A stretch of DNA of 62,832 bases, filler included, from Chrysochromulina tobinii (taxonomy: Eukaryota), in the NCBI GenBank assembly GCA_001275005.1. It is 5 parts of 5 records of this genome, joined end to end, with 100 filler letters (N's around TTAATTAATTAA, not from the genome) between each part and the next. Parts side by side here need not be neighbours in the genome. Positions count along the whole stretch, not along the records: positions 22,804 to 38,848 come from JWZX01001279.1; 4 more parts are not named here. The stretch is one strand, 5' to 3'. The notes under the pieces are model-generated. The model saw nothing but the letters and a program-made list of their open reading frames with translations. It was not told the origin of the DNA and made no database searches. Both the position numbers and the translations under genes were made by a program. Shown here in pieces: positions 1 to 62,832 of the stretch; the first letter of the stretch is position 1, and the number at the start of each line of letters is the position of its first letter.

Positions 1-88
1 GATACACTCAGGATACACTCAGGATACATCAGGATACGTATCTGATAGGAAACTGTACCCAAACACGATAGGAAACTGACCCGCACCG
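1..88. repeat. Dispersed repeat end (GGATACACTCA tandem units + GATAGGAAACTG direct repeats); inverted copy at 60506-60595
   Basis: Reverse complement of 1-88 matches 60506-60595 almost base for base (one 2-nt indel); a short related motif CAGGATACACTCAGG also occurs at ~48974-48988 near another contig start. Confidence 0.8.
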
Positions 89-380
89 AGGTTCGCCCCG
101 GTACCGGTAAACTTCCTGGACGCAACAAGTAAAAACACATCGGCGAGGATCACAAGGATCCTGACCACCACCCCACCCACCCAGAAAATTCTCGACCCCC
201 GCGGATCGCATTCACGCAAGCGCGCCGTCCATACTTGCGTACCGGTAAATTTGGCGCCGTAAACTTACCGGACGACGCCAGGCAAGGCGGGGCAACAAGT
301 CTGGGGCCACTCCCCCTTCTCGAAGCGCGGTGGGCGGAGGGCACGGCATTGAGTCGCCTGTGTCGTCTGCCGACGTGGGA

Positions 381-1283
381 ATGTCGTCTGAATCTTCGAC
401 GCCTTCGACACGCCCCTCGAGGCGATCGCCGTGGACAAACATGTTTCGGCGGCGAAACGTGAGCCGCATGGAGACGATGCAGCTGCATGCAGGTGCTCCC
501 AACGAGGATGAGGATGTCTCGGAGCTTCCGATGTCGGATCTTCTCCTGGAGATGCAGAGGCCACCGATGGCCCTGACCATTGATGGTCGCGAGGCGGCGA
601 TATTGCTCATGAACACCATGCAGCGTGATGTCCAAAACATGAACTTATTTGCCTCTGAGCCCCGCAGGACCGTGAGCACGTACCAAGTGAACCTTGTGCA
701 GCTGCGCCAGCTTACGAGCGGCCTCTTCGAGATGGACGAGGAGAGACGCTTCGAGGATGACATGAAGGCGGCGATGGATGAGAGCGTGTCCATTGCCGTC
801 CATCAGCTGCCCGTGGTAGAGTGGCGGGACGAGCCGTATGAATGCCCCCTCTGCCTCGACACTGTGGAGGTGGGCACGCGCGTTCGCCAACTCGGGTGCA
901 AGCATCACTTCCATACGGAGTGCATCGACCGGTGGCTCTGCCAGGAGCAGAGCGGCAAGCGGCGGCGCTGCCCATTGTGCAACGCCGACCCGATCACCGG
1001 CATCGTGCCAGACCCGTTCGAGGAGCTCCGAGCTAACCCCCGCTGGAACCCCTCAGCAGCCCCGAGGCATCGCAGCACGGACGCGCGGACAGCGGCAACT
1101 GCCGAGCCCACGGGCCTCCTATTCGGGGGGCTGCCCGTCGAGGAGCTCCTCCCGCGCTGGGTCTTTCTCTCATGGCCACCAGCAGAGGACATTGGCGAGC
1201 AGCGGCCTGCGGCGACGGGCAACGACCACAGCTTAGGGCTGCAGCAGGGACAGGAGGTGCACGAGAGCACCTATTCGGCGTGA
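381..1283 (+). CDS. RING-H2 zinc-finger E3 ubiquitin ligase
   Basis: CPLCLD...RQLGCKHHFHTECIDRWL...CPLC (C3H2C3); first ATG at 381 within ORF 330-1283. Confidence 0.85.
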   Translation: MSSESSTPSTRPSRRSPWTNMFRRRNVSRMETMQLHAGAPNEDEDVSELPMSDLLLEMQRPPMALTIDGREAAILLMNTMQRDVQNMNLFASEPRRTVSTYQVNLVQLRQLTSGLFEMDEERRFEDDMKAAMDESVSIAVHQLPVVEWRDEPYECPLCLDTVEVGTRVRQLGCKHHFHTECIDRWLCQEQSGKRRRCPLCNADPITGIVPDPFEELRANPRWNPSAAPRHRSTDARTAATAEPTGLLFGGLPVEELLPRWVFLSWPPAEDIGEQRPAATGNDHSLGLQQGQEVHESTYSA

Positions 1284-1865
1284 AGAGACTCATCCTATGA
1301 CGTCGTGCGCGAGCACATTCCACTGCGCACGTTAGGCCTCCCGGCTCCCCATCAAGCACATCGTACGGGTGAGCAGTCCCGAGTCGAGCCTCGCGGCGTG
1401 AGTGAATAGTACCATACAGCTTCGCATTCTGGCCCATGTCTCTATCAAGTCATTGTTAAACCTGTAAATAGACTACAACCGTCGACCGTAAACGCAACGC
1501 ATACAAGGGAAGTCGAAAGACCGCCGATAGACGGACCGACGGATACAGACGAGAGCCGAGCTGAGCCGCACGCACAAAATATCACGTGCCGGAGCGGAGA
1601 ATCTCGAACGTGTCGATCCCCCCGCGCGTGAATCGAGTCAGATCCGCTCCGGCCCACACTCACACACTCCGCCGGAACTCCGCGCGGGCACGTTATAGCA
1701 GCACGTTATGGCGTCAGTATGGCGTCTGGTCGCTCATGCAGATTCACGCCGCCGGCCGTCTTGGCCTTCGGGCTCAACATTAATTCTTGTGAATCTGCGG
1801 TCGGTCTTTCAGTTGCATGCTCACGAGCACACTGGCTCGCACAGCCACAATAGAAGGAAGAGAGG

Positions 1866-2732
1866 TCAGAAGGTCGGCCCAGGCCGCTTGAGCCTCTCGA
1901 TGCTGTCCTTCAGCCCCACCTCCACCACTTGCAGCCGTATATCTGCTGTCTCTGCCGTCAGGCAAGCCGGCCGGATCTCGAGCGCGACTCCAAGCGCTGG
2001 CAGCGGGTTGATGAGCCCCGCAATCCAGAGCGCCCTGGCTGTCGGGCGGTTGGGTTCGGGGATCGGGCCTAGGTCGGCGAGGATCTTTTCGATTTGGCCA
2101 GGCTGCCGCTCACGCCCTGTCGCCTTGACTAGCTGCATCCACTCGGAGACGAGCACATCGAGGGCCTCGGCGCGCGCCAGTACTGCAGGCGCTGGCTGCT
2201 CGCCAGGAGTAGATGCGTCGAGCGATAGCCAGCGGACGCTGCCAGACCGACCAAGCCAACGCGATCCCTCGTCCTCGCCGACCTCTACAACCTCGCAATA
2301 TCGATCGGCAACGAGCGTCGCGATGGCATCGCCCTCTGGCCGCCGGTCGAGCCGCTCGACGCGGCACTCAACACCGTTATTGAGGAGTCGTAGCCGATCG
2401 CGGCCGACCATCACAAGAGGACATTCGTCGACTTCCATCCTGTCGAGGGTTTCCACGAATGAGGCCGGCACGCTGAACGTGAGGCACTGTCCGGGCACCA
2501 TTGAATCGAAGTTGAAAAGACGCACTTTTTCTGGTTCGGGCGCCTGTTGCAGAGCCGAGATACGAGAGGCTAGAAGGCTCAGATCCAATCCACCAGCAGC
2601 CTTGCTATCTTCGTCGGATGGCTGTTCCAGAGCCATGCGCGCAGTCAGACCAGCATGACTCGCGTGCATAACGTTGGCAGGCCCCAAGACGTAGGATAGC
2701 ACGATCGCCGGCAAGACGATTGACAGCTGCAT
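1866..2732 (-). CDS. Lon protease N-terminal (substrate-binding)-like domain protein with N-terminal signal/transit leader
   Basis: 288-aa ORF; hydrophobic leader MQLSIVLPAIVLSYVLG; DSMVPGQCL...GVECRV...ALWIAGLINPLPALGVALEIRP resembles the algal LON_substr_bdg-like family. Confidence 0.6.
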   Translation of the reverse strand: MQLSIVLPAIVLSYVLGPANVMHASHAGLTARMALEQPSDEDSKAAGGLDLSLLASRISALQQAPEPEKVRLFNFDSMVPGQCLTFSVPASFVETLDRMEVDECPLVMVGRDRLRLLNNGVECRVERLDRRPEGDAIATLVADRYCEVVEVGEDEGSRWLGRSGSVRWLSLDASTPGEQPAPAVLARAEALDVLVSEWMQLVKATGRERQPGQIEKILADLGPIPEPNRPTARALWIAGLINPLPALGVALEIRPACLTAETADIRLQVVEVGLKDSIERLKRPGPTF

Positions 2733-3070
2733 CCACTTCCTTCTTCGCCCTCGTCGGCTTGACTCGTGTGAACCCGTTTTTTTCTAACGAAAAGCCAGGA
2801 CGTCGCTCCACGAGCGGCGACTTTGGGAAATTCATTTCCGAAAGTCTAGCACGAGCCAACTCGTCGGCCCCCTTGTCCCCCTTGCCTCTCACACTCGCGG
2901 AGCAATTTTTCGCGAGGTCGCGATCTCGCCACGCGTGACGCCGTCGACCGCGCACCCACCTGGGGCTGTATGGCTACTTTTCACATCAGCTCCTCATACA
3001 TGTAGCGTGCTCACGAAAAATAGCCTCCAAACATTTACGGCCGAGGAAGATTCGATTGCTGACATGTGCG

Positions 3071-4426
3071 CTACCCTTTGTTGAGCTGCCCCGCGTCATA
3101 GTCGGCCTCCAGGTAGAAGGCGACGGACACGTTGCGACCGCCGAAGAAGCGGCCGTCCAGGTCGATGTACGCCTTCATAGCGGCGGCCTGCTTGGAAAAT
3201 TTGACGAAGATGCGCACCGCGTCCTCAGACGCGGGCGCCTCGGTGGTCGGTTGCTCAAAGATGGTAACGCCGAGCACCTCGCCGTACTTGGAACACTCCT
3301 CGCCGATCTCGCCCGAGAGCTCGTCGTCCACCTCGCCCGGTCCCACCATGTTATGAAGCATGAGCACTCGGCTCGGACGGCCGCGAAAGGTTACGGCACC
3401 CTTGGCGGCACCGGCGGCGGTGGCCACGGTCGCGCCGCCGGTCACTCCTCCAGCCGCGCCAGGCGGCGGTGGCGGCGGTGGCGGTGGTAGCGCTGAGGGC
3501 AGCGGCGGGCGGCCCATGGCGCGCTCGGCAGCGTTGACGATCACGCCTGTGGCGCCATCACTCTTCCTGGCGACGAGTGGCGTACGCATCCCCTGCCCAT
3601 CCTTACCCAGGCCCTGGCCCTCACTCCATCCCATCTTCTGGATCATGCTCAGCCCCGGGTCCGCCTCGGCGTCTTCGATGCCGCGGACGCCGGCACCGCT
3701 GCCGTCGCCCACGCCGCCGCCATCGCCGGCGACGCCTCCGAGGCCGCTGCTCACCGACGCAGATTGCAGGGCAAACGGCGGCGGCGGCGGCGGTGGAATT
3801 CTTTGCCGCTTCGAAGCAGGATCGTCCGAACCGGCACCAGATGTAACAGGCGGCGGCGGCGGTGCGAGCGGCGGCGCGAGAGGCGGCGGCGGCGGCGGAG
3901 CGAGTAGCGGCTGCGACGAGGAAGCTGCCGGAGGCTGTGAGGCAGGCGCAGCAAGGCTGGCGAGCTTGCGGCTGGTCTCGGCCTTCTTTTGCTCGAGCGC
4001 CTCCTCGAGCTCCTTGGCTTTTTTCTTCGCCTCCAGCTCGCGAACCAACTCTCTGTAGTCGTTCGGTGTCGCCGGATCGTACGGCACCTTGATGTCCTTG
4101 AACCAGCCGTGTGTGCCAAGCAGCACACTGGGCCCAGCGCTGCCAGCGGTGGGCAATGGAGACGGCAGCGGCGACGGCAGCGACGCAGGCACGCTGGCTG
4201 GGAGCAAGCCCTTGATCACTTCAGCAGGCTTGGAAGCCTTTTTTCCTACCTTGGGTGGCGCGAGCTTCAGCGCTGCCGTGAGCACTGGCGAGCTAGCTGG
4301 CTTTTCAGCAGTCACTGCGACCACAGCTGCTGGAGCTGCGGCCGAACTCGCGCTACTGCTGCTCGCGGCGGCCACAGGCGCACCTGCTTTGCCCGATTTG
4401 GGGTCGAGGCCGGCGAGCGCGTACAT
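3071..4426 (-). CDS. RBM17: Splicing factor 45 (SPF45/RBM17/DRT111-like): SF45 motif, G-patch, C-terminal UHM-RRM
   Basis: PYDPATPNDY motif; G-patch MIQKMGWSEGQGLGKDGQG; UHM LHNMVGPGEVDDELSGEIGEECSKYG...AYIDLDGRFFGGR; start ATG uncertain. Confidence 0.88.
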   Translation of the reverse strand: MYALAGLDPKSGKAGAPVAAASSSSASSAAAPAAVVAVTAEKPASSPVLTAALKLAPPKVGKKASKPAEVIKGLLPASVPASLPSPLPSPLPTAGSAGPSVLLGTHGWFKDIKVPYDPATPNDYRELVRELEAKKKAKELEEALEQKKAETSRKLASLAAPASQPPAASSSQPLLAPPPPPPLAPPLAPPPPPVTSGAGSDDPASKRQRIPPPPPPPFALQSASVSSGLGGVAGDGGGVGDGSGAGVRGIEDAEADPGLSMIQKMGWSEGQGLGKDGQGMRTPLVARKSDGATGVIVNAAERAMGRPPLPSALPPPPPPPPPGAAGGVTGGATVATAAGAAKGAVTFRGRPSRVLMLHNMVGPGEVDDELSGEIGEECSKYGEVLGVTIFEQPTTEAPASEDAVRIFVKFSKQAAAMKAYIDLDGRFFGGRNVSVAFYLEADYDAGQLNKG

Positions 4427-4589
4427 TATCAGCGCCTCGTCGCGGCGAGGCCCTCGCGACCTTCCTCGCTCCACAGGGTTGCGGATGTACCATGGTAGCG
4501 ATTGTACGATGATCGAAGTTGGAGCTGTGAAGTTAAAAAGTCTGTGAATGGGGCGCATTGAGTTGAGGTTGAACGCTTCGCACTTTATT

Positions 4590-6524
4590 CTACAGGTCCT
4601 TCACAGTGCTTGCATGGTCAGCCTGCTCGGTGCCCGTGTGACGCTTGCGGACGACAGTCAGGAGCTCTCGTCGTTCGGAAATGATTCCCATCACCTCCTC
4701 GCGGGTGCACTCAATCGTCTCCGACGGCTCCAGCCCAGGAAATTCGTTCCCGGACTCAGCAGATGGCGAGCGAGCGAGCACCTCCAAATAGTCGCACCAC
4801 CTGCGAAACTGCTCCTCTGGCACTGCGGTCTGGAATAGCCGGTGCAGCGCCATAGTCTCTGGGCTCTGGGTCGAGCTGTCGAGCTGCCGGGCCCGCAGTG
4901 CGTCACAAGCCTGGTGTCGCTCCTCACGCTTCTGCCGGCGGCTACGGTGGCGCGGAGGGGTGGAGTCGGTGCTCGATCTACGTGCGAGCATCCCGGATGG
5001 ACCAAGCACGGCATCCAAGCCCACATCCACGTCGAAATGCTCGGATGCAGCCTCGGCGCCCTCGCGTCGCATCTCGACTGCATGCGCAGCCAAAATGTCC
5101 GGCAGGCAGCACGCTGCATGCACCCGGCCCAAATTTGGAAGGCAGCACGCTGCATGCACTCGGCCCAAATTTGGAAGGCAGCACGGCGCCAATACCAACG
5201 CCTCGACGCTCTGGTGCAAAGCATGAAACGCTCGGATCGTGACTGTGGAGAGCTCGCCGCATAGATGCATACCGAGTAAAATGGTGCGACGGCCTCCTCC
5301 GGCCGCTTGAATCAGCTCGTCCAATGACCCGACGAATGTCGGTGAGAGCAGATCCATCTGCGTGTACCGCACGTTGCTGAGGCCGGCCGCTGCAAAATGC
5401 GGTAGTCGCGTGGGCTCAATGATGTCGACTGCGGAGATGAGACACGTGGGGAAGAGGACGCCCAGAATGACGCTCACGAAGCTTGTGCCACAGCACAGGT
5501 CGACGATGTGACATGGAGATGCCTTGCGATGGATCTCGCGCTTGATCTCGTGATCGAGCTCACAAATCTCGTCATCGATCCCGCCATCGAGCTCACGGAG
5601 GATGCACCGCGTCGCCTCGAGCATTGCAAGTGCCTCTGTAAGCTCCCTCGTGAAGCTGTGCCGGCGTGTCGGCGAGTTCACGAAGTGGAGCGCCGGCGAT
5701 GAGAGCGTCGCGAGCTTGGACTCATCCACACCGCGACTTGTGAAGAACTGCGTGATCAAGTGCTGCTGCGCGGGAGTCATGGAGCTTGGCAGCAGGCCGC
5801 GCGTCGCCTTAGCCCGCAGGCTGCCAAACTTGGACGCGCCGTGTTGGCGACCGCACGTCGCACAGGTGAAGCACTTGTGGAGCACGACTGCGCCAGCAGC
5901 CAAGCACGGCGTGGCAACGTTGGGCACGCGTGGAGGAGGAAGCAGAGGTTTCCTAAGCGCTCGACGTGGCGTAGACGCATGCGGTCGTTGAGAAGGCTGA
6001 CCCATCGAATCTAACACTTTGAGCACGCTTGTTGCAGAGATCCGAGCGGCTGCAGCGAGGGCGGCGACGTCGGTCTCACGCGACTCGTCGCTCCAAGACT
6101 GCATGCCTCTGCCCTCGTTGGCCTTCCACTCGATGACGACAAGCCAAGGCCTCGGACGAGCCTCTTTGCTCGCAGCCCACTGGTCCGTGACAAAACGGCG
6201 GTGCGCCTCGGATTCACAGAGGCTGCCAGGTGTGGTGGCAGTGCCATCCGCGGTTAGGTGCACGAGCATTTCGTCGAGAGATTCGGTTGACGCGAGTCGT
6301 TCATATTTGATGAGAGAGTCCCACGCAAACCACACCCAGACCACGTCCGAAGCGAAGGAGGATCCCGGAACAGTAACGACGAGCTTGACGCGATCCGGCC
6401 ATTCCCGCTGCTCGGCAGTCGACAGGCGCTGGGTGAGCGGCAGCGACCCTTGGAGAATAGCTGCTCTGGAAGCAGCAGCGATCGGCTGCACGTCGGTGGC
6501 TCGAGCTTCGACCACCGAGCGCAT
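4590..6524 (-). CDS. Putative SAM-dependent methyltransferase (Methyltransf_32-like)
   Basis: HIVDLCCGTSF (motif I), GMHLCGELS and LAPCCLP motifs; in-frame 36-bp duplication at ~5104-5184; start uncertain. Confidence 0.7.
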   Translation of the reverse strand: MRSVVEARATDVQPIAAASRAAILQGSLPLTQRLSTAEQREWPDRVKLVVTVPGSSFASDVVWVWFAWDSLIKYERLASTESLDEMLVHLTADGTATTPGSLCESEAHRRFVTDQWAASKEARPRPWLVVIEWKANEGRGMQSWSDESRETDVAALAAAARISATSVLKVLDSMGQPSQRPHASTPRRALRKPLLPPPRVPNVATPCLAAGAVVLHKCFTCATCGRQHGASKFGSLRAKATRGLLPSSMTPAQQHLITQFFTSRGVDESKLATLSSPALHFVNSPTRRHSFTRELTEALAMLEATRCILRELDGGIDDEICELDHEIKREIHRKASPCHIVDLCCGTSFVSVILGVLFPTCLISAVDIIEPTRLPHFAAAGLSNVRYTQMDLLSPTFVGSLDELIQAAGGGRRTILLGMHLCGELSTVTIRAFHALHQSVEALVLAPCCLPNLGRVHAACCLPNLGRVHAACCLPDILAAHAVEMRREGAEAASEHFDVDVGLDAVLGPSGMLARRSSTDSTPPRHRSRRQKREERHQACDALRARQLDSSTQSPETMALHRLFQTAVPEEQFRRWCDYLEVLARSPSAESGNEFPGLEPSETIECTREEVMGIISERRELLTVVRKRHTGTEQADHASTVKDL

Positions 6525-6673
6525 CACGGCGTGTTGTGAATTGGCTGTGGAAGGGCACGCAGGAGGTGTAGAGGAGGGCGAACGAGTGATTTCACGCAAC
6601 TTTCTGGTCGCCCGTAGCGTCACTCCCATAAAGTACGGAATGGACGGCGCAATGGGACGGCCCCTGGGACCTC

Positions 6674-7165
6674 GGGTACCGGTACATCGGTACATGTATT
6701 CATGGCCTTTCAGGGGGTCCCGCCAATTGGTAGGTAGCTTGGTCAGTTACTCTAGAGGCCTATTCCGGTAGCCCTATTCACGGCCTTCTTGTATACCGTT
6801 TAGACTGTACCTAGACTGTACCGGTACCGTTTTCGCGGCGCGGTCGTCCATGTCGCGTGTGGCGTGTGCCCGTGACAGAGTCCCGTGTATGTCAACTCGT
6901 GTGCACGTTAACGCGACACACGCGACAACCGGTGCTACCTGCTACGCCTACGGCACTCAATTGACGGCTCTGTTACTACCCGCTCAGAATACACACGCCA
7001 ATTGACACACGCCTTACATGACTACCGGTAAAAAGACACCGGGGGGAGCCGGGACACACACTACCGGTACTGTACGGTTCAAACCGTATGATACCGGCTC
7101 GTGTGTCCCCCCGGTGTTTTACCGGCTCAAAAACACCGTAGGTACGGTAAATTTACCGGTACCTC
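6674..7165. repeat. ACCGGT/GTAC-rich palindromic repeat cluster containing the AAAAAGACACCGGGGGGAGCCGGGACACAC motif
   Basis: Motif at 7024-7060 with an inverted partial copy at ~7101-7125; the same motif is at 59870-59895 and 60225-60300. Confidence 0.65.
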
Positions 7166-7308
7166 GCCAACCGAATTATTCGTTGTTTTGGCTCGCACGC
7201 GGCTCGCACTGTGTGGTCTCACGGAACATCCCGAAGCGGGCCGTCCTGCGTCGCCGTTCGCTGGTTTTGGTGCGAGCTCCAAACGGGGAGCCGCTGACTC
7301 GCGTGGAA

Positions 7309-9363
7309 ATGTACGGGGCCCTCCGCCGCCAAATCACTCCCGCGGCACCCACGTCGCTCGCTCCTGCAACCGAGCCTTTTCCTGCCGACAAGAAGTCGTA
7401 TGGACCTCTGGATCGTGGATCGATAGTGGATTCGGAAAGTGGTTCACCCTCTGGAAAATGGCCCAGTAAGGCCTTCGTACTATTTCGCCTGTTTCTGGCC
7501 CTGCCCGCGCCCATGTTCTTATTGTTCACCGGCACTCAATACTCACGACGTGCTCAAGTCGCAGGTTGGACCGGGTCCTTCACAGAGCTCGGCGCAGGGT
7601 ATACCCTTGGAGTCCAAGTCTGGCTCGCTTCTTCTCCTCCTCTCGTGCTATCGCTCCTCCTCGCCCAGATCGATTATACTGGCGAAGCCCTTACCGAGCG
7701 CGTCTTTCCATGGCCCACGGCGTTGGAGGTTGCGTTGTATCTCGGCTCCATCTCTGCCTACCTCGCGCTTTACTATATCGAGCGGTTGAATTTGTTCGCG
7801 TTCGGCATTTTCATAGCCTTTATTTGCTTTGGTGCTTTCCTCTATTTTGCTAAACTCGTCTTGCGTGACGTCAAGAAATACCAAAAACTCGAAAAGTACA
7901 AGTCCTTCGTCCGCTCGCAAGCAGTGCGGGCCGGCATCATCACCTTGATAATGGCGTGCGTGACCACCTTTGCTCTGTCGGCGATGCTGCGGGTGCCAAT
8001 TAAAGCGACTCTGCTGAATGTATTCGTTGAGTTGTCACTCAACGGCATCGCCTGTGCGGACCAGGCTGCGTTTGTATCGGCGTTCGAGGCATCTTCCGCC
8101 AATGCTAGCTGCCCTGCCCTGCCCAATTGCGGCTACGCGACCTACGAGGACCTGTGCCAGGCCGTGCAGTACGCTCCGATGGTGCGAGCCCTGACTGACG
8201 ACACTTTTGACGTGAACCTCTTCATTTTAGCATCCTGGCTTATCATCTCAATTCTCATTCTCGGCACTGGCCGTGCACGCGCAAACGACGGCTACTCGGA
8301 CTTGCTCTCTCCACACATGCTCGTTGCCATTCTGCTAGGCCTTGTGTCACTCATAATGACGCTCTTCTCATTCATGCGCCTCCTCCTCCTTGTGCTAAGA
8401 CTTTCTGTACCGCGCCCGGCCCCTTACTTTGACAGAGCGGACCTAATGAACACGTACGAGTTCCCTTTGACCTGCTATGGCAACTGTGTTTCTATCTGGT
8501 TTTACTGCAAAAATGTTGCTCTGCTCTTACTCATCCTCTTCGCACTCAACTTCGACTTCTTCAAAAAGTATGCGTTCCCGGTGGAGCATGCCATCAAGAA
8601 GCTCCGAGACCAAGGGTGGGACGACGACGCACCCTCCTTCTACTTTATCCCCGCCGAAAGGGTGCGCAAGTGCGACACCAAGTCGCTGCCTCGCATGCAG
8701 ACGCTGCGCAAGGACGGCCACCTAACGAAGAAAGAAATTCCCCTCGCATCCGCGTTTCGTGGCGGTGGCATCATGGCGAACATCCTCTTCGTGAGCCATC
8801 GGTGGGAAGAGCATCATCAGCCCGATGTCAACGGCGAGCAACTCAAAGCCATCAAGGCGTATCTGGAAAAGCACTCTGAAATCGAATGGGTCTGGTTTGA
8901 TTACTCGTCGATGCCCCAGAAAGTGGATGGCGTTGACACTAGGACTCACGAGGATAAGGCCGAGTTCCAGCTCATGCTTGCCGCCATCGCCGACCTTTAC
9001 CTGACTGCGCGCGTCCTCATTCTCCTCGACGGGTCGTACGCGTCCAGGTTCTGGACGCTGACGGAGGCATGGTGCTCGATGCAGACGGTCACGTCCAATG
9101 GGCTCCGCCCCGCAACGGAGGCTGAGCTTCGCTACACGATTGAATGTATCCACACTGCTGACGAAACGCATGATAAGGAGGGGCTCGTTAAAAAGGTGTC
9201 CAAGAAGACGCCCAAGGAAATGTTCGATCACCTCAAGAATCCGGACGTGATCGTTACCAATGCAAAGGACAAGGAGACCATGTTGCCCAAGATCCTGGAG
9301 ATCAATAGGCATGTCATTGAGAAGTTTCCGAACCAAGCGTCACCGCCAGCAAGCGAGCAGTAA
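7309..9363 (+). CDS. Multi-pass membrane protein with C-terminal HET-like (heterokaryon-incompatibility/TIR-related) domain
   Basis: About 8 hydrophobic segments, then ILFVSHRW...WVWFDYSSMPQ...LYLTARVLILLDGSYASRFWTLTE, the HET-domain pattern; ATG 7309 preferred because the upstream ORF part reads through repeat DNA. Confidence 0.7.
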   Translation: MYGALRRQITPAAPTSLAPATEPFPADKKSYGPLDRGSIVDSESGSPSGKWPSKAFVLFRLFLALPAPMFLLFTGTQYSRRAQVAGWTGSFTELGAGYTLGVQVWLASSPPLVLSLLLAQIDYTGEALTERVFPWPTALEVALYLGSISAYLALYYIERLNLFAFGIFIAFICFGAFLYFAKLVLRDVKKYQKLEKYKSFVRSQAVRAGIITLIMACVTTFALSAMLRVPIKATLLNVFVELSLNGIACADQAAFVSAFEASSANASCPALPNCGYATYEDLCQAVQYAPMVRALTDDTFDVNLFILASWLIISILILGTGRARANDGYSDLLSPHMLVAILLGLVSLIMTLFSFMRLLLLVLRLSVPRPAPYFDRADLMNTYEFPLTCYGNCVSIWFYCKNVALLLLILFALNFDFFKKYAFPVEHAIKKLRDQGWDDDAPSFYFIPAERVRKCDTKSLPRMQTLRKDGHLTKKEIPLASAFRGGGIMANILFVSHRWEEHHQPDVNGEQLKAIKAYLEKHSEIEWVWFDYSSMPQKVDGVDTRTHEDKAEFQLMLAAIADLYLTARVLILLDGSYASRFWTLTEAWCSMQTVTSNGLRPATEAELRYTIECIHTADETHDKEGLVKKVSKKTPKEMFDHLKNPDVIVTNAKDKETMLPKILEINRHVIEKFPNQASPPASEQ

Positions 9364-9994
9364 CGGAGTTGTCTGTCCGCTGCATGCCTGCGCCTGCTGC
9401 GCCAGGATCTTGGCGAGGGTCTAGCTCGCTCAAGCCGAGCGCAAGCGCCGTGCCGAGCATGGTGTTAACATGGAGTTTGCGGACGAGGGCCCCTGCATTT
9501 CAACCTGAGAATGCAGACGAGCTGAATCGGGTATCAGCTATCACAGGGATGGGGGTGGTCTGAATCAGGTCAGGGACGTCATAGGGGGTGTGGCCGGTGT
9601 TGACTGTCCGCGGTGAGCCGAGCGCGGGGAGGGGAGAACATTCGAGAATCGTGTGCGAGCTCGCTGCCGCTTCCTACCTGCTCTACCGATTTGATCGAGT
9701 ATAAGTCTCTAGTGTGAGTGCGCTTAAGTTTCAAGTTCGGCCTAGCTGGCTACATGTACATGATCGAGCAACTGTGAGTGCGGCTCTGCTCAGCTGCCTA
9801 GAGTAAAGTGTGAGCTGTTCACAGGTACTGTGCGATCTGCTCGCCTTTGGCCAACGCCGCCCGGGCATAATCGAATTCCCCCCTCGCGACTCGCCTTGTC
9901 TCTCCGCCAGCCGAATTCGCATATTTCGTTTAGTGCTTGCTGCTGGGATCGTGGGATCAGGGATGTGACCCTGCCGGATCGGATCGATCCGACA

Positions 9995-12274
9995 TCACCC
10001 GCGATGCGCGCGCGCGACTTTTTCGAACTTGTAGGCCATGCGACCGATGATCGCCCGCTCGCTGTGCAGCTGTGCGCGCTGCGCCTCGAGACGCTCGCGC
10101 GCCGCACGCATGTCGAAGCGCTCATGGAAGGACGCTACGCTCGCCGCAAGCGTGGCTGGCAGCGTGTCGAGCAGCGAGAGTACGAGCTGGGTGTGCACCT
10201 TGCGCGCGACAGCCTCGGACACATGACGCCGCCAGGCCAAGACCGCCCGTCGAGCATCGGCGCCCCCGTCGCCCCCACCCTCGAGTTCTTTCTCGACCCA
10301 AGCGTCGCCACCCTCGTCGCCTTCCTCGCCGGCGCCTCCGCTGCTCCCGCCGCCGCCGTTAAGCTCACCCGGCGCGACCCCGAGGGTCGCGACGCGCCCC
10401 GGCTCACCAAGCATGTGCTCGCAAGAGCTCATGCACTGATGCACCGCTGCGCTCAGGTGATCGTCGAAGGCAGCCGAGAGGCACTGCCATAACTGCTCAT
10501 CCGCCAGCAGCGCCTCGACCGCCGCCGATGGCGCGTTCCGAGCGGCAGCGGCCGTACCGGTGGCCGCGGCACCGAGCTCCGGTGCCGGCGGCTCGCCTTG
10601 GCTCCTGCTGCTGCTGCCTCCGGCGCCACGGGCGCCACCCTCTGCGCTGCCGCCGCCTGCGGTGACGAAACTCTCGCGCACGTGGAGGAGCATCCTCGAG
10701 AGCACGTAGCGCACCCGCGTGAAGAGGACCTGCAGCAACGGGCGCAGCTGGCCGACAGCGCGCTCGAGCGCAATGGCCGTGGCGTGGCGCGCCGAGTGCT
10801 GCGCGCCATAACCACCGGCGAGCCCCATCGCGTTTGAAATGTCCTCGCCCGTGACCGTCACCGGCGGCAGCGTGCGCACCGCCACGCGAAATTCGCTCAG
10901 CAGTCGGTAATACTGAGCGCCACCGAAGAGCGCAAGCTCCGCGCCCGCGGGGCCGTCTGGAGCGCCGTCTCGAGCGCCAGCCCCGCCGCCGGCTGCACTC
11001 GTGGGCGGGCGGCCGGTGAAGCGGCCGCCCGCCGCCGCGCGCTCCTCATCAAGCGTCTGCCCAAATTTGGCAGCTGCACTCGGTGCGCCCTCGAGGACAT
11101 GCTGGAGCGAGCTCATGAAGCGGCGCACGGCCTCCCGCAGCGCGGCCTCGACATGCTTGTCCGTCAGCGCCTCCAAGGCAATCTCGAGACGGCGGAGCTC
11201 GTCGGCAAGTCGGCTGTCGAGGTGCAACAGCCGTGGGACGATCGTGTGAAGGGAGCCCACATACCGCTTGCGGAGGAGCGCCTCGAGAAAGGAGCGAAGC
11301 CGCGAGACGCCCACGACCGTGCTCGCCGCGCTGCTCGAAGGGGGGAGGACCGCCTTGATGTACTGCAGGTCGGCCGCCTCCTGTTGCTGGAGCGCGCTCT
11401 GGAACCCTCCGTGCGAACGAAAGCGGTGCGCTGACGAACCGCCGACGCGACCCGCGGGGACAGACGTGAAGAATGGGCCGCCGAGGAGCTCCGCGTGCCG
11501 CTGGTGTAGGGGCGCCGCATCCAAGAACTGCGCGAGCTCGGACGGCGAGCCGAACTGGGCAAACTTGGTGTCCAATTTCGTCGAGACGACCACCGTGCGC
11601 AGGAGATCGGCGTCCACACGCGCCACCACCGCGCGCGCCGCCGCAACGTCCCAATTGTTTGTCTCTTCGACGCACAGGATGATGGCCTCGGGAGAGGCGA
11701 TCTTGGACATGACGAGCTGCTCCACGTCGCTGCACGTCGTCGCGGCCTGCAAGAACCCACCGCCGTAATCGTCGGCGGTCGAGAGAAGGCCGGGCGTATC
11801 GACGATGCTCAGATTCGGGCAGTAGCGGTACTCGATCCGCACTACGATCTCGTCGGTCGCGAAGGCGCCCGCACGCTCGAGCCGCACGTTCTCGGCCTCG
11901 ATGTGAGCCTGGAGGTCGGCCAGGCTGAGCTGCTTCTCGCCGTCGGCCGTGTGCAAATAGCACACGGGCTGCTCACGCGCTGGGTGGTACTGCATCTGCA
12001 GTGCGATCGGGCGGCGCGTCTTCGTGCCGCCGCCGACGTGGTTGAATTGGAATCCCATGAGCGCCTCGACCAGCGCCGACTTGCCGTCCGTCTGCCGGCC
12101 GACGACGACGACTGTGGGCGAATCGACGGGCAACTTTAGCTTTTGGGAGAGCACGTGCAGCTCATTGTACGCCTCGTAGAGTGACGCATCGGCCGGTGGC
12201 CTTACGATGGTCGGCGACACTGCCGCAGCTACGCAGAGAACCTTTGCGCATAGGAGCACCCAGCCGTGGCGCAT
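9995..12274 (-). CDS. ARC5: Dynamin-related protein 5B/ARC5-type (plastid division)
   Basis: LYEAYNELH...VVGRQTDGKSALVEALMGFQFNHVGGGTKTRRPI, IVDTPG, TKLD, PFFTSVPAGRVG, LFGGAQYYR are DRP5-family signatures. Confidence 0.88.
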   Translation of the reverse strand: MRHGWVLLCAKVLCVAAAVSPTIVRPPADASLYEAYNELHVLSQKLKLPVDSPTVVVVGRQTDGKSALVEALMGFQFNHVGGGTKTRRPIALQMQYHPAREQPVCYLHTADGEKQLSLADLQAHIEAENVRLERAGAFATDEIVVRIEYRYCPNLSIVDTPGLLSTADDYGGGFLQAATTCSDVEQLVMSKIASPEAIILCVEETNNWDVAAARAVVARVDADLLRTVVVSTKLDTKFAQFGSPSELAQFLDAAPLHQRHAELLGGPFFTSVPAGRVGGSSAHRFRSHGGFQSALQQQEAADLQYIKAVLPPSSSAASTVVGVSRLRSFLEALLRKRYVGSLHTIVPRLLHLDSRLADELRRLEIALEALTDKHVEAALREAVRRFMSSLQHVLEGAPSAAAKFGQTLDEERAAAGGRFTGRPPTSAAGGGAGARDGAPDGPAGAELALFGGAQYYRLLSEFRVAVRTLPPVTVTGEDISNAMGLAGGYGAQHSARHATAIALERAVGQLRPLLQVLFTRVRYVLSRMLLHVRESFVTAGGGSAEGGARGAGGSSSRSQGEPPAPELGAAATGTAAAARNAPSAAVEALLADEQLWQCLSAAFDDHLSAAVHQCMSSCEHMLGEPGRVATLGVAPGELNGGGGSSGGAGEEGDEGGDAWVEKELEGGGDGGADARRAVLAWRRHVSEAVARKVHTQLVLSLLDTLPATLAASVASFHERFDMRAARERLEAQRAQLHSERAIIGRMAYKFEKVARAHRG

Positions 12275-13031
12275 GACGTGCCGACGCGGCGCACCCCGAC
12301 GAAGGGACACGACCGGTGCCCTGCTGATGATGAGCCCCTGACTGGATTGGGTGACTCGTTAATGATGCCTGCAATCGTCCTTCGCCCCAAACCTTTTTCC
12401 CCTTCAAGGGGCGGGCGCCGGAGTAAGGGGCGAGATTTGGCGAGAAGCGATGAGGGTCGCCGCGGCGCGCCGCGGCGCGCGCGCAGGCGCGGGCGGTCTA
12501 CAAGGAACACGCTCACGCCTCACGGCGCTCACGGAGTCACGGTCTTGCGCCTCCGCCTGCTTCCTTCGGGCGCCAGATCTTCGACAGTCAGGAGCTGAGG
12601 CCCTCCAGGTCGGGTCCACTTATCGGGAACCAAAAAGGCAAAAAGCCCCCAAAACGCCGAGCGTCTGTCGTGTCCTCCCGGTTCGTCAAATCTATGACTA
12701 AAAATTTAAAAAAATGACGTATCATAATTGAAAAATCACGTCTGGGCTGTCATATTGGATTATATGGAATATGCGGGCATCCAAGCGTAAACGCAAGCTG
12801 CAGCACGCAGCACGCACAATGCCGTCGGCGTCGCGCGCAAACTGCACACAGCAACGCACAGGGCGCTCTCGTTTGGGGGTTCCTCTCTCGCCCGTGCCCT
12901 CGGGGCAGTGCCCGTGGGGCCGTACCCGTGGCATTATCGTAAGGACGTAATCTGCGAATGGTTTTATTTCTCGTGCTGCGGCCGAGCACTTGTCGGCTAC
13001 TTGTCATCCGCCGTGATGACGTCATTACGGG

Positions 13032-15912
13032 CTACTTCTCATCCGCCGCGTCGGGCTTGGCAGCAGGCTTGTTGCGCGCGCTGGTGCTGCCGCCGCCCTT
13101 GGCGGGCGAGGCATCCAGCGGCGGGTTGTTGGTCGGTCGGCGATGGAGCCGCTCGACGGTGGCGCGCGGGCGGGAGGCGGTAGGCTGCACCGGCGGCACG
13201 CTCGCGTCGCGCGTCTTCTTGTGAGGCGTGCGGCTGAGCCGGTTGCGCACCGGGATGGTCGGTGAGGTGACGTCGACCGCGTCCGGGTCGGGGTAGGAGA
13301 CCATTTCAGGGATCGTCTCATCCTCGGCACCGCCAGGCGACGCAAACGTGCCTTCCTCGGGCAGATCCTCCTCGACCGCTGGCCCAACGGACGCTCCGAA
13401 GGCGCCCGTGCCACCCGCCTGCTCGGCGTATTGCAATGCCTGTGCGCCATAGTCGGCATTCGCTCCGGGCGTCGTGGGGCGCTGTAGCGGCTCGTCCGGG
13501 TGATGACGCCGTCGGGCAGGCTGCCCTTGACCAGTCTGCTTGCCCTGCTGGCCCCGCTGCTGCTGCTGCTGCTGCTGCTGCTTCTGCTGCGCTGCGGCGG
13601 CGGCGGCGGCGCGCCGCTCCATCGTCGCGTTTAATTGGCTCGCGTCTTCTTGCGCCTCGTACACGTCCTGAAGCAAGAACTCGACTGCGAGTAGCGGCTC
13701 ACCCGCCACGCCGCCGTACGGCTCGTACGAGACAGCGGCCTCGGCGAACACATCGACCTCCTCATCCTCGCCCTCGCCCTCCTCCTCCTCGGCGCCCTCC
13801 TCCTCCTCCTCCTCGCCGTTGGACGCGTCGTCGGCGGCCTCCTTGGCCGCATCCTCTGCCTCGGCCGTCGGCTCCTTATCAATCTGCTCAAGGATGTACG
13901 TAATCTGGCGCGCGAAGGTCTCGTCGGAGTGCTTGATGAGCTCCTGCAGCGAGTCAGCCAGCCCCACCTCAGCCGCACGCGCCTTGAGCTCGGAACGCAC
14001 CAGGATCGAGTAGAGCGTGCCGTTGACGTACGTGCGCACCTGCGTCGAGTCACTCTCCATGAGCTGTGAGAGGACCCCGAGGATGTCGAGCTCTGACGCG
14101 ACGCACTTGGTCCGCCCCTCCGAGCGCAGCGAGAGGTTCATGAGCAGCGCCGTGCCGTACTCGATCGCGTACTGCGAGAGCGCGTCAGTGTCCGCCAGCT
14201 GAGTCACGAGCCATGCGATCACGCCCGACTGGATCATCGCATTCTGCGGCTGCCGGCGCAGGGAGAGCTTCTGAAGGGCGCCCAGGCAGTTTTGTCTGGC
14301 GACCGTATCGACCGCCTCGCTGGTGAGCAGCGAGCACAGCCGTTGGATCAGCCCGGGCTGCGAGAGCAGGTACGTGCGCCCCGAGGGCTCGCTCGCGAAC
14401 AAGTTGATCAGCCGGTGGGCCTGCTCGCGCAGCGCGGGCGCGGCGCGCGGCGAGAGGATCGCGCCCACCACGGCGGCCTCGAGCAAATCGTTCTGGATGT
14501 ACTGCATGAGGGCGGCCTTGCGCTGGTGGCGCGCGGGCTTGGTGAGCCGCCAGCGCAGCGCCTGCACGAGCGCCGGCGCGCCTTCGCTGCCGGCGATCAT
14601 CGTCTGCTTCACCTTGGCGTAATCGAGGCCGGCGAGCATTGTGATCGTGCTGTTCAGCCCGTCTTGCGGCGCTCCCCTGCCGGGGGAAGGGCTGCCAGCG
14701 CCGCCCGCAGCGCCCGCGCCCGCCGCGCCCGCGCCCGCGCCCGCCCGCTCACCACCACGGCGCACCTTGGCCACGTGGCTCCCGAGATCCGAGAGCTCGA
14801 GGCCGAGCCGCTCCTCGGCACCGTGTAACCTCTGACGAAGGACGTTGACGGCGCTCGCGTCGATCGACGCGAGCGCCGACGGGTGGAGGACCTCGCCGAG
14901 CGTGCTGATCGCCTCCGCAGCGATGCCGCTCAGCTCCTTCGAGCCGCGCTTGAGCGCCGCCTCGCGCTCCGCCTCGACCGCTGCCGCCGCCGCCGCCTCG
15001 CGCTTCGCCTCGATGGCACGCAGCTCGGAGTCGATCAGTCGCTGCTTCAGGGCTTGCAAGTCCCTGCTCGCGTTGGCCACCGGATGCTCGGCGCCGGCCG
15101 AGGCGCCCGCGCTGAGCTCGCGGTACGAGCGGCAGATGCCCAGCAGCCGCGGCTCCGCCGCGAACTGCGGCGTGCGTGCCAAAAAGTCCGCAAGCCGCGC
15201 CTTGAGCGCGCGCGCCCATTCGGCACTGAAGAGCTCCTTGAACGACGGGTGGCGCGAAATGTCCGGCACGTGCGGCATCGCGTAGTACGCGAGGAACTCG
15301 GGCGTCACGGCCAGCGCCGCGCCGTCCGTCTCGAGGTACGTCTTGAACGTGCGCATCGCCGCGCCCAGGTTGTTGGGCTGCGGCGTCGGGTTCGTCGGGT
15401 GCAGCGGGAAGATGGCGAAAAAGATGTTGAGGTAGAACTCGAGCTTCTGCGCGTTCTTGTCGGAGCGGCGCACGAGCGGTGGCACGAAGTTATCCCACAG
15501 CTTGAGCACCTCCTCGCGCTCACCGCGGTCGAGCGCGCGCAGCATGCGGTCTTTGACCTTGTCTTGCATGTCGCGACCGACCGGTCGCCAGTTCTGCTGC
15601 TTGCCCTCCCGCCGCTCGCGCAGCTCATTCTTGAGCTGCTGCGTGGTGCGTTCGTAGCCCGCATGCGCGAGGTACTCGAGCACGAGCAGATCGACCTGCG
15701 GCGGACGGAGAGGCGCAAAGCATCAGCCGCGGCGGATAGAGAGCAGATGTTCGGCGGAACACGCGGGTGCGGCGCTTCACCTCAGTCGCAAGAGGCACGG
15801 CACCACTGACAGCATCTGAAGGCGGTCCCCGTGTGCCCCGCGGAGGCGCGTTGCTCGCAGCCGCACGAGCCACAGGGGCGGCAGCGTCGCCCGGCTTGCC
15901 GGTGGCACGCAT
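13032..15912 (-). CDS. ARMC9: LisH domain-containing ARMC9 (ciliary); intron 15696-15780
   Basis: VDLLVLEYLAHAGYERT (LisH), KLEFYLNIFFAIFP, LGALQKLSLRR, YAIEYGTALLMNLSLR, VRTYVNGTLYS; the GT-AG intron joins an upstream exon in frame; start could be 15999. Confidence 0.88.
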
Positions 15913-16084
15913 GCACCGGGCGGTTGGCGTTCGACTCCCAGCCCCTTGGGCCAGGCAAGGGCAGTTTCGCGAGGGTAAGGGCAGTTTCGCGAGCGACATG
16001 CCCGTACGTGTCGCTTGAAGAAGAAGAAGTTTGTTGACTTGCGTCTGTTCCCTCGCGATTTATTCCCTTTAGGTGTCCCGCGCG

Positions 16085-17122
16085 ATGGCCGAGCGGAAGC
16101 GGCGGGCGGAAGTCATCTCGCTCGTCGACAGCGACGAGGTGGAGGACGAGCTCACAGCCTCGCGGAGGAGGACGCGACAGCGCCGTGAGGAGCGCCGCGC
16201 GGGCTCGTCCTCCACTGCGCCAGCGGAGGTTGGCTCCTCCTTCCCCACCTCCTCATCGGGCGACCACTGGACGCGGCCGCGATCGGCGATCACGTGCCCG
16301 ATCTGCTTCTGCGAGGAAGAGCCGGCCAGCGCGTGCAAGCTCGCCTCGTGCGGCCATGCCTTCTGCGTCGAGTGCCTCTCAACTTACGTCAAAGGCAAGG
16401 TTGAGCAAGGCGAGGTGATGAGTGAGCAGCTCGTGTGCCCATGCGTCGAGCCCTCGCGTTGTGGGGTGCCGCTCGTACCGCAGGACGTGCGCCGTTGCCT
16501 CGGCAGCGCGGCCGCCGCCGACCGGTACGAGCGGCTCACGCTCCAGCGATTCATCGAGACAGAGGAAGACACCGGTTCGTGCCCGACGCCGGGCTGCCCC
16601 TTCGTGTTCGCGTGGGAGGCGAACAACCGAAAGCTCGAGTGCCCTCTGTGCGCAAAGAGCTACTGCCTCGTCTGCCGCACCGAGCCGTGGCACTCGGGTG
16701 TGCGCTGTGAGGCCTTCCAGCGCCAGCACGCCGCCGAGAGCGGCGACGTGGACGCGGCCGACGCGGCGTTCGAGCAGTTCGCGTCGCGGCAAAAGTTGCG
16801 TGCGTGCCCCAAGTGTAAGTTCTGGGTGGAGAAGACGAGCGGCTGCGACGCGATGCACTGCCGATGCAACCTCGTCTTCTGCTACCAATGCGGCGGCGTG
16901 CTCAGAGGCGGCCAGGCTCGCAAGACGCTCGGGCTGCGTGAGTGCGCGTGCGGCCCACAACATGATGCTGTGCTCCGCGCGCATGAGGGCCAGCCGAACC
17001 ACAACCTGCTGGCGCCACAGCCACAGATGCCGCCGGCCGCCATGCGCGGAGGTGCAGCCTATGCAGCCTTCATGGACCAGATGGCGGTCTTCGGTTTACT
17101 TCCGCGCAATCCGTTCGGGTAA
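16085..17122 (+). CDS. RBR (RING1-IBR-RING2) E3 ubiquitin ligase
   Basis: CPIC...CGHAFCVEC...CP; IBR CPTPGC...CPLCAKSYCLVC...WH...C; RING2 CPKCKFWVEKTSGCDAMHCRCNLVFCYQC. Confidence 0.9.
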   Translation: MAERKRRAEVISLVDSDEVEDELTASRRRTRQRREERRAGSSSTAPAEVGSSFPTSSSGDHWTRPRSAITCPICFCEEEPASACKLASCGHAFCVECLSTYVKGKVEQGEVMSEQLVCPCVEPSRCGVPLVPQDVRRCLGSAAAADRYERLTLQRFIETEEDTGSCPTPGCPFVFAWEANNRKLECPLCAKSYCLVCRTEPWHSGVRCEAFQRQHAAESGDVDAADAAFEQFASRQKLRACPKCKFWVEKTSGCDAMHCRCNLVFCYQCGGVLRGGQARKTLGLRECACGPQHDAVLRAHEGQPNHNLLAPQPQMPPAAMRGGAAYAAFMDQMAVFGLLPRNPFG

Positions 17123-18005
17123 TAGTATTCGAGCTATCAGCTGGCGCTCTGGGCTCTGGCCGGCGGGCGTGGTGGCGCAACATTGACGATTGTCGCGAGA
17201 ATTGCGAGAACCGAGACAACAGAATCAATACATGTATCAACAGCGGCGCACTGACGGCGCACAATCATGATATTGATTCAATTTCGCATGCACCCCCCCC
17301 AAACGTATTGGCGTGGCTATTGCCCCCCCCACAGCCCACAATCATCACCGGACACCCAGAGGGGCCCAGAGCCGCACGCTCGCAGTGTGCTGTGCAGCTC
17401 CTCTGCTCGCGGCACGCGGGTTGGCGCGCGACCCGTGTGCGGGGACGCGGACGCCGGGGACGCCGGGGAAGCTGGCGCGGCCTGTCGCTCGGAGTCGCCC
17501 CCGGGTGCGACGCACACGACGTGCAGGTGCACACGCCGTGCGCGCCGCCGCGACCGCGCTCCGCGGACCGGCGCCCGGCGGACGCTCACGCTGGGCCGTG
17601 GACCCGTGTGGCCGCGGCCGGCGGCCGGGGCCGCCGCGCACATCGCCGCCCACATGATGCCTTCACGGCCGATCAACCCACCGACCGGCTCTAGCCGCAC
17701 GCCGCTCGGCGCTAGTAGCCTAGTACCATCGGCGTCCCCAACAACGCAGACCTTCGCAGACCACTCGTGGTCGGCCGAGATCCGATCGACGGCCGCGGGC
17801 CGGCTCGCGCGTGCCGCCGGGCGCCGCCGCGCAGAGCTTGCTATACTTCTCACGTTGCGTGGTTCAGGGTGCTCTTGCGCCCCGCCGGAGGCCCCGCAGT
17901 TTTGCGCCCATCGCGACGCACCGCGGCGCCGCGCCGAGGACCGAGTAAGGACCGAGCGGGACCTATGGCCTTGCTGGTAAAACGTCTTCTGAAACGTACG
18001 TAGTA

Positions 18006-18506
18006 TCATGCACGACTCGATTCAAATTGATACAGCTTGACTCTGTGCAAATGCCTCGAGTCGCACTCGGGCTGGCGGGTATAGTACTGCAAGACGAAAC
18101 CACCGCTCTCGAAGGACTTGCGCGTCTGCAGCTTCCTGATGAAGCCGGTCTCAGGCCAGCGCTCAGGCTCGGGCAGGCCGAGAAGTAGCAGTTCCGGTAT
18201 GCCTCGGTAGCCTGCCTCGGAGAGGCGGAAAGCATCCTCGACCTCCGGACTCCAGAGCTTTGGGCGTGTCATACCAATTGGCTCGCCTACCGGCCGATTC
18301 TCCTTGGAGACCGCCAACCGAGGCCTGCATAGTTGTTTGGCTGGCGGCGCTGGCGGCAACTGCTTGGTGGGCGGCCCGCGGGAGGCAGCCCGGGTGGATG
18401 CAGCAGCAGGTCTTGTCGCAACGACGGTCAACGCGTGATCGCCGCTCGGCATCGGACGACGGTTAGAAACCAGGGTTTCGTCACACTGTGAATTATTTAG
18501 CATCAT
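18006..18506 (-). CDS. MEIG1: MEIG1-like (meiosis expressed gene 1; flagellar/PACRG partner)
   Basis: PKLWSPEVEDAFRLSEAGYR...ERWPETGFIRKLQ...YY...EC...HRVKLY matches the MEIG1 pattern; start uncertain. Confidence 0.8.
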   Translation of the reverse strand: MMLNNSQCDETLVSNRRPMPSGDHALTVVATRPAAASTRAASRGPPTKQLPPAPPAKQLCRPRLAVSKENRPVGEPIGMTRPKLWSPEVEDAFRLSEAGYRGIPELLLLGLPEPERWPETGFIRKLQTRKSFESGGFVLQYYTRQPECDSRHLHRVKLYQFESSRA

Positions 18507-19143
18507 TGGAGAGTTTTTGAGCCCGCGGCCGTGGGAGCATATTATTGTGCGGGCGTGGGAGTTATTACAGATCAACCGTGCCGTCGAAGCAACTTCCAAC
18601 CGTTGTTGCGAACTTGATGCGCATACGGCATAGCGGTAATACAACTTCTCAATCTCATGAGAGACACCCGCTCGCTGATCGCTCGCTGAAAAAGATTCAC
18701 ACTATATTCACAACCTACACTGCTACAACACATGGATATCCCGAGGAGAACCTGACCCTCACAGCTCACACACGCTGTCACAGGCTAGACACCAAGTCGA
18801 AGACCGCACGCTGCCACGTAAGTCGACCGGGTCCAGCCGTGTGCCTCGGACCCTCGGTAGACACCGCACGGCTCGTACAGTACGTACAGTCACCCCGCCG
18901 CACGTACGTAGCCATCAGTGCGCGCGGCCGTGCGTCCGCGGCGCGGCTCGTGCGTGTGCAATATTAGTCCCACCTTGCGGGGGTGCGTTGACCAAGTTGT
19001 TGACAGCTTGACACGCAGTGACGGTGACGAGGGTTGGCAGCGATTCAATGGCGGTAGTAGGATCGAAGCGTCAAGATATTCGCCGAGCGCCTGCTTGGCG
19101 TTGACGTAGTTGTCGGATGCGCGCGCGTACGTCGGATCGAGGC

Positions 19144-20274
19144 TTAGTACACCTCGACATGCCACTGGCCTTTCTCCTTGAGGTTTTTGAGGAACTCGTC
19201 ATAGTCGATGCCCTTGGCTTCGGCGACCTTCTTGAGAGACTCCTGCACGCCAGGCAACATGCCCCGAAGGCCACACAAGTACATGTGCGCGCCCTTTTCC
19301 AACCGGTCGAAGATCTCATCGGCATACTCCTCCATCTTGTGCTGCACGAACATGTTGCCGCCGTCCTTGTTTTTCATCTCTTCTGAGATCGCCTTATCGT
19401 ACCGGAAGCGACCCGGGTGCTTCTTGAGGATGGTCTGCCACTCATCCTCATACAGCAGCGCGTCGGAGTTGTACACACCAAAGAAGAGCCAGGCCAGGCC
19501 CTTGAAGTCGCGCGCGTAAGGCGTGTCCTCGAAGAAGAGACGGCGGAGGAAGGTGCGCATCGGGGCGATGCCGGTACCAGTGGCGAGCATGATGATGTCG
19601 GCATTAGGGTTCTCCTCCGGCAGCAGCATCACGTCGCCCGCCGGCCCTGTCAGCAGCACCTCATCTCCCGGCTTCAAGTCGCACAGGTAATTGGAGCAAA
19701 TCCCTTTTTTCGCTGGGTCGAAGGCCTTCAGCTCCGGATCCCAATACAGGGCGCGCTTGACGCACAGCGTCGTAGTTTTGCCGGTCATATCGTCGCCGTA
19801 CCGCGACGATGCAATCGAATATAGCCGCACCGAGTTGGGCTTGCCGTTCTTCGGGTTCACCCCGGGCGGGATCACTCCGTAGGACTGGCCTTCGATGTAC
19901 GGCATGTCTCCGCCGTGCGACAGGACAACATCCCACGTCTCACCGTTGGCCTTCGGGCCGGAGATCTTCTTCGTCGAGATCACCTTCGCAACAAAGGGCG
20001 CCTTGGCCTTGAACGTGTTCTTCGGTAGGTTGGTTTTGTCAAAGTACGGATCGAACTCAAGGAAGCCCTGTGCAAACTTTGCCGGCGCCGCCTCTCGACT
20101 GGGCACCACCCGCCCGATCTTTTGCTTTATGCAAGAGGCTTTCTGGCGGACCCAGGTGACTGCTTTGCCCAAGACCATCTCTGGCGGCGCTGCGCGGCTC
20201 CCCAGCATCGGATTCGGCGCGGGCAGCATTGGCGCGAACGCCGAGGCGGAGAGCGCGAGGAGGAGCGGAAGCAT
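19144..20274 (-). CDS. petH: Plastid ferredoxin-NADP+ reductase with bipartite targeting peptide
   Basis: VRLYSIAS, GICSNYLC, MLATGTGIAP, YLCGLRGM, terminal WHVEVY; leader MLPLLLALSASAFAP has the ASA-F cleavage motif. Confidence 0.95.
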   Translation of the reverse strand: MLPLLLALSASAFAPMLPAPNPMLGSRAAPPEMVLGKAVTWVRQKASCIKQKIGRVVPSREAAPAKFAQGFLEFDPYFDKTNLPKNTFKAKAPFVAKVISTKKISGPKANGETWDVVLSHGGDMPYIEGQSYGVIPPGVNPKNGKPNSVRLYSIASSRYGDDMTGKTTTLCVKRALYWDPELKAFDPAKKGICSNYLCDLKPGDEVLLTGPAGDVMLLPEENPNADIIMLATGTGIAPMRTFLRRLFFEDTPYARDFKGLAWLFFGVYNSDALLYEDEWQTILKKHPGRFRYDKAISEEMKNKDGGNMFVQHKMEEYADEIFDRLEKGAHMYLCGLRGMLPGVQESLKKVAEAKGIDYDEFLKNLKEKGQWHVEVY

Positions 20275-20925
20275 GGCCAAGAAAGGCTACCAGATTCGGA
20301 TCTGACGGCTGCGATTCCCCATCGTGTCTTCGACGGCGATCTCCGCATCCACAAAAGCCATTCCCATAATTGCTTTGTGTGAAGCCCTCACTACACCCCC
20401 CCCCGAGTTTTCCAGAAATAGCACTCGCAAGCACTGCTCACTCTGCACTCGACCCCTCGAGGTATCGAGGTGTGATGCACTTGTGGTGACTTGATGAATG
20501 GACTTGATTAGCCCCCAGAGGATTTAATTTGACAGGCGGCCAGAGCATAGGAAAGCATTAGCGGTGAGTTTCCCCTTTCCCGTCCACCTGTTCCCGCGTC
20601 TACAGTACAATTTACTGTCTACTGTCGCCCGTCGCCCGAGGTTCCATTCGAGGTTCGTTTCGCGCGCGTTTTGAGATGCTCAAGTCGAATCCCGGCGTGG
20701 TCCGTGGAGCCCATGTTACATGAAGCGTTTTATGGTAAGAGGCTCGTTTTACGTGTACGCCCTTTTTTCGGCAGGCACGTTTGGACTCAAATTTTTCACC
20801 CGCGCCAGATTATGTCGTCGCCTCGGTTACCGTGAAATGCCTGTGAAGCGCGGCGCACCCGAGACACACGAGTGTAAAGACACTGGGCCGAGCAGCCGCG
20901 GAGCCTTGCTCTGCGTTCCGAGACC

Positions 20926-22703
20926 ATGGCAGCGGTCAAGGCGGACTTCAACTTCGCCGAGGATCTCAAGAAGTTGCGAGAGAAGACAGATGACTGGACG
21001 ATGGCGCAGGATGCAGCGCTCGCGAAGGCCCTCGAAGGCTTCGCGGCCAAGTTTGAGGACAAGCTGCGCGTGGCGGACGAGTCGATGGCCGAATTTGGGC
21101 TCAATCTCTCGCGCGCGGAGGTGCGGCTCGCCAACGCCGCCAACGGGTTGCGCGCGCTCTCGCGCACGCAGTTCCTCGAGCACCGCGTGTACGATGAGGA
21201 GGAGCCAGCGGCACCCGAGGAGGGCCCGGCAGCGGCCGAGCCGGTCCCGAAGACGGAGGCGGAGCAGCAGGCGGCTCTCGTGCGCGACTGCACGGCGCTC
21301 GTCAAGGGCGGCCTGCACTTGATCGCCAGCTTCCCGCTCTCGCTCGACGCGGAGGAGGACGAGAATGCGGCGGTGCCCGTGGCGGCGGTGCTGCCGGGGC
21401 ACTCGTTTGATGAGCTCGTGCTGCCGTTCGTGATTGGCACGCCCGAGTTTCTCGCCAAAGATTCGTGCGGCCTCTTCGAATACGGGGAGCGCAGGACGTT
21501 GCGCACCACCGAAATGACTGAACAGGCCGAGCTCGAGGAGGAGGAGGGTGAGGACGAGGACGACGAGGACGAGGACGGGAACCGCGCAACGGGCGACGCC
21601 GGCACAGACGAGGAGGACGAGGAGGACGAGGAGGACGAGGAGGACGAGGAGGAGAGCGACGACGAGAACGACGAGGACTGGGATGAGGAGACCGATGCGG
21701 AGCCTACGCCTCGAGCGCCTCCGAAGCCGATCATGAGGACGGAGAAGTCAGTCGCGAAGGAGAAGTCGTTGCTCTCGTCGATGCTGGCCGCTCAGGATGA
21801 CGACTACGACGAGGACGAGGACGAGGATGAGCCGACCCCGGCGACCTACGGCCGTGACTCCCCTGGCGACAGCGACGATAGCGACGCCACCCTGCCCGGC
21901 GGCCCCATTGCAAAGGGTCCGAATAAGGCGGCTGCGGCCGCGGTCATGTCGCGTCGGGCCCCGGCTTCGCGGGATGACGACGACGACGAGAGCGACGTGG
22001 CGATGCCCGCGGGCAAGGGCGCCAGCTCCAAGGCTGCGCCGCCGCCCCCGAAGCCGCCCCCGAAGCCGGCCGCTCCGCCTCCCCCCGACGAGGAGGAGGA
22101 GGAGGACGACGACGAGGATGATGACCCCTTTCGGTGTCGGTGGCGGCTTCTTTGGCGGAAGCGGCGGCAAGGCCGCCCTCCCGAAGCGGAACTCGCTCTT
22201 TGCAGGGGGGGCTCTTTGGCGAGGAGGGTGCCGCCGCCGCCTGCCAAGCCTGGCTCCAAATCGGGCTCCGGGCTCACTGCCGCCGCCACCGCCGCGCCCT
22301 CGGGCCCTCCTACAAAGGTGGACTATGCGTCTCTCTTTGGAGTGGGGGACGAGGAAGAGGAGACGCCGGTGATCGTCGCCGCCGCGCCTGCGAAGCCCGT
22401 CGCCTCGAGTGCGGGCCTGTTTGGGGAGGTGCCTGACGTCGCCAAGCCGACCGCAGCCAGCAGCGCGCTCGCTGTCGCCATGCTCGCGGCCGAACGATTG
22501 AAAAAGAAGCCGGGCGGCGGTGGCGGGCTCTTTGGAGGTGGCGACGGCGACGACGACGACGACGAGGACGTCTTTGGCCCGCCGCCGCCAAAAGCGCCTC
22601 CAAAGGCGCCGCCCGCACCCCCGCCGCCCGCAGCCCCGAAGCCGAAGCTGCACGCGAGCGGCGGCGGCGGCCTCTTTGGCGGCGACGACGACGATGATGG
22701 CGG
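20926..22703 (+). CDS. WASHC2: WASH complex subunit FAM21/WASHC2, 3'-truncated by contig end
   Basis: DWTMAQDAAL...LSRTQFLEHRVYDEE and LPFVIGTPEF head domain, then acidic low-complexity tail with LF-[G/D/E] repeats; probable homopolymer frameshift errors at 22125-22230. Confidence 0.8.
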
Positions 22704-22803
22704 NNNNNNNNNNNNNNNNNNNNNNNNNNNNNNNNNNNNNNNNNNNNTTAATTAATTAANNNNNNNNNNNNNNNNNNNNNNNNNNNNNNNNNNNNNNNNN
22801 NNN
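22704..22803. other. Artificial contig linker (N44-TTAATTAATTAA-N44)
   Basis: Identical 100-nt spacer with stop codons in all six frames occurs four times. Confidence 0.97.
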
Positions 22804-25800
22804 GCTGCTCCAGGCGAAGCTGCGCGATGCACCTGACGCGTTCGCGTCGCACTGGAACTGGGTCGACGCGTACCTCAGCCTCACTGAGAGGCCCGAGGTG
22901 CACCGCTTGCTGCGCCAGGCGATGATGGCGCGGCGAGCGCTGCTCCTCCTCGACGGGCTCGACGAGGCGGGCACCAAGCGCGCCGAGATTGAGCAGCAAG
23001 TCGTCGAGGTGCTGGCACCGCAGGGCCACGTGATGCTCTGCACCTCGCGGCCGGCGGGCGTGGACGAGGCGCGCTTTTCCGGCTTCCACTTGCTGAAGCT
23101 GGCGCCGCTGACCGAGGCGCAGCAGGAGCAGGCGCTGCTGCAGCGGCTGGGGAATGAGGGGGACGTGAGGCAGGTGATGACCTTTGTCGAGCGCATGCCA
23201 ACGAGCACGGACCCTGCTGCGCCGACAATGCGGCATCGCGTCACGGCCAACCCGCTGATGCTCTCGATGGTCGCGTCGGTCTTCGAGATCCGCAAAGGGC
23301 TGGGCATGCCGAAGACGGTCGCCGAGCTGTACGCGTTCGCATCGGACGCGATGCTCGCGCGCGGCGGCGTCGTGACGGCAGAAGTGCGCACGCTGCTGGA
23401 AGTTGTGTTCTTCGAGGCGCACGTGGCGCAGGCGCGCGTGATCACCGAGGTGCAGCTCCTCCGCGCGGCGCTGGGCGCCTTTGCGCCGCCGGGGACGCTC
23501 GCCAACCTGGATGCGAAGGTGGCGAAGATGTCGAAGGTGTCGAACCTCTTCAAGACGTTCAAGGGCCGGCCGGAGAAGGGCCACTACGTGGAGCTGCTGG
23601 ATGGCGCGTGGAAGGGCCAACACGGCGTGATCGTCGAGTACGACAAATCAAGCACTCAATATAAGGTCAAGCTGGCGGACGGCACAACGGGGTGGCTGTA
23701 CCCCAAGAAGCTCGCATCGTCCGGGCTGGATGAAGCTGCTTGCCGGGCGCACATGGACGCGGAGCGCCTTCCTGCCCTGGACTGCGCGGTCCAGGCGCTG
23801 CGCGATGAGGAGCGGGCGGCGGTCGCGCAGGTTCGCGAGCGATTGGGGCAGGATAGGCTCCCTCTTCTCAGCCTGCTGCAGGTCGAGCCGCTCCAGATGC
23901 AGTCGGCGCACCTGTCCTTCCAGGAGTTTTTTTCCGCGCAGGCCATCTGCTCGGGCAAGTACCGCCTCCCTGAGGGGTCGCCGCCACCGTGGCAATGGCC
24001 GGCGTTTTGGGCCAACGCGGTCACGCTCGGCAGCGAGATGGGCGACGCCTTTGGCAAGGGGCTGAAGCAGACGGCCGGGGTGGATGATGAGCTCGACCTG
24101 AGCAAGAAGCTATTTGGGGGAGATCGGCCGACGATGGTCGCTGCCGTGGCGCAGCTGATGCGTGGGCTGGTGTCGCTCAGCCTGCGAGGGAACGAGTTGA
24201 CTGATGGCGAGGGTGTGAAGATGGTCGAGGCGCTCCAGGCGAACACGAGGCTGAGGCAGCTCGACTTGGGTGGCAACGAGCTCGGCGTGGGGAGCGGCAA
24301 GGCGATGGTCGAGGCGCTCAAGACGAACACGACCTTTCGCACGGTCATGTTGGACGGCGCCGTTCTCTCGATCGCAGAGCTCACTCTGCTCAAGAACAGC
24401 CTGGACGTTGAGTCGGCCACGATGCTCGCCAAGATCGGCGCGGAGAGGGGCATCATGCTCTCGGGCATGAAACGCGACCAGACGAAGGCCGACTTCTCGA
24501 GCAGGGGCCTGCAACCCGCCGACGCTATCCTGATCGGGTCAGACCTGCAGTTCATGGCGGTATTGACCTCGGTGGACCTCCAGTACAACTCCATCGGCTA
24601 CGATGGTGCCAAGGCGATCGCGGAGGCGCTGAAGGTCAACGCGGTGGTTACCACCCTCAACCTCGGGAACAACTCCATCGGGGTTGAGAGTGCCATCGTG
24701 ATCGTGGAGGCGCTGAAGGTCAACACGGTGATGACCACCCTCTTCCTCTCAAACAACAGCATCGGGGATGAGGGTGCCAGGGCGATCGCGGAGGCGCTGA
24801 AGGTCAATGCGGTCCTGACCAAGCTCTGGCTCGGGGGCAACGAGATCGGGGACGTGGGTGCCAAGGCTATCGCTGATGCCCTCAAGTCAGGCATGGCGGT
24901 CTTGACCACCCTGAGCCTGTACTCCAACAACATCGGCGACTACGGAGCCAAGGCGATCGCGGAGGCGCTGAAGATCAACGCGATGGTGACCACCCTCTAC
25001 CTCGGGAACAACTCCATCGTCACAGCACGCGAGAGGGTCGGGAGCTTGTTCGGAGTCTCCCCCTTGGTCATGGAGCGCGAGGGTGCGACGACGGGGAACG
25101 CCGCTGCCTCCGATCAACAAAGCCAAGAGAACGACGCCCAGATTCAGGAGGCTGCGCAGGCCCTACAGGATGAGCGCAGTTTCGGACGCGTCGTTGCCAT
25201 GGCTCCTGTCAGTCAGTACACAGCTGACGAAGGGAAGTCCGCCTGCACTACGATCGCCTGCTTTGGAGCGCTCGAAATGCTCCAGAGGCTTTGCACGTTT
25301 GGTGTGGGCCTAGTTGCGCAACCTGGCAGCCTTGCTTTGAGCCCTCCACACCTCAACTCAGCTGAGCTTGCAGATGCGCTTGTTCGGGTGGTCAAACAGG
25401 GAGTGGACGCTCACGTTCGAGCGCTCAGCCATAATCCAGCATCTCAGCACCGCTCTTCAAGCGAAGTCATGGATGCGTTACCTGCGACTCACGAGCTGCG
25501 ACAGAAACTATTCCGCGGCACTTGCAGCGAATACTTGCTGTCAGGCAACGAAGATGATCGGGCAGCGTGCTTCATGCAAGCGCTTCAGCCGCCGGCTGCA
25601 CCGCACACGGCAGCCAGCTACGTGCTTACGAAGCCGCCGGAGACGGTGCTTTGCGTCATCGGAGCAGACACCAGTACACCGTGTTTTATGTTGGACTTGC
25701 ACCCGAACTCGTCGCGCAGGCTGGCTGGTGCCCATGTTTTGCGCTTTGACTGCGTGCAATCCTTGTGCACCGCGCTCTGTCGCCGCTTTCCGGTGGTGCA

Positions 25801-26677
25801 CCTCCCTGATGTGGATCCGGGGGACTGGCAGCTGGCATACATGCGCCAATTCAGCGCGATGCCGCTGATGCTGACAATACCGCTGACCGACAACGAGCGC
25901 AACTTGATGCAGTGCCAATGCATGCAGGATGGAGAGCTGATGGTCGATCCAGTTCTTGCTGTGGATGGGCATACATACGAGCGTGAATACATCTTGCAGC
26001 ACTTTGAAGCCGAGCGCGAGCGCATTGCTGCTACGCATCAGCCTGCTCACGTACAAGTTCGTCACAACATCAACTCACCGCAGGGAGGCCAAATACTTGT
26101 TGAGCTGCTCGTTCCCAACCGGTTCGCTCTGACCGCGATTCAACAGGCGGTAGAAGGCGGGCGCATTGGTGATGGCGAAGTGTGCGATTGGCGTGAGCGC
26201 CGTGAAGCGGTGGTGCGTCAACGGGCTCAAGGTGGTCTAGGTGGTCAAGGTGGTTTAGGTGGTCAAGGTGAGGCCGTCCTGGCGTTGCAAAAGGAGTTTG
26301 CTGTCCTGTTGCCACCCGAGCGGCCCCGGTCACGCCTCAAGGAGGGCTTCTTGATCATCTCTGCAACCGCCGCACGGATGCTCCGCGGTGGTACATGGTG
26401 CTGTTCAAGGACCGGCTCAGCTGGTACAGGAATGACTCGAAGAAATGACTCGACCCCGATCGTGGTGCCGGTCGCCGTCGCGCTTTCCGCGCCTACCGCG
26501 CCTACCGCGCCTCCCGCATCAGACGACGGCGTCGAGATGCTCGCCGCCATGTTCCCGACATATGACAAGGAGATCCTCTCGATCATCCTCGCCGACCACA
26601 GCAACAATGTGGAGGCGGCCATGGATCAGCTGGTGCTGCTGACTCGAGACCAGTTGACCCTGACGTCTCCCAGTTGA
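22804..26677 (+). CDS. 5'-truncated NACHT/NLR-like protein (Walker B, SH3/KOW-like insert, NLRC3-type LRRs) in frame with putative VTD-like cysteine protease, U-box and CUE domains
   Basis: LLLLDGLDE, CTSRP, NPLMLSMV, HLSFQEFF; 28-aa LRRs (LxxNxIGDxGAKAIAEALKVN) to ~25018; SQY...GKSAC and MLDLHP; U-box ELMVDPVLAVDGHTYERE...LVPN; CUE LAAMFPTYDKEILSIILADHSNNVEAAMDQL; may be two genes with a second ATG at 25070. Confidence 0.75.
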
Positions 26678-27599
26678 CCCTGCGATTCGGGAGCAGTTGC
26701 GGCAATTTGCGGCCACGAGCTACGCACCCAGAGCTGAGCATGCTGCATTCTGGATGGTCTTCGTTGGCATGTATGGATGGTTGCTCGCCGTGTGCAGTGG
26801 TCGCCGGTTTTCTCAGCAGGATACCGGTCCGGTCACGGCTCGACATCAGAAGTCTATAGACGTATAGAGGTAGCTACGCACACGGCCGTACCGATAGATT
26901 CAAGATTCTACATTAAACTAATGATAGAAGATAGATACACGTTCTACATAAACGCAACACGCGCGAACCGGCGTTTTTCCGGCGACCGGGCCGACGCGGA
27001 CAGCTCGGCCCCGTGCTCATAAAATTTTCATAACAACTTTCGCACTTCGGGAGTTTCGCATTTCCGTTCGGGAGTCCGGTCACTTGCCGCCGCCGATGGC
27101 GCATGGGCATCCTCCGCGCAGGCCGCAGCTCGAGAGCTCCAGAGCCGGGGCCCGCCCACAAAGTGCCACACGCGTTGCCCCCCCACGCTCTCGCCCATGG
27201 CTTTCGCCACAACCACACTTTCAGCGATCGCCACACTCCTCACGCCCTACTCACGCCCACCACAGAACATACAGCGCTGTCCACTCGCAGCAAGAGCCAA
27301 AAGTCCCTTAACATGCGCAGCCTAGTCGTCCCAATCTACATATCATCGTGCTCCTCCCAGCAAGATGTTCGCCAAAATACATATCAGATTCGCCACCGCA
27401 TCATACCCGGCTCCAGGCCAGCAGCATGCACCTATAAGTGTGACTTGCCTAATTCCGCCACGTTGATGTGCTAACAGCGATCTGGTCCAATCTCGCCTTC
27501 CATTCTCGCCTTCAATTCACAGCGATCTGGTCCAATCTCGCCGATGGACGAGACTCGTCCTCGGTATCCGTGCAGCCGTGATGCCATTCACGCCTTCCA

Positions 27600-30500
27600 T
27601 TAACGCCTTCCATTCACGCCTTCCATCCATCGAAGGTGTGAATGGACCACGTCGCCTCGGACCGCTCTGGCTGAGACCACTGCAGACGACTCCATACTGA
27701 TGAAGGAGGCATTTATTGGTCATCAGTGGCCATCAGTGGGCACTGATGACCACGCGGACGACTCCATACTGGCCGTCTCCATCTCGTCGTCCGATGCATT
27801 CCGAGACGCCGCCTGCCGTTTGAGGGCATCGGCCATCCGAACACGGCGCACAATACCACCGGTCATCGCGCAACTGATCGTCTCCATCGCGCCATGGGCT
27901 GCCGAAGCGGCGGGCACCCCTGCCGAGGGAGCGGCAGACGAAGGGGATGTACCCGAGATAGTGGCCGAGATAGTGGCCGAGGGAGCGGCAGCCGACGGAG
28001 ATGTACCCGAGATAGTGGCCGAGATAGTGGCCGAGGAGGCAGAGGCCGAGGGGGCGGTGGCCGAGGACAGAGACACACGAAGTTTGGCGGTGGCCGGTGC
28101 GCTGACCGTGAGGCTCTGCATGCATCGGGGGACAGCAGCGCGGGCCATCTCCTCCCGAAGCGCGAGATCGGCGGCGGCCTCGTTTGCATGCGTCTCTGCG
28201 ATGGAGGCGAGCAGGTCGTTGATCATCCGTCGCTGCTCCGTGACGAAGGCGAAGATCTGGCCGTGGAAGTAGCCCTGATGAAGGAGACAATCAGTGGTCA
28301 TCAGTAGCCATCAGTGGCCATCAGTGGCGATCAGTGGCGATCAGTGTTGATCAGTAGCCATCAGTGGCCATCAGTGGCCATCATGGCCATCAGTGTTCAT
28401 CAGTGTTCATCAGTAGTGGCCATCAGAGGTCATCAGCACGCACCTCGTGGTACTCGACTTGCATGCGCGGCGCACGCTTCATAGGCGCTAAATGCTTCTC
28501 ATCGGCTGCTAAAGCCTGCTGCCACTCCAGCAGCTGTCGACGCACCTGATGAGGGCGGCAATCAGAGGTCATCAGCATGCACTCGGAGATGCAATCACAT
28601 CGGCTGCCACTCCAGCAGCTGTCGACGCACCTGATGAGGGCGGCAATCAGAGGTCATCAGCATGCACTCGGAGATGCAATCACATCGGCTGCCACTCCAG
28701 CAGCTGTCGACGCACCTGATGAGGAAAGCAATCAGACGCAGTCAGCGGCCGCCATCAGTAGTAGCTGTCGGCGCACCTCGTGCACGTCGGCGACGGTGTC
28801 CCGCCCTTCGAGGATCACGATCGACTTGCAAGGGACATCTGACGGCGCCAAGTAGTGATTGGCCCACCAGAAGCGTCGACGAAATGCGTCCTGCAGGGAG
28901 GCAATTAGCATGCAATGAGGGAGGCACTCAGCATGCAATGAGGGAGGCACTCAGCATGCAATGAGGGAGGGCCATCAGCATGCAATGAGGGAGGCACTCA
29001 TCATGCAATGAGGGAGGCCCTCAGAGGGAGGTCCCCCGACGCACCTGCAGCGAGAGCTCGAGTGTGGCGCCCATCTTCTGCGCGTAGTGCACCCAGTTGT
29101 CGCCAAACGTCTTGTGGCTGAACACCGGCTCCGCGAGCAGAAAGTTGGACACGATCGCCGACGTGTGCAGCTGGAAGCAGATCGGGTCGACCATCGTGAA
29201 TGCGACTGCCACCTCCGGTGCCTTTTTGAGGATCGCGGCGAGGACTGCCGTCCCAAACGAGTGGCTGACGAACCCCGCCCTCGAAGCGCCGCACTGGCTG
29301 AGCATCTCGCGCACCTGATGAGGGAGGCAATCAGAGGTCATCATCAGAGGTCAACATATGAAGTCATCATCGAGCATCTCGCGCAACTGACGAGGGAGGC
29401 AATCAGAGGTCATCAGCATGCACTCGGAGATGCAATCACGCACCTGGCCCGCGATCTCGCTTGGCGTGGGCGGCCATCAGAGGTCATCAGCATGCACTCG
29501 GAGATGCAATCACGCACCTGGCCCGCGATCTCGCTCGGCGTGGGCGGCCGGTGTGCAAACGTAACCGCCGGGATGGACGAGAGGGAGCACTGTGGAAAGA
29601 GAGGCACGATGATTGCGCCGCGGGTGCACCACGCCAAATGCAGGATGAAGACGCAATAGGGGAGCAGACCGCCGACGCCATGCAGGACGACGATGGGCGT
29701 CATCGTGGGCGCGCTCGGGTCCGAGCGAGAGAGCCGAGGGGGAAGGTACCTGATGAGGGAGGCAATCAGCGGTCATCAGAGGTCATCAGAGGTCATCAGA
29801 GAGCCGAGGATGGCAGTACTCGAGCCTATCAGTGGTCATCAGAGGTCATCAGAGGTCATCAGAGAGCCGAGGTGGGGGCAGGTACCAGTACTCGAGGCGC
29901 TGCTCGTCGTTCTCGCCGCGGGAGCAACGGAGTTCCAAGCCCACACGCCGGTACACCCACCTGATGAGGGAGGTCATTAGCATGCGCTCAGAGATGCAAT
30001 CAGCATGGAATCTGATGCAATCAGCATGGAATCAGATGCAATCAGATGCAATCAGCATGCAATCAGCATGCAATCAGATGCAATCACGGACGCCGGCACT
30101 CGCGCCAGATGATCGCCCCGATCGTCTGATGAGGAAGACACTCAGCAGGCACTCAGCAGGCACTCAGCATGGCACTCAGCATGGCACTCAGCATGGCACT
30201 CAGCATGGCACTCAGCATGCGCTCATACGCACCAGATGATCCCCTCGAGCGTCTGCATGTACAGATAGTACACGAGAGGCTTGTTGCATGCTTCCAGCCC
30301 GTCGAAGACGTAGCTCGCGATGCAGCGCAGCTGCGGGTTGCGCCCTTCTGGCAGCCGCTTGCCCAGCACCTGCGGGAGATTGGGCGAGGTCCAGTCAAGG
30401 GTGCCCGAATCAGTCGCAATCAGTGGCAATCAGCATGCAATGAGCGCACCGCCTCGACCATCTGGACCATCGACTCGATCAATGAGGGAGGCAATCAGCA

Positions 30501-31159
30501 TGCAATGAGGGAGGCAATCAGCATGCGATGAGCGCACCGCCTCGACCATCTGGACCATCGACTCGATCAATGAGGGAGGCAATCAGCATGCAATGAGGGA
30601 GGCAATCAGCATGCAATGAGCGCACCGCCTCGACCATCTGGACCATCGACTCGATCACGGCGCACTTCGCCTCGCCCAGGTCCGCCAGATGCGAGTTGTA
30701 GATGAGGAGCGAGAGGACGCTGGCGACATCATCGGCGCCCATCTCGCCCTCACCCGCGAACCAGGAGCGGAGCCCGCGCTCGATCGCTTCGGCCGAGTCC
30801 TCCTTGAGCACGCGCTCCCAGCACCGGCGAGCCTCCCGCGAGTCCTTCCAGCCGGTGAACATACAGTTCGGCGCCAGGCTGCGCACGTGGCGGAAGCGAC
30901 GCGTGTGGAGCCAGAAGGCGAGCTCGAGCGGCACCGCAAAGAAGACGTAGCAGGACAACGTGAGCGGCCAGCTCCGGGCGTAGAGCGAGAAGAAAACGTC
31001 CAGGAGCGCGTAGCACAGCGAGACGTACCACGGCTCGGCTTCCGCCCGGTCCGCACGTCTGCACGACTCGGTCGGCGACGAGCCCGGGGATTTCGACGGG
31101 TGCACGCCCATATCCCCGCGCGGACCTGTCGGCGGCGAACGGGCGTGTTCGGCGCGCAT
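27600..31159 (-). CDS. Alpha/beta-hydrolase fold protein, about 9 exons
   Basis: Splicing GT-AG introns 30370-30625, 29961-30232, 29750-29885, 29315-29517, 28891-29044, 28546-28776 and 28275-28443 (probably also ~27697-27769) gives one frame with PIVVLHGVGG, nucleophile SHSFG, MVDPICF, LEGRD and FHGQ; last exon tentative. Confidence 0.8.
27697..30625 (-). mobile_element. Cluster of repetitive introner-like introns (GCATGCTGA / TGATGACCTC / TGATTGCCTCCCTCATCAG family)
   Basis: Eight introns share the same short internal units and mostly the same 3' end (TGATTGCCTCCCTCATCAG or close variants), often with copies of the neighbouring exon ends. Confidence 0.7.
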
Positions 31160-31544
31160 CGTGATGAGTCGCTAAATTCGTTTGCAAAACGACTTACCGG
31201 TAGGAAACGAAAACGCGAGCTCGACACGAGATCCATCTGCAGTCGCGGCGAGCGCGCGCGCGCCCGCGGTCCGTCAGCTCCAACACGAGCAAGGGAGCGT
31301 ATTCACCAGCGTCCATAAAGTCGGGCCAACTAGAGTTATGGTTACGGGTTCGGTTACAATTTGTAGGGGTTTTCGGTTTAAGGATAAAGCCTGTGGCGCC
31401 ACAATTGTGTTGAGGGTGACTGATGTCTGACCGTAATCGAGTAAATGAAGAACTGAAGATATGTGTGTGCCAGCCAATTGGTGTGCGCACGTCACACGCG
31501 AAAATTGCTTTTTCAGACCGCAACATGCATCAGACCGCAACATC

Positions 31545-32601
31545 TCACCTACCGACCGCCTTCACCGGAAGGTCGGCGAGCTTGTCCCCACACAGTTGCC
31601 ACCACAGCTTTGCATGGGCGGACGAGGGTGCCGTCGCCAACGGCTGCCGGGTGAGCGCGTCGATGCGCAGGGCCGCCCGGCTCCATGGCTTGGGCTCGGA
31701 GAGAAAGTGGATCACCTGATGAGGGATGCAATCATAGGACATCAGATGCAATCAAGTCTCCACATGGCTTGGGCTCGGAGAGAAAGTGGATCACCGCCGG
31801 GTCGCTGGCCATCAGGCTCTCAGCGTTGATATTCACGCGATTCGACGCCGCCACAACCGTCGCGGTGGGCAATGACTTCCACCGGGGCCCAAAGTACAAG
31901 TTGAGTAGCGATTGGTCGCCAAAGATCTTCTCGCCGACATTGGCGGGCGTGCGCGCATCGCCGCGGCTATCGAGCACCGTGCCCGACCTTGCCATCATCG
32001 CCACCCTCGTCAGATTGTGAAGAAGCGCCGCGCCCGGCCGGATAATCATCAGACCCGAGTTGAAGAAGCTGAGGGCACCCTTGCGCACGGCGCCAGCAGC
32101 AGCCACCTCGTGCTCGTCAAGATCAAATGTGAGCAGCCAATCGAGCGCACCTCGCACCACCATATCGGAATCAAGAACCACCGAGCGCGACCGTGGCAAC
32201 CCCCACAGCCACAGCTTGGCGTGCGTGGCCATGTGCTCCGGACCTCTCTCAAAGAGGCCGCGCCCACGTCGCACTCGAGCTGAAGGCGCTGAGTAGTGCA
32301 TGTCCGCGATGCTCGTGGGGTGATCGGCCATGATGCGAGCGAGCGAGAAGACCCGCTCGGCACCAAAGGTATTTGCGAGGAGGGCGAACGAGTCCGCACT
32401 CAGATTGCGCTCGGGCAAACGGTCGTCGTAGACAACGTCCATCGGACAGCGGTTGCCAGCACCAGCTATTGAGCGACGGAGGCAAACGGCACCTGGGACG
32501 TATCTGTCCCCCGACACAAACGTGACGAAGGCTGCATTTGCACCACAGCCAGCGGCGTTCGAGGCGGCCGCGTGCTCGCGCCAGTGGCGCGCGGGCGGCA
32601 T
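31545..32601 (-). CDS. Glycosyltransferase family 8 (glycogenin/galactinol synthase-like); intron 31716-31794
   Basis: FVTFVSGDRYVPGA, KLWLW, VLDSDMVV (DxD), FNSGLMII, GDQSLLNLYF, VIHF...KPW; the KPW motif is completed only after splicing. Confidence 0.85.
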
Positions 32602-32923
32602 TGGGAAGCCCCGCGGCCCGCGCGGCGCCCGGAGCGGCGCTTTTCTTCGCGAAGATCGCGAAGGTCACATACAAGTAGTGATACAAAAACGGCGCGCAGT
32701 TTCTCTGATAGTTAGGGGTGTCCACTATACAGAGTGAAGACTGTCGGCTGGACTGTGGGAGTGAAATAAAGTTGAAAACCGTCAAAACCGACGCCGGTAC
32801 CACTATAATACGGAGGCACTAATCCACTCTAGTACACTCATTGTTCAATTCGAATGTGCGCAATGGACCATGCTGATCATGCTCTCGGCCCACTCCTGCT
32901 GGTCAAGCGCAAGTCAAGTCCAG

Positions 32924-34204
32924 TCAAGTCAAGTCTTGCTGTGGATCCGCCCACTCCTGCTGCGCGACGAACACATAGCGCCAGAGCCGCTCAAAGACGT
33001 GCCCCGTGATTGGGTCCACTCGCGAGCACAGACCTGATACAGGGGGGACGGGAGGAGGCGCCGTGATGAGCACTTGCATGCGTGCCCCGTGATTGGGTCC
33101 ACTCGCGAGCACAGACCGCCCATCAGAGGCAATCAGGGCTCATCAGTCGCAATCAGGGCTCATCACTCGCGAGCACAGACCGCCCTCGGGCCCCAGCGCC
33201 GTCTCGAGCACGCTGAGCGGTGTGCGCGACAGCGCGTCGCGGCTGATGGCAAACAGGGCGCCCGGTGTGAAGCCAAACCAGAGAGGTAGGGGCCGATCCG
33301 TTCCAAATAAGGAACGCCATGTTCGCTCGATTGGGAGAAGTTTGGGCTGATGCGGTGCGCCGCTCGCGTCGCAGTAGATGATCCGCTCGCCGCCGCTCCA
33401 GACACCGAGGGGTGTGAACCGCGGTAAGCGGCCAGGTGTGAGCCGCGCGGCGGCGGCGGCCAAGGTGGCCACGTCGTCGAGGAAGCTCGCGTTGTGCTCA
33501 AACGGGTTGGCTTGCGTGCAGACGAGCAGCGGTGGCGGTGGCCCTTCGGCGCCTGTGTCGGTGGTGGCGGATGCGGGAGTGGCGGCCGGGTCGTTGGTCG
33601 CAGACGCCGACGAGCCAGGGCTCGCGCTTCTCAAAGTCCCCGAAGGCTCGGAAGGCTCCAATGCCTCGGAAGTTTCCGAAGTCGAGCACATCGCGCGCCT
33701 CAAGTGGACGAGGTAGGTCAGGTACGAATGAGACTCTCGGCCCACGTTGGGAAGGAGCGTCTGGCGCGCTGGCTCGAGCTCGGGCTGCAGCGCATGCTTC
33801 TGAAGCACGTGGGCCTCCACCAACGGTGGGAGCGACTGTAGCCATGACGTGTCCTCCTGGTAGCGTGCCACGATGAGGCGCACGGTCGGTCCACCATCGC
33901 TGGCGCTCGTAGATGCGTCGGCCTGGCTTGCTCTGCTGCGCGATTCGAGCGTCAGCGTGCGCTCGCAGGGGACTTCGGCCGGCTTGAGAGCGAGCGCCGC
34001 CGGTTGCTTGGCAAGCGTCCGAGCTGCAACCATGCGGCCCAACAGCGGCAAGAGCTCAGCTGTCGGCGTCTCAAGAAGCTCTTCGCACAGGCCGCACTCG
34101 ATGAGCTGCTGACGCGCTGCAGGACTGAAGCCCGCGACAAGAGCGATCGAGCACCAGCGCTGGGCCTCCGATTCGGCGAGCGCGAGGTCCTCGGCAGAAT
34201 GCAT
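32924..34204 (-). CDS. DUF3431-like protein; intron 33034-33180
   Basis: LIVARYQEDTSWL, LPNVGRESHSYLTYL, QANPFEH, GALFAISRD, GHVFERLWRYVF; start uncertain (may be 34290 with a further intron). Confidence 0.75.
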
Positions 34205-34412
34205 GAACGCGCGCGTGATGAACAGAACTTCCGAAGTTGTGGAACGCGGGACATGTCGGCATTAGTATGTCGGCCAACCCCTTCGTCCATAGCGAAAGAT
34301 GCTCTTGTGCTGGGGGTCCGGTTGTGACAGCCTGCGCGTCGTGAGTTCGGCAGCCGCGCGAGGCACGAGTTTCGTCGAAGAGGTCTTCCTTCGGCGGCTG
34401 TCGGCGACGCTA

Positions 34413-35582
34413 ATGATGCTCCTGGTCGTCGGGCTAGTCAACGGCCTCGTTTCGCCCTGGATGGCTCGGCCGCGTGTGCCGATCACGATGATGACCGATA
34501 CGCGCTACTTGATCGATCCCATCAACGTCGGGCCGGCCACAGCCTTCCTTGAACAGCATCCGCAGCTCGACACCCCGCGCATGCAGGTCATCGGCCACCG
34601 TGCGCGCGGCCGAGCTTGACCCTCTGTCCCTGATCTGTGCCAGCCCTGTTGCTGCTCACCCAGAAATCCGCGGATCGGCCAACGTCTACGCAGAGACACC
34701 GATGACCGACGAGGCCGTGGACCAATTTCTCGTCTTTATTCAAGACACTCTCGATCTGGGCGTCCCCTTTGCAGTGCTGTGGGATGTTCGTCGCGAGAGC
34801 TTTCCCACGATGAAGCACCTCCGCAAGGTCATCTCTTGGCTCGACGAGGGCGACCGCGCCGCCGTGTGGGACTCCCGCGTCACCTGCCACTATCTCGTGC
34901 TCAGGTACCCCGAGCTCGGATCTGCCCTCGACATGACCCTGCATGCAAGTGCTCACCACGGCGCCCTCCCCATCTCGTGCTCAGGAACCCGCTCGTGCGC
35001 GCCGGTATTGGCCTCATGGCGCGCGTCGCGAACGCACCGCAGCCCGTCAGATGCGCCTCGAGCGACGCCGAGGCTCTCGTCTTTGCACAAGCATGCGCTC
35101 GGCCGGCTCGTGTGCTCAGCGCTCGCGATGCGGAGATGCGATTGCATCGCCCGGAGCCCGCTGCAGAGGTCCACTTTACCTCGGTCCAGTCCGCAGAGGC
35201 TGCGGTGGTCCAGTCCGCAGAGGCTGCAGCCCAGGTGGCCACTGGAGCGCATGCCGTCATGGACCCACGTGCCACGTCATCACCTACCGGTGCTCCTCCC
35301 AGCCCGTGTGATGATGCCACGTCATCACCTGCCGGTGCTCCTCCCAGCCCGTGTGATGATGCCACGTCATCACCTGCCGGTGCTCCTCCCAGCCCGTGTG
35401 ATGATGCCCCGAGCTTGCAGCATGCATTGCCGCATGAGACGGCACTGCACGTGCCACGTCATCACGACGAAGCCGAGGCGCAGAGGCGCACCCAAATCGG
35501 GGGTGACGAAGCCGAGGCGCAGAGGCGCATCCGAATCGGGCAGCTCGAGCTGCGCTGGCCTCGGCAGCGCTCAGGCGCTTAG
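34413..35582 (+). CDS. Hypothetical protein with signal/transit-like leader; introns ~34587-34663 and 34905-34984
   Basis: Leader MMLLVVGLVNGLVSPWMARPRVPITM; three ORF segments join through GT-AG introns; low-complexity repeat tail. Confidence 0.55.
35271..35408 (+). repeat. 45-bp coding tandem repeat x3 (ATSSPxGAPPSPCDD)
   Basis: GCCACGTCATCACCT(A/G)CCGGTGCTCCTCCCAGCCCGTGTGATGAT three times. Confidence 0.9.
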
Positions 35583-36275
35583 GACAGCGCTCAGGCGCTT
35601 AGGACTAGGCGCTTCTATAGCCAGCCCACTAAGTTGGTGCGAGGACAACGGCATCGCTATTGATCGCCTTTTATAGACCAGGAGATGAGTTGCCGCGACG
35701 AGAGCGTGAGGCAGCGCGCGTCCATACGCGCGGCATGCGAGATGGCGTCGTGGTGAGTTTGAGCATGCGAGACGGGCATGACACCAATTCGCCATGGGGA
35801 CATGCGAGATGGCGTCGTGGTGAGCACTTGCATGCGAGACGGGCACCAATTCGCCATGATCGGGGACGCGGGTCATATCCTAGACGGGCTGCCGCGCAAC
35901 GCCAACGGTGCAGTTTAAAATAATAATAAATCGAATACGATAGCCGGATAGCCGACCGTTAAATACATGGTTAAATAGCGACGGAAATATCAATTCTGAC
36001 ATCTGAGCATGATCCGTCTCTCTCGCGCCGTGCACTGAATTAAGAATTACACAGTTGTGTATCAATGACAGTCACATGTCATTCGTCCAAAGCCTTTCGT
36101 AACGGCAAAATGCGCACGGCATCACAGTGACTAAAAAGACATGGCGCTGCGCCACACGCTGCCCTGCTGCCGAGCACAGCACCTCTGACCTCATCGACCG
36201 TGCGCATGCCTCTCGACTATCCGTGTACGGAGGTAGATCCGCAGCGGGCCATGCAAGGTGCGCCCGTCACGGCGC

Positions 36276-37197
36276 CTAGTGCTGGCCGAGGAAGGCGGCT
36301 TCGCGAAGGACCTGAGCGGCACGAGCATCGAGCATCTGCTGCACGAAGGGCAGGCCAGCGTCGATGGCCGAGAAGGGCGCCATGAACTCGCCCTTGTAGG
36401 GGATCAGGGGGAGCGAGTCGAGGCCGGGCACGATCAGGCCCTTGGACGCGGACACCAAGCCGAAGATGCCCAGCTGGGCCAAGCGGCCGTTGTTGATTTC
36501 GGCGAGCAGCGCTCTCGCTTTGCGCTCGGGCGTCATCTTGGCCGTCAGGCCCAGAGGGTCCCACAGGTTGAGCGGGATGGGGTGCGGCATCTTGCCCTTG
36601 AGCTTCGGGAAGTAGCCGGGCTTGCCACCACGCACATAGTGTTGCTGGCCGTCTGCCGCAAGGAAGATCGACGACTCGCCGCACAGCTCTAGGAAGCCGA
36701 TGGCGGCGAAGATCTGCAGCTTGGCCGCCGAGGGCAGCGCATCCCCACTGGTCGCCCGGACCGCCCGCTGCCGAGATCTCGGCGAACGAGATCGGCTTGA
36801 CGCCGTGGAACGTCGCGAGGCCCTGCAGGTTCCACGGCCAGTGGATGCCGGCGGACTGGACACAGAAGCCGACGAAGGCGGCCATCGCGACGCGGCCGTG
36901 CTTGATCTCGGCGTGGCGGAACCAGCCAATCGTCTCCTTGCTCTTGTCGCCAATGTTGAGCGGGTCGTAGTACCCAAAGATGGGGTTGAGCTCGTTGGCA
37001 AGCTTCTCGAGGCCGGCCTTGTTCGAGATCTCAGTGGACTTCCACGGCTTCACCGGCGTCGTGTCAATGGCAAAGTCGCTGAAGAAGTCCTTGGCAATGT
37101 CCATCGTGGGCGTCGCCGCGCGCACGCTCGTCGGCACGGGCACCACGGCCGGCGCGAAGGAGAGGGAAGCACCCGTAAGAGCAAAAGCCAGCGACAT
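36276..37197 (-). CDS. Light-harvesting chlorophyll a/c (fucoxanthin) binding protein; one apparent frameshift at ~36743-36746
   Basis: [36 protein letters not shown]; extra G in CAGTGGGGATGCG relative to the paralog's CAGTGGGATGCG. Confidence 0.88.
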
Positions 37198-37498
37198 TGC
37201 GATTTGTGTTGTGCGCTCTCCAGGGCGAGGTGCACGCGATAATGAAGGGCTTTCCAAAAAAGGCTCCAATTGCGATTAAGCTCGCCCGTTCAGTCAGCTG
37301 TTGTGCGTATGTAACGCACCACAGAAAACAGGGAGCCGTCTTGGCGTCCGAGTTGTCGCACACGTGCAGACTGAACCCATTTTAGGAAGTTGCACCATTT
37401 TGACGAACTTGAAATTAACACGGTCTAATTAAAGGATGCAATGAAAGGATCGAAATTGCTTTTTATTTCCGCTCTGCTTCCAGCTCCTTTCCGCAAAA

Positions 37499-38444
37499 AT
37501 GCTTGCCTCTGTCGTCGCTCTTCCCTCCATGGTCGCGCCCGTCGTGCGCACGTCCACGCCCATGATGGGCGTCGCCCCCGACACGTCGTACAAGCCGTGG
37601 ACCTCGAAGGGTGCGCAAACGTGCACGAACGCAACTGCAACGGTCCCTGACATGCGTGCTCTGGGCCGCCGCTCACGCTCGCTTTTCGCCTCCCATGTTC
37701 GCAGAGATCTCGAACCAGGCTGGCCTCGAGGCGCTCGCCAACAAGCTCAACCCGATCGTTGGCTACTGGGACCCGCTCAACATTGGCACCGCTGGCTCGC
37801 CGGAGCTGATCGGCTGGTTCCGCCACGCCGAGATCAAGCACGGCCGCGTGGCGATGGCCGCCTTCGTCGGGTACATCGTGCAGGCGAACGGCATCCACTG
37901 GCCTGGCAACATTCAGATGCCACTCGGCGCTGTGAACGCGAACCTGCCGACGGTCTCGTACGCCGACATCTCGGCCGCGGGCGGCCCGAGCGACCAGTGG
38001 GATGCGCTGCCGACCGGCGCGAAGCTGCAGATCCTCGGCGCGATCGGTTTCCTCGAGTTGTGGGGTGAGGCGACGCCCGCCCTCGAGCTCGACGGCCAGC
38101 AGCACTACGTGCGCGGCGGCAAGCCCGGCTACTACCCCACCTTCAAGGGCCGCCTGCCCCACCCGGTGCCCTTCAACCTCTTCGATCCGTTTGGCTTTTC
38201 GAAGAACAAGACGCCCGAGCAGAAGGAGCGCGGCCTGCTCGTCGAGCTGAACAACGGGCGCGCGGCCCAGCTGGGCATCTTCGGCTTGGTGTCCGCGTCC
38301 AAGGGCCTGATTGTGCCCGGCCTCGACTCGCTCCCCCTGACCCCCTACAAGGGCGAGCCGATGGCTTATTTCTCGGCGGTCAACTCGGACCTGCCGTACG
38401 TCTCTGACATGCTCAACTGGCACGCCCCGGGCGGCGCGTTCTAA
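37499..38444 (+). CDS. Light-harvesting chlorophyll a/c binding protein (divergent paralog); intron 37611-37704
   Basis: [36 protein letters not shown]; spliced ...KPWTSK-E-ISNQAG matches the paralog's KPWKSTEISNKAG. Confidence 0.92.
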
Positions 38445-38792
38445 ATGCACACGGCGCCATGGGGGGGAAGGGGGGGGGGCGCGAAACTGGCCCCCACGTC
38501 GTAGCGCTGTCGTGGGCATGGATGCGTCCACGAGATGGACGAGAGGACACGAGGAGACGTCGCGGCGCCGTCGTGGGCATGGACGGCGGGAGACTCGAGA
38601 TCTCGAGAGGACACGAGTGCGGTGTGGTGGTGTGGTGAGCACCGCGACGAAACTGACATACAGGCTGACCAGGGGGGATGATGATGAGACCTGTCAAATA
38701 CGTGTACATGTAAGTGGGAGCGGCTTCTTTCGTCAATGGAACAAAGCCCGCAGCTCCCTGCATGACGTTCGTCGCGTCCCTGCGTATACACA

Positions 38793-38838
38793 GCGTCGGG
38801 TGCGTATACGCAGGTAGGTGCGTATACGCACCCGACGC
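38793..38838. repeat. Perfect 20-bp inverted repeat (hairpin) at contig end
   Basis: GCGTCGGGTGCGTATACGCA-ggtagg-TGCGTATACGCACCCGACGC. Confidence 0.85.
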
Positions 38839-38848
38839 CGCGTTTACG

Positions 38849-38948
38849 NNNNNNNNNNNNNNNNNNNNNNNNNNNNNNNNNNNNNNNNNNNNTTAATTAA
38901 TTAANNNNNNNNNNNNNNNNNNNNNNNNNNNNNNNNNNNNNNNNNNNN
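38849..38948. other. Artificial contig linker
   Basis: N44-TTAATTAATTAA-N44. Confidence 0.97.
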
Positions 38949-41900
38949 TCTCCTGCTCGCGGCCAGCTGCCATGCGTAGGTCTCCCATTCCCATGACACG
39001 GGCGGCGCACGTCGCGCGGACGCAGATGGTCTGCAGAGCCGCGTGCTCAAGCCGCACGACTCGTGCCAAGCCCACCACCACGCCCTGCGGGGCGCCGCTC
39101 GAAAGCACGAGCAGCTGAGCAGGCGGGCGCGACGCCGCAAGCTCCTGGACCAGAGCGAGCGCGAGCACGATGCTCTGCAGAGCTGGTGCTTGCGACGTTT
39201 CCACACAAAGTATGAGCACCACTTGCTGCACACATACGTTCGCCTTCATCATCTGAGGCGGCGAGGAGTGCTCGCCATCTGCTCCCTCTTTCAAAGCGAG
39301 CACCATGACTCGCTGATGCGACGTTGAGCCGGGATGCTCGTGGTGGTGGTGGTGCTCCGCCCGAGCTTGGAAGCACGAGCAGTAGATTGTTGTCGCTGCC
39401 GCCGACGTGCGGCCCTGTGGCATCCAAGAGAAGGTGCGCCGCCTGTAGAGTAGTAGTGGGGCCGAGAGGCTACTGGTTTGCGGTGAGAGCCGGCTCTCAT
39501 GCGATTGCGTGACCACGCTTGCGATGGTGCCACTGAATCCAAAGGCGTTCGTGAGACCACACAAGCGCTGAGCGGATGCTATCTGGCCCACTCCGATTGT
39601 CATCATGCATCGACGGCAGTCTCGAATCACCTCGTGCACATGTGCATTGAGAACGCGCAGATGCGCATTGGGCGTCTGCGATCCTGTGTGGAGGATTCCA
39701 AGCGTCTTGAGTAGTCCAGGGAGCCCAGAGGCGCCCTCGGTGTGGCCGATGTTCGCCTTGAGGCCGCCCACAGCTACATCGTGTGCCGCTTCTGCGCCCG
39801 GCGCGTCGTTGAGAAGAGTCGCCCGCACTGTACCGATTTCGATCGGATCGCCGAGCCTTGTACCGGTGCCATGCGCCTCACACCAGCGATAGCCAGAGGC
39901 TTGGGCGGCTCGACTCGCGTGCGCCACCAGCCCGCGCTGAGCGGATCCATTCGGGGCGGTCAGGCTTGCACTTCGTCCGTCGTGTCGGACTGCAGCCCCT
40001 GCCACGATCCCTGCCACGGTGGCCTTCTTCGAGTGCTCAACGTCGTCGGCACGTAGGACGAGGGCGGCACACGCTTCTCCGCGCCCCATACCGTCTGCAC
40101 GGCTGTCGAATACGTACGATCTTCCGGTCGCTGACGTCAGGCCTGCACACGAAAAGAGCGCGTGCGTAGCAGGGGAGAGGTTGAGGTTCACACCCTGCGC
40201 CAGAGCCGCCTCGCAGTCGGAGTAGAGAGCCTGCAGAGCTGCACTGGTAGCTACCAATGCAGACGAGCATGCGGTATCGAATGTGATGCATGGCCCGTGC
40301 AGCCCCATGACATACGAAAGACGCCCCGCGGCAATGGCATTGCTGGCTGCCGCTAACGCGAACGCGCTGTCTTGAGCACGAGCCGGCCGCACGGTGACCC
40401 AATCGCACTTATCCACACCCAGGAAGACGCCTACCAGCGCTCCAGCACTCGATCGCGTAATCTGTGACATATGGAGCGCCATGTAGCCGTGCTCCAACAC
40501 CAAGCGCTGCGCCGGGTCCATGACGGCAGCCTCGGCAGCGGCGATGCTGAAGGCGGCACAGTCAAAGCACTCGGCAAGGTCCAAAAAAGCGCCAAGGCCG
40601 GCATGGGCTCCCTCGGGGGCGCGCCATCGTGATGCGGGCACATCTTGAACGTTCTCCACACTCGCAGCCCCGAGCGTCCATAACGCTCCGAGGCCGCCAA
40701 CGCGCCCTGAGGTCGCAATCGCTGTGCCGGTCACCACCACTCGAGGTTTCGTCACCACAGTTCGAGGGAGCGCGTGGCGATCCGAAGCCTTCGAGATGCC
40801 AAGGGATGTGGAGGCGGCCTCGAGGCTCAGGAAGCTAGTGATGCAACGCACCGAAGGGTGATCGAAGATCAGCGTGGCAGGAATGGGCACGGCGTCGTGC
40901 ACGAGCTTTCGCAGCCTGTCGCGCAGCTCGAGAGCGCCGAGTGAGTCGATGCCCGAGTCGGACAGAGGCGCATCGGCGTCCACCAGACGGCCAGCTAACG
41001 CCTCGACCACTCCCTGCACGACATCCATGCCGAACGCGCCGTGTTGGGCGTTGGACATCTCTGGGGGTGCAGCCGCCGCTGGGCTCGGGGCTTGCATAGC
41101 ACCAGAACCAGTACCAGTGAGAGCGGCTGGCAGGACTGCGAAGCAACTTGCGGGTAGACGCAGCGCCATGCACAGTGCCGCTGAGACCACGGCACGTGTG
41201 ATGCTCCCAACCCCAGCGCGCGCTGCATAGCCAATCTCGGCGACGGGGCCCCAGCTGATGCAGCTGGCGTGCAGGCTGCGTGCCAGCCGAAAGCCGGCCA
41301 TCGAGTCCAACCAGGCGTTGGCCGACGAGTGCGGCGACTGTCCGGCGGATCCCAGGAGCCCCGCTATGGATGAATACAAGCTGAAGAATCGGAGAGGGGT
41401 GCGGTGAGTGGCCTTGTGGAGCGCGACGGCACCATGCACCTTCGGCCCGTAGTGGAGGCTGAGACTCGATGCGTGTTGGTTGGTGAGGATACCATCCGAG
41501 AGCTGATGTGCCGCGTGGAAGACGCCACCGAGCAGTTGCTGGGCGGTGCGTTGCACGGCGCATGCAGCTTCGTGCACCGACGACTCGTCCGACACGTCGC
41601 ACCGGATGCGCTCCACGCTCGCACGCGACCTTTCGATCCACTTCCAATCCTGCTCACTGCCCGCTGAGACCCTGTCCGAGCGCGAGCAGAGGACGAGCCG
41701 TCGTGCGTATCCCCCCTCGACGAGCAGCCGTGCGGTGAGCAGGCCGAGGCCGCCCAGCCCCCCCGAGAACAAGTAGGCTCTCTCGGATCCGTCTGCATCC
41801 TTTCTGAGGGCGTCTGCATGCGAGCCCGGCCGTGGTCTGGGCGCTCGCCCTAATTGAGCGACCATGACTGCTTGTCGCATGCAGACGCCCTCAGCTTGCA

Positions 41901-44900
41901 TGCAGAGGCGCTGGCCGAAGCCGCTGTCTGAGAAGAGGCCTTCCCACTGCCGCCACGTCATCAACGGGCTGGCTTGCCCAATCCGCTCTGGGTCGCGGCT
42001 CTCAGCAAAGCGCCACCAGCCATCGGTCAGTCCAAACGTGATCTGAGCAAACATGTCGGCATGTGTGGCCTCGTTGACGAGGAGCAGGCCGCCGGGGCAG
42101 AGCAGTTTGGCGCAGTTGCGGAGCGTGCGCCCTACAAAGGGCGTCGCATGCAGCACATTGGTCGCGATCACGACATGGTGCTCGCCCAGCGCAAAGCCTT
42201 GCAGCGCAGGGTCCATGTCAATGTTGAGCAACGCATACTCCACGATGCTCTCCGCCTCAAAGCGCTGGCGAGCCCGCCGCAAGAAGCTCTCGGAGACGTC
42301 GGTGAACACGTAGCGCTCGCACTTTCCGCGTAGCACCGCCAAGATGCTCGACGCCGTACCGCCCGTTCCAGCTCCAACTTCGAGTACGACAAATGGGCGG
42401 GGGGCTGCTTGCAACGAGAGCGCTGTCTCGAGCGCAGAGACCAGGCATTCGTTGCAGAACGCGCCGCGGACGGAGTCCTCGTAGACGCTCAGGACGGCGC
42501 CCAACGACCCCTCAGGAAAGAGAGCCTCCTGGCTGGTGAGCTGGCCCATGAGCACTTCTGCCAGCCGTGAGCCACACCGCTCTGCAAGTTGCACTTCCGG
42601 CCATAAGAGCGGCTGCCTCGCGAGCACCGTCTCGCTCGTGACAAGAGGTGCAGCGTGGGCGGCGGCGCAGTCGTCTTGTGCGGCCCGGAGCGCTGTATCA
42701 AGCGCCCGAAGGAGGCACCTGTGATGCCAAAGGGGCACGGCCTCGCCCTGCACCCTTTGCAACGCATGGCGAGCGTACTGCAGACATAACTGCTCAAGTT
42801 GCGCAAAGGCTGAGTCTAGGCGCTTACGGGCATCGAGTTTGGCAGCCGCTTCGGCCATATGGGCATCGAGGTGATCGCGAAGGGTCGCGAAGCTGATCTG
42901 CCAGGCGCTCGCGCCAGCCGTGACGATCGATGCTAATCGAGGCACGTGCACAGCCATGCCGTGAATGGTCGTGCCGTGAATGGTCGCTTCTAGCTCAGTC
43001 GACTCAGTGGATCCCAGCCATGAGAGATCGCATCTCGGCAGCGCAAGCACATTCGCCCAGACGGGCAGACGCAGAGCTTGCGCTGCACCGCCACCCACAT
43101 CGAGGCAGCACACCGCGGCCCCAGAGTGCTCCTTACGAGCGGTGCGTGCCAAACCCCACAGTCCAGAGTGCGCCGCACGCACGCTCGACATGGACACAGG
43201 CTGCGTGTTCGACGTGCAGAGAAAGATGGGGGTTGCGTGCTGCTGCATCATCGCTTGGCATTGCAGCAGGGCAAGGGCAGCATCAACGACCGGCAGCTCA
43301 CACGCGCACGAGCCAGCTCCATGTTCGAGTGCGAGGATGAACAGAATTCCACTCCACTGACGGGTGCCGTGCAGCAGTGCGAGCATACGCGCTCGCGACG
43401 GCGCGCGTTCCATACGACCGAGGACGAGGAGCCTCTCGGATGGGGGCTCTCTGACCAACGATCCATCGGAAGTCGCGACGCGTACCCAGCTCATTCGATA
43501 ATAGGCCCCATCCTGTCTGGTGGCGCCCGTTGCGGCTGCGGCGCGCGAGGGCATAGAGCGCTCTGGTACTACTCTCCAAGGAAAGGCGATGCGGCAATAG
43601 ACGAGGGGCTGCTGTGAAAGGGGCTGCTGTGAAAGGGGCGGGGATCCCGTGCGTTGATGCAGCACCGCATGTGCAATGGTGCCACTGTATCCAAAAGAGC
43701 TGATCTGGCCTGCTAGCTCCAGCGCCGCATGACTGTCTCCCGCCCTGCCCAGTTGCGTGGGCATCGCCAGCATGCGGCCGCGAAGCCCATGGCGCACATG
43801 AGGGTTGAGAATGCGAAGCTGCGCATTCGGAACGGACGCGTGCTCTTGTAAGGCGAGCACAAGCTCAAGTAGTCCGACGATTCCAGCCGCAGGCTCTGCA
43901 TGGCCCAATGTGGCCTTGACACCACTGGCTGCCACCCGCATCCACTCACGCCCAGGGCCGAGCACGGCGGCAGAAAAGGAGCCAACCTCAATCGGATCGC
44001 CGAGCGACGTGCCCGTGCCGTGCATCTCCGCGAGCCTGGGCGACCCAGATCGCAACGCCGCGTCGGCCAATGCGGCCACGAGAAGGCTCTGCTGCGCCCG
44101 GCCGTTAGGCGCCGTGAGGCTGGCCGATTTGCCGTCCTGCTGGACCGCACTCCCGTCGAGGATGGGCGCTGTGATGGGCGCCGCGCTGGGCGCTGTGATG
44201 GGCGCCGCATTCGAAGCGTGAGGTACCGGTTGCATCACCAGGCTGGCGCATGCATCGGCGCGAGCGTACCCGTCAGCACGCACATCGAAGGTGTGCGAAC
44301 GGCCTCGCTCGGACGTCATGCCAGCCAGCGCGAGGTTCCTACTCGCGGCCGGCGCAAGCATGAGCATGACGCCCGAGACCAGACCCAAGGTACACTCCTT
44401 GAATTGAAGAGCACGCCTCGCAGCGTGGCACGAGACGAGCGACGCGGAGCAAGCCGTGTCGCACGAGACACTCGGACCATGCAGACCGAGCACGTACGAG
44501 AGGCGGCCCGAAGCGATGGCGAGGCTCGAGCCTGTGGCCGTGTATGCGCTAGCCGCCGCCCCGGCCGTGGCGAGCACCTGCGCAAACTCTGTGGAAGCAA
44601 TGCCAAGGAAGACGCCAGTGAGCGTGCCCTCGAGCGCGGAGCGTCGCAAACCGGCTTCGTACAGTGCGGAGTAGCCACGCTCGGCCAGCATGCGATGTTG
44701 AGGGTCCATCGCGGCGGCCTCGACGGGAGAGATGTGGAAGGCGTCGTTGTCGAAGAGCTCCTCACCGTTAACGAACCCGCCTTGGCGCATGCGCCGCTCA
44801 ACGTGCGGAGAGAGCCCAGCCGCCACAGCATCATGGTTCCATCGCACTGCAGGGACCTGCCGAATCACGTCCGTGCCACACGCAGCCAAGTGCACGAGCG

Positions 44901-47900
44901 CGCGCGAGTCGACCGCCCCGCTGGGGAGTGACGCACTGACGCCTGTGATGGCCAAGAGTTCCTCGAGAGGAGTTCCAAATTTGGAGTGGTCCTCGAGAGG
45001 AGCAGCGCCGAAGACGGCGATTGCCGACGGAGCAGTGGCTGTGGGGGCGGATGCGGCATCGCCCTTGAGCAGCGTGGCCAGTTGACGGGCAGTTGGATGA
45101 TCAAAGACGACGGTGCTTGGCAGCGACACCCCTCCACCCACCAAAGCTAGCAGCTGGTTGCGCACGTCGATGGCGCCTAGCGAGTCGAGTCCCGCGTCCA
45201 TTAGCGGCGCATCTGCATCCACAGGCGTGCCTGCTGTGCGGCGCACAATGCTGAGCACCTCGTCGAGTGGAGAAGCAAGACCCGGGTGTGACGATAGCGC
45301 CCGGGTCGTCGTCACAACGGCTTGCTCAGCGGCACAGAACGCCGACAGAAAGCGTGGGGATCCGACCGCCAATCCTCGCATTCGACTCCACGTCACTCGC
45401 ATGACCCCGAGGATTGGGTCGGCGGCTGATCGGACTATCACCTCCAGCACAGCCAGACCGAGCGAAAGCCCGATGGACCCCAGGCCGTTGGCCTCCAATG
45501 CGGCGGCTCGCCGCTCGGCGGCGGCACCGCGGGTCGTCATGCCGATCTCGGCCCACGGTCCCCATTGGATGCTCACCGATGCTCGGCCTCGTAAGTGCTG
45601 GCAGATAGCGAGCTCGTCTAGGCAGGCATTCGCCGCGCTGTAGTTGGCCTGACCGGCACCGCCAAGCAACGCAGCCACGGAAGAGAAGAGCGTGCTAGCG
45701 TCGAGAGGCATCCCCAAGCTCGCCAGATGTACGTGCGACGCTCCACACACCTTGGGTGCGAACACGTGCACCATCGAAGCGGCTGTTAGATTGGGCAGCA
45801 TGCCATCCGCAAGCACACCGGCCGTGTGCCAGACGGCCGTCAGGCGTGGGCAGTGTGCGATCAGCTTCCGAACATGCGGGATCGCGGACACGTCGCATGC
45901 CTCCACAAGGACCGTCACAGCGGTCGCTCGGAGGGCTTCTATCTCAGTTATGGCGCTCCTCTCTGTGCTTAGCTTGCCAGCGCGCGAGGCGAGGATGATC
46001 GTCCGAGCACCGCGTTGTGCAAGCCAGCGTCCAGTGAGCAAACCGAGGCCAGCTGTGCCACCGACGACGAGATGATGGCTGGCACTCGATCTGAGCACGC
46101 CAGCTGCGGCCGTCATCCGCACTACGACCTTGCCCGTGTTCATCCCACTCTGGAGCCAGCGGAAAGCAAGATGGTGCTGTCTCTCCAAGTCGAAGCTGCG
46201 CAGGGGCAGGCTGTGGAGCACACATTGATCGGCGCGGCTCGACATCAAGCACAGCAAGCCATGCATCCACGCGGGGCGCTGCACCATTTCGGCATCGAGC
46301 GCGAGCGCATGGTATCGAGTGCTGGCTGCTCCAAAGGGAGGCGTCCAGATGCCCCGCTTCCCAAGCTCCACGAGCGCACCACCTTCCGCCGTGCAAGCAG
46401 AAGAGACGGCAATGAAGTCGGTGGACAGGCTGTTGAGCACAGCATGCGCGCGGCTCGCAGAGAAGGTCCGAAGTCCCATGGTAAAGACCGCTCCACTTCG
46501 TGAACTCCAGATATGGGTTAGCCCGAGGGAACGCAGCTGTGCATGCTTGGACGGCCGTCCAGCAGTGCCAGAGACCTGTGCACCAATCCAGTGTGCGTAG
46601 CCGATAGCGACCAGCCCGACCCCGCCGGCTGCAGCGTGGACCATCACGGCCTGGCCGCCGTGCAATGCGGCGCGCTCAAAGGCAACGTGAGTTGTGGTCC
46701 AGGTGGTTGGCAGCGTGCACGCCTGCTCGGCAGACAAGGCGATTGGCTTCTTGGCAAGGAACGAAACCGCCGCGAGAGCCACGGTGGCGAGGGGCGCATG
46801 AGCGAAGCCTACCACGCGATCCGCAACCTGCAGGTGGGCAGCTGCGCTGATGAGCGTGCCGGCCATGTCACTGCCGGGGACCCCCGGATCTCCGGGATAT
46901 TCACCGAGCACATTCAGCACATCGCGAAAGTTGAGGCCGACTGCTTGCACCCGCACCAGGACTTCGTCGTGCGCTGGCTCGGGCAGGCCACCGAGCGGCT
47001 CCACAAAAAGGTTGCTTACAGCACCTCGCGAGAGCATGTGTAGCCGTATAGGGTAGGACGCCCTGACTTGCGCCTGCCTGAGACGTGGCTCGAGCATGTT
47101 CCCACAGTGGATGGCCACCTCGGGCTCATCATTCCCCAGGGCGTGGCACGCAAGGGATAGAGATGATGTCTCGATACAGTGCACGCGAAGTGCCGCTTCT
47201 GCTCGCACGGCTCGTGCGAGGCCCCACAAGCCAGCGAGAGCAGGAGAAGCTCGCGCGCCGGTCATCTGGGCTCCCATGGTGAGCAGAGAGATGGTGTGCG
47301 GCGGTGCGCTAGCTGGGAAGACGTGCATCAAAGCCAGGGAAAGCTCGTTGAGAGCAATGGCTTCAAGCGTCTGCTGAGCGCGCTCAAGTGCAACGGCAAC
47401 CACCACCACAAACGCGCCCAGACCTGTGCTCGGAAGTGACGCTGTTGACCACGAGAAGAATCGGGCGCGGCTTACAACGAGAAGCTTGGAAAGTGGGGCC
47501 AAGGCGCGCTCCGTAGATTGCACCCATTTCGTTGCGTACAAATGGCGCACAACTGTCGACATCGATCCCTCAACCCGCATCGGTCGAGCTTTGAAGCCAT
47601 CGAGCTGCGCCTGCGCCAGACCGTTCAGATCCGAGCCGAGCCAGATGGACATTGCCTCAGCATCACCGCGCTCCGCAGCCGCCCACATCTGCCCGGCTGC
47701 GTCTGCAAGCTTCGCCTCGTCGACGGCAAATGGCAGCCGAGTCTCACCGCCCCAGCTCGAGCCCGCGGCGACGGCGCACAGGCTCAAGGCGCCGTCCAAG
47801 TCCGCTGGATGCACGCTCACGACCGCTTGTCGTTGACGCGGCTTGAGCCGCGCCGCAGCCATCGCGGGAGCACCGCCCCATATCTGCGACAGCCGGCGGT

Positions 47901-48750
47901 AGCCAGGACCGTATTGCAGGCCCGCGGCATGGAAGCTGTCATACAATGCGCACGCATCGACGCTCAGGGCGCAACGCCCACGCGCCATCGAAGGATCCAC
48001 CACCTTCCGCCTGCTCTCGCTCCAACATGCTCCACCCGAGCAGTGCAGCGTCCCTGCGCGTCCGCTCCCGAGGACGCTACTACGCACCTCAAACTGCCCG
48101 GCGAGCAGCGAGCTCTCGATGCACGTGTCGGACGCCTCCAGAACGAGCTGAGACACGAAGAAGACACCCTGCAGCACTGCCGACGCTGCGCCGCCTGGCG
48201 CCCCAGGTCGAGCACACGCCAGTGCGCGCGCCAGCTCGAGATACGCAGCGCCCGGGAACACGACGCGGCCATGGACTACATGGTCGGCCACGAGCGAATG
48301 CAACACGCCGTCACAATGAGAGCGGTACTGCACCGCGACGGAATCGTCTGCATCCACGAAGCGGTGCTGCAAAAACGGATGCGCTGGCGAACACCAAGAG
48401 AACGCGCGCCGGCGCGTAGCTGCGGCAGACACCATGGCTACATCTCGAATAACGGGCGCGCTTGATGCGCGTAGAACGACATGCGCGATCGTGCCGCTGA
48501 AGCCAAACGAGCTCACCCCGCGCGCGCCTGTGCACGCGCTCCGCACCTCCTGCGTTGGCAGCGCCAGCCGATCGCACAATGAGCCGAGCCGCGCCCTCAC
48601 CAAAGGGTTCAACAGCCGCAGGCGCGCGTTGCCACACGCGCGCTGCACGCGCAACGCCTGCAGCATGCCGTGCAGACCGGAGGCCGCCTCCGAGTGGCCC
48701 ACATTCGCCTTGCCGCCGCCCACCGTCGCCGCGGCCAACCGAACACCGTA
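38949..48750 (-). CDS. Multimodular type I polyketide synthase, internal fragment: [KS end]-DH-ER-KR-ACP-KS-MT-KR-ACP-KS-, no AT domain
   Basis: >3260 aa open at both contig ends; KS DTACS/HGTGT/GH motifs (two complete, one partial); DH HVVHGRVVFPG; ER HAAAGGVG; KR GGTAGLG/GQANY and GGLGGLG/GQSPH; ACP GLDSL and GIDSL; MT LEVGAGTGG and NVLHAT. Confidence 0.95.
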
Positions 48751-48850
48751 NNNNNNNNNNNNNNNNNNNNNNNNNNNNNNNNNNNNNNNNNNNNTTAATT
48801 AATTAANNNNNNNNNNNNNNNNNNNNNNNNNNNNNNNNNNNNNNNNNNNN
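48751..48850. other. Artificial contig linker
   Basis: N44-TTAATTAATTAA-N44. Confidence 0.97.
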
Positions 48851-49310
48851 ACAATGATATAATCAAGATATATGATGATATATCATGATATTTTGTATAG
48901 AAAATTCCCTTTTCTTGTATAGAAAATTCCCCCAATCCGCGCCTTCGGCAGCGCTACATTTCAGATACATCAGCAGGATACACTCAGGAAATCCACTCCA
49001 AAACAGTCCAAAAACATGTATGCGCGTGTGACTCCCGTGACAAACCGCCTCAGGGAACCGCCTAACCGCGGCGCCAAGAGGCAAGAGCGAGAAGGCCGAT
49101 TTCTACAGTTACATGTACGATGTGATGCGTGAATTTCGGTCTGTCGGGTATCCAATACCGTGAGGATCGGTCGGGAATCAAATGCCATGTATGTCCCTAA
49201 AGCAAAAGATCCTATTGTGTGTACCTTCACAGGACACAGTTCACAGAGCTTGAGCGCTCCAAACGAACAACCACAGGACAGAACTGGAAAGCGAGAGAGA
49301 GAGAGAGAGG

Positions 49311-50391
49311 ATGACGCCAAGTCTCGCGACCTGCCGGCTGCTCGTGCCACCGCTCACGTCAAGTGCGTGCAAGGGTCAGGCGGGCAAAATCGGCGTGATA
49401 GGCGGGTGCGTCGAATACGCTGGCGCGCCATTCTATGCAGCGATTTCGGCATTGAAGTTAGGAGCGGATCTGAGCCACGTCTTCTGTGACGAGCAAGCTG
49501 CTGGGCCCATCAAGGGCTACTCGCCGGAGATCATTGTGCACGGGTGTATGCGTGGCGGAGGTACAAAACCAGATGACGCTGAGACGCGACGGCAGGCCGA
49601 TGAAATCTGCAAGTGGTTTCCTGCGCTGAGTGCGCTGGTGGTAGGCCCGGGGCTTGGGCGTGACCCAACGCTGCAGGCGGTCGCAGCACTAGTCGTTGAA
49701 CGGGCCGTCAGTGTGGCAATGCCATGTGTCATCGATGCAGATGGATTGCGCTTGGTGCTCGACCGGCCGGAGATTGTTCGAGGCAGCCCGTGGACTGTGT
49801 TGACCCCAAACAAGCCAGAATACCTTCGCCTGACGGAGGCGCTGCTTACCGAGGACAAGATGCGTATCGAGAGTGTGGACGATGCGCAGGAGTTACTCAA
49901 GCTTGCAAGATTACTCGGCGGCCCAACGATTGTCAGAAAAGGGCCGCGGGACCTGATCAGCGATGGCACCTGCGTCGCTGAGAATGGGGAGCCGGGCAGT
50001 CTCAAGCGCAGTGGTGGTCAGGGCGACGTCCTCGCCGGTACGATTGCCACGCTACTGAGCTGGGCAAAAGCCGCCAGCCCTTGCCTACCATCGGGCTGCC
50101 CACCAGCGCCCGTCCTCGCTGCTTACACGGGATGCTTGCTCACGCGACGATTCAGTGCTGCCGCCTTCAACATGTGCTCACCCAATTCGAACCCGGCCCC
50201 GCGAGCCAAATTCGAGCGTGCTCCCTCCAAACTCACAGCTGCTGAGGGGTGCGTGGCATGGTCGATTCTCTTCCATCCTTCACAGGCATCGGCGAGCGAT
50301 GACGGCACCCGACCTTATTGAGGCGATAGGTCCGGTGTTTGAGGAGTTCTCTCCTGCTACGCCTGGGGAAGAGATCGGAAAAAAGGTTTAA
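49311..50391 (+). CDS. NAXD: ATP-dependent (S)-NAD(P)H-hydrate dehydratase; intron 50174-50285
   Basis: KGQAGKIGVIGGCVEYAGAPF, GPGLGR, VIDADGL, LTPNKPEY, KRSGGQGDVLAG; splicing gives the expected HRRAMTAPDLIEAIG tail. Confidence 0.92.
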
Positions 50392-50654
50392 TAAAAGTTG
50401 GAGCATGGAGGGAGAGCAGGGAGGCACGCAGAGATTTGAGAGATGCAGAGTCGAGATAGGGCTGAAATGAGTGTCTGACATCTTACCAATGGGTCCAATC
50501 ATCTCCAAACGGGATCCCGGGCCACATTTCCCTCAACTTGTGTAGGACCGGGTAATTGACTGAGTGCTTGATTGTGTATGCCCACGTGGCGAGAGGGCCC
50601 AAACAGTTTGATTCGCAGTCGGGGCGCCTTTGTTTCGTCGAAAACGTGAAACAG

Positions 50655-52898
50655 ATGTCGGGACGCGGCGGCCCCCGGCAACACGTTTCACGCAGGGCTC
50701 TCATGGCGGCCTCCGTCGCCTCTGCTCCGAATCTCAGTGCCGCAGCCTCGGGCACGGCGCTGGCCTCCTCGGCCTCGGAACCCGCACTGAAGCAGCTTCG
50801 CCCAGCCGACAGCTCCGCGCCTGCCTCGAGGATGCGTCAGTTGCCGTCACCGACTCCGGATGATGTTAAACAAGGTACTCGACCTGAAGAGTACTACAAG
50901 CTCGTGAGCTCGCTGAGCGACCGTTCGCTGGGCTACCTCGAGCTGCTCTCGGGCAGTAAGTTTACCTACCAGCACATGAGTATTGGCGTCGACCGCCCGT
51001 ACCGCACGCCGCAGCCCGAGATCGAAAAACCTTCACCCGCAGACATGAGGAAGTACATGCAACTCAAGGAAGCCCCATTTCGGACCCATTTTATGGATCG
51101 CCAGAAGGATCGCAAAATTCAGCACATGTTCTCCAGAAGTGATCGCTGGGGGCTCGAGCCCCAAGACTTTGTCCGCGTGGCACCTGGAGACTTTGATCCA
51201 GGCACAGGCTACCGGTCAAGTGGGCCGATGGCAAGACTCCAATCCCGCAGACCGCGTGCAAGTTACGAGTCGGAAAAGCCAAGGCACATCGGACCGGGAA
51301 CGTACAACCCCAAGATCAATGGGTTGCCCTACCTCCTTGGCGAGTACGACGAGAACATACCCAGCGCACTGACGCGCACAGCACGCTTCCCGTCCGAGTC
51401 AGTGCTAAAGGATACACGCGATTACGAGGCTGGCATGCCAGTGATGCCAAGGGCGCCTGGCCACCGATGCATTTCCTGGCCCCCTCCCGACCCGCTCGCC
51501 GAAGAGGGGCGTAGCATCGGAGCACTCGGCGCGTCCAGCTCAACAGATCCGACCGTTGGCCCTGGCACCTACAAGCCCAGGATTGAGGCAGTCTCACGAG
51601 TGAGGCCGAGCGCTCCGGCAGCAGTTATCATCGCGCGGCCCATCGATGCGATGCGAGACGAGGAAGTTCCGGCGCCCAATGCGTACTACATACCTTCGCG
51701 TCCATTGACAACAGTGCCTGCTGGCAAAACATCAATATCAGTCTCATTTGCGGATCGGCCATACCTCCCGCCTTCGCTGACCGCAGAGCAGAAAGCCATA
51801 GTAGCCACTAAGCAGGCGGACACTGATCGCGAGATACACGCGGCACTGACACCGGAGGGCAGGCGACTTCAAAGAGCACAGAGCGCCAGCCGTTTCGAGG
51901 GGCACAAAGCTCGCCTTCAGGGTGCGGCGAAGCGTCGCTTAGAGATCGAGGCTGCTCGCGACGAGGAAATCGAGGCCCTTCGTGCTGCGATCGAGGCTCG
52001 TCCCACAGCAGAGGACCGCAAGGCACAACGCGCTGCTCACATGGAAACGGCTCGACGGCAGTCTGCGTGGATGATGATTCTGAAGCTCTGCGCGGCACAT
52101 CAACATATAGCAACTGCCCTCGAGCGGTCGAGAAACCAGGATAACTTGGACCGCGCAGCTCGCGTCATGTCGACAATCTGGGAAAAGTCTCCTTCGTTCA
52201 GCTCCAAGCAGGAAGAGATACGAGCGGCGCTGTCATCGTCAATCATTTCTCGAGGGATAAAGCGATACATCGCCCGCAATAGGAGGGCAGCTGAGAATGC
52301 TGCGACAACCCCGGCGGCGGATTTGATCAAGGAGTTCCTGATGGACTCTCAACGTGCTGGCCCATTCGTCGCCGTCATGCAAGGAGTAACGTTCCGGATT
52401 CGAAGGCTCCAGGCGCAATGGCGCAGGGCACTCGCGACACGCGAAGCGAGGCTTGCAGTCGCAGTACATCAGTGGGACAGCTTTGACGGGAGAAGGGCAC
52501 GTGCTAGGCACTTTTTCGCCACCCTGCCCGCCAGTGCGATTGCCGCTATCCCGTCTGCGATCAAGCGAGCAAAGCTCAAGGAGTGGCTGCGAAAGGAGAT
52601 GCTTGAGCATCGCAAGCGCTGTAAGGAATATTACGAAAAGCTCCTCCCGCAAGTTCAAGAACACGTGGAGCGTAAGATCGCTGTGGATTCGCTGCGAGCT
52701 GCAAGGAACCTCCTCTCTGGAAGCGCAGATGTCGCAACAGTGTCGGGAGCTGTCCGTGCCGACGGAAAGCCTTCTGAGGGACTCATGAAAGCGATGGTGC
52801 GTGGGGTGGCTGGCGCACCGCCGTACTTTCGGCAGAGCGTACCACTCGAAGATCTCGCTAGACTGATCGAGGAGGCGATCAAAGAACAATGGGAATGA
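50655..52898 (+). CDS. Hypothetical protein with SHIPPO/PGP-type repeats and coiled-coil/IQ-like C-terminus (possibly flagellar)
   Basis: GPGTYNP, VGPGTYKP, PAPNAYY motifs; RIRRLQAQWR is IQ-like. Confidence 0.55.
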   Translation: MSGRGGPRQHVSRRALMAASVASAPNLSAAASGTALASSASEPALKQLRPADSSAPASRMRQLPSPTPDDVKQGTRPEEYYKLVSSLSDRSLGYLELLSGSKFTYQHMSIGVDRPYRTPQPEIEKPSPADMRKYMQLKEAPFRTHFMDRQKDRKIQHMFSRSDRWGLEPQDFVRVAPGDFDPGTGYRSSGPMARLQSRRPRASYESEKPRHIGPGTYNPKINGLPYLLGEYDENIPSALTRTARFPSESVLKDTRDYEAGMPVMPRAPGHRCISWPPPDPLAEEGRSIGALGASSSTDPTVGPGTYKPRIEAVSRVRPSAPAAVIIARPIDAMRDEEVPAPNAYYIPSRPLTTVPAGKTSISVSFADRPYLPPSLTAEQKAIVATKQADTDREIHAALTPEGRRLQRAQSASRFEGHKARLQGAAKRRLEIEAARDEEIEALRAAIEARPTAEDRKAQRAAHMETARRQSAWMMILKLCAAHQHIATALERSRNQDNLDRAARVMSTIWEKSPSFSSKQEEIRAALSSSIISRGIKRYIARNRRAAENAATTPAADLIKEFLMDSQRAGPFVAVMQGVTFRIRRLQAQWRRALATREARLAVAVHQWDSFDGRRARARHFFATLPASAIAAIPSAIKRAKLKEWLRKEMLEHRKRCKEYYEKLLPQVQEHVERKIAVDSLRAARNLLSGSADVATVSGAVRADGKPSEGLMKAMVRGVAGAPPYFRQSVPLEDLARLIEEAIKEQWE

Positions 52899-53658
52899 GG
52901 GGCGCGTGTACAGCCGTACGTGCGACGTGGTTTCGTGCTTCTCGGAAGTGCGCAGCGCAGCGTGTCAGAAATAATTACACAACTGACACACAGACACACA
53001 TTCACATTCATATTCATACACACACATTAACAGCACACGAGTGGCGGCCCCGCGTACGTGTACCGCGCCGCCCGGGCGCCGGGGGCGGGATTTAGAATAT
53101 AGTACGATATAGATAACCGGGGGCGACAAGAACATTGATCAACATGCCAACAACGCTCCGGGTTCGGGATGCGATGACCAACACGGGGGTCGGGGCGAGT
53201 GCGTCAAGCTATTTTTAACAAACTTTCCATCCGCCATGCCATCTGCGGCCCCGTCGTGTTTCAAGGAATTGTAATGGTTTGCGGAACGATCGTCGCATCG
53301 ATTCGTACATATTGTCGATCGATTGCTGATCGAAGCCAGAATGATGTAGGAATGATACCGTACCAATTAGCAATTTCAATTTCCTACAAGCTACATTTCA
53401 ACCAACACATTCCGATTCGACTATCGATTGGTAGTTTATACAAAACGAAGCGAGTGGTAGAACAGCCTCGAGCCTGCGAGGACGGCCTGTGCCTCATAAA
53501 TACCTGACCTGATGGCAGGAATATAAAACACTGTCCGCAGCTTGGCCTCATGAATTCCGAGATGCGGTCAAGTCGCCTAAGCAAGAAGAGAAAACTCCGT
53601 GCGTCCTTAGCCGGTTGGGCTGCAGATTGTTGATGTGTTGGCCATCGGCGAAAGTGCA

Positions 53659-56600
53659 TCAATTCACGAGCTCGAACGTCGCCGCGTCCCGTAGATGTAC
53701 ACCCGTCGCGCAAAGCGGGTGCGTACGTCCACGGCAGATGGGGCACTGACTGCCCGAGTGCTCGACCAGCTTTGCGCACTCGGCGCAACAGCAAGCGTGG
53801 CCGCAGCGGAAGCGCACCTCACGCGGCGCATCGTCGCACACAACGCAGCAGCGCAGCTCGTCCGCGGCCACGGTTGACGCGGAGCCTGCGCCGGCGGTGC
53901 CAAGTCGGCCCTGTGCAAGGGCTTCGCTGCTTTGACTGATTACGCTGGTAATCTGGCGCAGTGCATCGGGCAAGGGCAGCCGGTCTTCACGGAAAAGGGG
54001 CATGCAGAGCGCGTGCGCAATTTGTGCGACCTCAGCCGCGACGGAGCGCGGCCAGAAGCCATCCAACAGGTGCTCCCATGCGGCCACGTCATCAGTGCGG
54101 CGGAGCAGCTCATGGCACCTGTGGAATAGCCCGACAGCCGGCAGCCCAGTGAGACTCATGAGCAGCGTCACACCCAGAGCAAAGCCGTCGGTCGCCTCCG
54201 AGTGCTGCAACCCATTGACAACGAGCGAGTCCACGAAACCTGGGGTGCCGCGCACAGTACTCGTGGACAGGTGGGTGTGCTGAGCGGGCTGGGCTGCCCC
54301 CGTGGCGCTCGCGCCAAGGCGGTCGCGCTCATCTGCCTTGGCAACTCCCACATCTGAGAGCCACGCCGTGAGGGGTGGCATCGAGGATGCATGCGAATCG
54401 TCAGCTGATGCGAGCAGCGAGAGCAGGATGTTGGACGGCTTCACGTCGCGATGAAGAATGCGTGGCTTGGTAACCGTGGGTGTATGCAGGTAGACGAGCG
54501 CATCTGCAACGTCACGCACGACGCTCAGCCGATGTTGCCACGCGAGCGGCGCGGGGCGCTGGAGGCCGAGCAGTCGCAGCCGCTGCGCGCCCGCATCGGA
54601 GGGAACTAGCCGATCCTCGAAGTTGCCGCCCGCGCACAACGGGTAGACGAGGCAAAGTGCAAGCGGATCGAGGCAGAAGCCAACGACTGGCAGAACGTGT
54701 GGGTGGGAGCAGCATGCGAGGAGCTCTACCTCTGCCTGCACGGCCGCCGCCATCTCCGCAGACGCCGAGCCTGCACGTGCCCCCGCCTCGCTCTCGGTGC
54801 CCTCCGCAGCGGCTGCCCTTGCCAAGGCTCGCTTGGGATCGAGCCGCTTGACGGCATACGAGCCAACGCCCATGGACGGCAGCTGCGCCTTCCACACGAC
54901 GCCGAATCCGCCCTGGCCAATGCGCCGCCTGTCAGCAAAGTCAGCGGTGCCTCGGACGATCTCGGAATAGCTTACTTCTGCGGCCTGCCCTGTCGCAAGG
55001 CCGCGGGTAAGCCGTGGAAGCGGTGGCGGGGCGGGCAACGCGGGCTCAGGAGACCATGGCCGAGCTGTGCGTTCGTCGCTGCCCTCGTGGCCACCGCTGC
55101 TGCTGCCACAGCGGGTGCTGTTCGCGCTGCTGCCGGCTAGGATAGCGTTAGCCCCACGCCCACCAACCAGTTGCCATTCGCCACTGGGCCGTGCTGGCTC
55201 GACGACTGCAGCCGAGCGCAGCTCTGCGTCACCAACTGAGGGCAGCTCTGCGTCACCAGCTGAGGGCAGCTCTGCGTCATCAGCCGAGAACGCCGCACGT
55301 GCTGGCTCTGATGCTCGCCCGCCACGCCGCCGCGGCCTGCGTCGGCCGCCAGCTCCTCCATAGGGCTCTGGAGCAGCCTGAGCTTCCACCGATGCTGAGG
55401 GCGCAGCAGCAGCATCAATCACGGCGTGTCGGGCAGCGAGCTCGACGCGTTCTGTGCTTGGCCAGCAGCCGCACAGCTGAAGCAGTGAGATGCAGACGAG
55501 GGCAAGCCCCGCCCCAGCCGCGAGAGCAGCACCGAGCAAAAGCCGACTTGCACGCAAGGCTGCGGCCGCCTGAGACCTCCTCACCTCGTCTTGCGTCTTC
55601 CTTGCAGCTGCTGCCGCCTCGGCCGCCTTGGCTGCTCGCCCATGAGCCGCCCCGACCCGGCGCAGGAAGACGGCCGTGCTTTCCGTCACCCGCTTGCCAT
55701 CTCGCTCGTAGGATACCTTCTCGGGCCACTCTCGCTTCGGTCGCCTGACAAAGAACGCGGTGCTTTCGTTCGCCTTGGCCCGGCCTATCTGGAACTGCAC
55801 GCTCGCAGGCACCACGAAGTCGGCAGGGTGAGCATGTGCCAGCTCGTTCCCTGCACGGGCCGCGAGGAGGTTCATCTCCGCCTCCACCTCTGCTAGGTTC
55901 GCTGCGTCGAAAGCTGTGATCGTGGCCTGTTGGCTGTCTCTCTCGTCCTTGCTGGCATTCTCGTCGGCGGCATCCTCATCCATCGGCAGCGCGGGAGCCC
56001 CTGCCGCAACCGGTGTCTCGCTCGTCGCACCAGCGCTCGAGCAGCTCTCTGCTGCACCGCTGGCCTCGGCTGGCGCACGGCCCGGTTCAGCAGGCTTCGT
56101 AGCTTCGGCAACCCCGTGGGACGTGAAGTAGCTCTTGACCTGCGCCGGGTCCGTTGCCGGCTTGAATGTTGCTGAATGCGCGGCATCCATGGCCGTGGCT
56201 GTTGCAGCGATCTGGCCAGGGCGGGTGCTACTGCCGAGGCTACTGCTGAGGCTGCTGCCGAGGGCGGCGTGCCCGCTGGGGAGCCGCGGCGCCCCTCGGT
56301 ACTCGCCGCAGCCCGTGCAGTCGTACGCGTCGCACTTGTCAGCGTCGAGGAGCTCGGCTTTGGCTGCATCGAAGGATGCTCCGACACGGCGCTTGACCGC
56401 AACGCGCTGCCCAAGATAGCCTGCAAGCGTGAGCGGCTTGCCCAGCACACGGGCGCTGCTGCCGGCGCCGCTGCGCGCGCCGCCGCGCGAGATGGAGACA
56501 GAGGGTTGGCTCCGAGTGCGTTGCAAGCTGCCGTGTGTCGCAACGAGGAGGCGCTCGACCTCAATCGCGTAGCACGCCGCCCGGAAGCGCATCACAAAGC

Positions 56601-57786
56601 CTCCGCAGACGCGCGGGAGTACCTCCACCCACACGCCGTGCGACCGCAGTCGCGCCACCACCGCAGCTACGTCCTCCTCCGCCCCGAGCGCGTCGAGTAG
56701 CGCAGGAACCTCGCTGCCGCCACCAGGGGGTCCTCCGTCCCAGCCAGCGAGCAGGTCGCTCACCGCCTGCTCGAGGCGCTTCGTGTTGTTGACCGCGCTC
56801 ATCGCGCCGCTGCGCAGCCAGCCCTCGATGGCGCGCAGGTCGCGCTCCGCTGCGCGAATGAGCTCCGAGGGAACTTGTGGCGCCTCGTACTGGGTCATGA
56901 GGAGCAGATTCGATGGATCGCTGAGCAGGGAGGCGACGGCGGCATGGCCATTCTTTTGCGCGAGCGCAAAGGCGCGCCACAGGTCGACCCGCGCCCCCGC
57001 GCCGAGCAGTCGCCGGATGGGCAGGCCCTGGTCAGCGTGCACACTTTGGGAGAGCGCGTGATGGGCGTCGAACGTGCTCATGGGCATCCTACTGGCGGCC
57101 GCTATGAGGTCAGGGCTCGCGCGCCACGTTTGCCCCGGCCGCCGGCCGGCAGCACGTCCGACGAGCCCAAGGAGCTCCATCTCCTCCTCGACCATCGCGA
57201 GCGCGTTGGCTTGCTCGGGCGAGAGCGTGGCCACACCCTCAGCATGCTCATCCGCCACAGGCCCCTCAGCGTGCTCATCCGCCACAGGCCTGCCGATCAG
57301 CTGCGTCGACGAGGGCTGCAGCGCCCCGCGAGCTCCGCGAGCCCCCCGCGCGCAGCTCGCATTCAGGAGCATGCGCACGATACCCAGTCGACCCTGCTCG
57401 CTGGCCACACTGAACGCCGTGCTGCCATCGGCGTTCTCGAGATGAGCTTGGGCACCAGCTTCGAGCAATCGCTTGACAACAGCGGTGTGGCCATGACGGC
57501 TCGCACGCACCAGAGCCGTGCGGCCGCTAGCATCAGGCACGTCAGGTAACGCACCGTCCTCGAGCAGCTGGGCGACCACCTCGTCCTCGCCTACCTCGGA
57601 GGCGTAGGTGAGGGTCGTCCAACCGCCATCGATCAGAGCATCCTCTGGGCTGCGGCGGCATAGTGCGCAGCCATGCTCCCGCTCCGCAAAAGAGGCAGCA
57701 TTTGAGGCCTCGAAATTCACGACGACGCCCGTGGGCGGCGACCGTGAAAGAACGACGGCGGCGACCAACAGTGCGGCGATCGACAT
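53659..57786 (-). CDS. Receptor-like protein: signal peptide, ankyrin repeats, one TM helix, IRAK/Pelle-like kinase, C-terminal RING (C3HC4)
   Basis: MSIAALLVAAVVLS; GWTTLTYA/GRTALVRASRHGH ankyrins; LLLGAALAAGAGLALVCISLL; IGQGGFGVVW, YAVK, HRDVKPSNILL, DVG, GTPGFVD; CVVC...CGHACCCAEC...CPICR. Confidence 0.85.
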   Translation of the reverse strand: MSIAALLVAAVVLSRSPPTGVVVNFEASNAASFAEREHGCALCRRSPEDALIDGGWTTLTYASEVGEDEVVAQLLEDGALPDVPDASGRTALVRASRHGHTAVVKRLLEAGAQAHLENADGSTAFSVASEQGRLGIVRMLLNASCARGARGARGALQPSSTQLIGRPVADEHAEGPVADEHAEGVATLSPEQANALAMVEEEMELLGLVGRAAGRRPGQTWRASPDLIAAASRMPMSTFDAHHALSQSVHADQGLPIRRLLGAGARVDLWRAFALAQKNGHAAVASLLSDPSNLLLMTQYEAPQVPSELIRAAERDLRAIEGWLRSGAMSAVNNTKRLEQAVSDLLAGWDGGPPGGGSEVPALLDALGAEEDVAAVVARLRSHGVWVEVLPRVCGGFVMRFRAACYAIEVERLLVATHGSLQRTRSQPSVSISRGGARSGAGSSARVLGKPLTLAGYLGQRVAVKRRVGASFDAAKAELLDADKCDAYDCTGCGEYRGAPRLPSGHAALGSSLSSSLGSSTRPGQIAATATAMDAAHSATFKPATDPAQVKSYFTSHGVAEATKPAEPGRAPAEASGAAESCSSAGATSETPVAAGAPALPMDEDAADENASKDERDSQQATITAFDAANLAEVEAEMNLLAARAGNELAHAHPADFVVPASVQFQIGRAKANESTAFFVRRPKREWPEKVSYERDGKRVTESTAVFLRRVGAAHGRAAKAAEAAAAARKTQDEVRRSQAAAALRASRLLLGAALAAGAGLALVCISLLQLCGCWPSTERVELAARHAVIDAAAAPSASVEAQAAPEPYGGAGGRRRPRRRGGRASEPARAAFSADDAELPSAGDAELPSVGDAELRSAAVVEPARPSGEWQLVGGRGANAILAGSSANSTRCGSSSGGHEGSDERTARPWSPEPALPAPPPLPRLTRGLATGQAAEVSYSEIVRGTADFADRRRIGQGGFGVVWKAQLPSMGVGSYAVKRLDPKRALARAAAAEGTESEAGARAGSASAEMAAAVQAEVELLACCSHPHVLPVVGFCLDPLALCLVYPLCAGGNFEDRLVPSDAGAQRLRLLGLQRPAPLAWQHRLSVVRDVADALVYLHTPTVTKPRILHRDVKPSNILLSLLASADDSHASSMPPLTAWLSDVGVAKADERDRLGASATGAAQPAQHTHLSTSTVRGTPGFVDSLVVNGLQHSEATDGFALGVTLLMSLTGLPAVGLFHRCHELLRRTDDVAAWEHLLDGFWPRSVAAEVAQIAHALCMPLFREDRLPLPDALRQITSVISQSSEALAQGRLGTAGAGSASTVAADELRCCVVCDDAPREVRFRCGHACCCAECAKLVEHSGSQCPICRGRTHPLCATGVHLRDAATFELVN

Positions 57787-57959
57787 CGCCCTTCCAAAAT
57801 GAGTGCGGACTCCTGTGAACGCCGGTCCGGAGAACGAGGCGCCTCCGAACCCTAGCTGTGAAATCAGCAAATCTGGTGTTTTTACTTTGGCCGTTTTGCA
57901 CTTTGCTCGTAACTCCGTCAAACGATTGCGCATTCTCAGCGAAGGCTTGGGACGCCTGC

Positions 57960-59357
57960 ATGGTGGAGGACGGAGGCCACGTGGAGAACGTATTCCCTGA
58001 AGTGGATACAGGCAAGGTGGACATACGCGCTGAAATAGGGAAAGTGGAGACACGCGCTGAAATAGGGAAGGTGGACGTACGCGCTGAAATAGGGAAGGTG
58101 GAGACACGCGCTGAAATAGGGAAGGTGGAGAGCGTACGCGCTGAAATCGATACAAGCTCCTGGCTCATGTGCGCGTCAGAACCTTGGACGGTGCGAGTGG
58201 CGCTCGCTGAGTGCTGCAGCATGCATTCGGTACGTCTGACGGATCTGCTCGGGACCGTGGACACATCTGAGAAAAGCGCCCTTGACCTCGAAGAGTTCGT
58301 CCACTTCATGGTGACGCGCTGCGGTCACCAGGGCGGCCGCGCTGTGCTCAACAAGATTTTCGATGACCTCGACGAGGACGGCAGCGGCCTTTGCTCTTTT
58401 GAAGAGTTGAACCGGTGGATGCGCAACACGCGCAGGACGCGGCAGGAGCGGCTGGACATCGTGCGCACTCTCACGCTCACGTCGCGGGTTCGCGAGAGCG
58501 AAAGCGCGTGGGACGAGGCGCGCTTGCGATCGGAGATCCAATACATGCTGCTCGCGAGTGGTTGCCGCACCGCAGACCTGTGCGAGGCATGGGACGATAC
58601 ACGGAAGGGAGTCCTCTCCCGCACTGCGCTGCTCAGAAAGATCAAGTGCCTCGTGGAGGACGAGGAGCTGTGGAACTCGCGAGTTCGCGCCGCCGCCAAG
58701 GCAGTGCTCGCCCGCTTCGACTCGAACGAGGTTGGTATCTCGCTCGAGGTCGTGTGGCAATGGCTGCTGCCACGGGCCCCTCGAACAAAAGGACTTGGCA
58801 AGGATGCAGCAAGGCAGATTTGTCGCGCCCTTCAGCACTCTCTGACCGGTGCGCGCTTGGGCGGGACGCGCAGCGCCCCGGTGCTGTCGGATCGTCCGAC
58901 TCGGCAGACGCGCGAGCACCGGGTACCGCCTGCAGGGCCAGCTCTGATGATGGTCCCTACCGTCCACAGAAGCTGGAGCTTGGCGACTATGGAGCGGTTG
59001 TCGCGCCCGAAACGGCTCTCGCTTCTGGAGCGGCTGTCGCGCCCGATTGGCGTGGAATGGGACGGATCAACTCCCGAGCCGCTGACCAAGCACCACCCAC
59101 CCTCGCCGCCACCACCGTGGCGCATGCCACCAACTTGGCGGGCACCGCCTCCACCGCCTCTGATGGCAGCGCAAGAGAGTCGGACAGTGAGTTCAGCTTT
59201 GGGGAGCGCGGCAGTTGCCTTTGGGCCGATCAGGGCGAACGCGCCCAACCCAGGTCGTTTCACTGCGAAAAGTGTAACGACGACGGCGCCAATGCCGGCC
59301 GACGAGGAGATGCGGGCAACGGTGCGGCGGCCACCATCGCCGCCACCAGGGTGGCAT

Positions 59358-59389
<32 letters not shown>

Positions 59390-59410
59390 CGAGCAGCAGC
59401 ACGAGCAGCA

Positions 59411-59495
<85 letters not shown>

Positions 59496-59585
59496 TCGCA
59501 GAGCGGGCTCGAGGAGCGGCGGCGCGCAGGGGGCACGCACGTCGAGCGTGCAGCAGGCATATGGGCTGGCTCCGTAGAACGGTAG
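57960..59585 (+). CDS. EF-hand protein with N-terminal 9-aa repeats and C-terminal polyQ
   Basis: DTSEKSALDLEE, DEDGSGLCSFEE, DDTRKGVLSRT loops; head-to-head with the kinase gene (173 bp between ATGs). Confidence 0.65.
58011..58148 (+). repeat. 27-bp coding tandem repeat x5 (GKV[D/E]xRAEI)
   Basis: GGGAAGGTGGAnnnACGCGCTGAAATA units. Confidence 0.9.
59358..59495 (+). repeat. CAG trinucleotide microsatellite (polyQ)
   Basis: About 46 codons, mostly CAG. Confidence 0.95.
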
Positions 59586-59721
59586 AAGAGAGGGTTGGAG
59601 TAAAGTAACACAGTAAGTCAGTATAGAACCGTTTTTTGGTACCATCCCGCCGGATTGCCGATTCAGACAGAATGCCCAGGATTCAATCAGAAGAGGTCAC
59701 CCCTGCGAACCCGTCGCATGT

Positions 59722-60636
59722 AAAACCCGACCCTGCCGCCTCCCGATCCCAGAGCGCCTCCCCGCGCCTGCTCGAAAGCGCTCAACGAATAACGCGGTAC
59801 TGACTGACCGGCGTATTTCATACACTACCAGTGGCTCCCCCGGTGTTTTTTTACCGGTTTTTTTTTAAAGACACCGGGGGGAGCCGGGACACACACGGGA
59901 ACCGGTACAGTACCGGTACTGTATACGGTGCTCCGGCCGCACTGCCGGCCGCTACGCGTCTGCCGCACGCACCTTCATTTCGCCGACCGCTTTCGAGCAG
60001 GCGCGGGGAGGCGCTCTGGGAGCAGGTGGAGGCAGGGTCGGGTTTGCTGGGGGCGGCCTCTTCTGAGTCGGCCGCGGGGAGCGGTCGGCTCCGAGCCTGC
60101 GGCTGTTGAGTCGGCCGCGGCTTCGGTCGTCGCGCTGACGTGCGGGGTGTGTGTTGTTGGTGGGTTTGGATGGTTGTGAGGTTCGTCTGTGTGGTCCGTG
60201 TGCCTTTGTGCGTCCGCGTGTCCCGTGTGTGTCCCGGCTCCCCCCGGCTCCCCCCGGTGTCTTTTTACCGGTAAAAAGACACCGGGGGAGACGGGACACA
60301 CACGGGACGCACACGGGACACACACGGGACACGCGGGCGCACAAAGGCACACGGACCACGCAGACGAACCTCACAACCATCCAAACCCACCAAGAACAAC
60401 ACGCTCCAACCCACACGTCAGCGCGACGACCGAAGCCGCGGCCGACTCAACAGCCACAGGCCCGGAGCCGACCGCTCCCCGCGGCCGGCTCAGAAGAGGC
60501 CACCCCGGTGCGGGTCAGTTTCCTATCGTGTTTGGGTACAGTTTCCTGTATCAGATACGTATCCTGATGTATCCTGAGTGTATCCTGAGTGTATCCTGAA
60601 GGATACACGTATCTCGAGTGTATCCTGATGTATCTC
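59722..60636. mobile_element. Fold-back/MITE-like region: two adjacent long imperfect palindromes plus the GGATACA repeat end
   Basis: 59722-59780 inverts 59988-60045; 60049-60240 inverts 60290-60506 around a perfect 38-bp palindrome at 60251-60288. Confidence 0.7.
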
Positions 60637-60736
60637 NNNNNNNNNNNNNNNNNNNNNNNNNNNNNNNNNNNNNNNNNNNNTTAATTAATTAANNNNNNNN
60701 NNNNNNNNNNNNNNNNNNNNNNNNNNNNNNNNNNNN
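60637..60736. other. Artificial contig linker
   Basis: N44-TTAATTAATTAA-N44. Confidence 0.97.
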
Positions 60737-60887
60737 CTGGCGTAACCTCGCGCGTCTGCCTTGATCTCGTCATCACCGGCGACATCGTCACTTACGAATC
60801 CGTGGGGGCGCTACAGGCGGCCATGATCCGTGGCGATCTCGGTCCAGATGCTTGCGCGCTCCCAGATTCTCTGCTGGGACCGGATGA

Positions 60888-62832
60888 CGCGTACATGATC
60901 CTCAAGAACGGCCGGAAGGTCTTCACCCCGGAGGCTGCCCAAGCCTTCTACGACCGGAACTACCCGTCGACGTCGGGCAGGCGCACCGACGGGCGCGTGC
61001 TTCGTCGGGGCGTGTGCGGGGCGGGCGGAACGCTTGTTCGGGCTCCCGGGGGGTGGCGGCTCCTCCCGGGGCTGGCGCGGTGGCGACGAGGGGCGCGGTG
61101 GGCTCGTGGCGATGGCGGCGGCCGGAATCGACGCGTCCCATTTCTCGACGGCACGTGGGCGTGTACAACAGCTACACGCTCGCGGTCGCGGACGGGCCAT
61201 CACCACCCCCCCTGCCGCCACCACCGTCACGGCCCTTGCCCGCCGCGATCGCGACGTGGCCAGCACCGCCTCCGCCCCCGTTCCGTCCCAAAAACGAGAT
61301 CGCCGCCGCTCTCCATGCCATGCACGGCAACGTTGACGCCGCCAACGCCACCGCCGTGCCCGCCGTCGCCACCGAGGCTGCCCCCACCGTGCTCGTCAAC
61401 GCAACCGCCGTTCCCGCGAACCTCGCCACCACCGCCCACCTTGACTGCCCCGTCGAAGGCTGCGGGCTGACCTTTACGACCAGGCTCAAGCTTGCCAACC
61501 ATCTCAACACGCCAAGGCACGCCGCCGCCGACGCGCAGACGCTCGCAAGCGGCGCCTTCGCGCGCTGTCCAGTGGCGGGGTGCTCGAAGGTCCTGTGCCT
61601 CATCTCGAGTGAATCGGCAAACTCCCCGTCGCCGTTCCGCACGCACATCGCCCGAAGCGGAGCCAAATGCGACCTTGCCCACACGAACTTCCGCGCGACA
61701 CACGCGGAAGCGTGGGTACGCACCGAGTACCTCGCGCGATGCCACGCCGCGAGCATCGCCACCCCGGGATCTCTCGGAGCCGCGCTGGTCATCTCAGGTG
61801 ACGGCGCTGCGGTCGCAACTAACGTCACCGCCGCTGCCATCGTCGCCGCCCCTGCCGCCACCGTGCGCACCGAAGCCGCCAACAACGACGCTGCCTTCGC
61901 CGCCTTTATGCTCGGCCATAACGGCGGCGCAGCCGCGCCGGCGGGACACGTGCCAGTCGCCACCGGCACCGCCACCCGCGGCGTCATCCCCACCCTCGAC
62001 CCCAAGGCAGACTTAGCGCCCGTCATGCACGCGCTCGACATCGGCGCCCTGCGCGCCGCTGCCTTCAGGTCACAACCACTGCCGCGCAAGGAGGCGCTCC
62101 GGTGCGAGCTCGTCCAGCCCATCGTCTCTGGCTGGCTCTTGTGTGGCGCCGAGGATGGCGCCGCGGCCAAGACAGAGCGCGGCGCTCACGGCTACGCCCT
62201 ACGCATCGCCGCTGAAACGTTCATCTTCTGGCGACCTCACGGCACCGCGCCACACAGCGAGGCAGCCCTCCGCTCGCGGGCGACAGCCTTCGTAGCTGCC
62301 GTCAACGGCGGCACCTTCGCCGCTCTCTGGCAGCCGTTCGTCGCCTCGGCAGCCACTCGGCGGCCCTGTCCCACCGACGGCGCGCCTGCCGCAACCACGG
62401 CACTGCCTCTCGACGCCATCGAGGAGGAGGCCGAGGCACGCACCCCACCGCCCACGGATTGCGAACTCGGGAGCTCCGAGCGCACGGCGCGACGGGCAAC
62501 CTACCTCGCCGCCAAAGGCGAGCCAAGGCGCGCATGGGACTGCTACGCACCCTCGCCCGTCGACGACCCGAGCTCGCGCGAGGCGAAGCAGGCCACGCTC
62601 GACTTGCTTCCGCAGCTCGACAACCCGCCGACGGCCGCCTTCGCCGACGAGCCCGGAGTCGCGTCGTACGCCATCTCGTCGGCCACGTTCGACAGGGTCA
62701 TCCCCCACCTGCCTGAGATCCGAGCGCCCGGCACGCTCCCGCAGTCCAATGCCATCATCACCGCCTGCGCCGAGTTCGGCGCGAGCGCCGCGATGCGCGC
62801 CGTGTTCAACGCCTGCCTCGCTGACGACGTCC
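60888..62832 (+). mobile_element. Non-LTR retrotransposon ORF (CRE/SLACS/R2-like), N-terminal part, runs off the window
   Basis: Frame absent from the ORF track, open from 60888 to the end (first ATG 61320): C2H2 fingers CPVEGCGLTFTTRLKLANHLNTPRH and CPVAGC...H, then RRATYLAAKGEPRRAW and LPEIRAPG, typical of the region just before the RT core. Confidence 0.72.

What the first reader, a model, noticed from the sequence alone, without database searches (positions are those of the whole stretch)
22804..26677. NACHT-LRR (NLR-like) protein read in frame into the DUB/U-box/CUE module
Seen: one uninterrupted frame. The LRR array stops mid-repeat (LGNNSI|VTARERV at ~25018), and codon third positions become visibly less GC-rich afterwards. 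An SH3/KOW-like insert (KGHYVELLDG...GVIVEYD...YKVKLADG) also lies within the NACHT-associated region. Inferred: a recent chimera resembling plant NLRs with integrated domains, possibly algal innate immunity coupled to ubiquitin signalling. The alternative is a truncated NLR that happens to abut a separate gene starting at 25070.
Basis: partly seen in the sequence, partly recalled or inferred. Interest (0 to 1): 0.7.

Follow-up and report, generated by a model that had tools for sequence, protein, structure and literature searches.

The report
Algal NLR-like gene captured deubiquitinase module
In a single-celled alga related to Chrysochromulina, a NACHT-LRR gene is cut mid-repeat and continues in frame into a copy of a host ubiquitin-editing gene; the join recurs in RNA and DNA runs, and it likely works like a plant NLR immune receptor with an integrated bait domain, though no function was tested.

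Summary
The fusion is real. One frame runs 22805-26677. The LRR array breaks mid-repeat at 25018, and GC3 falls from 0.88 to 0.63. The join is bridged without mismatch by contigs in 4 of 4 RNA runs laid on it (probably one culture) and by a variant allele in a separate aquatic DNA run. The window is a contig edge; identical loci give a predicted 2,292-aa protein: HET-like (motif-level only), NACHT, LRR, VTD-family deubiquitinase, U-box, CUE.

The tail is a 1.3-kb copy (90-92% identical) of a host zf-RanBP/WWE/VTD/U-box/PH gene. It came with a likely 5'-UTR leader; later its PH domain was frameshifted and a CUE fragment inserted. The SH3/KOW insert is family-wide, not part of this event. Other members of this Chrysochromulina NLR-like family carry Vint/Fic, dynein-stalk, DUSP or SH3 domains.

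Best reading: a young NLR with an integrated ubiquitin module, likely acting as bait (0.5); a neutral tolerated chimera is close behind (0.35). Immune function is untested. The DUB keeps its Cys/Asp-x-His triad but has Leu at x, seen in 0 of 107 distant homologs. Phasing of the CUE end to this copy needs long reads.

The parts
22805..26677 (+). In-window part of the chimeric ORF (1,290 aa, 5' end cut by the contig edge). Predicted full gene in L002: ATG 557, exon 557-2109, 83-nt GT-AG intron, exon 2193-7518, about 2,292 aa
22805..23400 (+). NACHT NTPase core: Walker B LLLLDGLDE 22940-22966, sensor-1 TSRP 23042-23053, NPLML 23249-23263. Walker A APPAAGKT lies upstream at L002 3550-3573
   Evidence: motif names from established NACHT knowledge (recalled)
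23576..23683 (+). SH3/KOW-like insert in the winged-helix region; a family-wide variable slot
23909..23929 (+). HLSFQEF winged-helix His motif (motif label recalled)
   Evidence: sequence; used as the slot anchor
24167..25018 (+). LRR array (28-aa RI-like repeats from 24560), cut mid-repeat and lacking the family's C-terminal cap
25019..25126 (+). Captured leader read in frame: likely 5' UTR 25019-25069, ATG at 25070, then MEREG... to 25126; homologous to the leader of the HET-fused sibling copy
25160..25900 (+). VTD-family deubiquitinase domain: Gln 25214, Cys 25244, Asp 25694, Leu 25697 (Ser in sibling copies), His 25700
25922..26150 (+). Degenerate U-box (CQCMQDG where L005 and P0004 have CPI; 8-aa deletion in an inner loop)
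26330..26443 (+). Start of the donor's PH domain, shifted out of frame by 2 extra bases at about 26358
26444..26626 (+). Inserted CUE-domain fragment (GC3 0.82) that replaces part of the PH domain; a short direct repeat (AATGACTCGA) lies at its left join
26627..26677 (+). Return to donor PH sequence in its original frame (VLLTRDQLTLT), then the stop codon
26681..26754 (+). Further donor-gene remnant past the stop, presumably 3' UTR

Best explanation
This is one transcribed chimeric gene in which a Chrysochromulina NACHT-LRR family member is cut mid-LRR and joined in frame to a copy of a host VTD-deubiquitinase/U-box gene plus a CUE fragment, and it likely works as an NLR with an integrated ubiquitin-handling bait domain. 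Shown: the open frame, the donor gene, bridging of the 5' join, the VTD fold and catalytic triad, and other foreign domains in other family members. Inferred origin: the donor (zf-RanBP, WWE, VTD, U-box, PH, FYVE-like) first lost its N-terminus behind a new leader. That intermediate was likely captured twice with its 5' UTR, once by a HET-like gene and once by this NLR, probably by DNA repair with short-homology template switches. A later 2-base insertion plus a CUE insertion removed the PH/FYVE tail. Inferred action: the NACHT is an ADP/ATP switch held off by the LRR. The VTD/U-box/CUE block would bind ubiquitin or ubiquitin-targeting effectors of viruses or ingested bacteria. Its perturbation would release the switch and oligomerise the N-terminal HET-like domain. 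The block is more likely a binding bait than a full enzyme, given Leu in the Asp-x-His motif and a degenerate U-box.
For: Join bridged with 0 mismatches and at least 31 bases each side in 4 of 4 RNA runs laid (X1, X2, X3, X6), and 25126/25127 in all four too. A separate aquatic DNA run, X13, holds a 130-nt contig over 24955-25090 with 1 mismatch and an in-frame 6-base deletion. L001, L002 and L003 are further assemblies with the same join. RNA contigs in X1 and X2 cross the CUE join, and X2 crosses the 2-base insertion. Donor copies are 90-92% identical over 25127/25146-26444. VTD: the family profile hits 8ADB at E 1.1e-32; the model has pLDDT 89 and Foldseek ranks 8ADC, 8ADB, 8ADD and 2J7Q first. 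Without the 2-base insertion the CUE join would read straight into a stop. Of 28 family members scanned (picked for unusual length, out of 65), 7 carry foreign domains above Pfam cut-off: Vint+Fic (2), dynein stalk inside the LRR with the cap kept, DUSP, kinase, SH3_3, PUB. The slot insert is less conserved than both flanks in 30 of 30 close paralogs, 78% against 92% and 90%.
Against: No test of immune function, ligand or enzyme activity. Private changes in the captured module are 11 non-synonymous to 6-7 synonymous, not distinguishable from neutral (p 0.12-0.21). The HET-fused sibling shows dN/dS near or above 1 in 6 of 8 distinct comparisons listed and 0.66 in 2, so such captures can drift. 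The same module also fused to a non-NLR gene, so shuffling may be genome-wide rather than NLR-specific. The N-terminal HET-like label has no Pfam, NCBIfam or PADLOC hit, and Atlas scores are at most 0.82. 3 of the 7 foreign-domain homologs (P0050, P0051, P0071) lack a NACHT match, and all are short-read gene calls. The RNA runs are contigs, without strand or start sites, and probably come from one culture.
Confidence: 0.5

Rival explanations
1. A real, transcribed but functionless young chimera. The genome shuffles gene fragments often, and this NLR paralog lost its LRR cap by an insertion that happened to be in frame. It drifts as a tolerated by-product in a large redundant family.
For: Leu at the x of Asp-x-His in 0 of 107 distant VTD homologs (Ser 103, Thr 2, Pro 2). 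PH frameshift and lost tail. U-box below cut-off. Selection test not significant. The sibling HET fusion shows relaxed dN/dS. The same module fused to a non-NLR gene.
Against: The X13 allele's indel at the join is in frame, and the chimera occurs in a second, later sample. Catalytic Gln, Cys, Asp and His are all kept. The CUE piece is in frame only thanks to a second event. The family repeatedly carries ubiquitin-system domains: DUSP, PUB, OTU just below cut-off.
Confidence: 0.35
2. Two abutting genes. A stand-alone VTD/U-box/CUE gene starts at ATG 25070 from its own leader, and the truncated NLR only reads through into it as a minor product.
For: 25019-25069 resembles a leader and is followed by an ATG. 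A 34-nt piece at 25059-25092 forms a branch shared with another sequence in X1 and X2. Contigs cannot show starts.
Against: No stop lies between the LRR and the tail, so any NLR mRNA that crosses the join encodes the fusion. RNA contigs cross the join in 4 of 4 runs. The NLR has no other 3' end in the assemblies.
Confidence: 0.1
3. Assembly chimera: the assembler joined paralogous repeats, either at the LRR or across the 1.3-kb multi-copy module, so the NLR-to-CUE architecture does not exist as one molecule.
For: The module is multi-copy. L003 differs from the window at 17 codon positions of the module, most of the listed ones matching sibling copies, and the HET copy has different tails in L007 and L008. 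No single laid contig spans the whole gene.
Against: The 5' join runs from LRR into sequence unique to this locus and is bridged in five runs. Three assemblies link the NLR to the CUE end. The risk is confined to phasing of the 3' end.
Confidence: 0.05

Closest known systems
Plant NLRs with integrated domains (NLR-IDs, e.g. RRS1-WRKY, Pik-1-HMA; review PMC9528084, passages read)
   Same: STAND NTPase plus LRR with an extra host-derived domain in the same polypeptide; here after the LRR, as in RRS1; extra domains at several positions across the family.
   Different: NACHT rather than NB-ARC; unicellular haptophyte; HET-like rather than TIR/CC N-terminus; no linked executor NLR shown; no effector or immune output known; the integrated part is a three-domain ubiquitin block.
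Fungal HET-NACHT NLRs (HET-E, HET-D, HET-R; review PMC10197012, passages read)
   Same: NACHT switch with an N-terminal domain whose motifs resemble HET (resemblance recalled, not confirmed by a profile).
   Different: LRR instead of WD40 repeats; SH3/KOW slot inside the winged-helix region; C-terminal captured enzyme block.
VTD deubiquitinases, Waddlia Wc-VTD1 / protist-fungal K6-preferring branch (PMC9741609; PDB 8ADB, 8ADC)
   Same: Fold, Cys plus Asp-x-His triad, SAC and TKP motifs; relatives carry UBA, UIM, NZF, CUE, U-box or FYVE. That paper reports fungal VTDs fused to an RBR ligase, like the DUB-plus-ligase donor here.
   Different: Fused behind an NLR-like LRR; Leu at x; haptophytes are not named in the parts of that paper read; chain specificity untested.
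Chrysochromulina tobinii 'Protein nlrc3'-labelled NACHT-LRR family (e.g. Ctob_015781, Ctob_012414, Ctob_001341)
   Same: 84-87% identical over the queried region, with the same SH3/KOW slot; Ctob_001341 also shares the HET-like N-terminus and its exon join.
   Different: Capped members end in an LRR cap; 0 of 65 homologs returned carry the VTD, U-box or CUE tail.

Membership tests
NLR (NACHT-LRR STAND receptor) | P-loop NTPase motifs: Walker A, NACHT-type Walker B, sensor 1 | tested here: met
   APPAAGKT at L002 3550-3573, LLLLDGLDE, TSRP; motif definitions recalled
NLR (NACHT-LRR STAND receptor) | NACHT profile above Pfam cut-off | tested here: inconclusive
   19.4-20.7 bits against 26.7 (E 0.001-0.0004); paralogs P0026, P0033 and P0068 pass
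NLR (NACHT-LRR STAND receptor) | C-terminal LRR sensor | tested here: met
   LRR_6 E 7.7e-24; truncated and uncapped
NLR (NACHT-LRR STAND receptor) | N-terminal effector domain of a known class | tested here: inconclusive
   HET-like motifs by eye; no Pfam, NCBIfam or PADLOC hit; Atlas at most 0.82, unnamed clusters
NLR (NACHT-LRR STAND receptor) | Ligand-triggered oligomerisation and immune output | not testable with these tools
   needs experiments
NLR with integrated domain (NLR-ID) | Extra host-derived domain in the same reading frame and transcript | tested here: met
   single frame; donor at 90-92% DNA identity; RNA contigs bridge the join; full-length mRNA not seen
NLR with integrated domain (NLR-ID) | Integrated domain acts as bait for a pathogen effector | not testable with these tools
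   no effector known
NLR with integrated domain (NLR-ID) | Linked executor NLR (common in plants, not universal) | tested here: inconclusive
   only 556 bases upstream of the ATG are held; the eight downstream ORFs inspected by eye show no NLR
VTD deubiquitinase | VTD papain-like fold and sequence profile | tested here: met
   profile to 8ADB E 1.1e-32 (profile dominated by distant homologs found); Foldseek 8ADC E 7e-8, TM 0.57/0.67; Atlas Herpes_teg_N clusters 0.95, family on 11-17% of members
VTD deubiquitinase | Cys plus Asp-x-His catalytic triad | tested here: met
   Cys 25244, Asp 25694, His 25700; x is Leu, found in 0 of 107 distant homologs
VTD deubiquitinase | Ubiquitin-chain cleavage | not testable with these tools
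   needs a di-ubiquitin assay
U-box E3 ligase | U-box profile above cut-off with intact first loop | tested here: inconclusive
   19.1 bits against 21.4; donors score 21.8-33.6; the CPI loop is present only in L005 and P0004
CUE domain | CUE profile above cut-off with MFP motif | tested here: met
   24.8 bits against 21.1; MFP in the sequence

The most novel reading that the evidence does not exclude
A unicellular haptophyte has independently evolved a plant-style NLR-ID immune system. An expanded HET-like/NACHT/LRR family keeps capturing host domains at fixed slots (inside the winged helix, inside or after the LRR), with repeated capture of ubiquitin-system parts (VTD/U-box/CUE here; DUSP, OTU, PUB elsewhere) as baits for effectors of giant viruses or ingested bacteria. 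This locus would be a capture caught midway to becoming a decoy.
Probability: 0.25. Interest if true: 0.8.

Novelty: new variant of a known kind. Interest (0 to 1): 0.55.

Why it matters
NLRs with integrated domains are described mainly from land plants. A haptophyte family that captures domains the same way would show that the strategy arose independently in a single-celled, virus-infected, bacteria-eating alga, and the captured domains would list candidate host targets of its parasites. The donor, a sibling capture and a second allele are all in hand, so the birth of an integrated domain can be followed step by step. It also places VTD deubiquitinases in haptophytes. If the chimera is neutral, it is a well-documented case of gene-fragment shuffling and of modest interest.

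Tried and rejected
No whole genome is held, and the loci's records could not be searched, so copy number, donors of the leader and CUE pieces, and an upstream partner NLR stay open. The leader and CUE segments match nothing else in the window or the nine loci. Viral origin of the module: 14 pattern matches in viral contigs, 0 confirmed, and its GC3 equals the host donor's, so rejected. Single-sequence and 8-sequence searches of PDB found no VTD, and the 8-sequence fold had pLDDT 35; only the 111-sequence alignment worked. A splice at the join was not seen: no joints listed. Depth is not used as evidence: junction contigs were not shallower than the next leader contigs (42.9/30.4, 23.3/15.4, 5.8/3.9, 9.4/6.0), and 26854-27003 had no RNA cover in X1 and X2 while DNA runs had it, but contig depth cannot rank parts of a gene, so these are weak hints only. 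X13 showed no cover at 26254-26403 (85% of the run read); no conclusion drawn. Exact look-up of the fused protein and of the 25070-start protein found neither, which says little. HET identity was not confirmed by four resources. Earlier scan findings: nothing in three look-ups. The wide VIA structure search did not run.

Full report
Setting. The window is five contigs joined by N/TTAATTAATTAA/N spacers; the finding starts at a contig edge, 22804. The NACHT-region homologs that carry an organism name are Chrysochromulina tobinii and C. parva proteins, 79-87% identical over the matched part. A sibling of the captured module's 5' join is in C. tobinii KOO52922.1. The source is therefore C. tobinii or a close relative.

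Observation. One frame runs 22805-26677. Pfam finds LRR and CUE above cut-off, and NACHT and U-box below. The 28-aa LRR register stops after LGNNSI at 25018, without the cap that ends many paralogs. GC3 drops from 0.88 to 0.63 at a best change point of 25103; this matches the donor gene's 0.64.

The whole gene. L001 and L002 are identical to the window and extend it 5'. They show an ATG at L002 557 whose peptide matches paralog starts, an 83-nt GT-AG intron whose join matches the C. tobinii model P0014, and Walker A. The predicted protein has about 2,292 aa. Its N-terminal part has HET-like motifs by recall and is weakly related (via paralogs, E about 1e-8) to the HET-like domain of the sibling fusion. 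No library confirmed the label.

Is the join real? RNA-run contigs bridge 25018/25019 with no mismatch in 4 of 4 runs laid on it (X1 and X6 24944-25088, X2 24944-25054, X3 24900-25088), and bridge 25126/25127 too. These runs are all 2019 mixed-culture libraries and may be one campaign; contigs give no strand or start. A 2025 aquatic DNA run, X13, holds the join with one mismatch and an in-frame 6-base deletion, and holds 26602-27170 with small differences. The CUE join is crossed in X1 and X2. The weak point is phasing across the 1.3-kb multi-copy module: L003 is a mosaic inside it, and the HET sibling's tail differs between L007 and L008. L001, L002 and L003 all link the NLR to the CUE end.

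The donor. The region 25127/25146-26444 is 90-92% identical to three other loci. Two encode zf-RanBP, WWE, the DUB, U-box, PH and a FYVE-like finger (L005, L006). One has the module behind a HET-like domain (L004, L007, L008). The same DUB-plus-U-box and/or FYVE layout occurs in distant proteins, so it is the ancestral gene. The NLR copy and the HET copy share a leader (GCACGCGAGAGG...TTCGGAGT..CCCCTTG) that the parent lacks. This points to an intermediate, N-terminally shortened gene captured with its 5' UTR (inferred). At the 3' end, two extra bases at about 26358 shift the PH frame, a 183-nt CUE piece replaces part of PH, and short repeats flank the joins, consistent with repair by template switching (inferred). 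In the old PH frame the CUE join is a stop; in the shifted frame it is open.

The DUB. A profile search gave 151 relatives. I aligned 107 of the shorter distant ones plus four close sequences. That profile hits Wc-VTD1 (8ADB) at E 1.1e-32. The model has pLDDT 89, and Foldseek ranks VTD structures and herpesviral M48 first. Gln, Cys, Asp and His are kept. The x of Asp-x-His is Leu here, against Ser in all sibling copies and in 103 of 107 distant homologs. The Leu allele is present in X1, X4 and X13 as the minor share at that site, but its phase is inferred. Private changes are 11 non-synonymous to 6-7 synonymous, which does not separate selection from drift.

The family. 65 homologs were returned; none has this tail. 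The SH3/KOW insert is matched in 53 of 65 (query-biased). It is less conserved than both flanks in 30 of 30 close paralogs, and the slot spans 82-652 aa in the 42 sequences that could be measured. Of 28 members chosen for unusual length, 7 carry foreign domains above cut-off. P0033 has a dynein-stalk fragment inside its LRR with the cap intact, in three full-length members. Three of the seven lack a NACHT match, and none of these fusions was checked against reads.

Mechanism and verdict. The best reading is a young NLR-like receptor with an integrated ubiquitin block acting mainly as bait (0.5). Rivals are a neutral chimera (0.35), two genes with read-through (0.1) and mis-phasing (0.05). Structure, origin and transcription across the joins are shown; signalling is inferred from plant and fungal NLR knowledge.

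Literature. PMC9741609: parts 1, 2 and 5 of 9 plus passages. PMC9528084, PMC10197012 and PMC7145615: passages only. PMC4580454, the C. tobin genome paper: passages; its main text has 0 occurrences of NACHT, NLR or leucine; its supplements were not read and could list these genes. Searches pairing haptophyte or Chrysochromulina with NLR, NACHT or NLRC3 returned 0 papers. Broader searches, seen as listings, showed no title on haptophyte NLRs or on an NLR with a VTD domain. The library lacks most subscription journals. Novelty: new variant of a known kind; interest 0.55.

Noticed in passing
window 22704-22803, 38849-38948, 48751-48850, 60637-60736: N44-TTAATTAATTAA-N44 spacers: the window is five concatenated contigs, so adjacency across them means nothing.
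   Followed up: yes
L004/L007/L008 (L007 2852-7027); P0002, P0086: A second in-frame capture of the same VTD/U-box module and leader, behind a HET-like domain (GC3 0.92, then 0.62); its join is also in C. tobinii KOO52922.1, there mislabelled as a TRAPP subunit.
   Followed up: partly
window 7006-9363 (+): A 785-codon ORF with a hydrophobic N-terminal part and a C-terminal HET-like domain 51% identical to the HET-like part of the sibling fusion; no Pfam hit.
   Followed up: partly
P0033, P0026, P0027/P0050, P0040, P0047, P0051, P0043: NLR-family homologs with a dynein stalk inside the LRR, an unannotated 450-aa tail, Vint+Fic, DUSP, a roughly 490-aa insert in the winged-helix slot, OTU-like plus kinase, and PH.
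   Followed up: partly
window 25059-25092: A 34-nt branch contig in RNA runs X1 and X2 shows that another sequence shares the ATG-25070 region; possibly the leader's donor gene.
   Followed up: no
L005 4804-9489 and L006 2730-7121: The two parent VTD/U-box genes end in different Cys-rich tails; L005's looks IBR-like by recall, echoing fungal VTD-RBR fusions.
   Followed up: no
L002 about 1880-2040: A segment inside the N-terminal HET-like domain resembles an RRM fold by recall; present in several paralogs; untested.
   Followed up: no
one search hit list: The VTD model also matches uncharacterised giant-virus proteins (Indivirus, Catovirus at E about 3e-4; Tupanvirus, Yasminevirus at about 2e-3).
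   Followed up: no
window 38893-48798 (-): A 3,301-codon modular type I polyketide synthase fragment (KS, KR, DH, ER, MT, ACP).
   Followed up: no
window 53659-58164 (-): Ankyrin-kinase-RING multidomain ORF of 1,501 codons, another possible shuffled gene.
   Followed up: no
window 20878-22703 (+): Acidic, proline-rich ORF just before the spacer, FAM21/WASHC2-like by recall; no Pfam hit; on another contig and not part of the NLR gene.
   Followed up: partly
window 60888-62831 (+): ORF with Cys/His fingers resembling a non-LTR retroelement protein by recall; runs off the window.
   Followed up: no

Follow-up and report, generated by a model that had tools for sequence, protein, structure and literature searches.

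Spliced introns with shared 3′ ends and copies of host exon sequence in a Chrysochromulina tobinii locus

One locus of the freshwater alga Chrysochromulina tobinii bears on how new spliceosomal introns originate beyond transposon-type introners. A preliminary description of a 62,832-nucleotide stretch of this genome (five parts joined end to end, hereafter the window) had proposed that four neighbouring genes carry about 11 introns built from shared short units, that many of these lie between 14–33 bp duplications of coding sequence, and that the duplicate supplies one splice site and the insert the other.

We compared these introns with contigs from six distinct sequencing runs, the RNA contigs being mapped over 27300–38840; four of the 20 listed runs lacked this stretch. 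The preliminary description had called for such junction mapping, and ten of the 11 unit-bearing candidates are joined in RNA contigs at GT..AG sites of the predicted type (Table 1). No joined form was found in the one DNA run, which was mapped over 31200–38840 only. The remaining candidate, the insert at 27697, was rejected as an intron: among the contigs listed, those from three of the four RNA runs continue through it unspliced, and no GT..AG cut can remove exactly one copy. The four genes stand, but the spread is uneven, since seven of the ten spliced introns are in gene A and genes C, D and E have one each, which does not exceed the background judged from RNA over 27300–38840 and from long open frames elsewhere. 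Where the clean duplication pattern is present, the RNA contigs bear out the claim that splicing removes one copy plus the insert. The models of gene A, whose cluster includes the named member KOO34254.1 and whose relative P0002 matches Pfam PF00561, have been misled: the named ones keep duplicated exon pieces which RNA splices out. An Atlas search returned only GT8 look-alikes.

Table 1. Genes, introns and other unit-bearing features of the locus, with the RNA runs whose contigs carry each joint.
Feature	Position	Strand	Description	Runs with joint
Gene A	27723–31159	-	8 exons, 671 aa, alpha/beta-hydrolase-like; seven unit-bearing introns that are spliced, one insert that is not	
Intron A1	30370–30625	-	own GTGCGC donor; three 88-nt tandem units, each with 32 nt of upstream exon	4/4
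Intron A2	29961–30232	-	A-type acceptor end; internal decayed 23-nt upstream-exon copy behind a second acceptor-like end	3/4
Intron A3	29750–29885	-	begins with decayed 22–25 nt copy of next exon	3/4
Intron A4	29315–29517	-	57-nt core (29387–29443); later duplications over donor (32 nt exon) and acceptor (14 nt exon)	2/4
Intron A5	28891–29044	-	array of 23-nt units; slide only 7 nt	3/4
Intron A6	28546–28776	-	decayed next-exon copy at donor; two 85-nt units (28 nt exon + 57 nt A-type end)	3/4
Intron A7	28275–28443	-	10-nt unit array, A-type end, no exon copy	4/4
Unspliced A-type insert	27671–27771	-	at gene A stop codon, which it provides; flanked by two 29-nt copies (15 nt exact)	
Gene C	31545–32601	-	glycosyltransferase family 8; 325 aa after splicing	
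Intron C1	31716–31794	-	32-nt exact next-exon copy (GT) + 47-nt A-type end (AG)	2/3
Gene D	32924–34204	-	DUF3431 family; 377 aa after splicing	
Intron D1	33034–33180	-	B-type end with 36-nt exon copy; later A-unit insert with 22-nt copy over donor	1/3
Gene E	34299–35582	+	two introns; Pfam search without hit; start codon tentative	
Intron E1	34600–34693	+	ordinary, without units or duplication; control	
Intron E2	34905–34984	+	B-type unit; last 13 nt copy upstream exon end, which gives AG	3/4
B-type unit	35811–35835	-	non-coding; decayed tandem pair; RNA contigs cross it unspliced	

The sharing of short units, as first described, is real and beyond chance. Two types of 3′ end recur, A (...CCTCCCTCATCAG) and B (GCATGCAAGTGCTCA...CAG). 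The 19-mer of the A-type acceptor has 15 matches at three mismatches or fewer between 27697 and 31734, compared with 0.00 expected from 100 shuffles; only two copies are exact, and all 15 A ends are on the minus strand, which is the sense strand. Similarity scores within the locus are 61 for A4/A6, which have 52 nt in common, 47 for A1/A5, 28 for A7/27697 and 22 for D1/E2, against 5–8 for unit-free introns, and the family end is absent from the two unit-free introns. The sharing is limited to the 3′ parts, while the 5′ ends are variable or host copies and differ between loci; the 3′ part of A1 is unique and ordinary. Most family introns contain tandem arrays of 10–23 nt, with a branch-point-like CTGAT inside the units. 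A literature search for intronic repeats of 10–11 bp in Emiliania found no description, and they play no part in the argument here. The units show very high read depth and many repeat contigs from other loci, which is a hint and not a copy number. Terminal inverted repeats are lacking, in agreement with the preliminary description (end-to-end inverted scores of 3–7, controls 5–6). The five family sequences folded have no stable structure relative to shuffles (z from -0.34 to +0.58), no poly(A) tail was found on the inserts, and the 21 window ORFs scanned include no reverse transcriptase. The one Rfam match lies far under the cut-off and is ascribed to chance, as are five single matches of the acceptor 19-mer in prokaryote genomes; a resemblance of the units to C/D-box RNAs was not upheld. 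Three A patterns gave 0, 0 and 0 matches in viral contigs. Two B patterns matched one viral locus, a single example that lies at a contig end and combines a nested duplication with a B unit whose last bases are CAG.

Exact boundary duplications of at least 13 nt occur in three of the ten introns (C1, D1 and E2, with slides of 33, 18 and 14 nt), whereas the longest exact match in 264 non-cognate pairs is at most 11 nt. The proposed flanking duplications are exact in these three, decayed at the 5′ exon copies of A3 and A6, and absent from A5 and A7, where no exon copy was found; in A1, A2 and A4, exon copies are internal and adjoin a junction. The division of splice sites between duplicate and insert follows the same lines: the duplicate supplies GT in C1 and D1 (and, decayed, in A3 and A6) and AG in E2, but the alleles of A1 and A4 described below do not support it as a general rule. 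The lengths are long and variable, as had been claimed, with slides of 3–33 nt and exon copies of up to 36 nt. Regarding the target sites, GT begins the next exon at seven of ten (p = 2e-4 given G at +1), and the preceding exon ends in G or AG at all ten. Unselected internal inserts end at CAG or else at TGAT/TCAT. The B copy at 35811 lies antisense to the 3′ end of gene E; because it sits in a decayed tandem pair, the idea that it is an insert flanked by a clean long duplication was rejected.

The age of the introns was judged from protein-level ORFs of other strains, taken from listed subsets and placed on contigs linked only by equal length; none covers E2 or A6. Among the 15 alleles listed of 75 in the C1 cluster, seven read through the site, seven enter the long-duplication intron and one (P0031) enters a short one, which may be a second gain or a deletion derivative. 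C1 appears to be missing in alleles of 98.5–98.9% identity on contigs of 10.7 and 17.2 kb, namely P0025 (98.5%; longest contig 10,671 nt) and P0030 (17,171 nt). ORFs entering unspliced D1, A4, A5 and A7 are also on a 10,671-nt contig and, by these equal lengths, probably share one genomic contig with P0025. Five of the seven read-through proteins are on short contigs, possibly transcripts. An empty C1 allele need not be ancestral, because precise loss is conceivable at a direct repeat of 35 nt. D1 is read through in all 15 sister-cluster proteins listed (two measured, 85% identical; contigs of up to 17 kb). In the close cluster, eight of the 15 alleles listed pass from the full exon copy directly into the B unit and seven carry the extra A insert of the window; none of the 15 has a simple B intron. 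Conversely, two sites that are empty in the window carry family introns elsewhere: one before VGRESH in gene D of P0034, whose end resembles that of the neighbouring C1 (MTYDCIPHQ versus MSYDCIPHQ), and one after PLFPQ in gene A, in three of 12 alleles, which begins GTGAT, unlike the next exon, and seems to bring its own GT. An unbroken 599-aa ortholog on a 12,133-nt contig spans all seven gene A intron sites. The comparison of relatives proposed beforehand thus finds C1 and D1 absent from some alleles at the protein level and, with the two sites empty in the window, makes it likely that gain in this family is recent and ongoing. The A4 allele P0136 has a simple 57-nt intron with a standard GTGCGT donor, and four A1 alleles from ORFs of other strains run into the unique 3′ part with no exon copy before it. 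Since the intron exists in these alleles without long exon copies, the copies that A1 and A4 hold in the window are later events. A long duplication would then be unnecessary at intron birth, as A5 and A7 without any also suggest, and we infer a primary duplication of anything between a few bases and 35–36 nt.

The reading that we put forward, and regard as having an even chance of being right, is that new introns arise during the repair of staggered breaks, for which the 3′ part of a family intron already present serves as the patch. A staggered break would occur within a gene, and repair would copy in, by DNA template switching, the branch-point-like units and acceptor of a family intron, often a nearby one; the neighbour-intron scores of 22–61 and the C1-like end of P0034 support nearby templates. 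Repair would leave a variable target duplication, whose GT could then act as the donor, and selection would retain only spliceable or tolerated events. Events of the same kind, together with plain microhomology tandem duplication, would recur at existing introns and so produce the nested copies in A1, A2, A4, A6 and D1. The insert ends at CAG or TGAT/TCAT are consistent with microhomology-led switching. The sense-only, gene-only placement counts against break repair, as it suits an RNA route at least equally.

In that RNA route, excised intron RNA would be the template, used through target-primed reverse transcription or through partial reverse splicing with R-loop DNA as the target. The free 3′ end of the RNA (...CAG) would become attached to the target or prime there, the 5′ part would be truncated and fill-in would duplicate the downstream exon. 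Reverse splicing into R-loop DNA has been proposed, not shown, in the part of the source available (PMC10996645). The 3′ end constant at the acceptor with a variable 5′ part, the uniform sense orientation of the A ends, the G or AG before every site, and the unspliced 27697 insert and the internal A2 insert, both of which finish in CAG where the target also reads CAG, all speak for it. The other unselected inserts stop at TGAT/TCAT, before AG, and these, the lack of a poly(A) tail and of a reverse transcriptase in the window ORFs, and the B copy antisense to gene E speak against it; we consider the route a bold but unlikely rival. A specific form, which we hold to be rather improbable, is that the 3′ tail of a lariat is joined into a transcribed gene, in its sense strand, where the sequence resembles an exon junction, with an upstream fill-in of 5–36 nt joined to the truncated tail. 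If true, each intron would be half host exon and half copied acceptor module, itself a template: a transposase-free, self-propagating intron gain, active now in a culturable alga and unseen by current screens. We give a similarly low probability to a short introner of conventional type, some 57 nt long with a donor of its own and a 0–5 nt duplication, that gained its long exon copies by later tandem duplication, with C1 and D1 types reached by deletion of the original first unit. The simple alleles of A4 and A1, the GTGAT start of the PLFPQ intron, the short duplication of P0031 and the published marine Chrysochromulina introner with a 4-nt duplication and its own donor, as described in the available part of that report (10.1101/2022.06.06.494994), fit it. 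Against it, C1, D1, A3 and A6 would each have needed two further steps, and different loci have no 5′ ends in common; moreover, an exon copy starts all 15 close D1 alleles listed and seven of the eight intron-bearing C1 alleles listed, and a simple B intron at D1 is missing among them.

Two readings without insertion of family sequence fare worse. Old introns in which a strong branch-point and acceptor consensus was expanded by minisatellite slippage would account for CTGAT in the units, the ordinary 3′ part of A1 and the plain arrays of A5 and A7, and for A1 this may still hold. It is already weakened by the read-through alleles of C1 and D1, the new sites in other strains, the unbroken ortholog, the two unit-free introns that lack the end and the 52 nt that A4 has in common with A6, and we regard it as very improbable overall. 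That the duplications are assembly stutter is scarcely credible. The data are short-read and assemblies disagree at a C-run in A3, where four of six carry an extra C-rich stretch absent from the window, but elsewhere the duplications are repeated at about 100% identity in six other short-read assemblies, where covered; RNA omits exactly one copy plus the insert, and the same copies are translated in the ORFs of other strains with substitutions of their own. A metagenome scan returned seven loci, six near-identical to the window and one unrelated, with no DNA of a relative among them. Since empty alleles, simple introns and stages of nested duplication coexist among very close strains, this locus allows the events to be placed in sequence, and whether DNA or intron RNA is the template can be tested in the cultured alga.

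The introner criteria of Gozashti 2022 demand similarity to both intron ends and exclude low-complexity or microsatellite-like sequence. The family is spliced, similar across unrelated genes and, by protein-level evidence, recently gained, as in an introner, but it is similar only in its 3′ parts and its tandem arrays fall under the low-complexity filter. The inverted repeats and fixed 3–9 nt target duplication of MITE-type introners are both missing here. Closer are the introners that co-opt one splice site from the target duplication, found, in the portions of the literature available, in Symbiodinium, Polarella (classes 4/5 and 6/8/10), Aureococcus, Micromonas (IE1) and a marine Chrysochromulina MAG: they too are multi-copy, split the sites between insert and duplicated target and leave the mRNA unchanged. 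As described there, their duplications are fixed at 3–9 nt, their ends are mostly inverted and their copies are similar over the whole length, whereas the window family has variable duplications of up to 35–36 nt, no inverted ends, host-derived 5′ ends and tandem units. The Chrysochromulina introner, which carries its donor beside a 4-nt duplication in the published part, is set apart by description and not by consensus. A 2025 introner screen lists 0 families for C. tobinii, which is also absent from the positive tables examined. Screens that need both ends matched would miss such families, because only repetitive 3′ ends are shared, and this mode of intron gain may be under-counted.

Other routes share some features. 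New introns of Daphnia pulex, attributed in the available part of the report to staggered double-strand breaks with later rounds (PMC4202315), likewise show direct repeats between intron end and adjacent exon, later internal repeats and population polymorphism; their repeats are 4–12 nt and their filler is mostly of unknown, unshared origin, in contrast to the shared splice-ready 3′ module here. Fungal introner-like elements and reverse-splicing models, in the sections available, are also sense-only, gene-biased, short and free of inverted ends, and sense placement within genes holds for every A end here, with one B copy outside coding sequence; the fungal elements have no target duplication and stable predicted folds, whereas here duplications are long and folding equals that of shuffles. 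In AGGT tandem genomic duplication, duplicated exon sequence gives a splice site, as here, but in the part of the account available both sites come from the duplicate without foreign filler (PMC3443670), and here family sequence is added. Non-LTR (SINE-like) retroposition would share the constant 3′ end, truncated 5′ end and variable duplication, and within the window its tail, both orientations and between-gene copies are missing. The term introner-like therefore applies to a spreading, spliced and recently gained family and not to the strict definition: the family works as an introner, yet lies outside the published end-to-end definition.

Ten of the 11 unit-bearing candidates are introns, seven of them in gene A, because RNA contigs join them at GT..AG and leave the eleventh, the insert at the gene A stop codon, unspliced. 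The region falls within a single piece of the window, 22804-38848. Among the 15 joints listed (18 more were outside the listing), nine GT..AG joints cover all seven introns of gene A (A1–A7) and both introns of gene E (ordinary E1 and unit-bearing E2). The single introns of genes C and D (C1 and D1) and a further ordinary intron are joined likewise in RNA contigs; joined forms are absent from the DNA run over 31200-38840. Removal of its seven introns gives gene A an open 671-aa frame that is alignable with relatives. The same protein clusters also include named proteins, namely KOO34254.1 from C. tobinii and models from C. parva; KOO34254.1 differs from the spliced gene A product in an 8-residue repeat. 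At the stop-codon insert, RNA contigs of three of four runs cross without a joint and no exact GT..AG cut is present, so it was rejected as an intron. The predicted junctions were borne out at all but one site and all four genes carry some of these introns, most of which are in gene A. The species averages one intron per gene (PMC4580454); gene A contrasts with a polyketide-synthase fragment in the next piece.

Six other short-read assemblies agree with the window where they overlap it, except at A3, where four of the six hold an extra C-rich stretch. The window probably carries two assembly errors, since all RNA and DNA contigs differ from it at the two indel positions tabulated.

Coordinates of features in the window and of one viral-contig locus
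Position	Strand	Feature	Observation
22805-26677	+	Long open frame	NACHT-like, LRR and CUE matches; 19 base differences in assembly L011
27697	-	Insert at gene A stop codon	Unspliced
27697-31734	-	Matches to 19-nt acceptor end	15 at <=3 mismatches
35270-35408		Coding 45-nt tandem repeat, gene E	Copy number varies among assemblies
36220-38441		Two light-harvesting (chlorophyll a/b-binding) paralogs	Opposite orientation, 79% alike
36743, 38469		Single-base indels	In all RNA and DNA contigs
37611-37704		Ordinary intron	Joined at GT..AG
38781-38833		Other short repeat, end of piece	DNA depth high (bin 1087 versus about 45)
38950-48750	-	Polyketide-synthase fragment	Open >3,200 codons, no intron needed
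L013:2720-3060		Algal-looking DNA at a viral contig end	A-like and B units, 10-nt repeats, nested duplication; contig probably chimeric

The shared short units are real and sense-oriented: the acceptor-end matches all lie on one strand, and 100 shuffles gave none. Two 3′ modules occur. Module A consists of 10-12 nt units around CTGAT and ends in CCTCCCTCATCAG; module B is GCATGCAAGTGCTCA followed by a pyrimidine run and CAG. Beyond 27.6-35.9 kb, a short-word search using the introns as query returned a single 14-nt chance-level match. Contigs of other loci pile up on the units (319-424 RNA contigs aligned per run), and the B bin reaches a DNA depth of 8611 against about 45, a hint of many copies. 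Neither inverted ends, in line with the preliminary description, nor a stable fold or an Rfam family was found.

Duplications of 14-33 bp had been described at many of the introns. The exact boundary slide, the length of duplication shared across the exon/intron boundary, is 33, 18 and 14 nt at C1, D1 and E2, but only 3-8 nt in the remaining seven; two unit-free control introns give 0 and 1. Internal exon copies of 14-36 nt adjoin a junction in A1, A2, A4, A6 and D1, and A3 and A6 start at the 5′ end with a decayed copy of the next exon (the longest match among 264 non-cognate flank pairs is <=11 nt). The next exon starts with GT at seven of ten introns (p=2e-4 given G), which fits donors taken from the duplicated target. 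A5 and A7 have no exon copy. The proposal that the duplicate supplies a splice site holds for part of the set.

Relatives were compared for presence or absence using ORFs called on genomic contigs that run into introns, at the protein level and for listed members; the metagenome scan gave no DNA of a relative. For C1 (15 of 75 members listed), seven proteins read through, five end in WRLDCI, two end like the window and one enters units after ~7 nt. WRLDCI is the window's C1 sequence in another frame, i.e. the same intron, which implies an original copy of 35 nt. Read-through protein P0025 is identical at 265/269 residues, and its longest contig (10,671 nt) equals in size that of ORFs entering unspliced D1, A4, A5 and A7; that of P0030 (17,171 nt) equals that of a D read-through. 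The other five may be transcripts. Gene C alleles P0007, P0026 and P0030 show an in-frame insertion in which LFE recurs (GRG-LFETRR-LFERG); it may stem from the same insert-with-duplication process, with the reading frame preserved. At D1, all 15 listed sister proteins (of 35) read through. Among 15 listed close proteins (of 30), seven have the A insert of the window and eight pass a whole exon copy into a B unit, then a separate donor-side duplication at GTGCTC microhomology; hence B with the 36-nt copy came first.

In gene A, nine listed proteins cover the A4 donor: one has a plain 57-nt intron, four add an acceptor-side copy, three have a different donor-side duplication and one has the window form. 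At A1 (22 listed), nine proteins are expanded, eight with the exon copy, and 13 begin without expanded units; four of the latter extend into the unique 3′ part and show no exon copy, and nine end before the informative part. Intron sites empty in the window occur after PLFPQ (3/12 listed proteins) and before VGRESH (P0034). One ortholog of 599 aa is unbroken, and the contig that encodes it, 12,133 nt long, is probably genomic. The stop-codon insert seems common to all seven listed proteins that reach it; four end like the window or C. parva, and three end in SSAQ, read as the same insert shortened by two bases. The C. parva models P0052 and P0097 repeat exon pieces (SDGGPTVRLI three times; MVEA, WLEY and DTVADVHEVRR), likely further duplication-flanked introns misread by annotation.

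These introns are spliced, share 3′ ends, lie in sense and in most cases carry copies abutting their junctions. We infer that their gain is recent and two-layered: an intron is born with a target duplication of between a few and 36 nt, and existing introns are struck again later. The family is real, and the preliminary description fits it in part. We give about an even chance to staggered-break repair, one of the routes proposed earlier, now with a template switch added: a staggered break in a gene would be repaired by switching into an intron already in the family. We favour this because neighbouring introns have private variants in common, unselected inserts stop at several microhomologies and Daphnia is a precedent for repeated rounds. 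An intron-RNA route would account for the strand and the AG end equally well or better, but its biochemistry is so far a proposal, and we consider it unlikely. Similarly improbable is a short conventional introner with every long copy secondary.

Co-option of target duplications by introners is established (10.1101/2022.06.06.494994; 10.1101/2020.10.14.339549; PMC11282704), with lengths of 3-9 nt (PMC9860276), and non-LTR introners are reported to make up ~5% of the families that were classified (PMC12130899). A broad survey puts the mean length of direct repeats near splice sites at 11.4 nt (PMC11782384). In the searched part of the 2022 supplement, C. tobinii is named in the download table alone, and it has 0 families in the 12 of 14 files searched of the 2025 supplement. 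No description of the A/B family was found in the literature covered, a body outside which lie most subscription papers, bioRxiv supplements and introner consensus files. The later events at existing introns resemble the repeated rounds in Daphnia. The published pipeline demands similarity at both ends and discards low-complexity families (PMC9860276), and the A/B introns fail on both counts. The family behaves like an introner, yet is not a member by this strict test.
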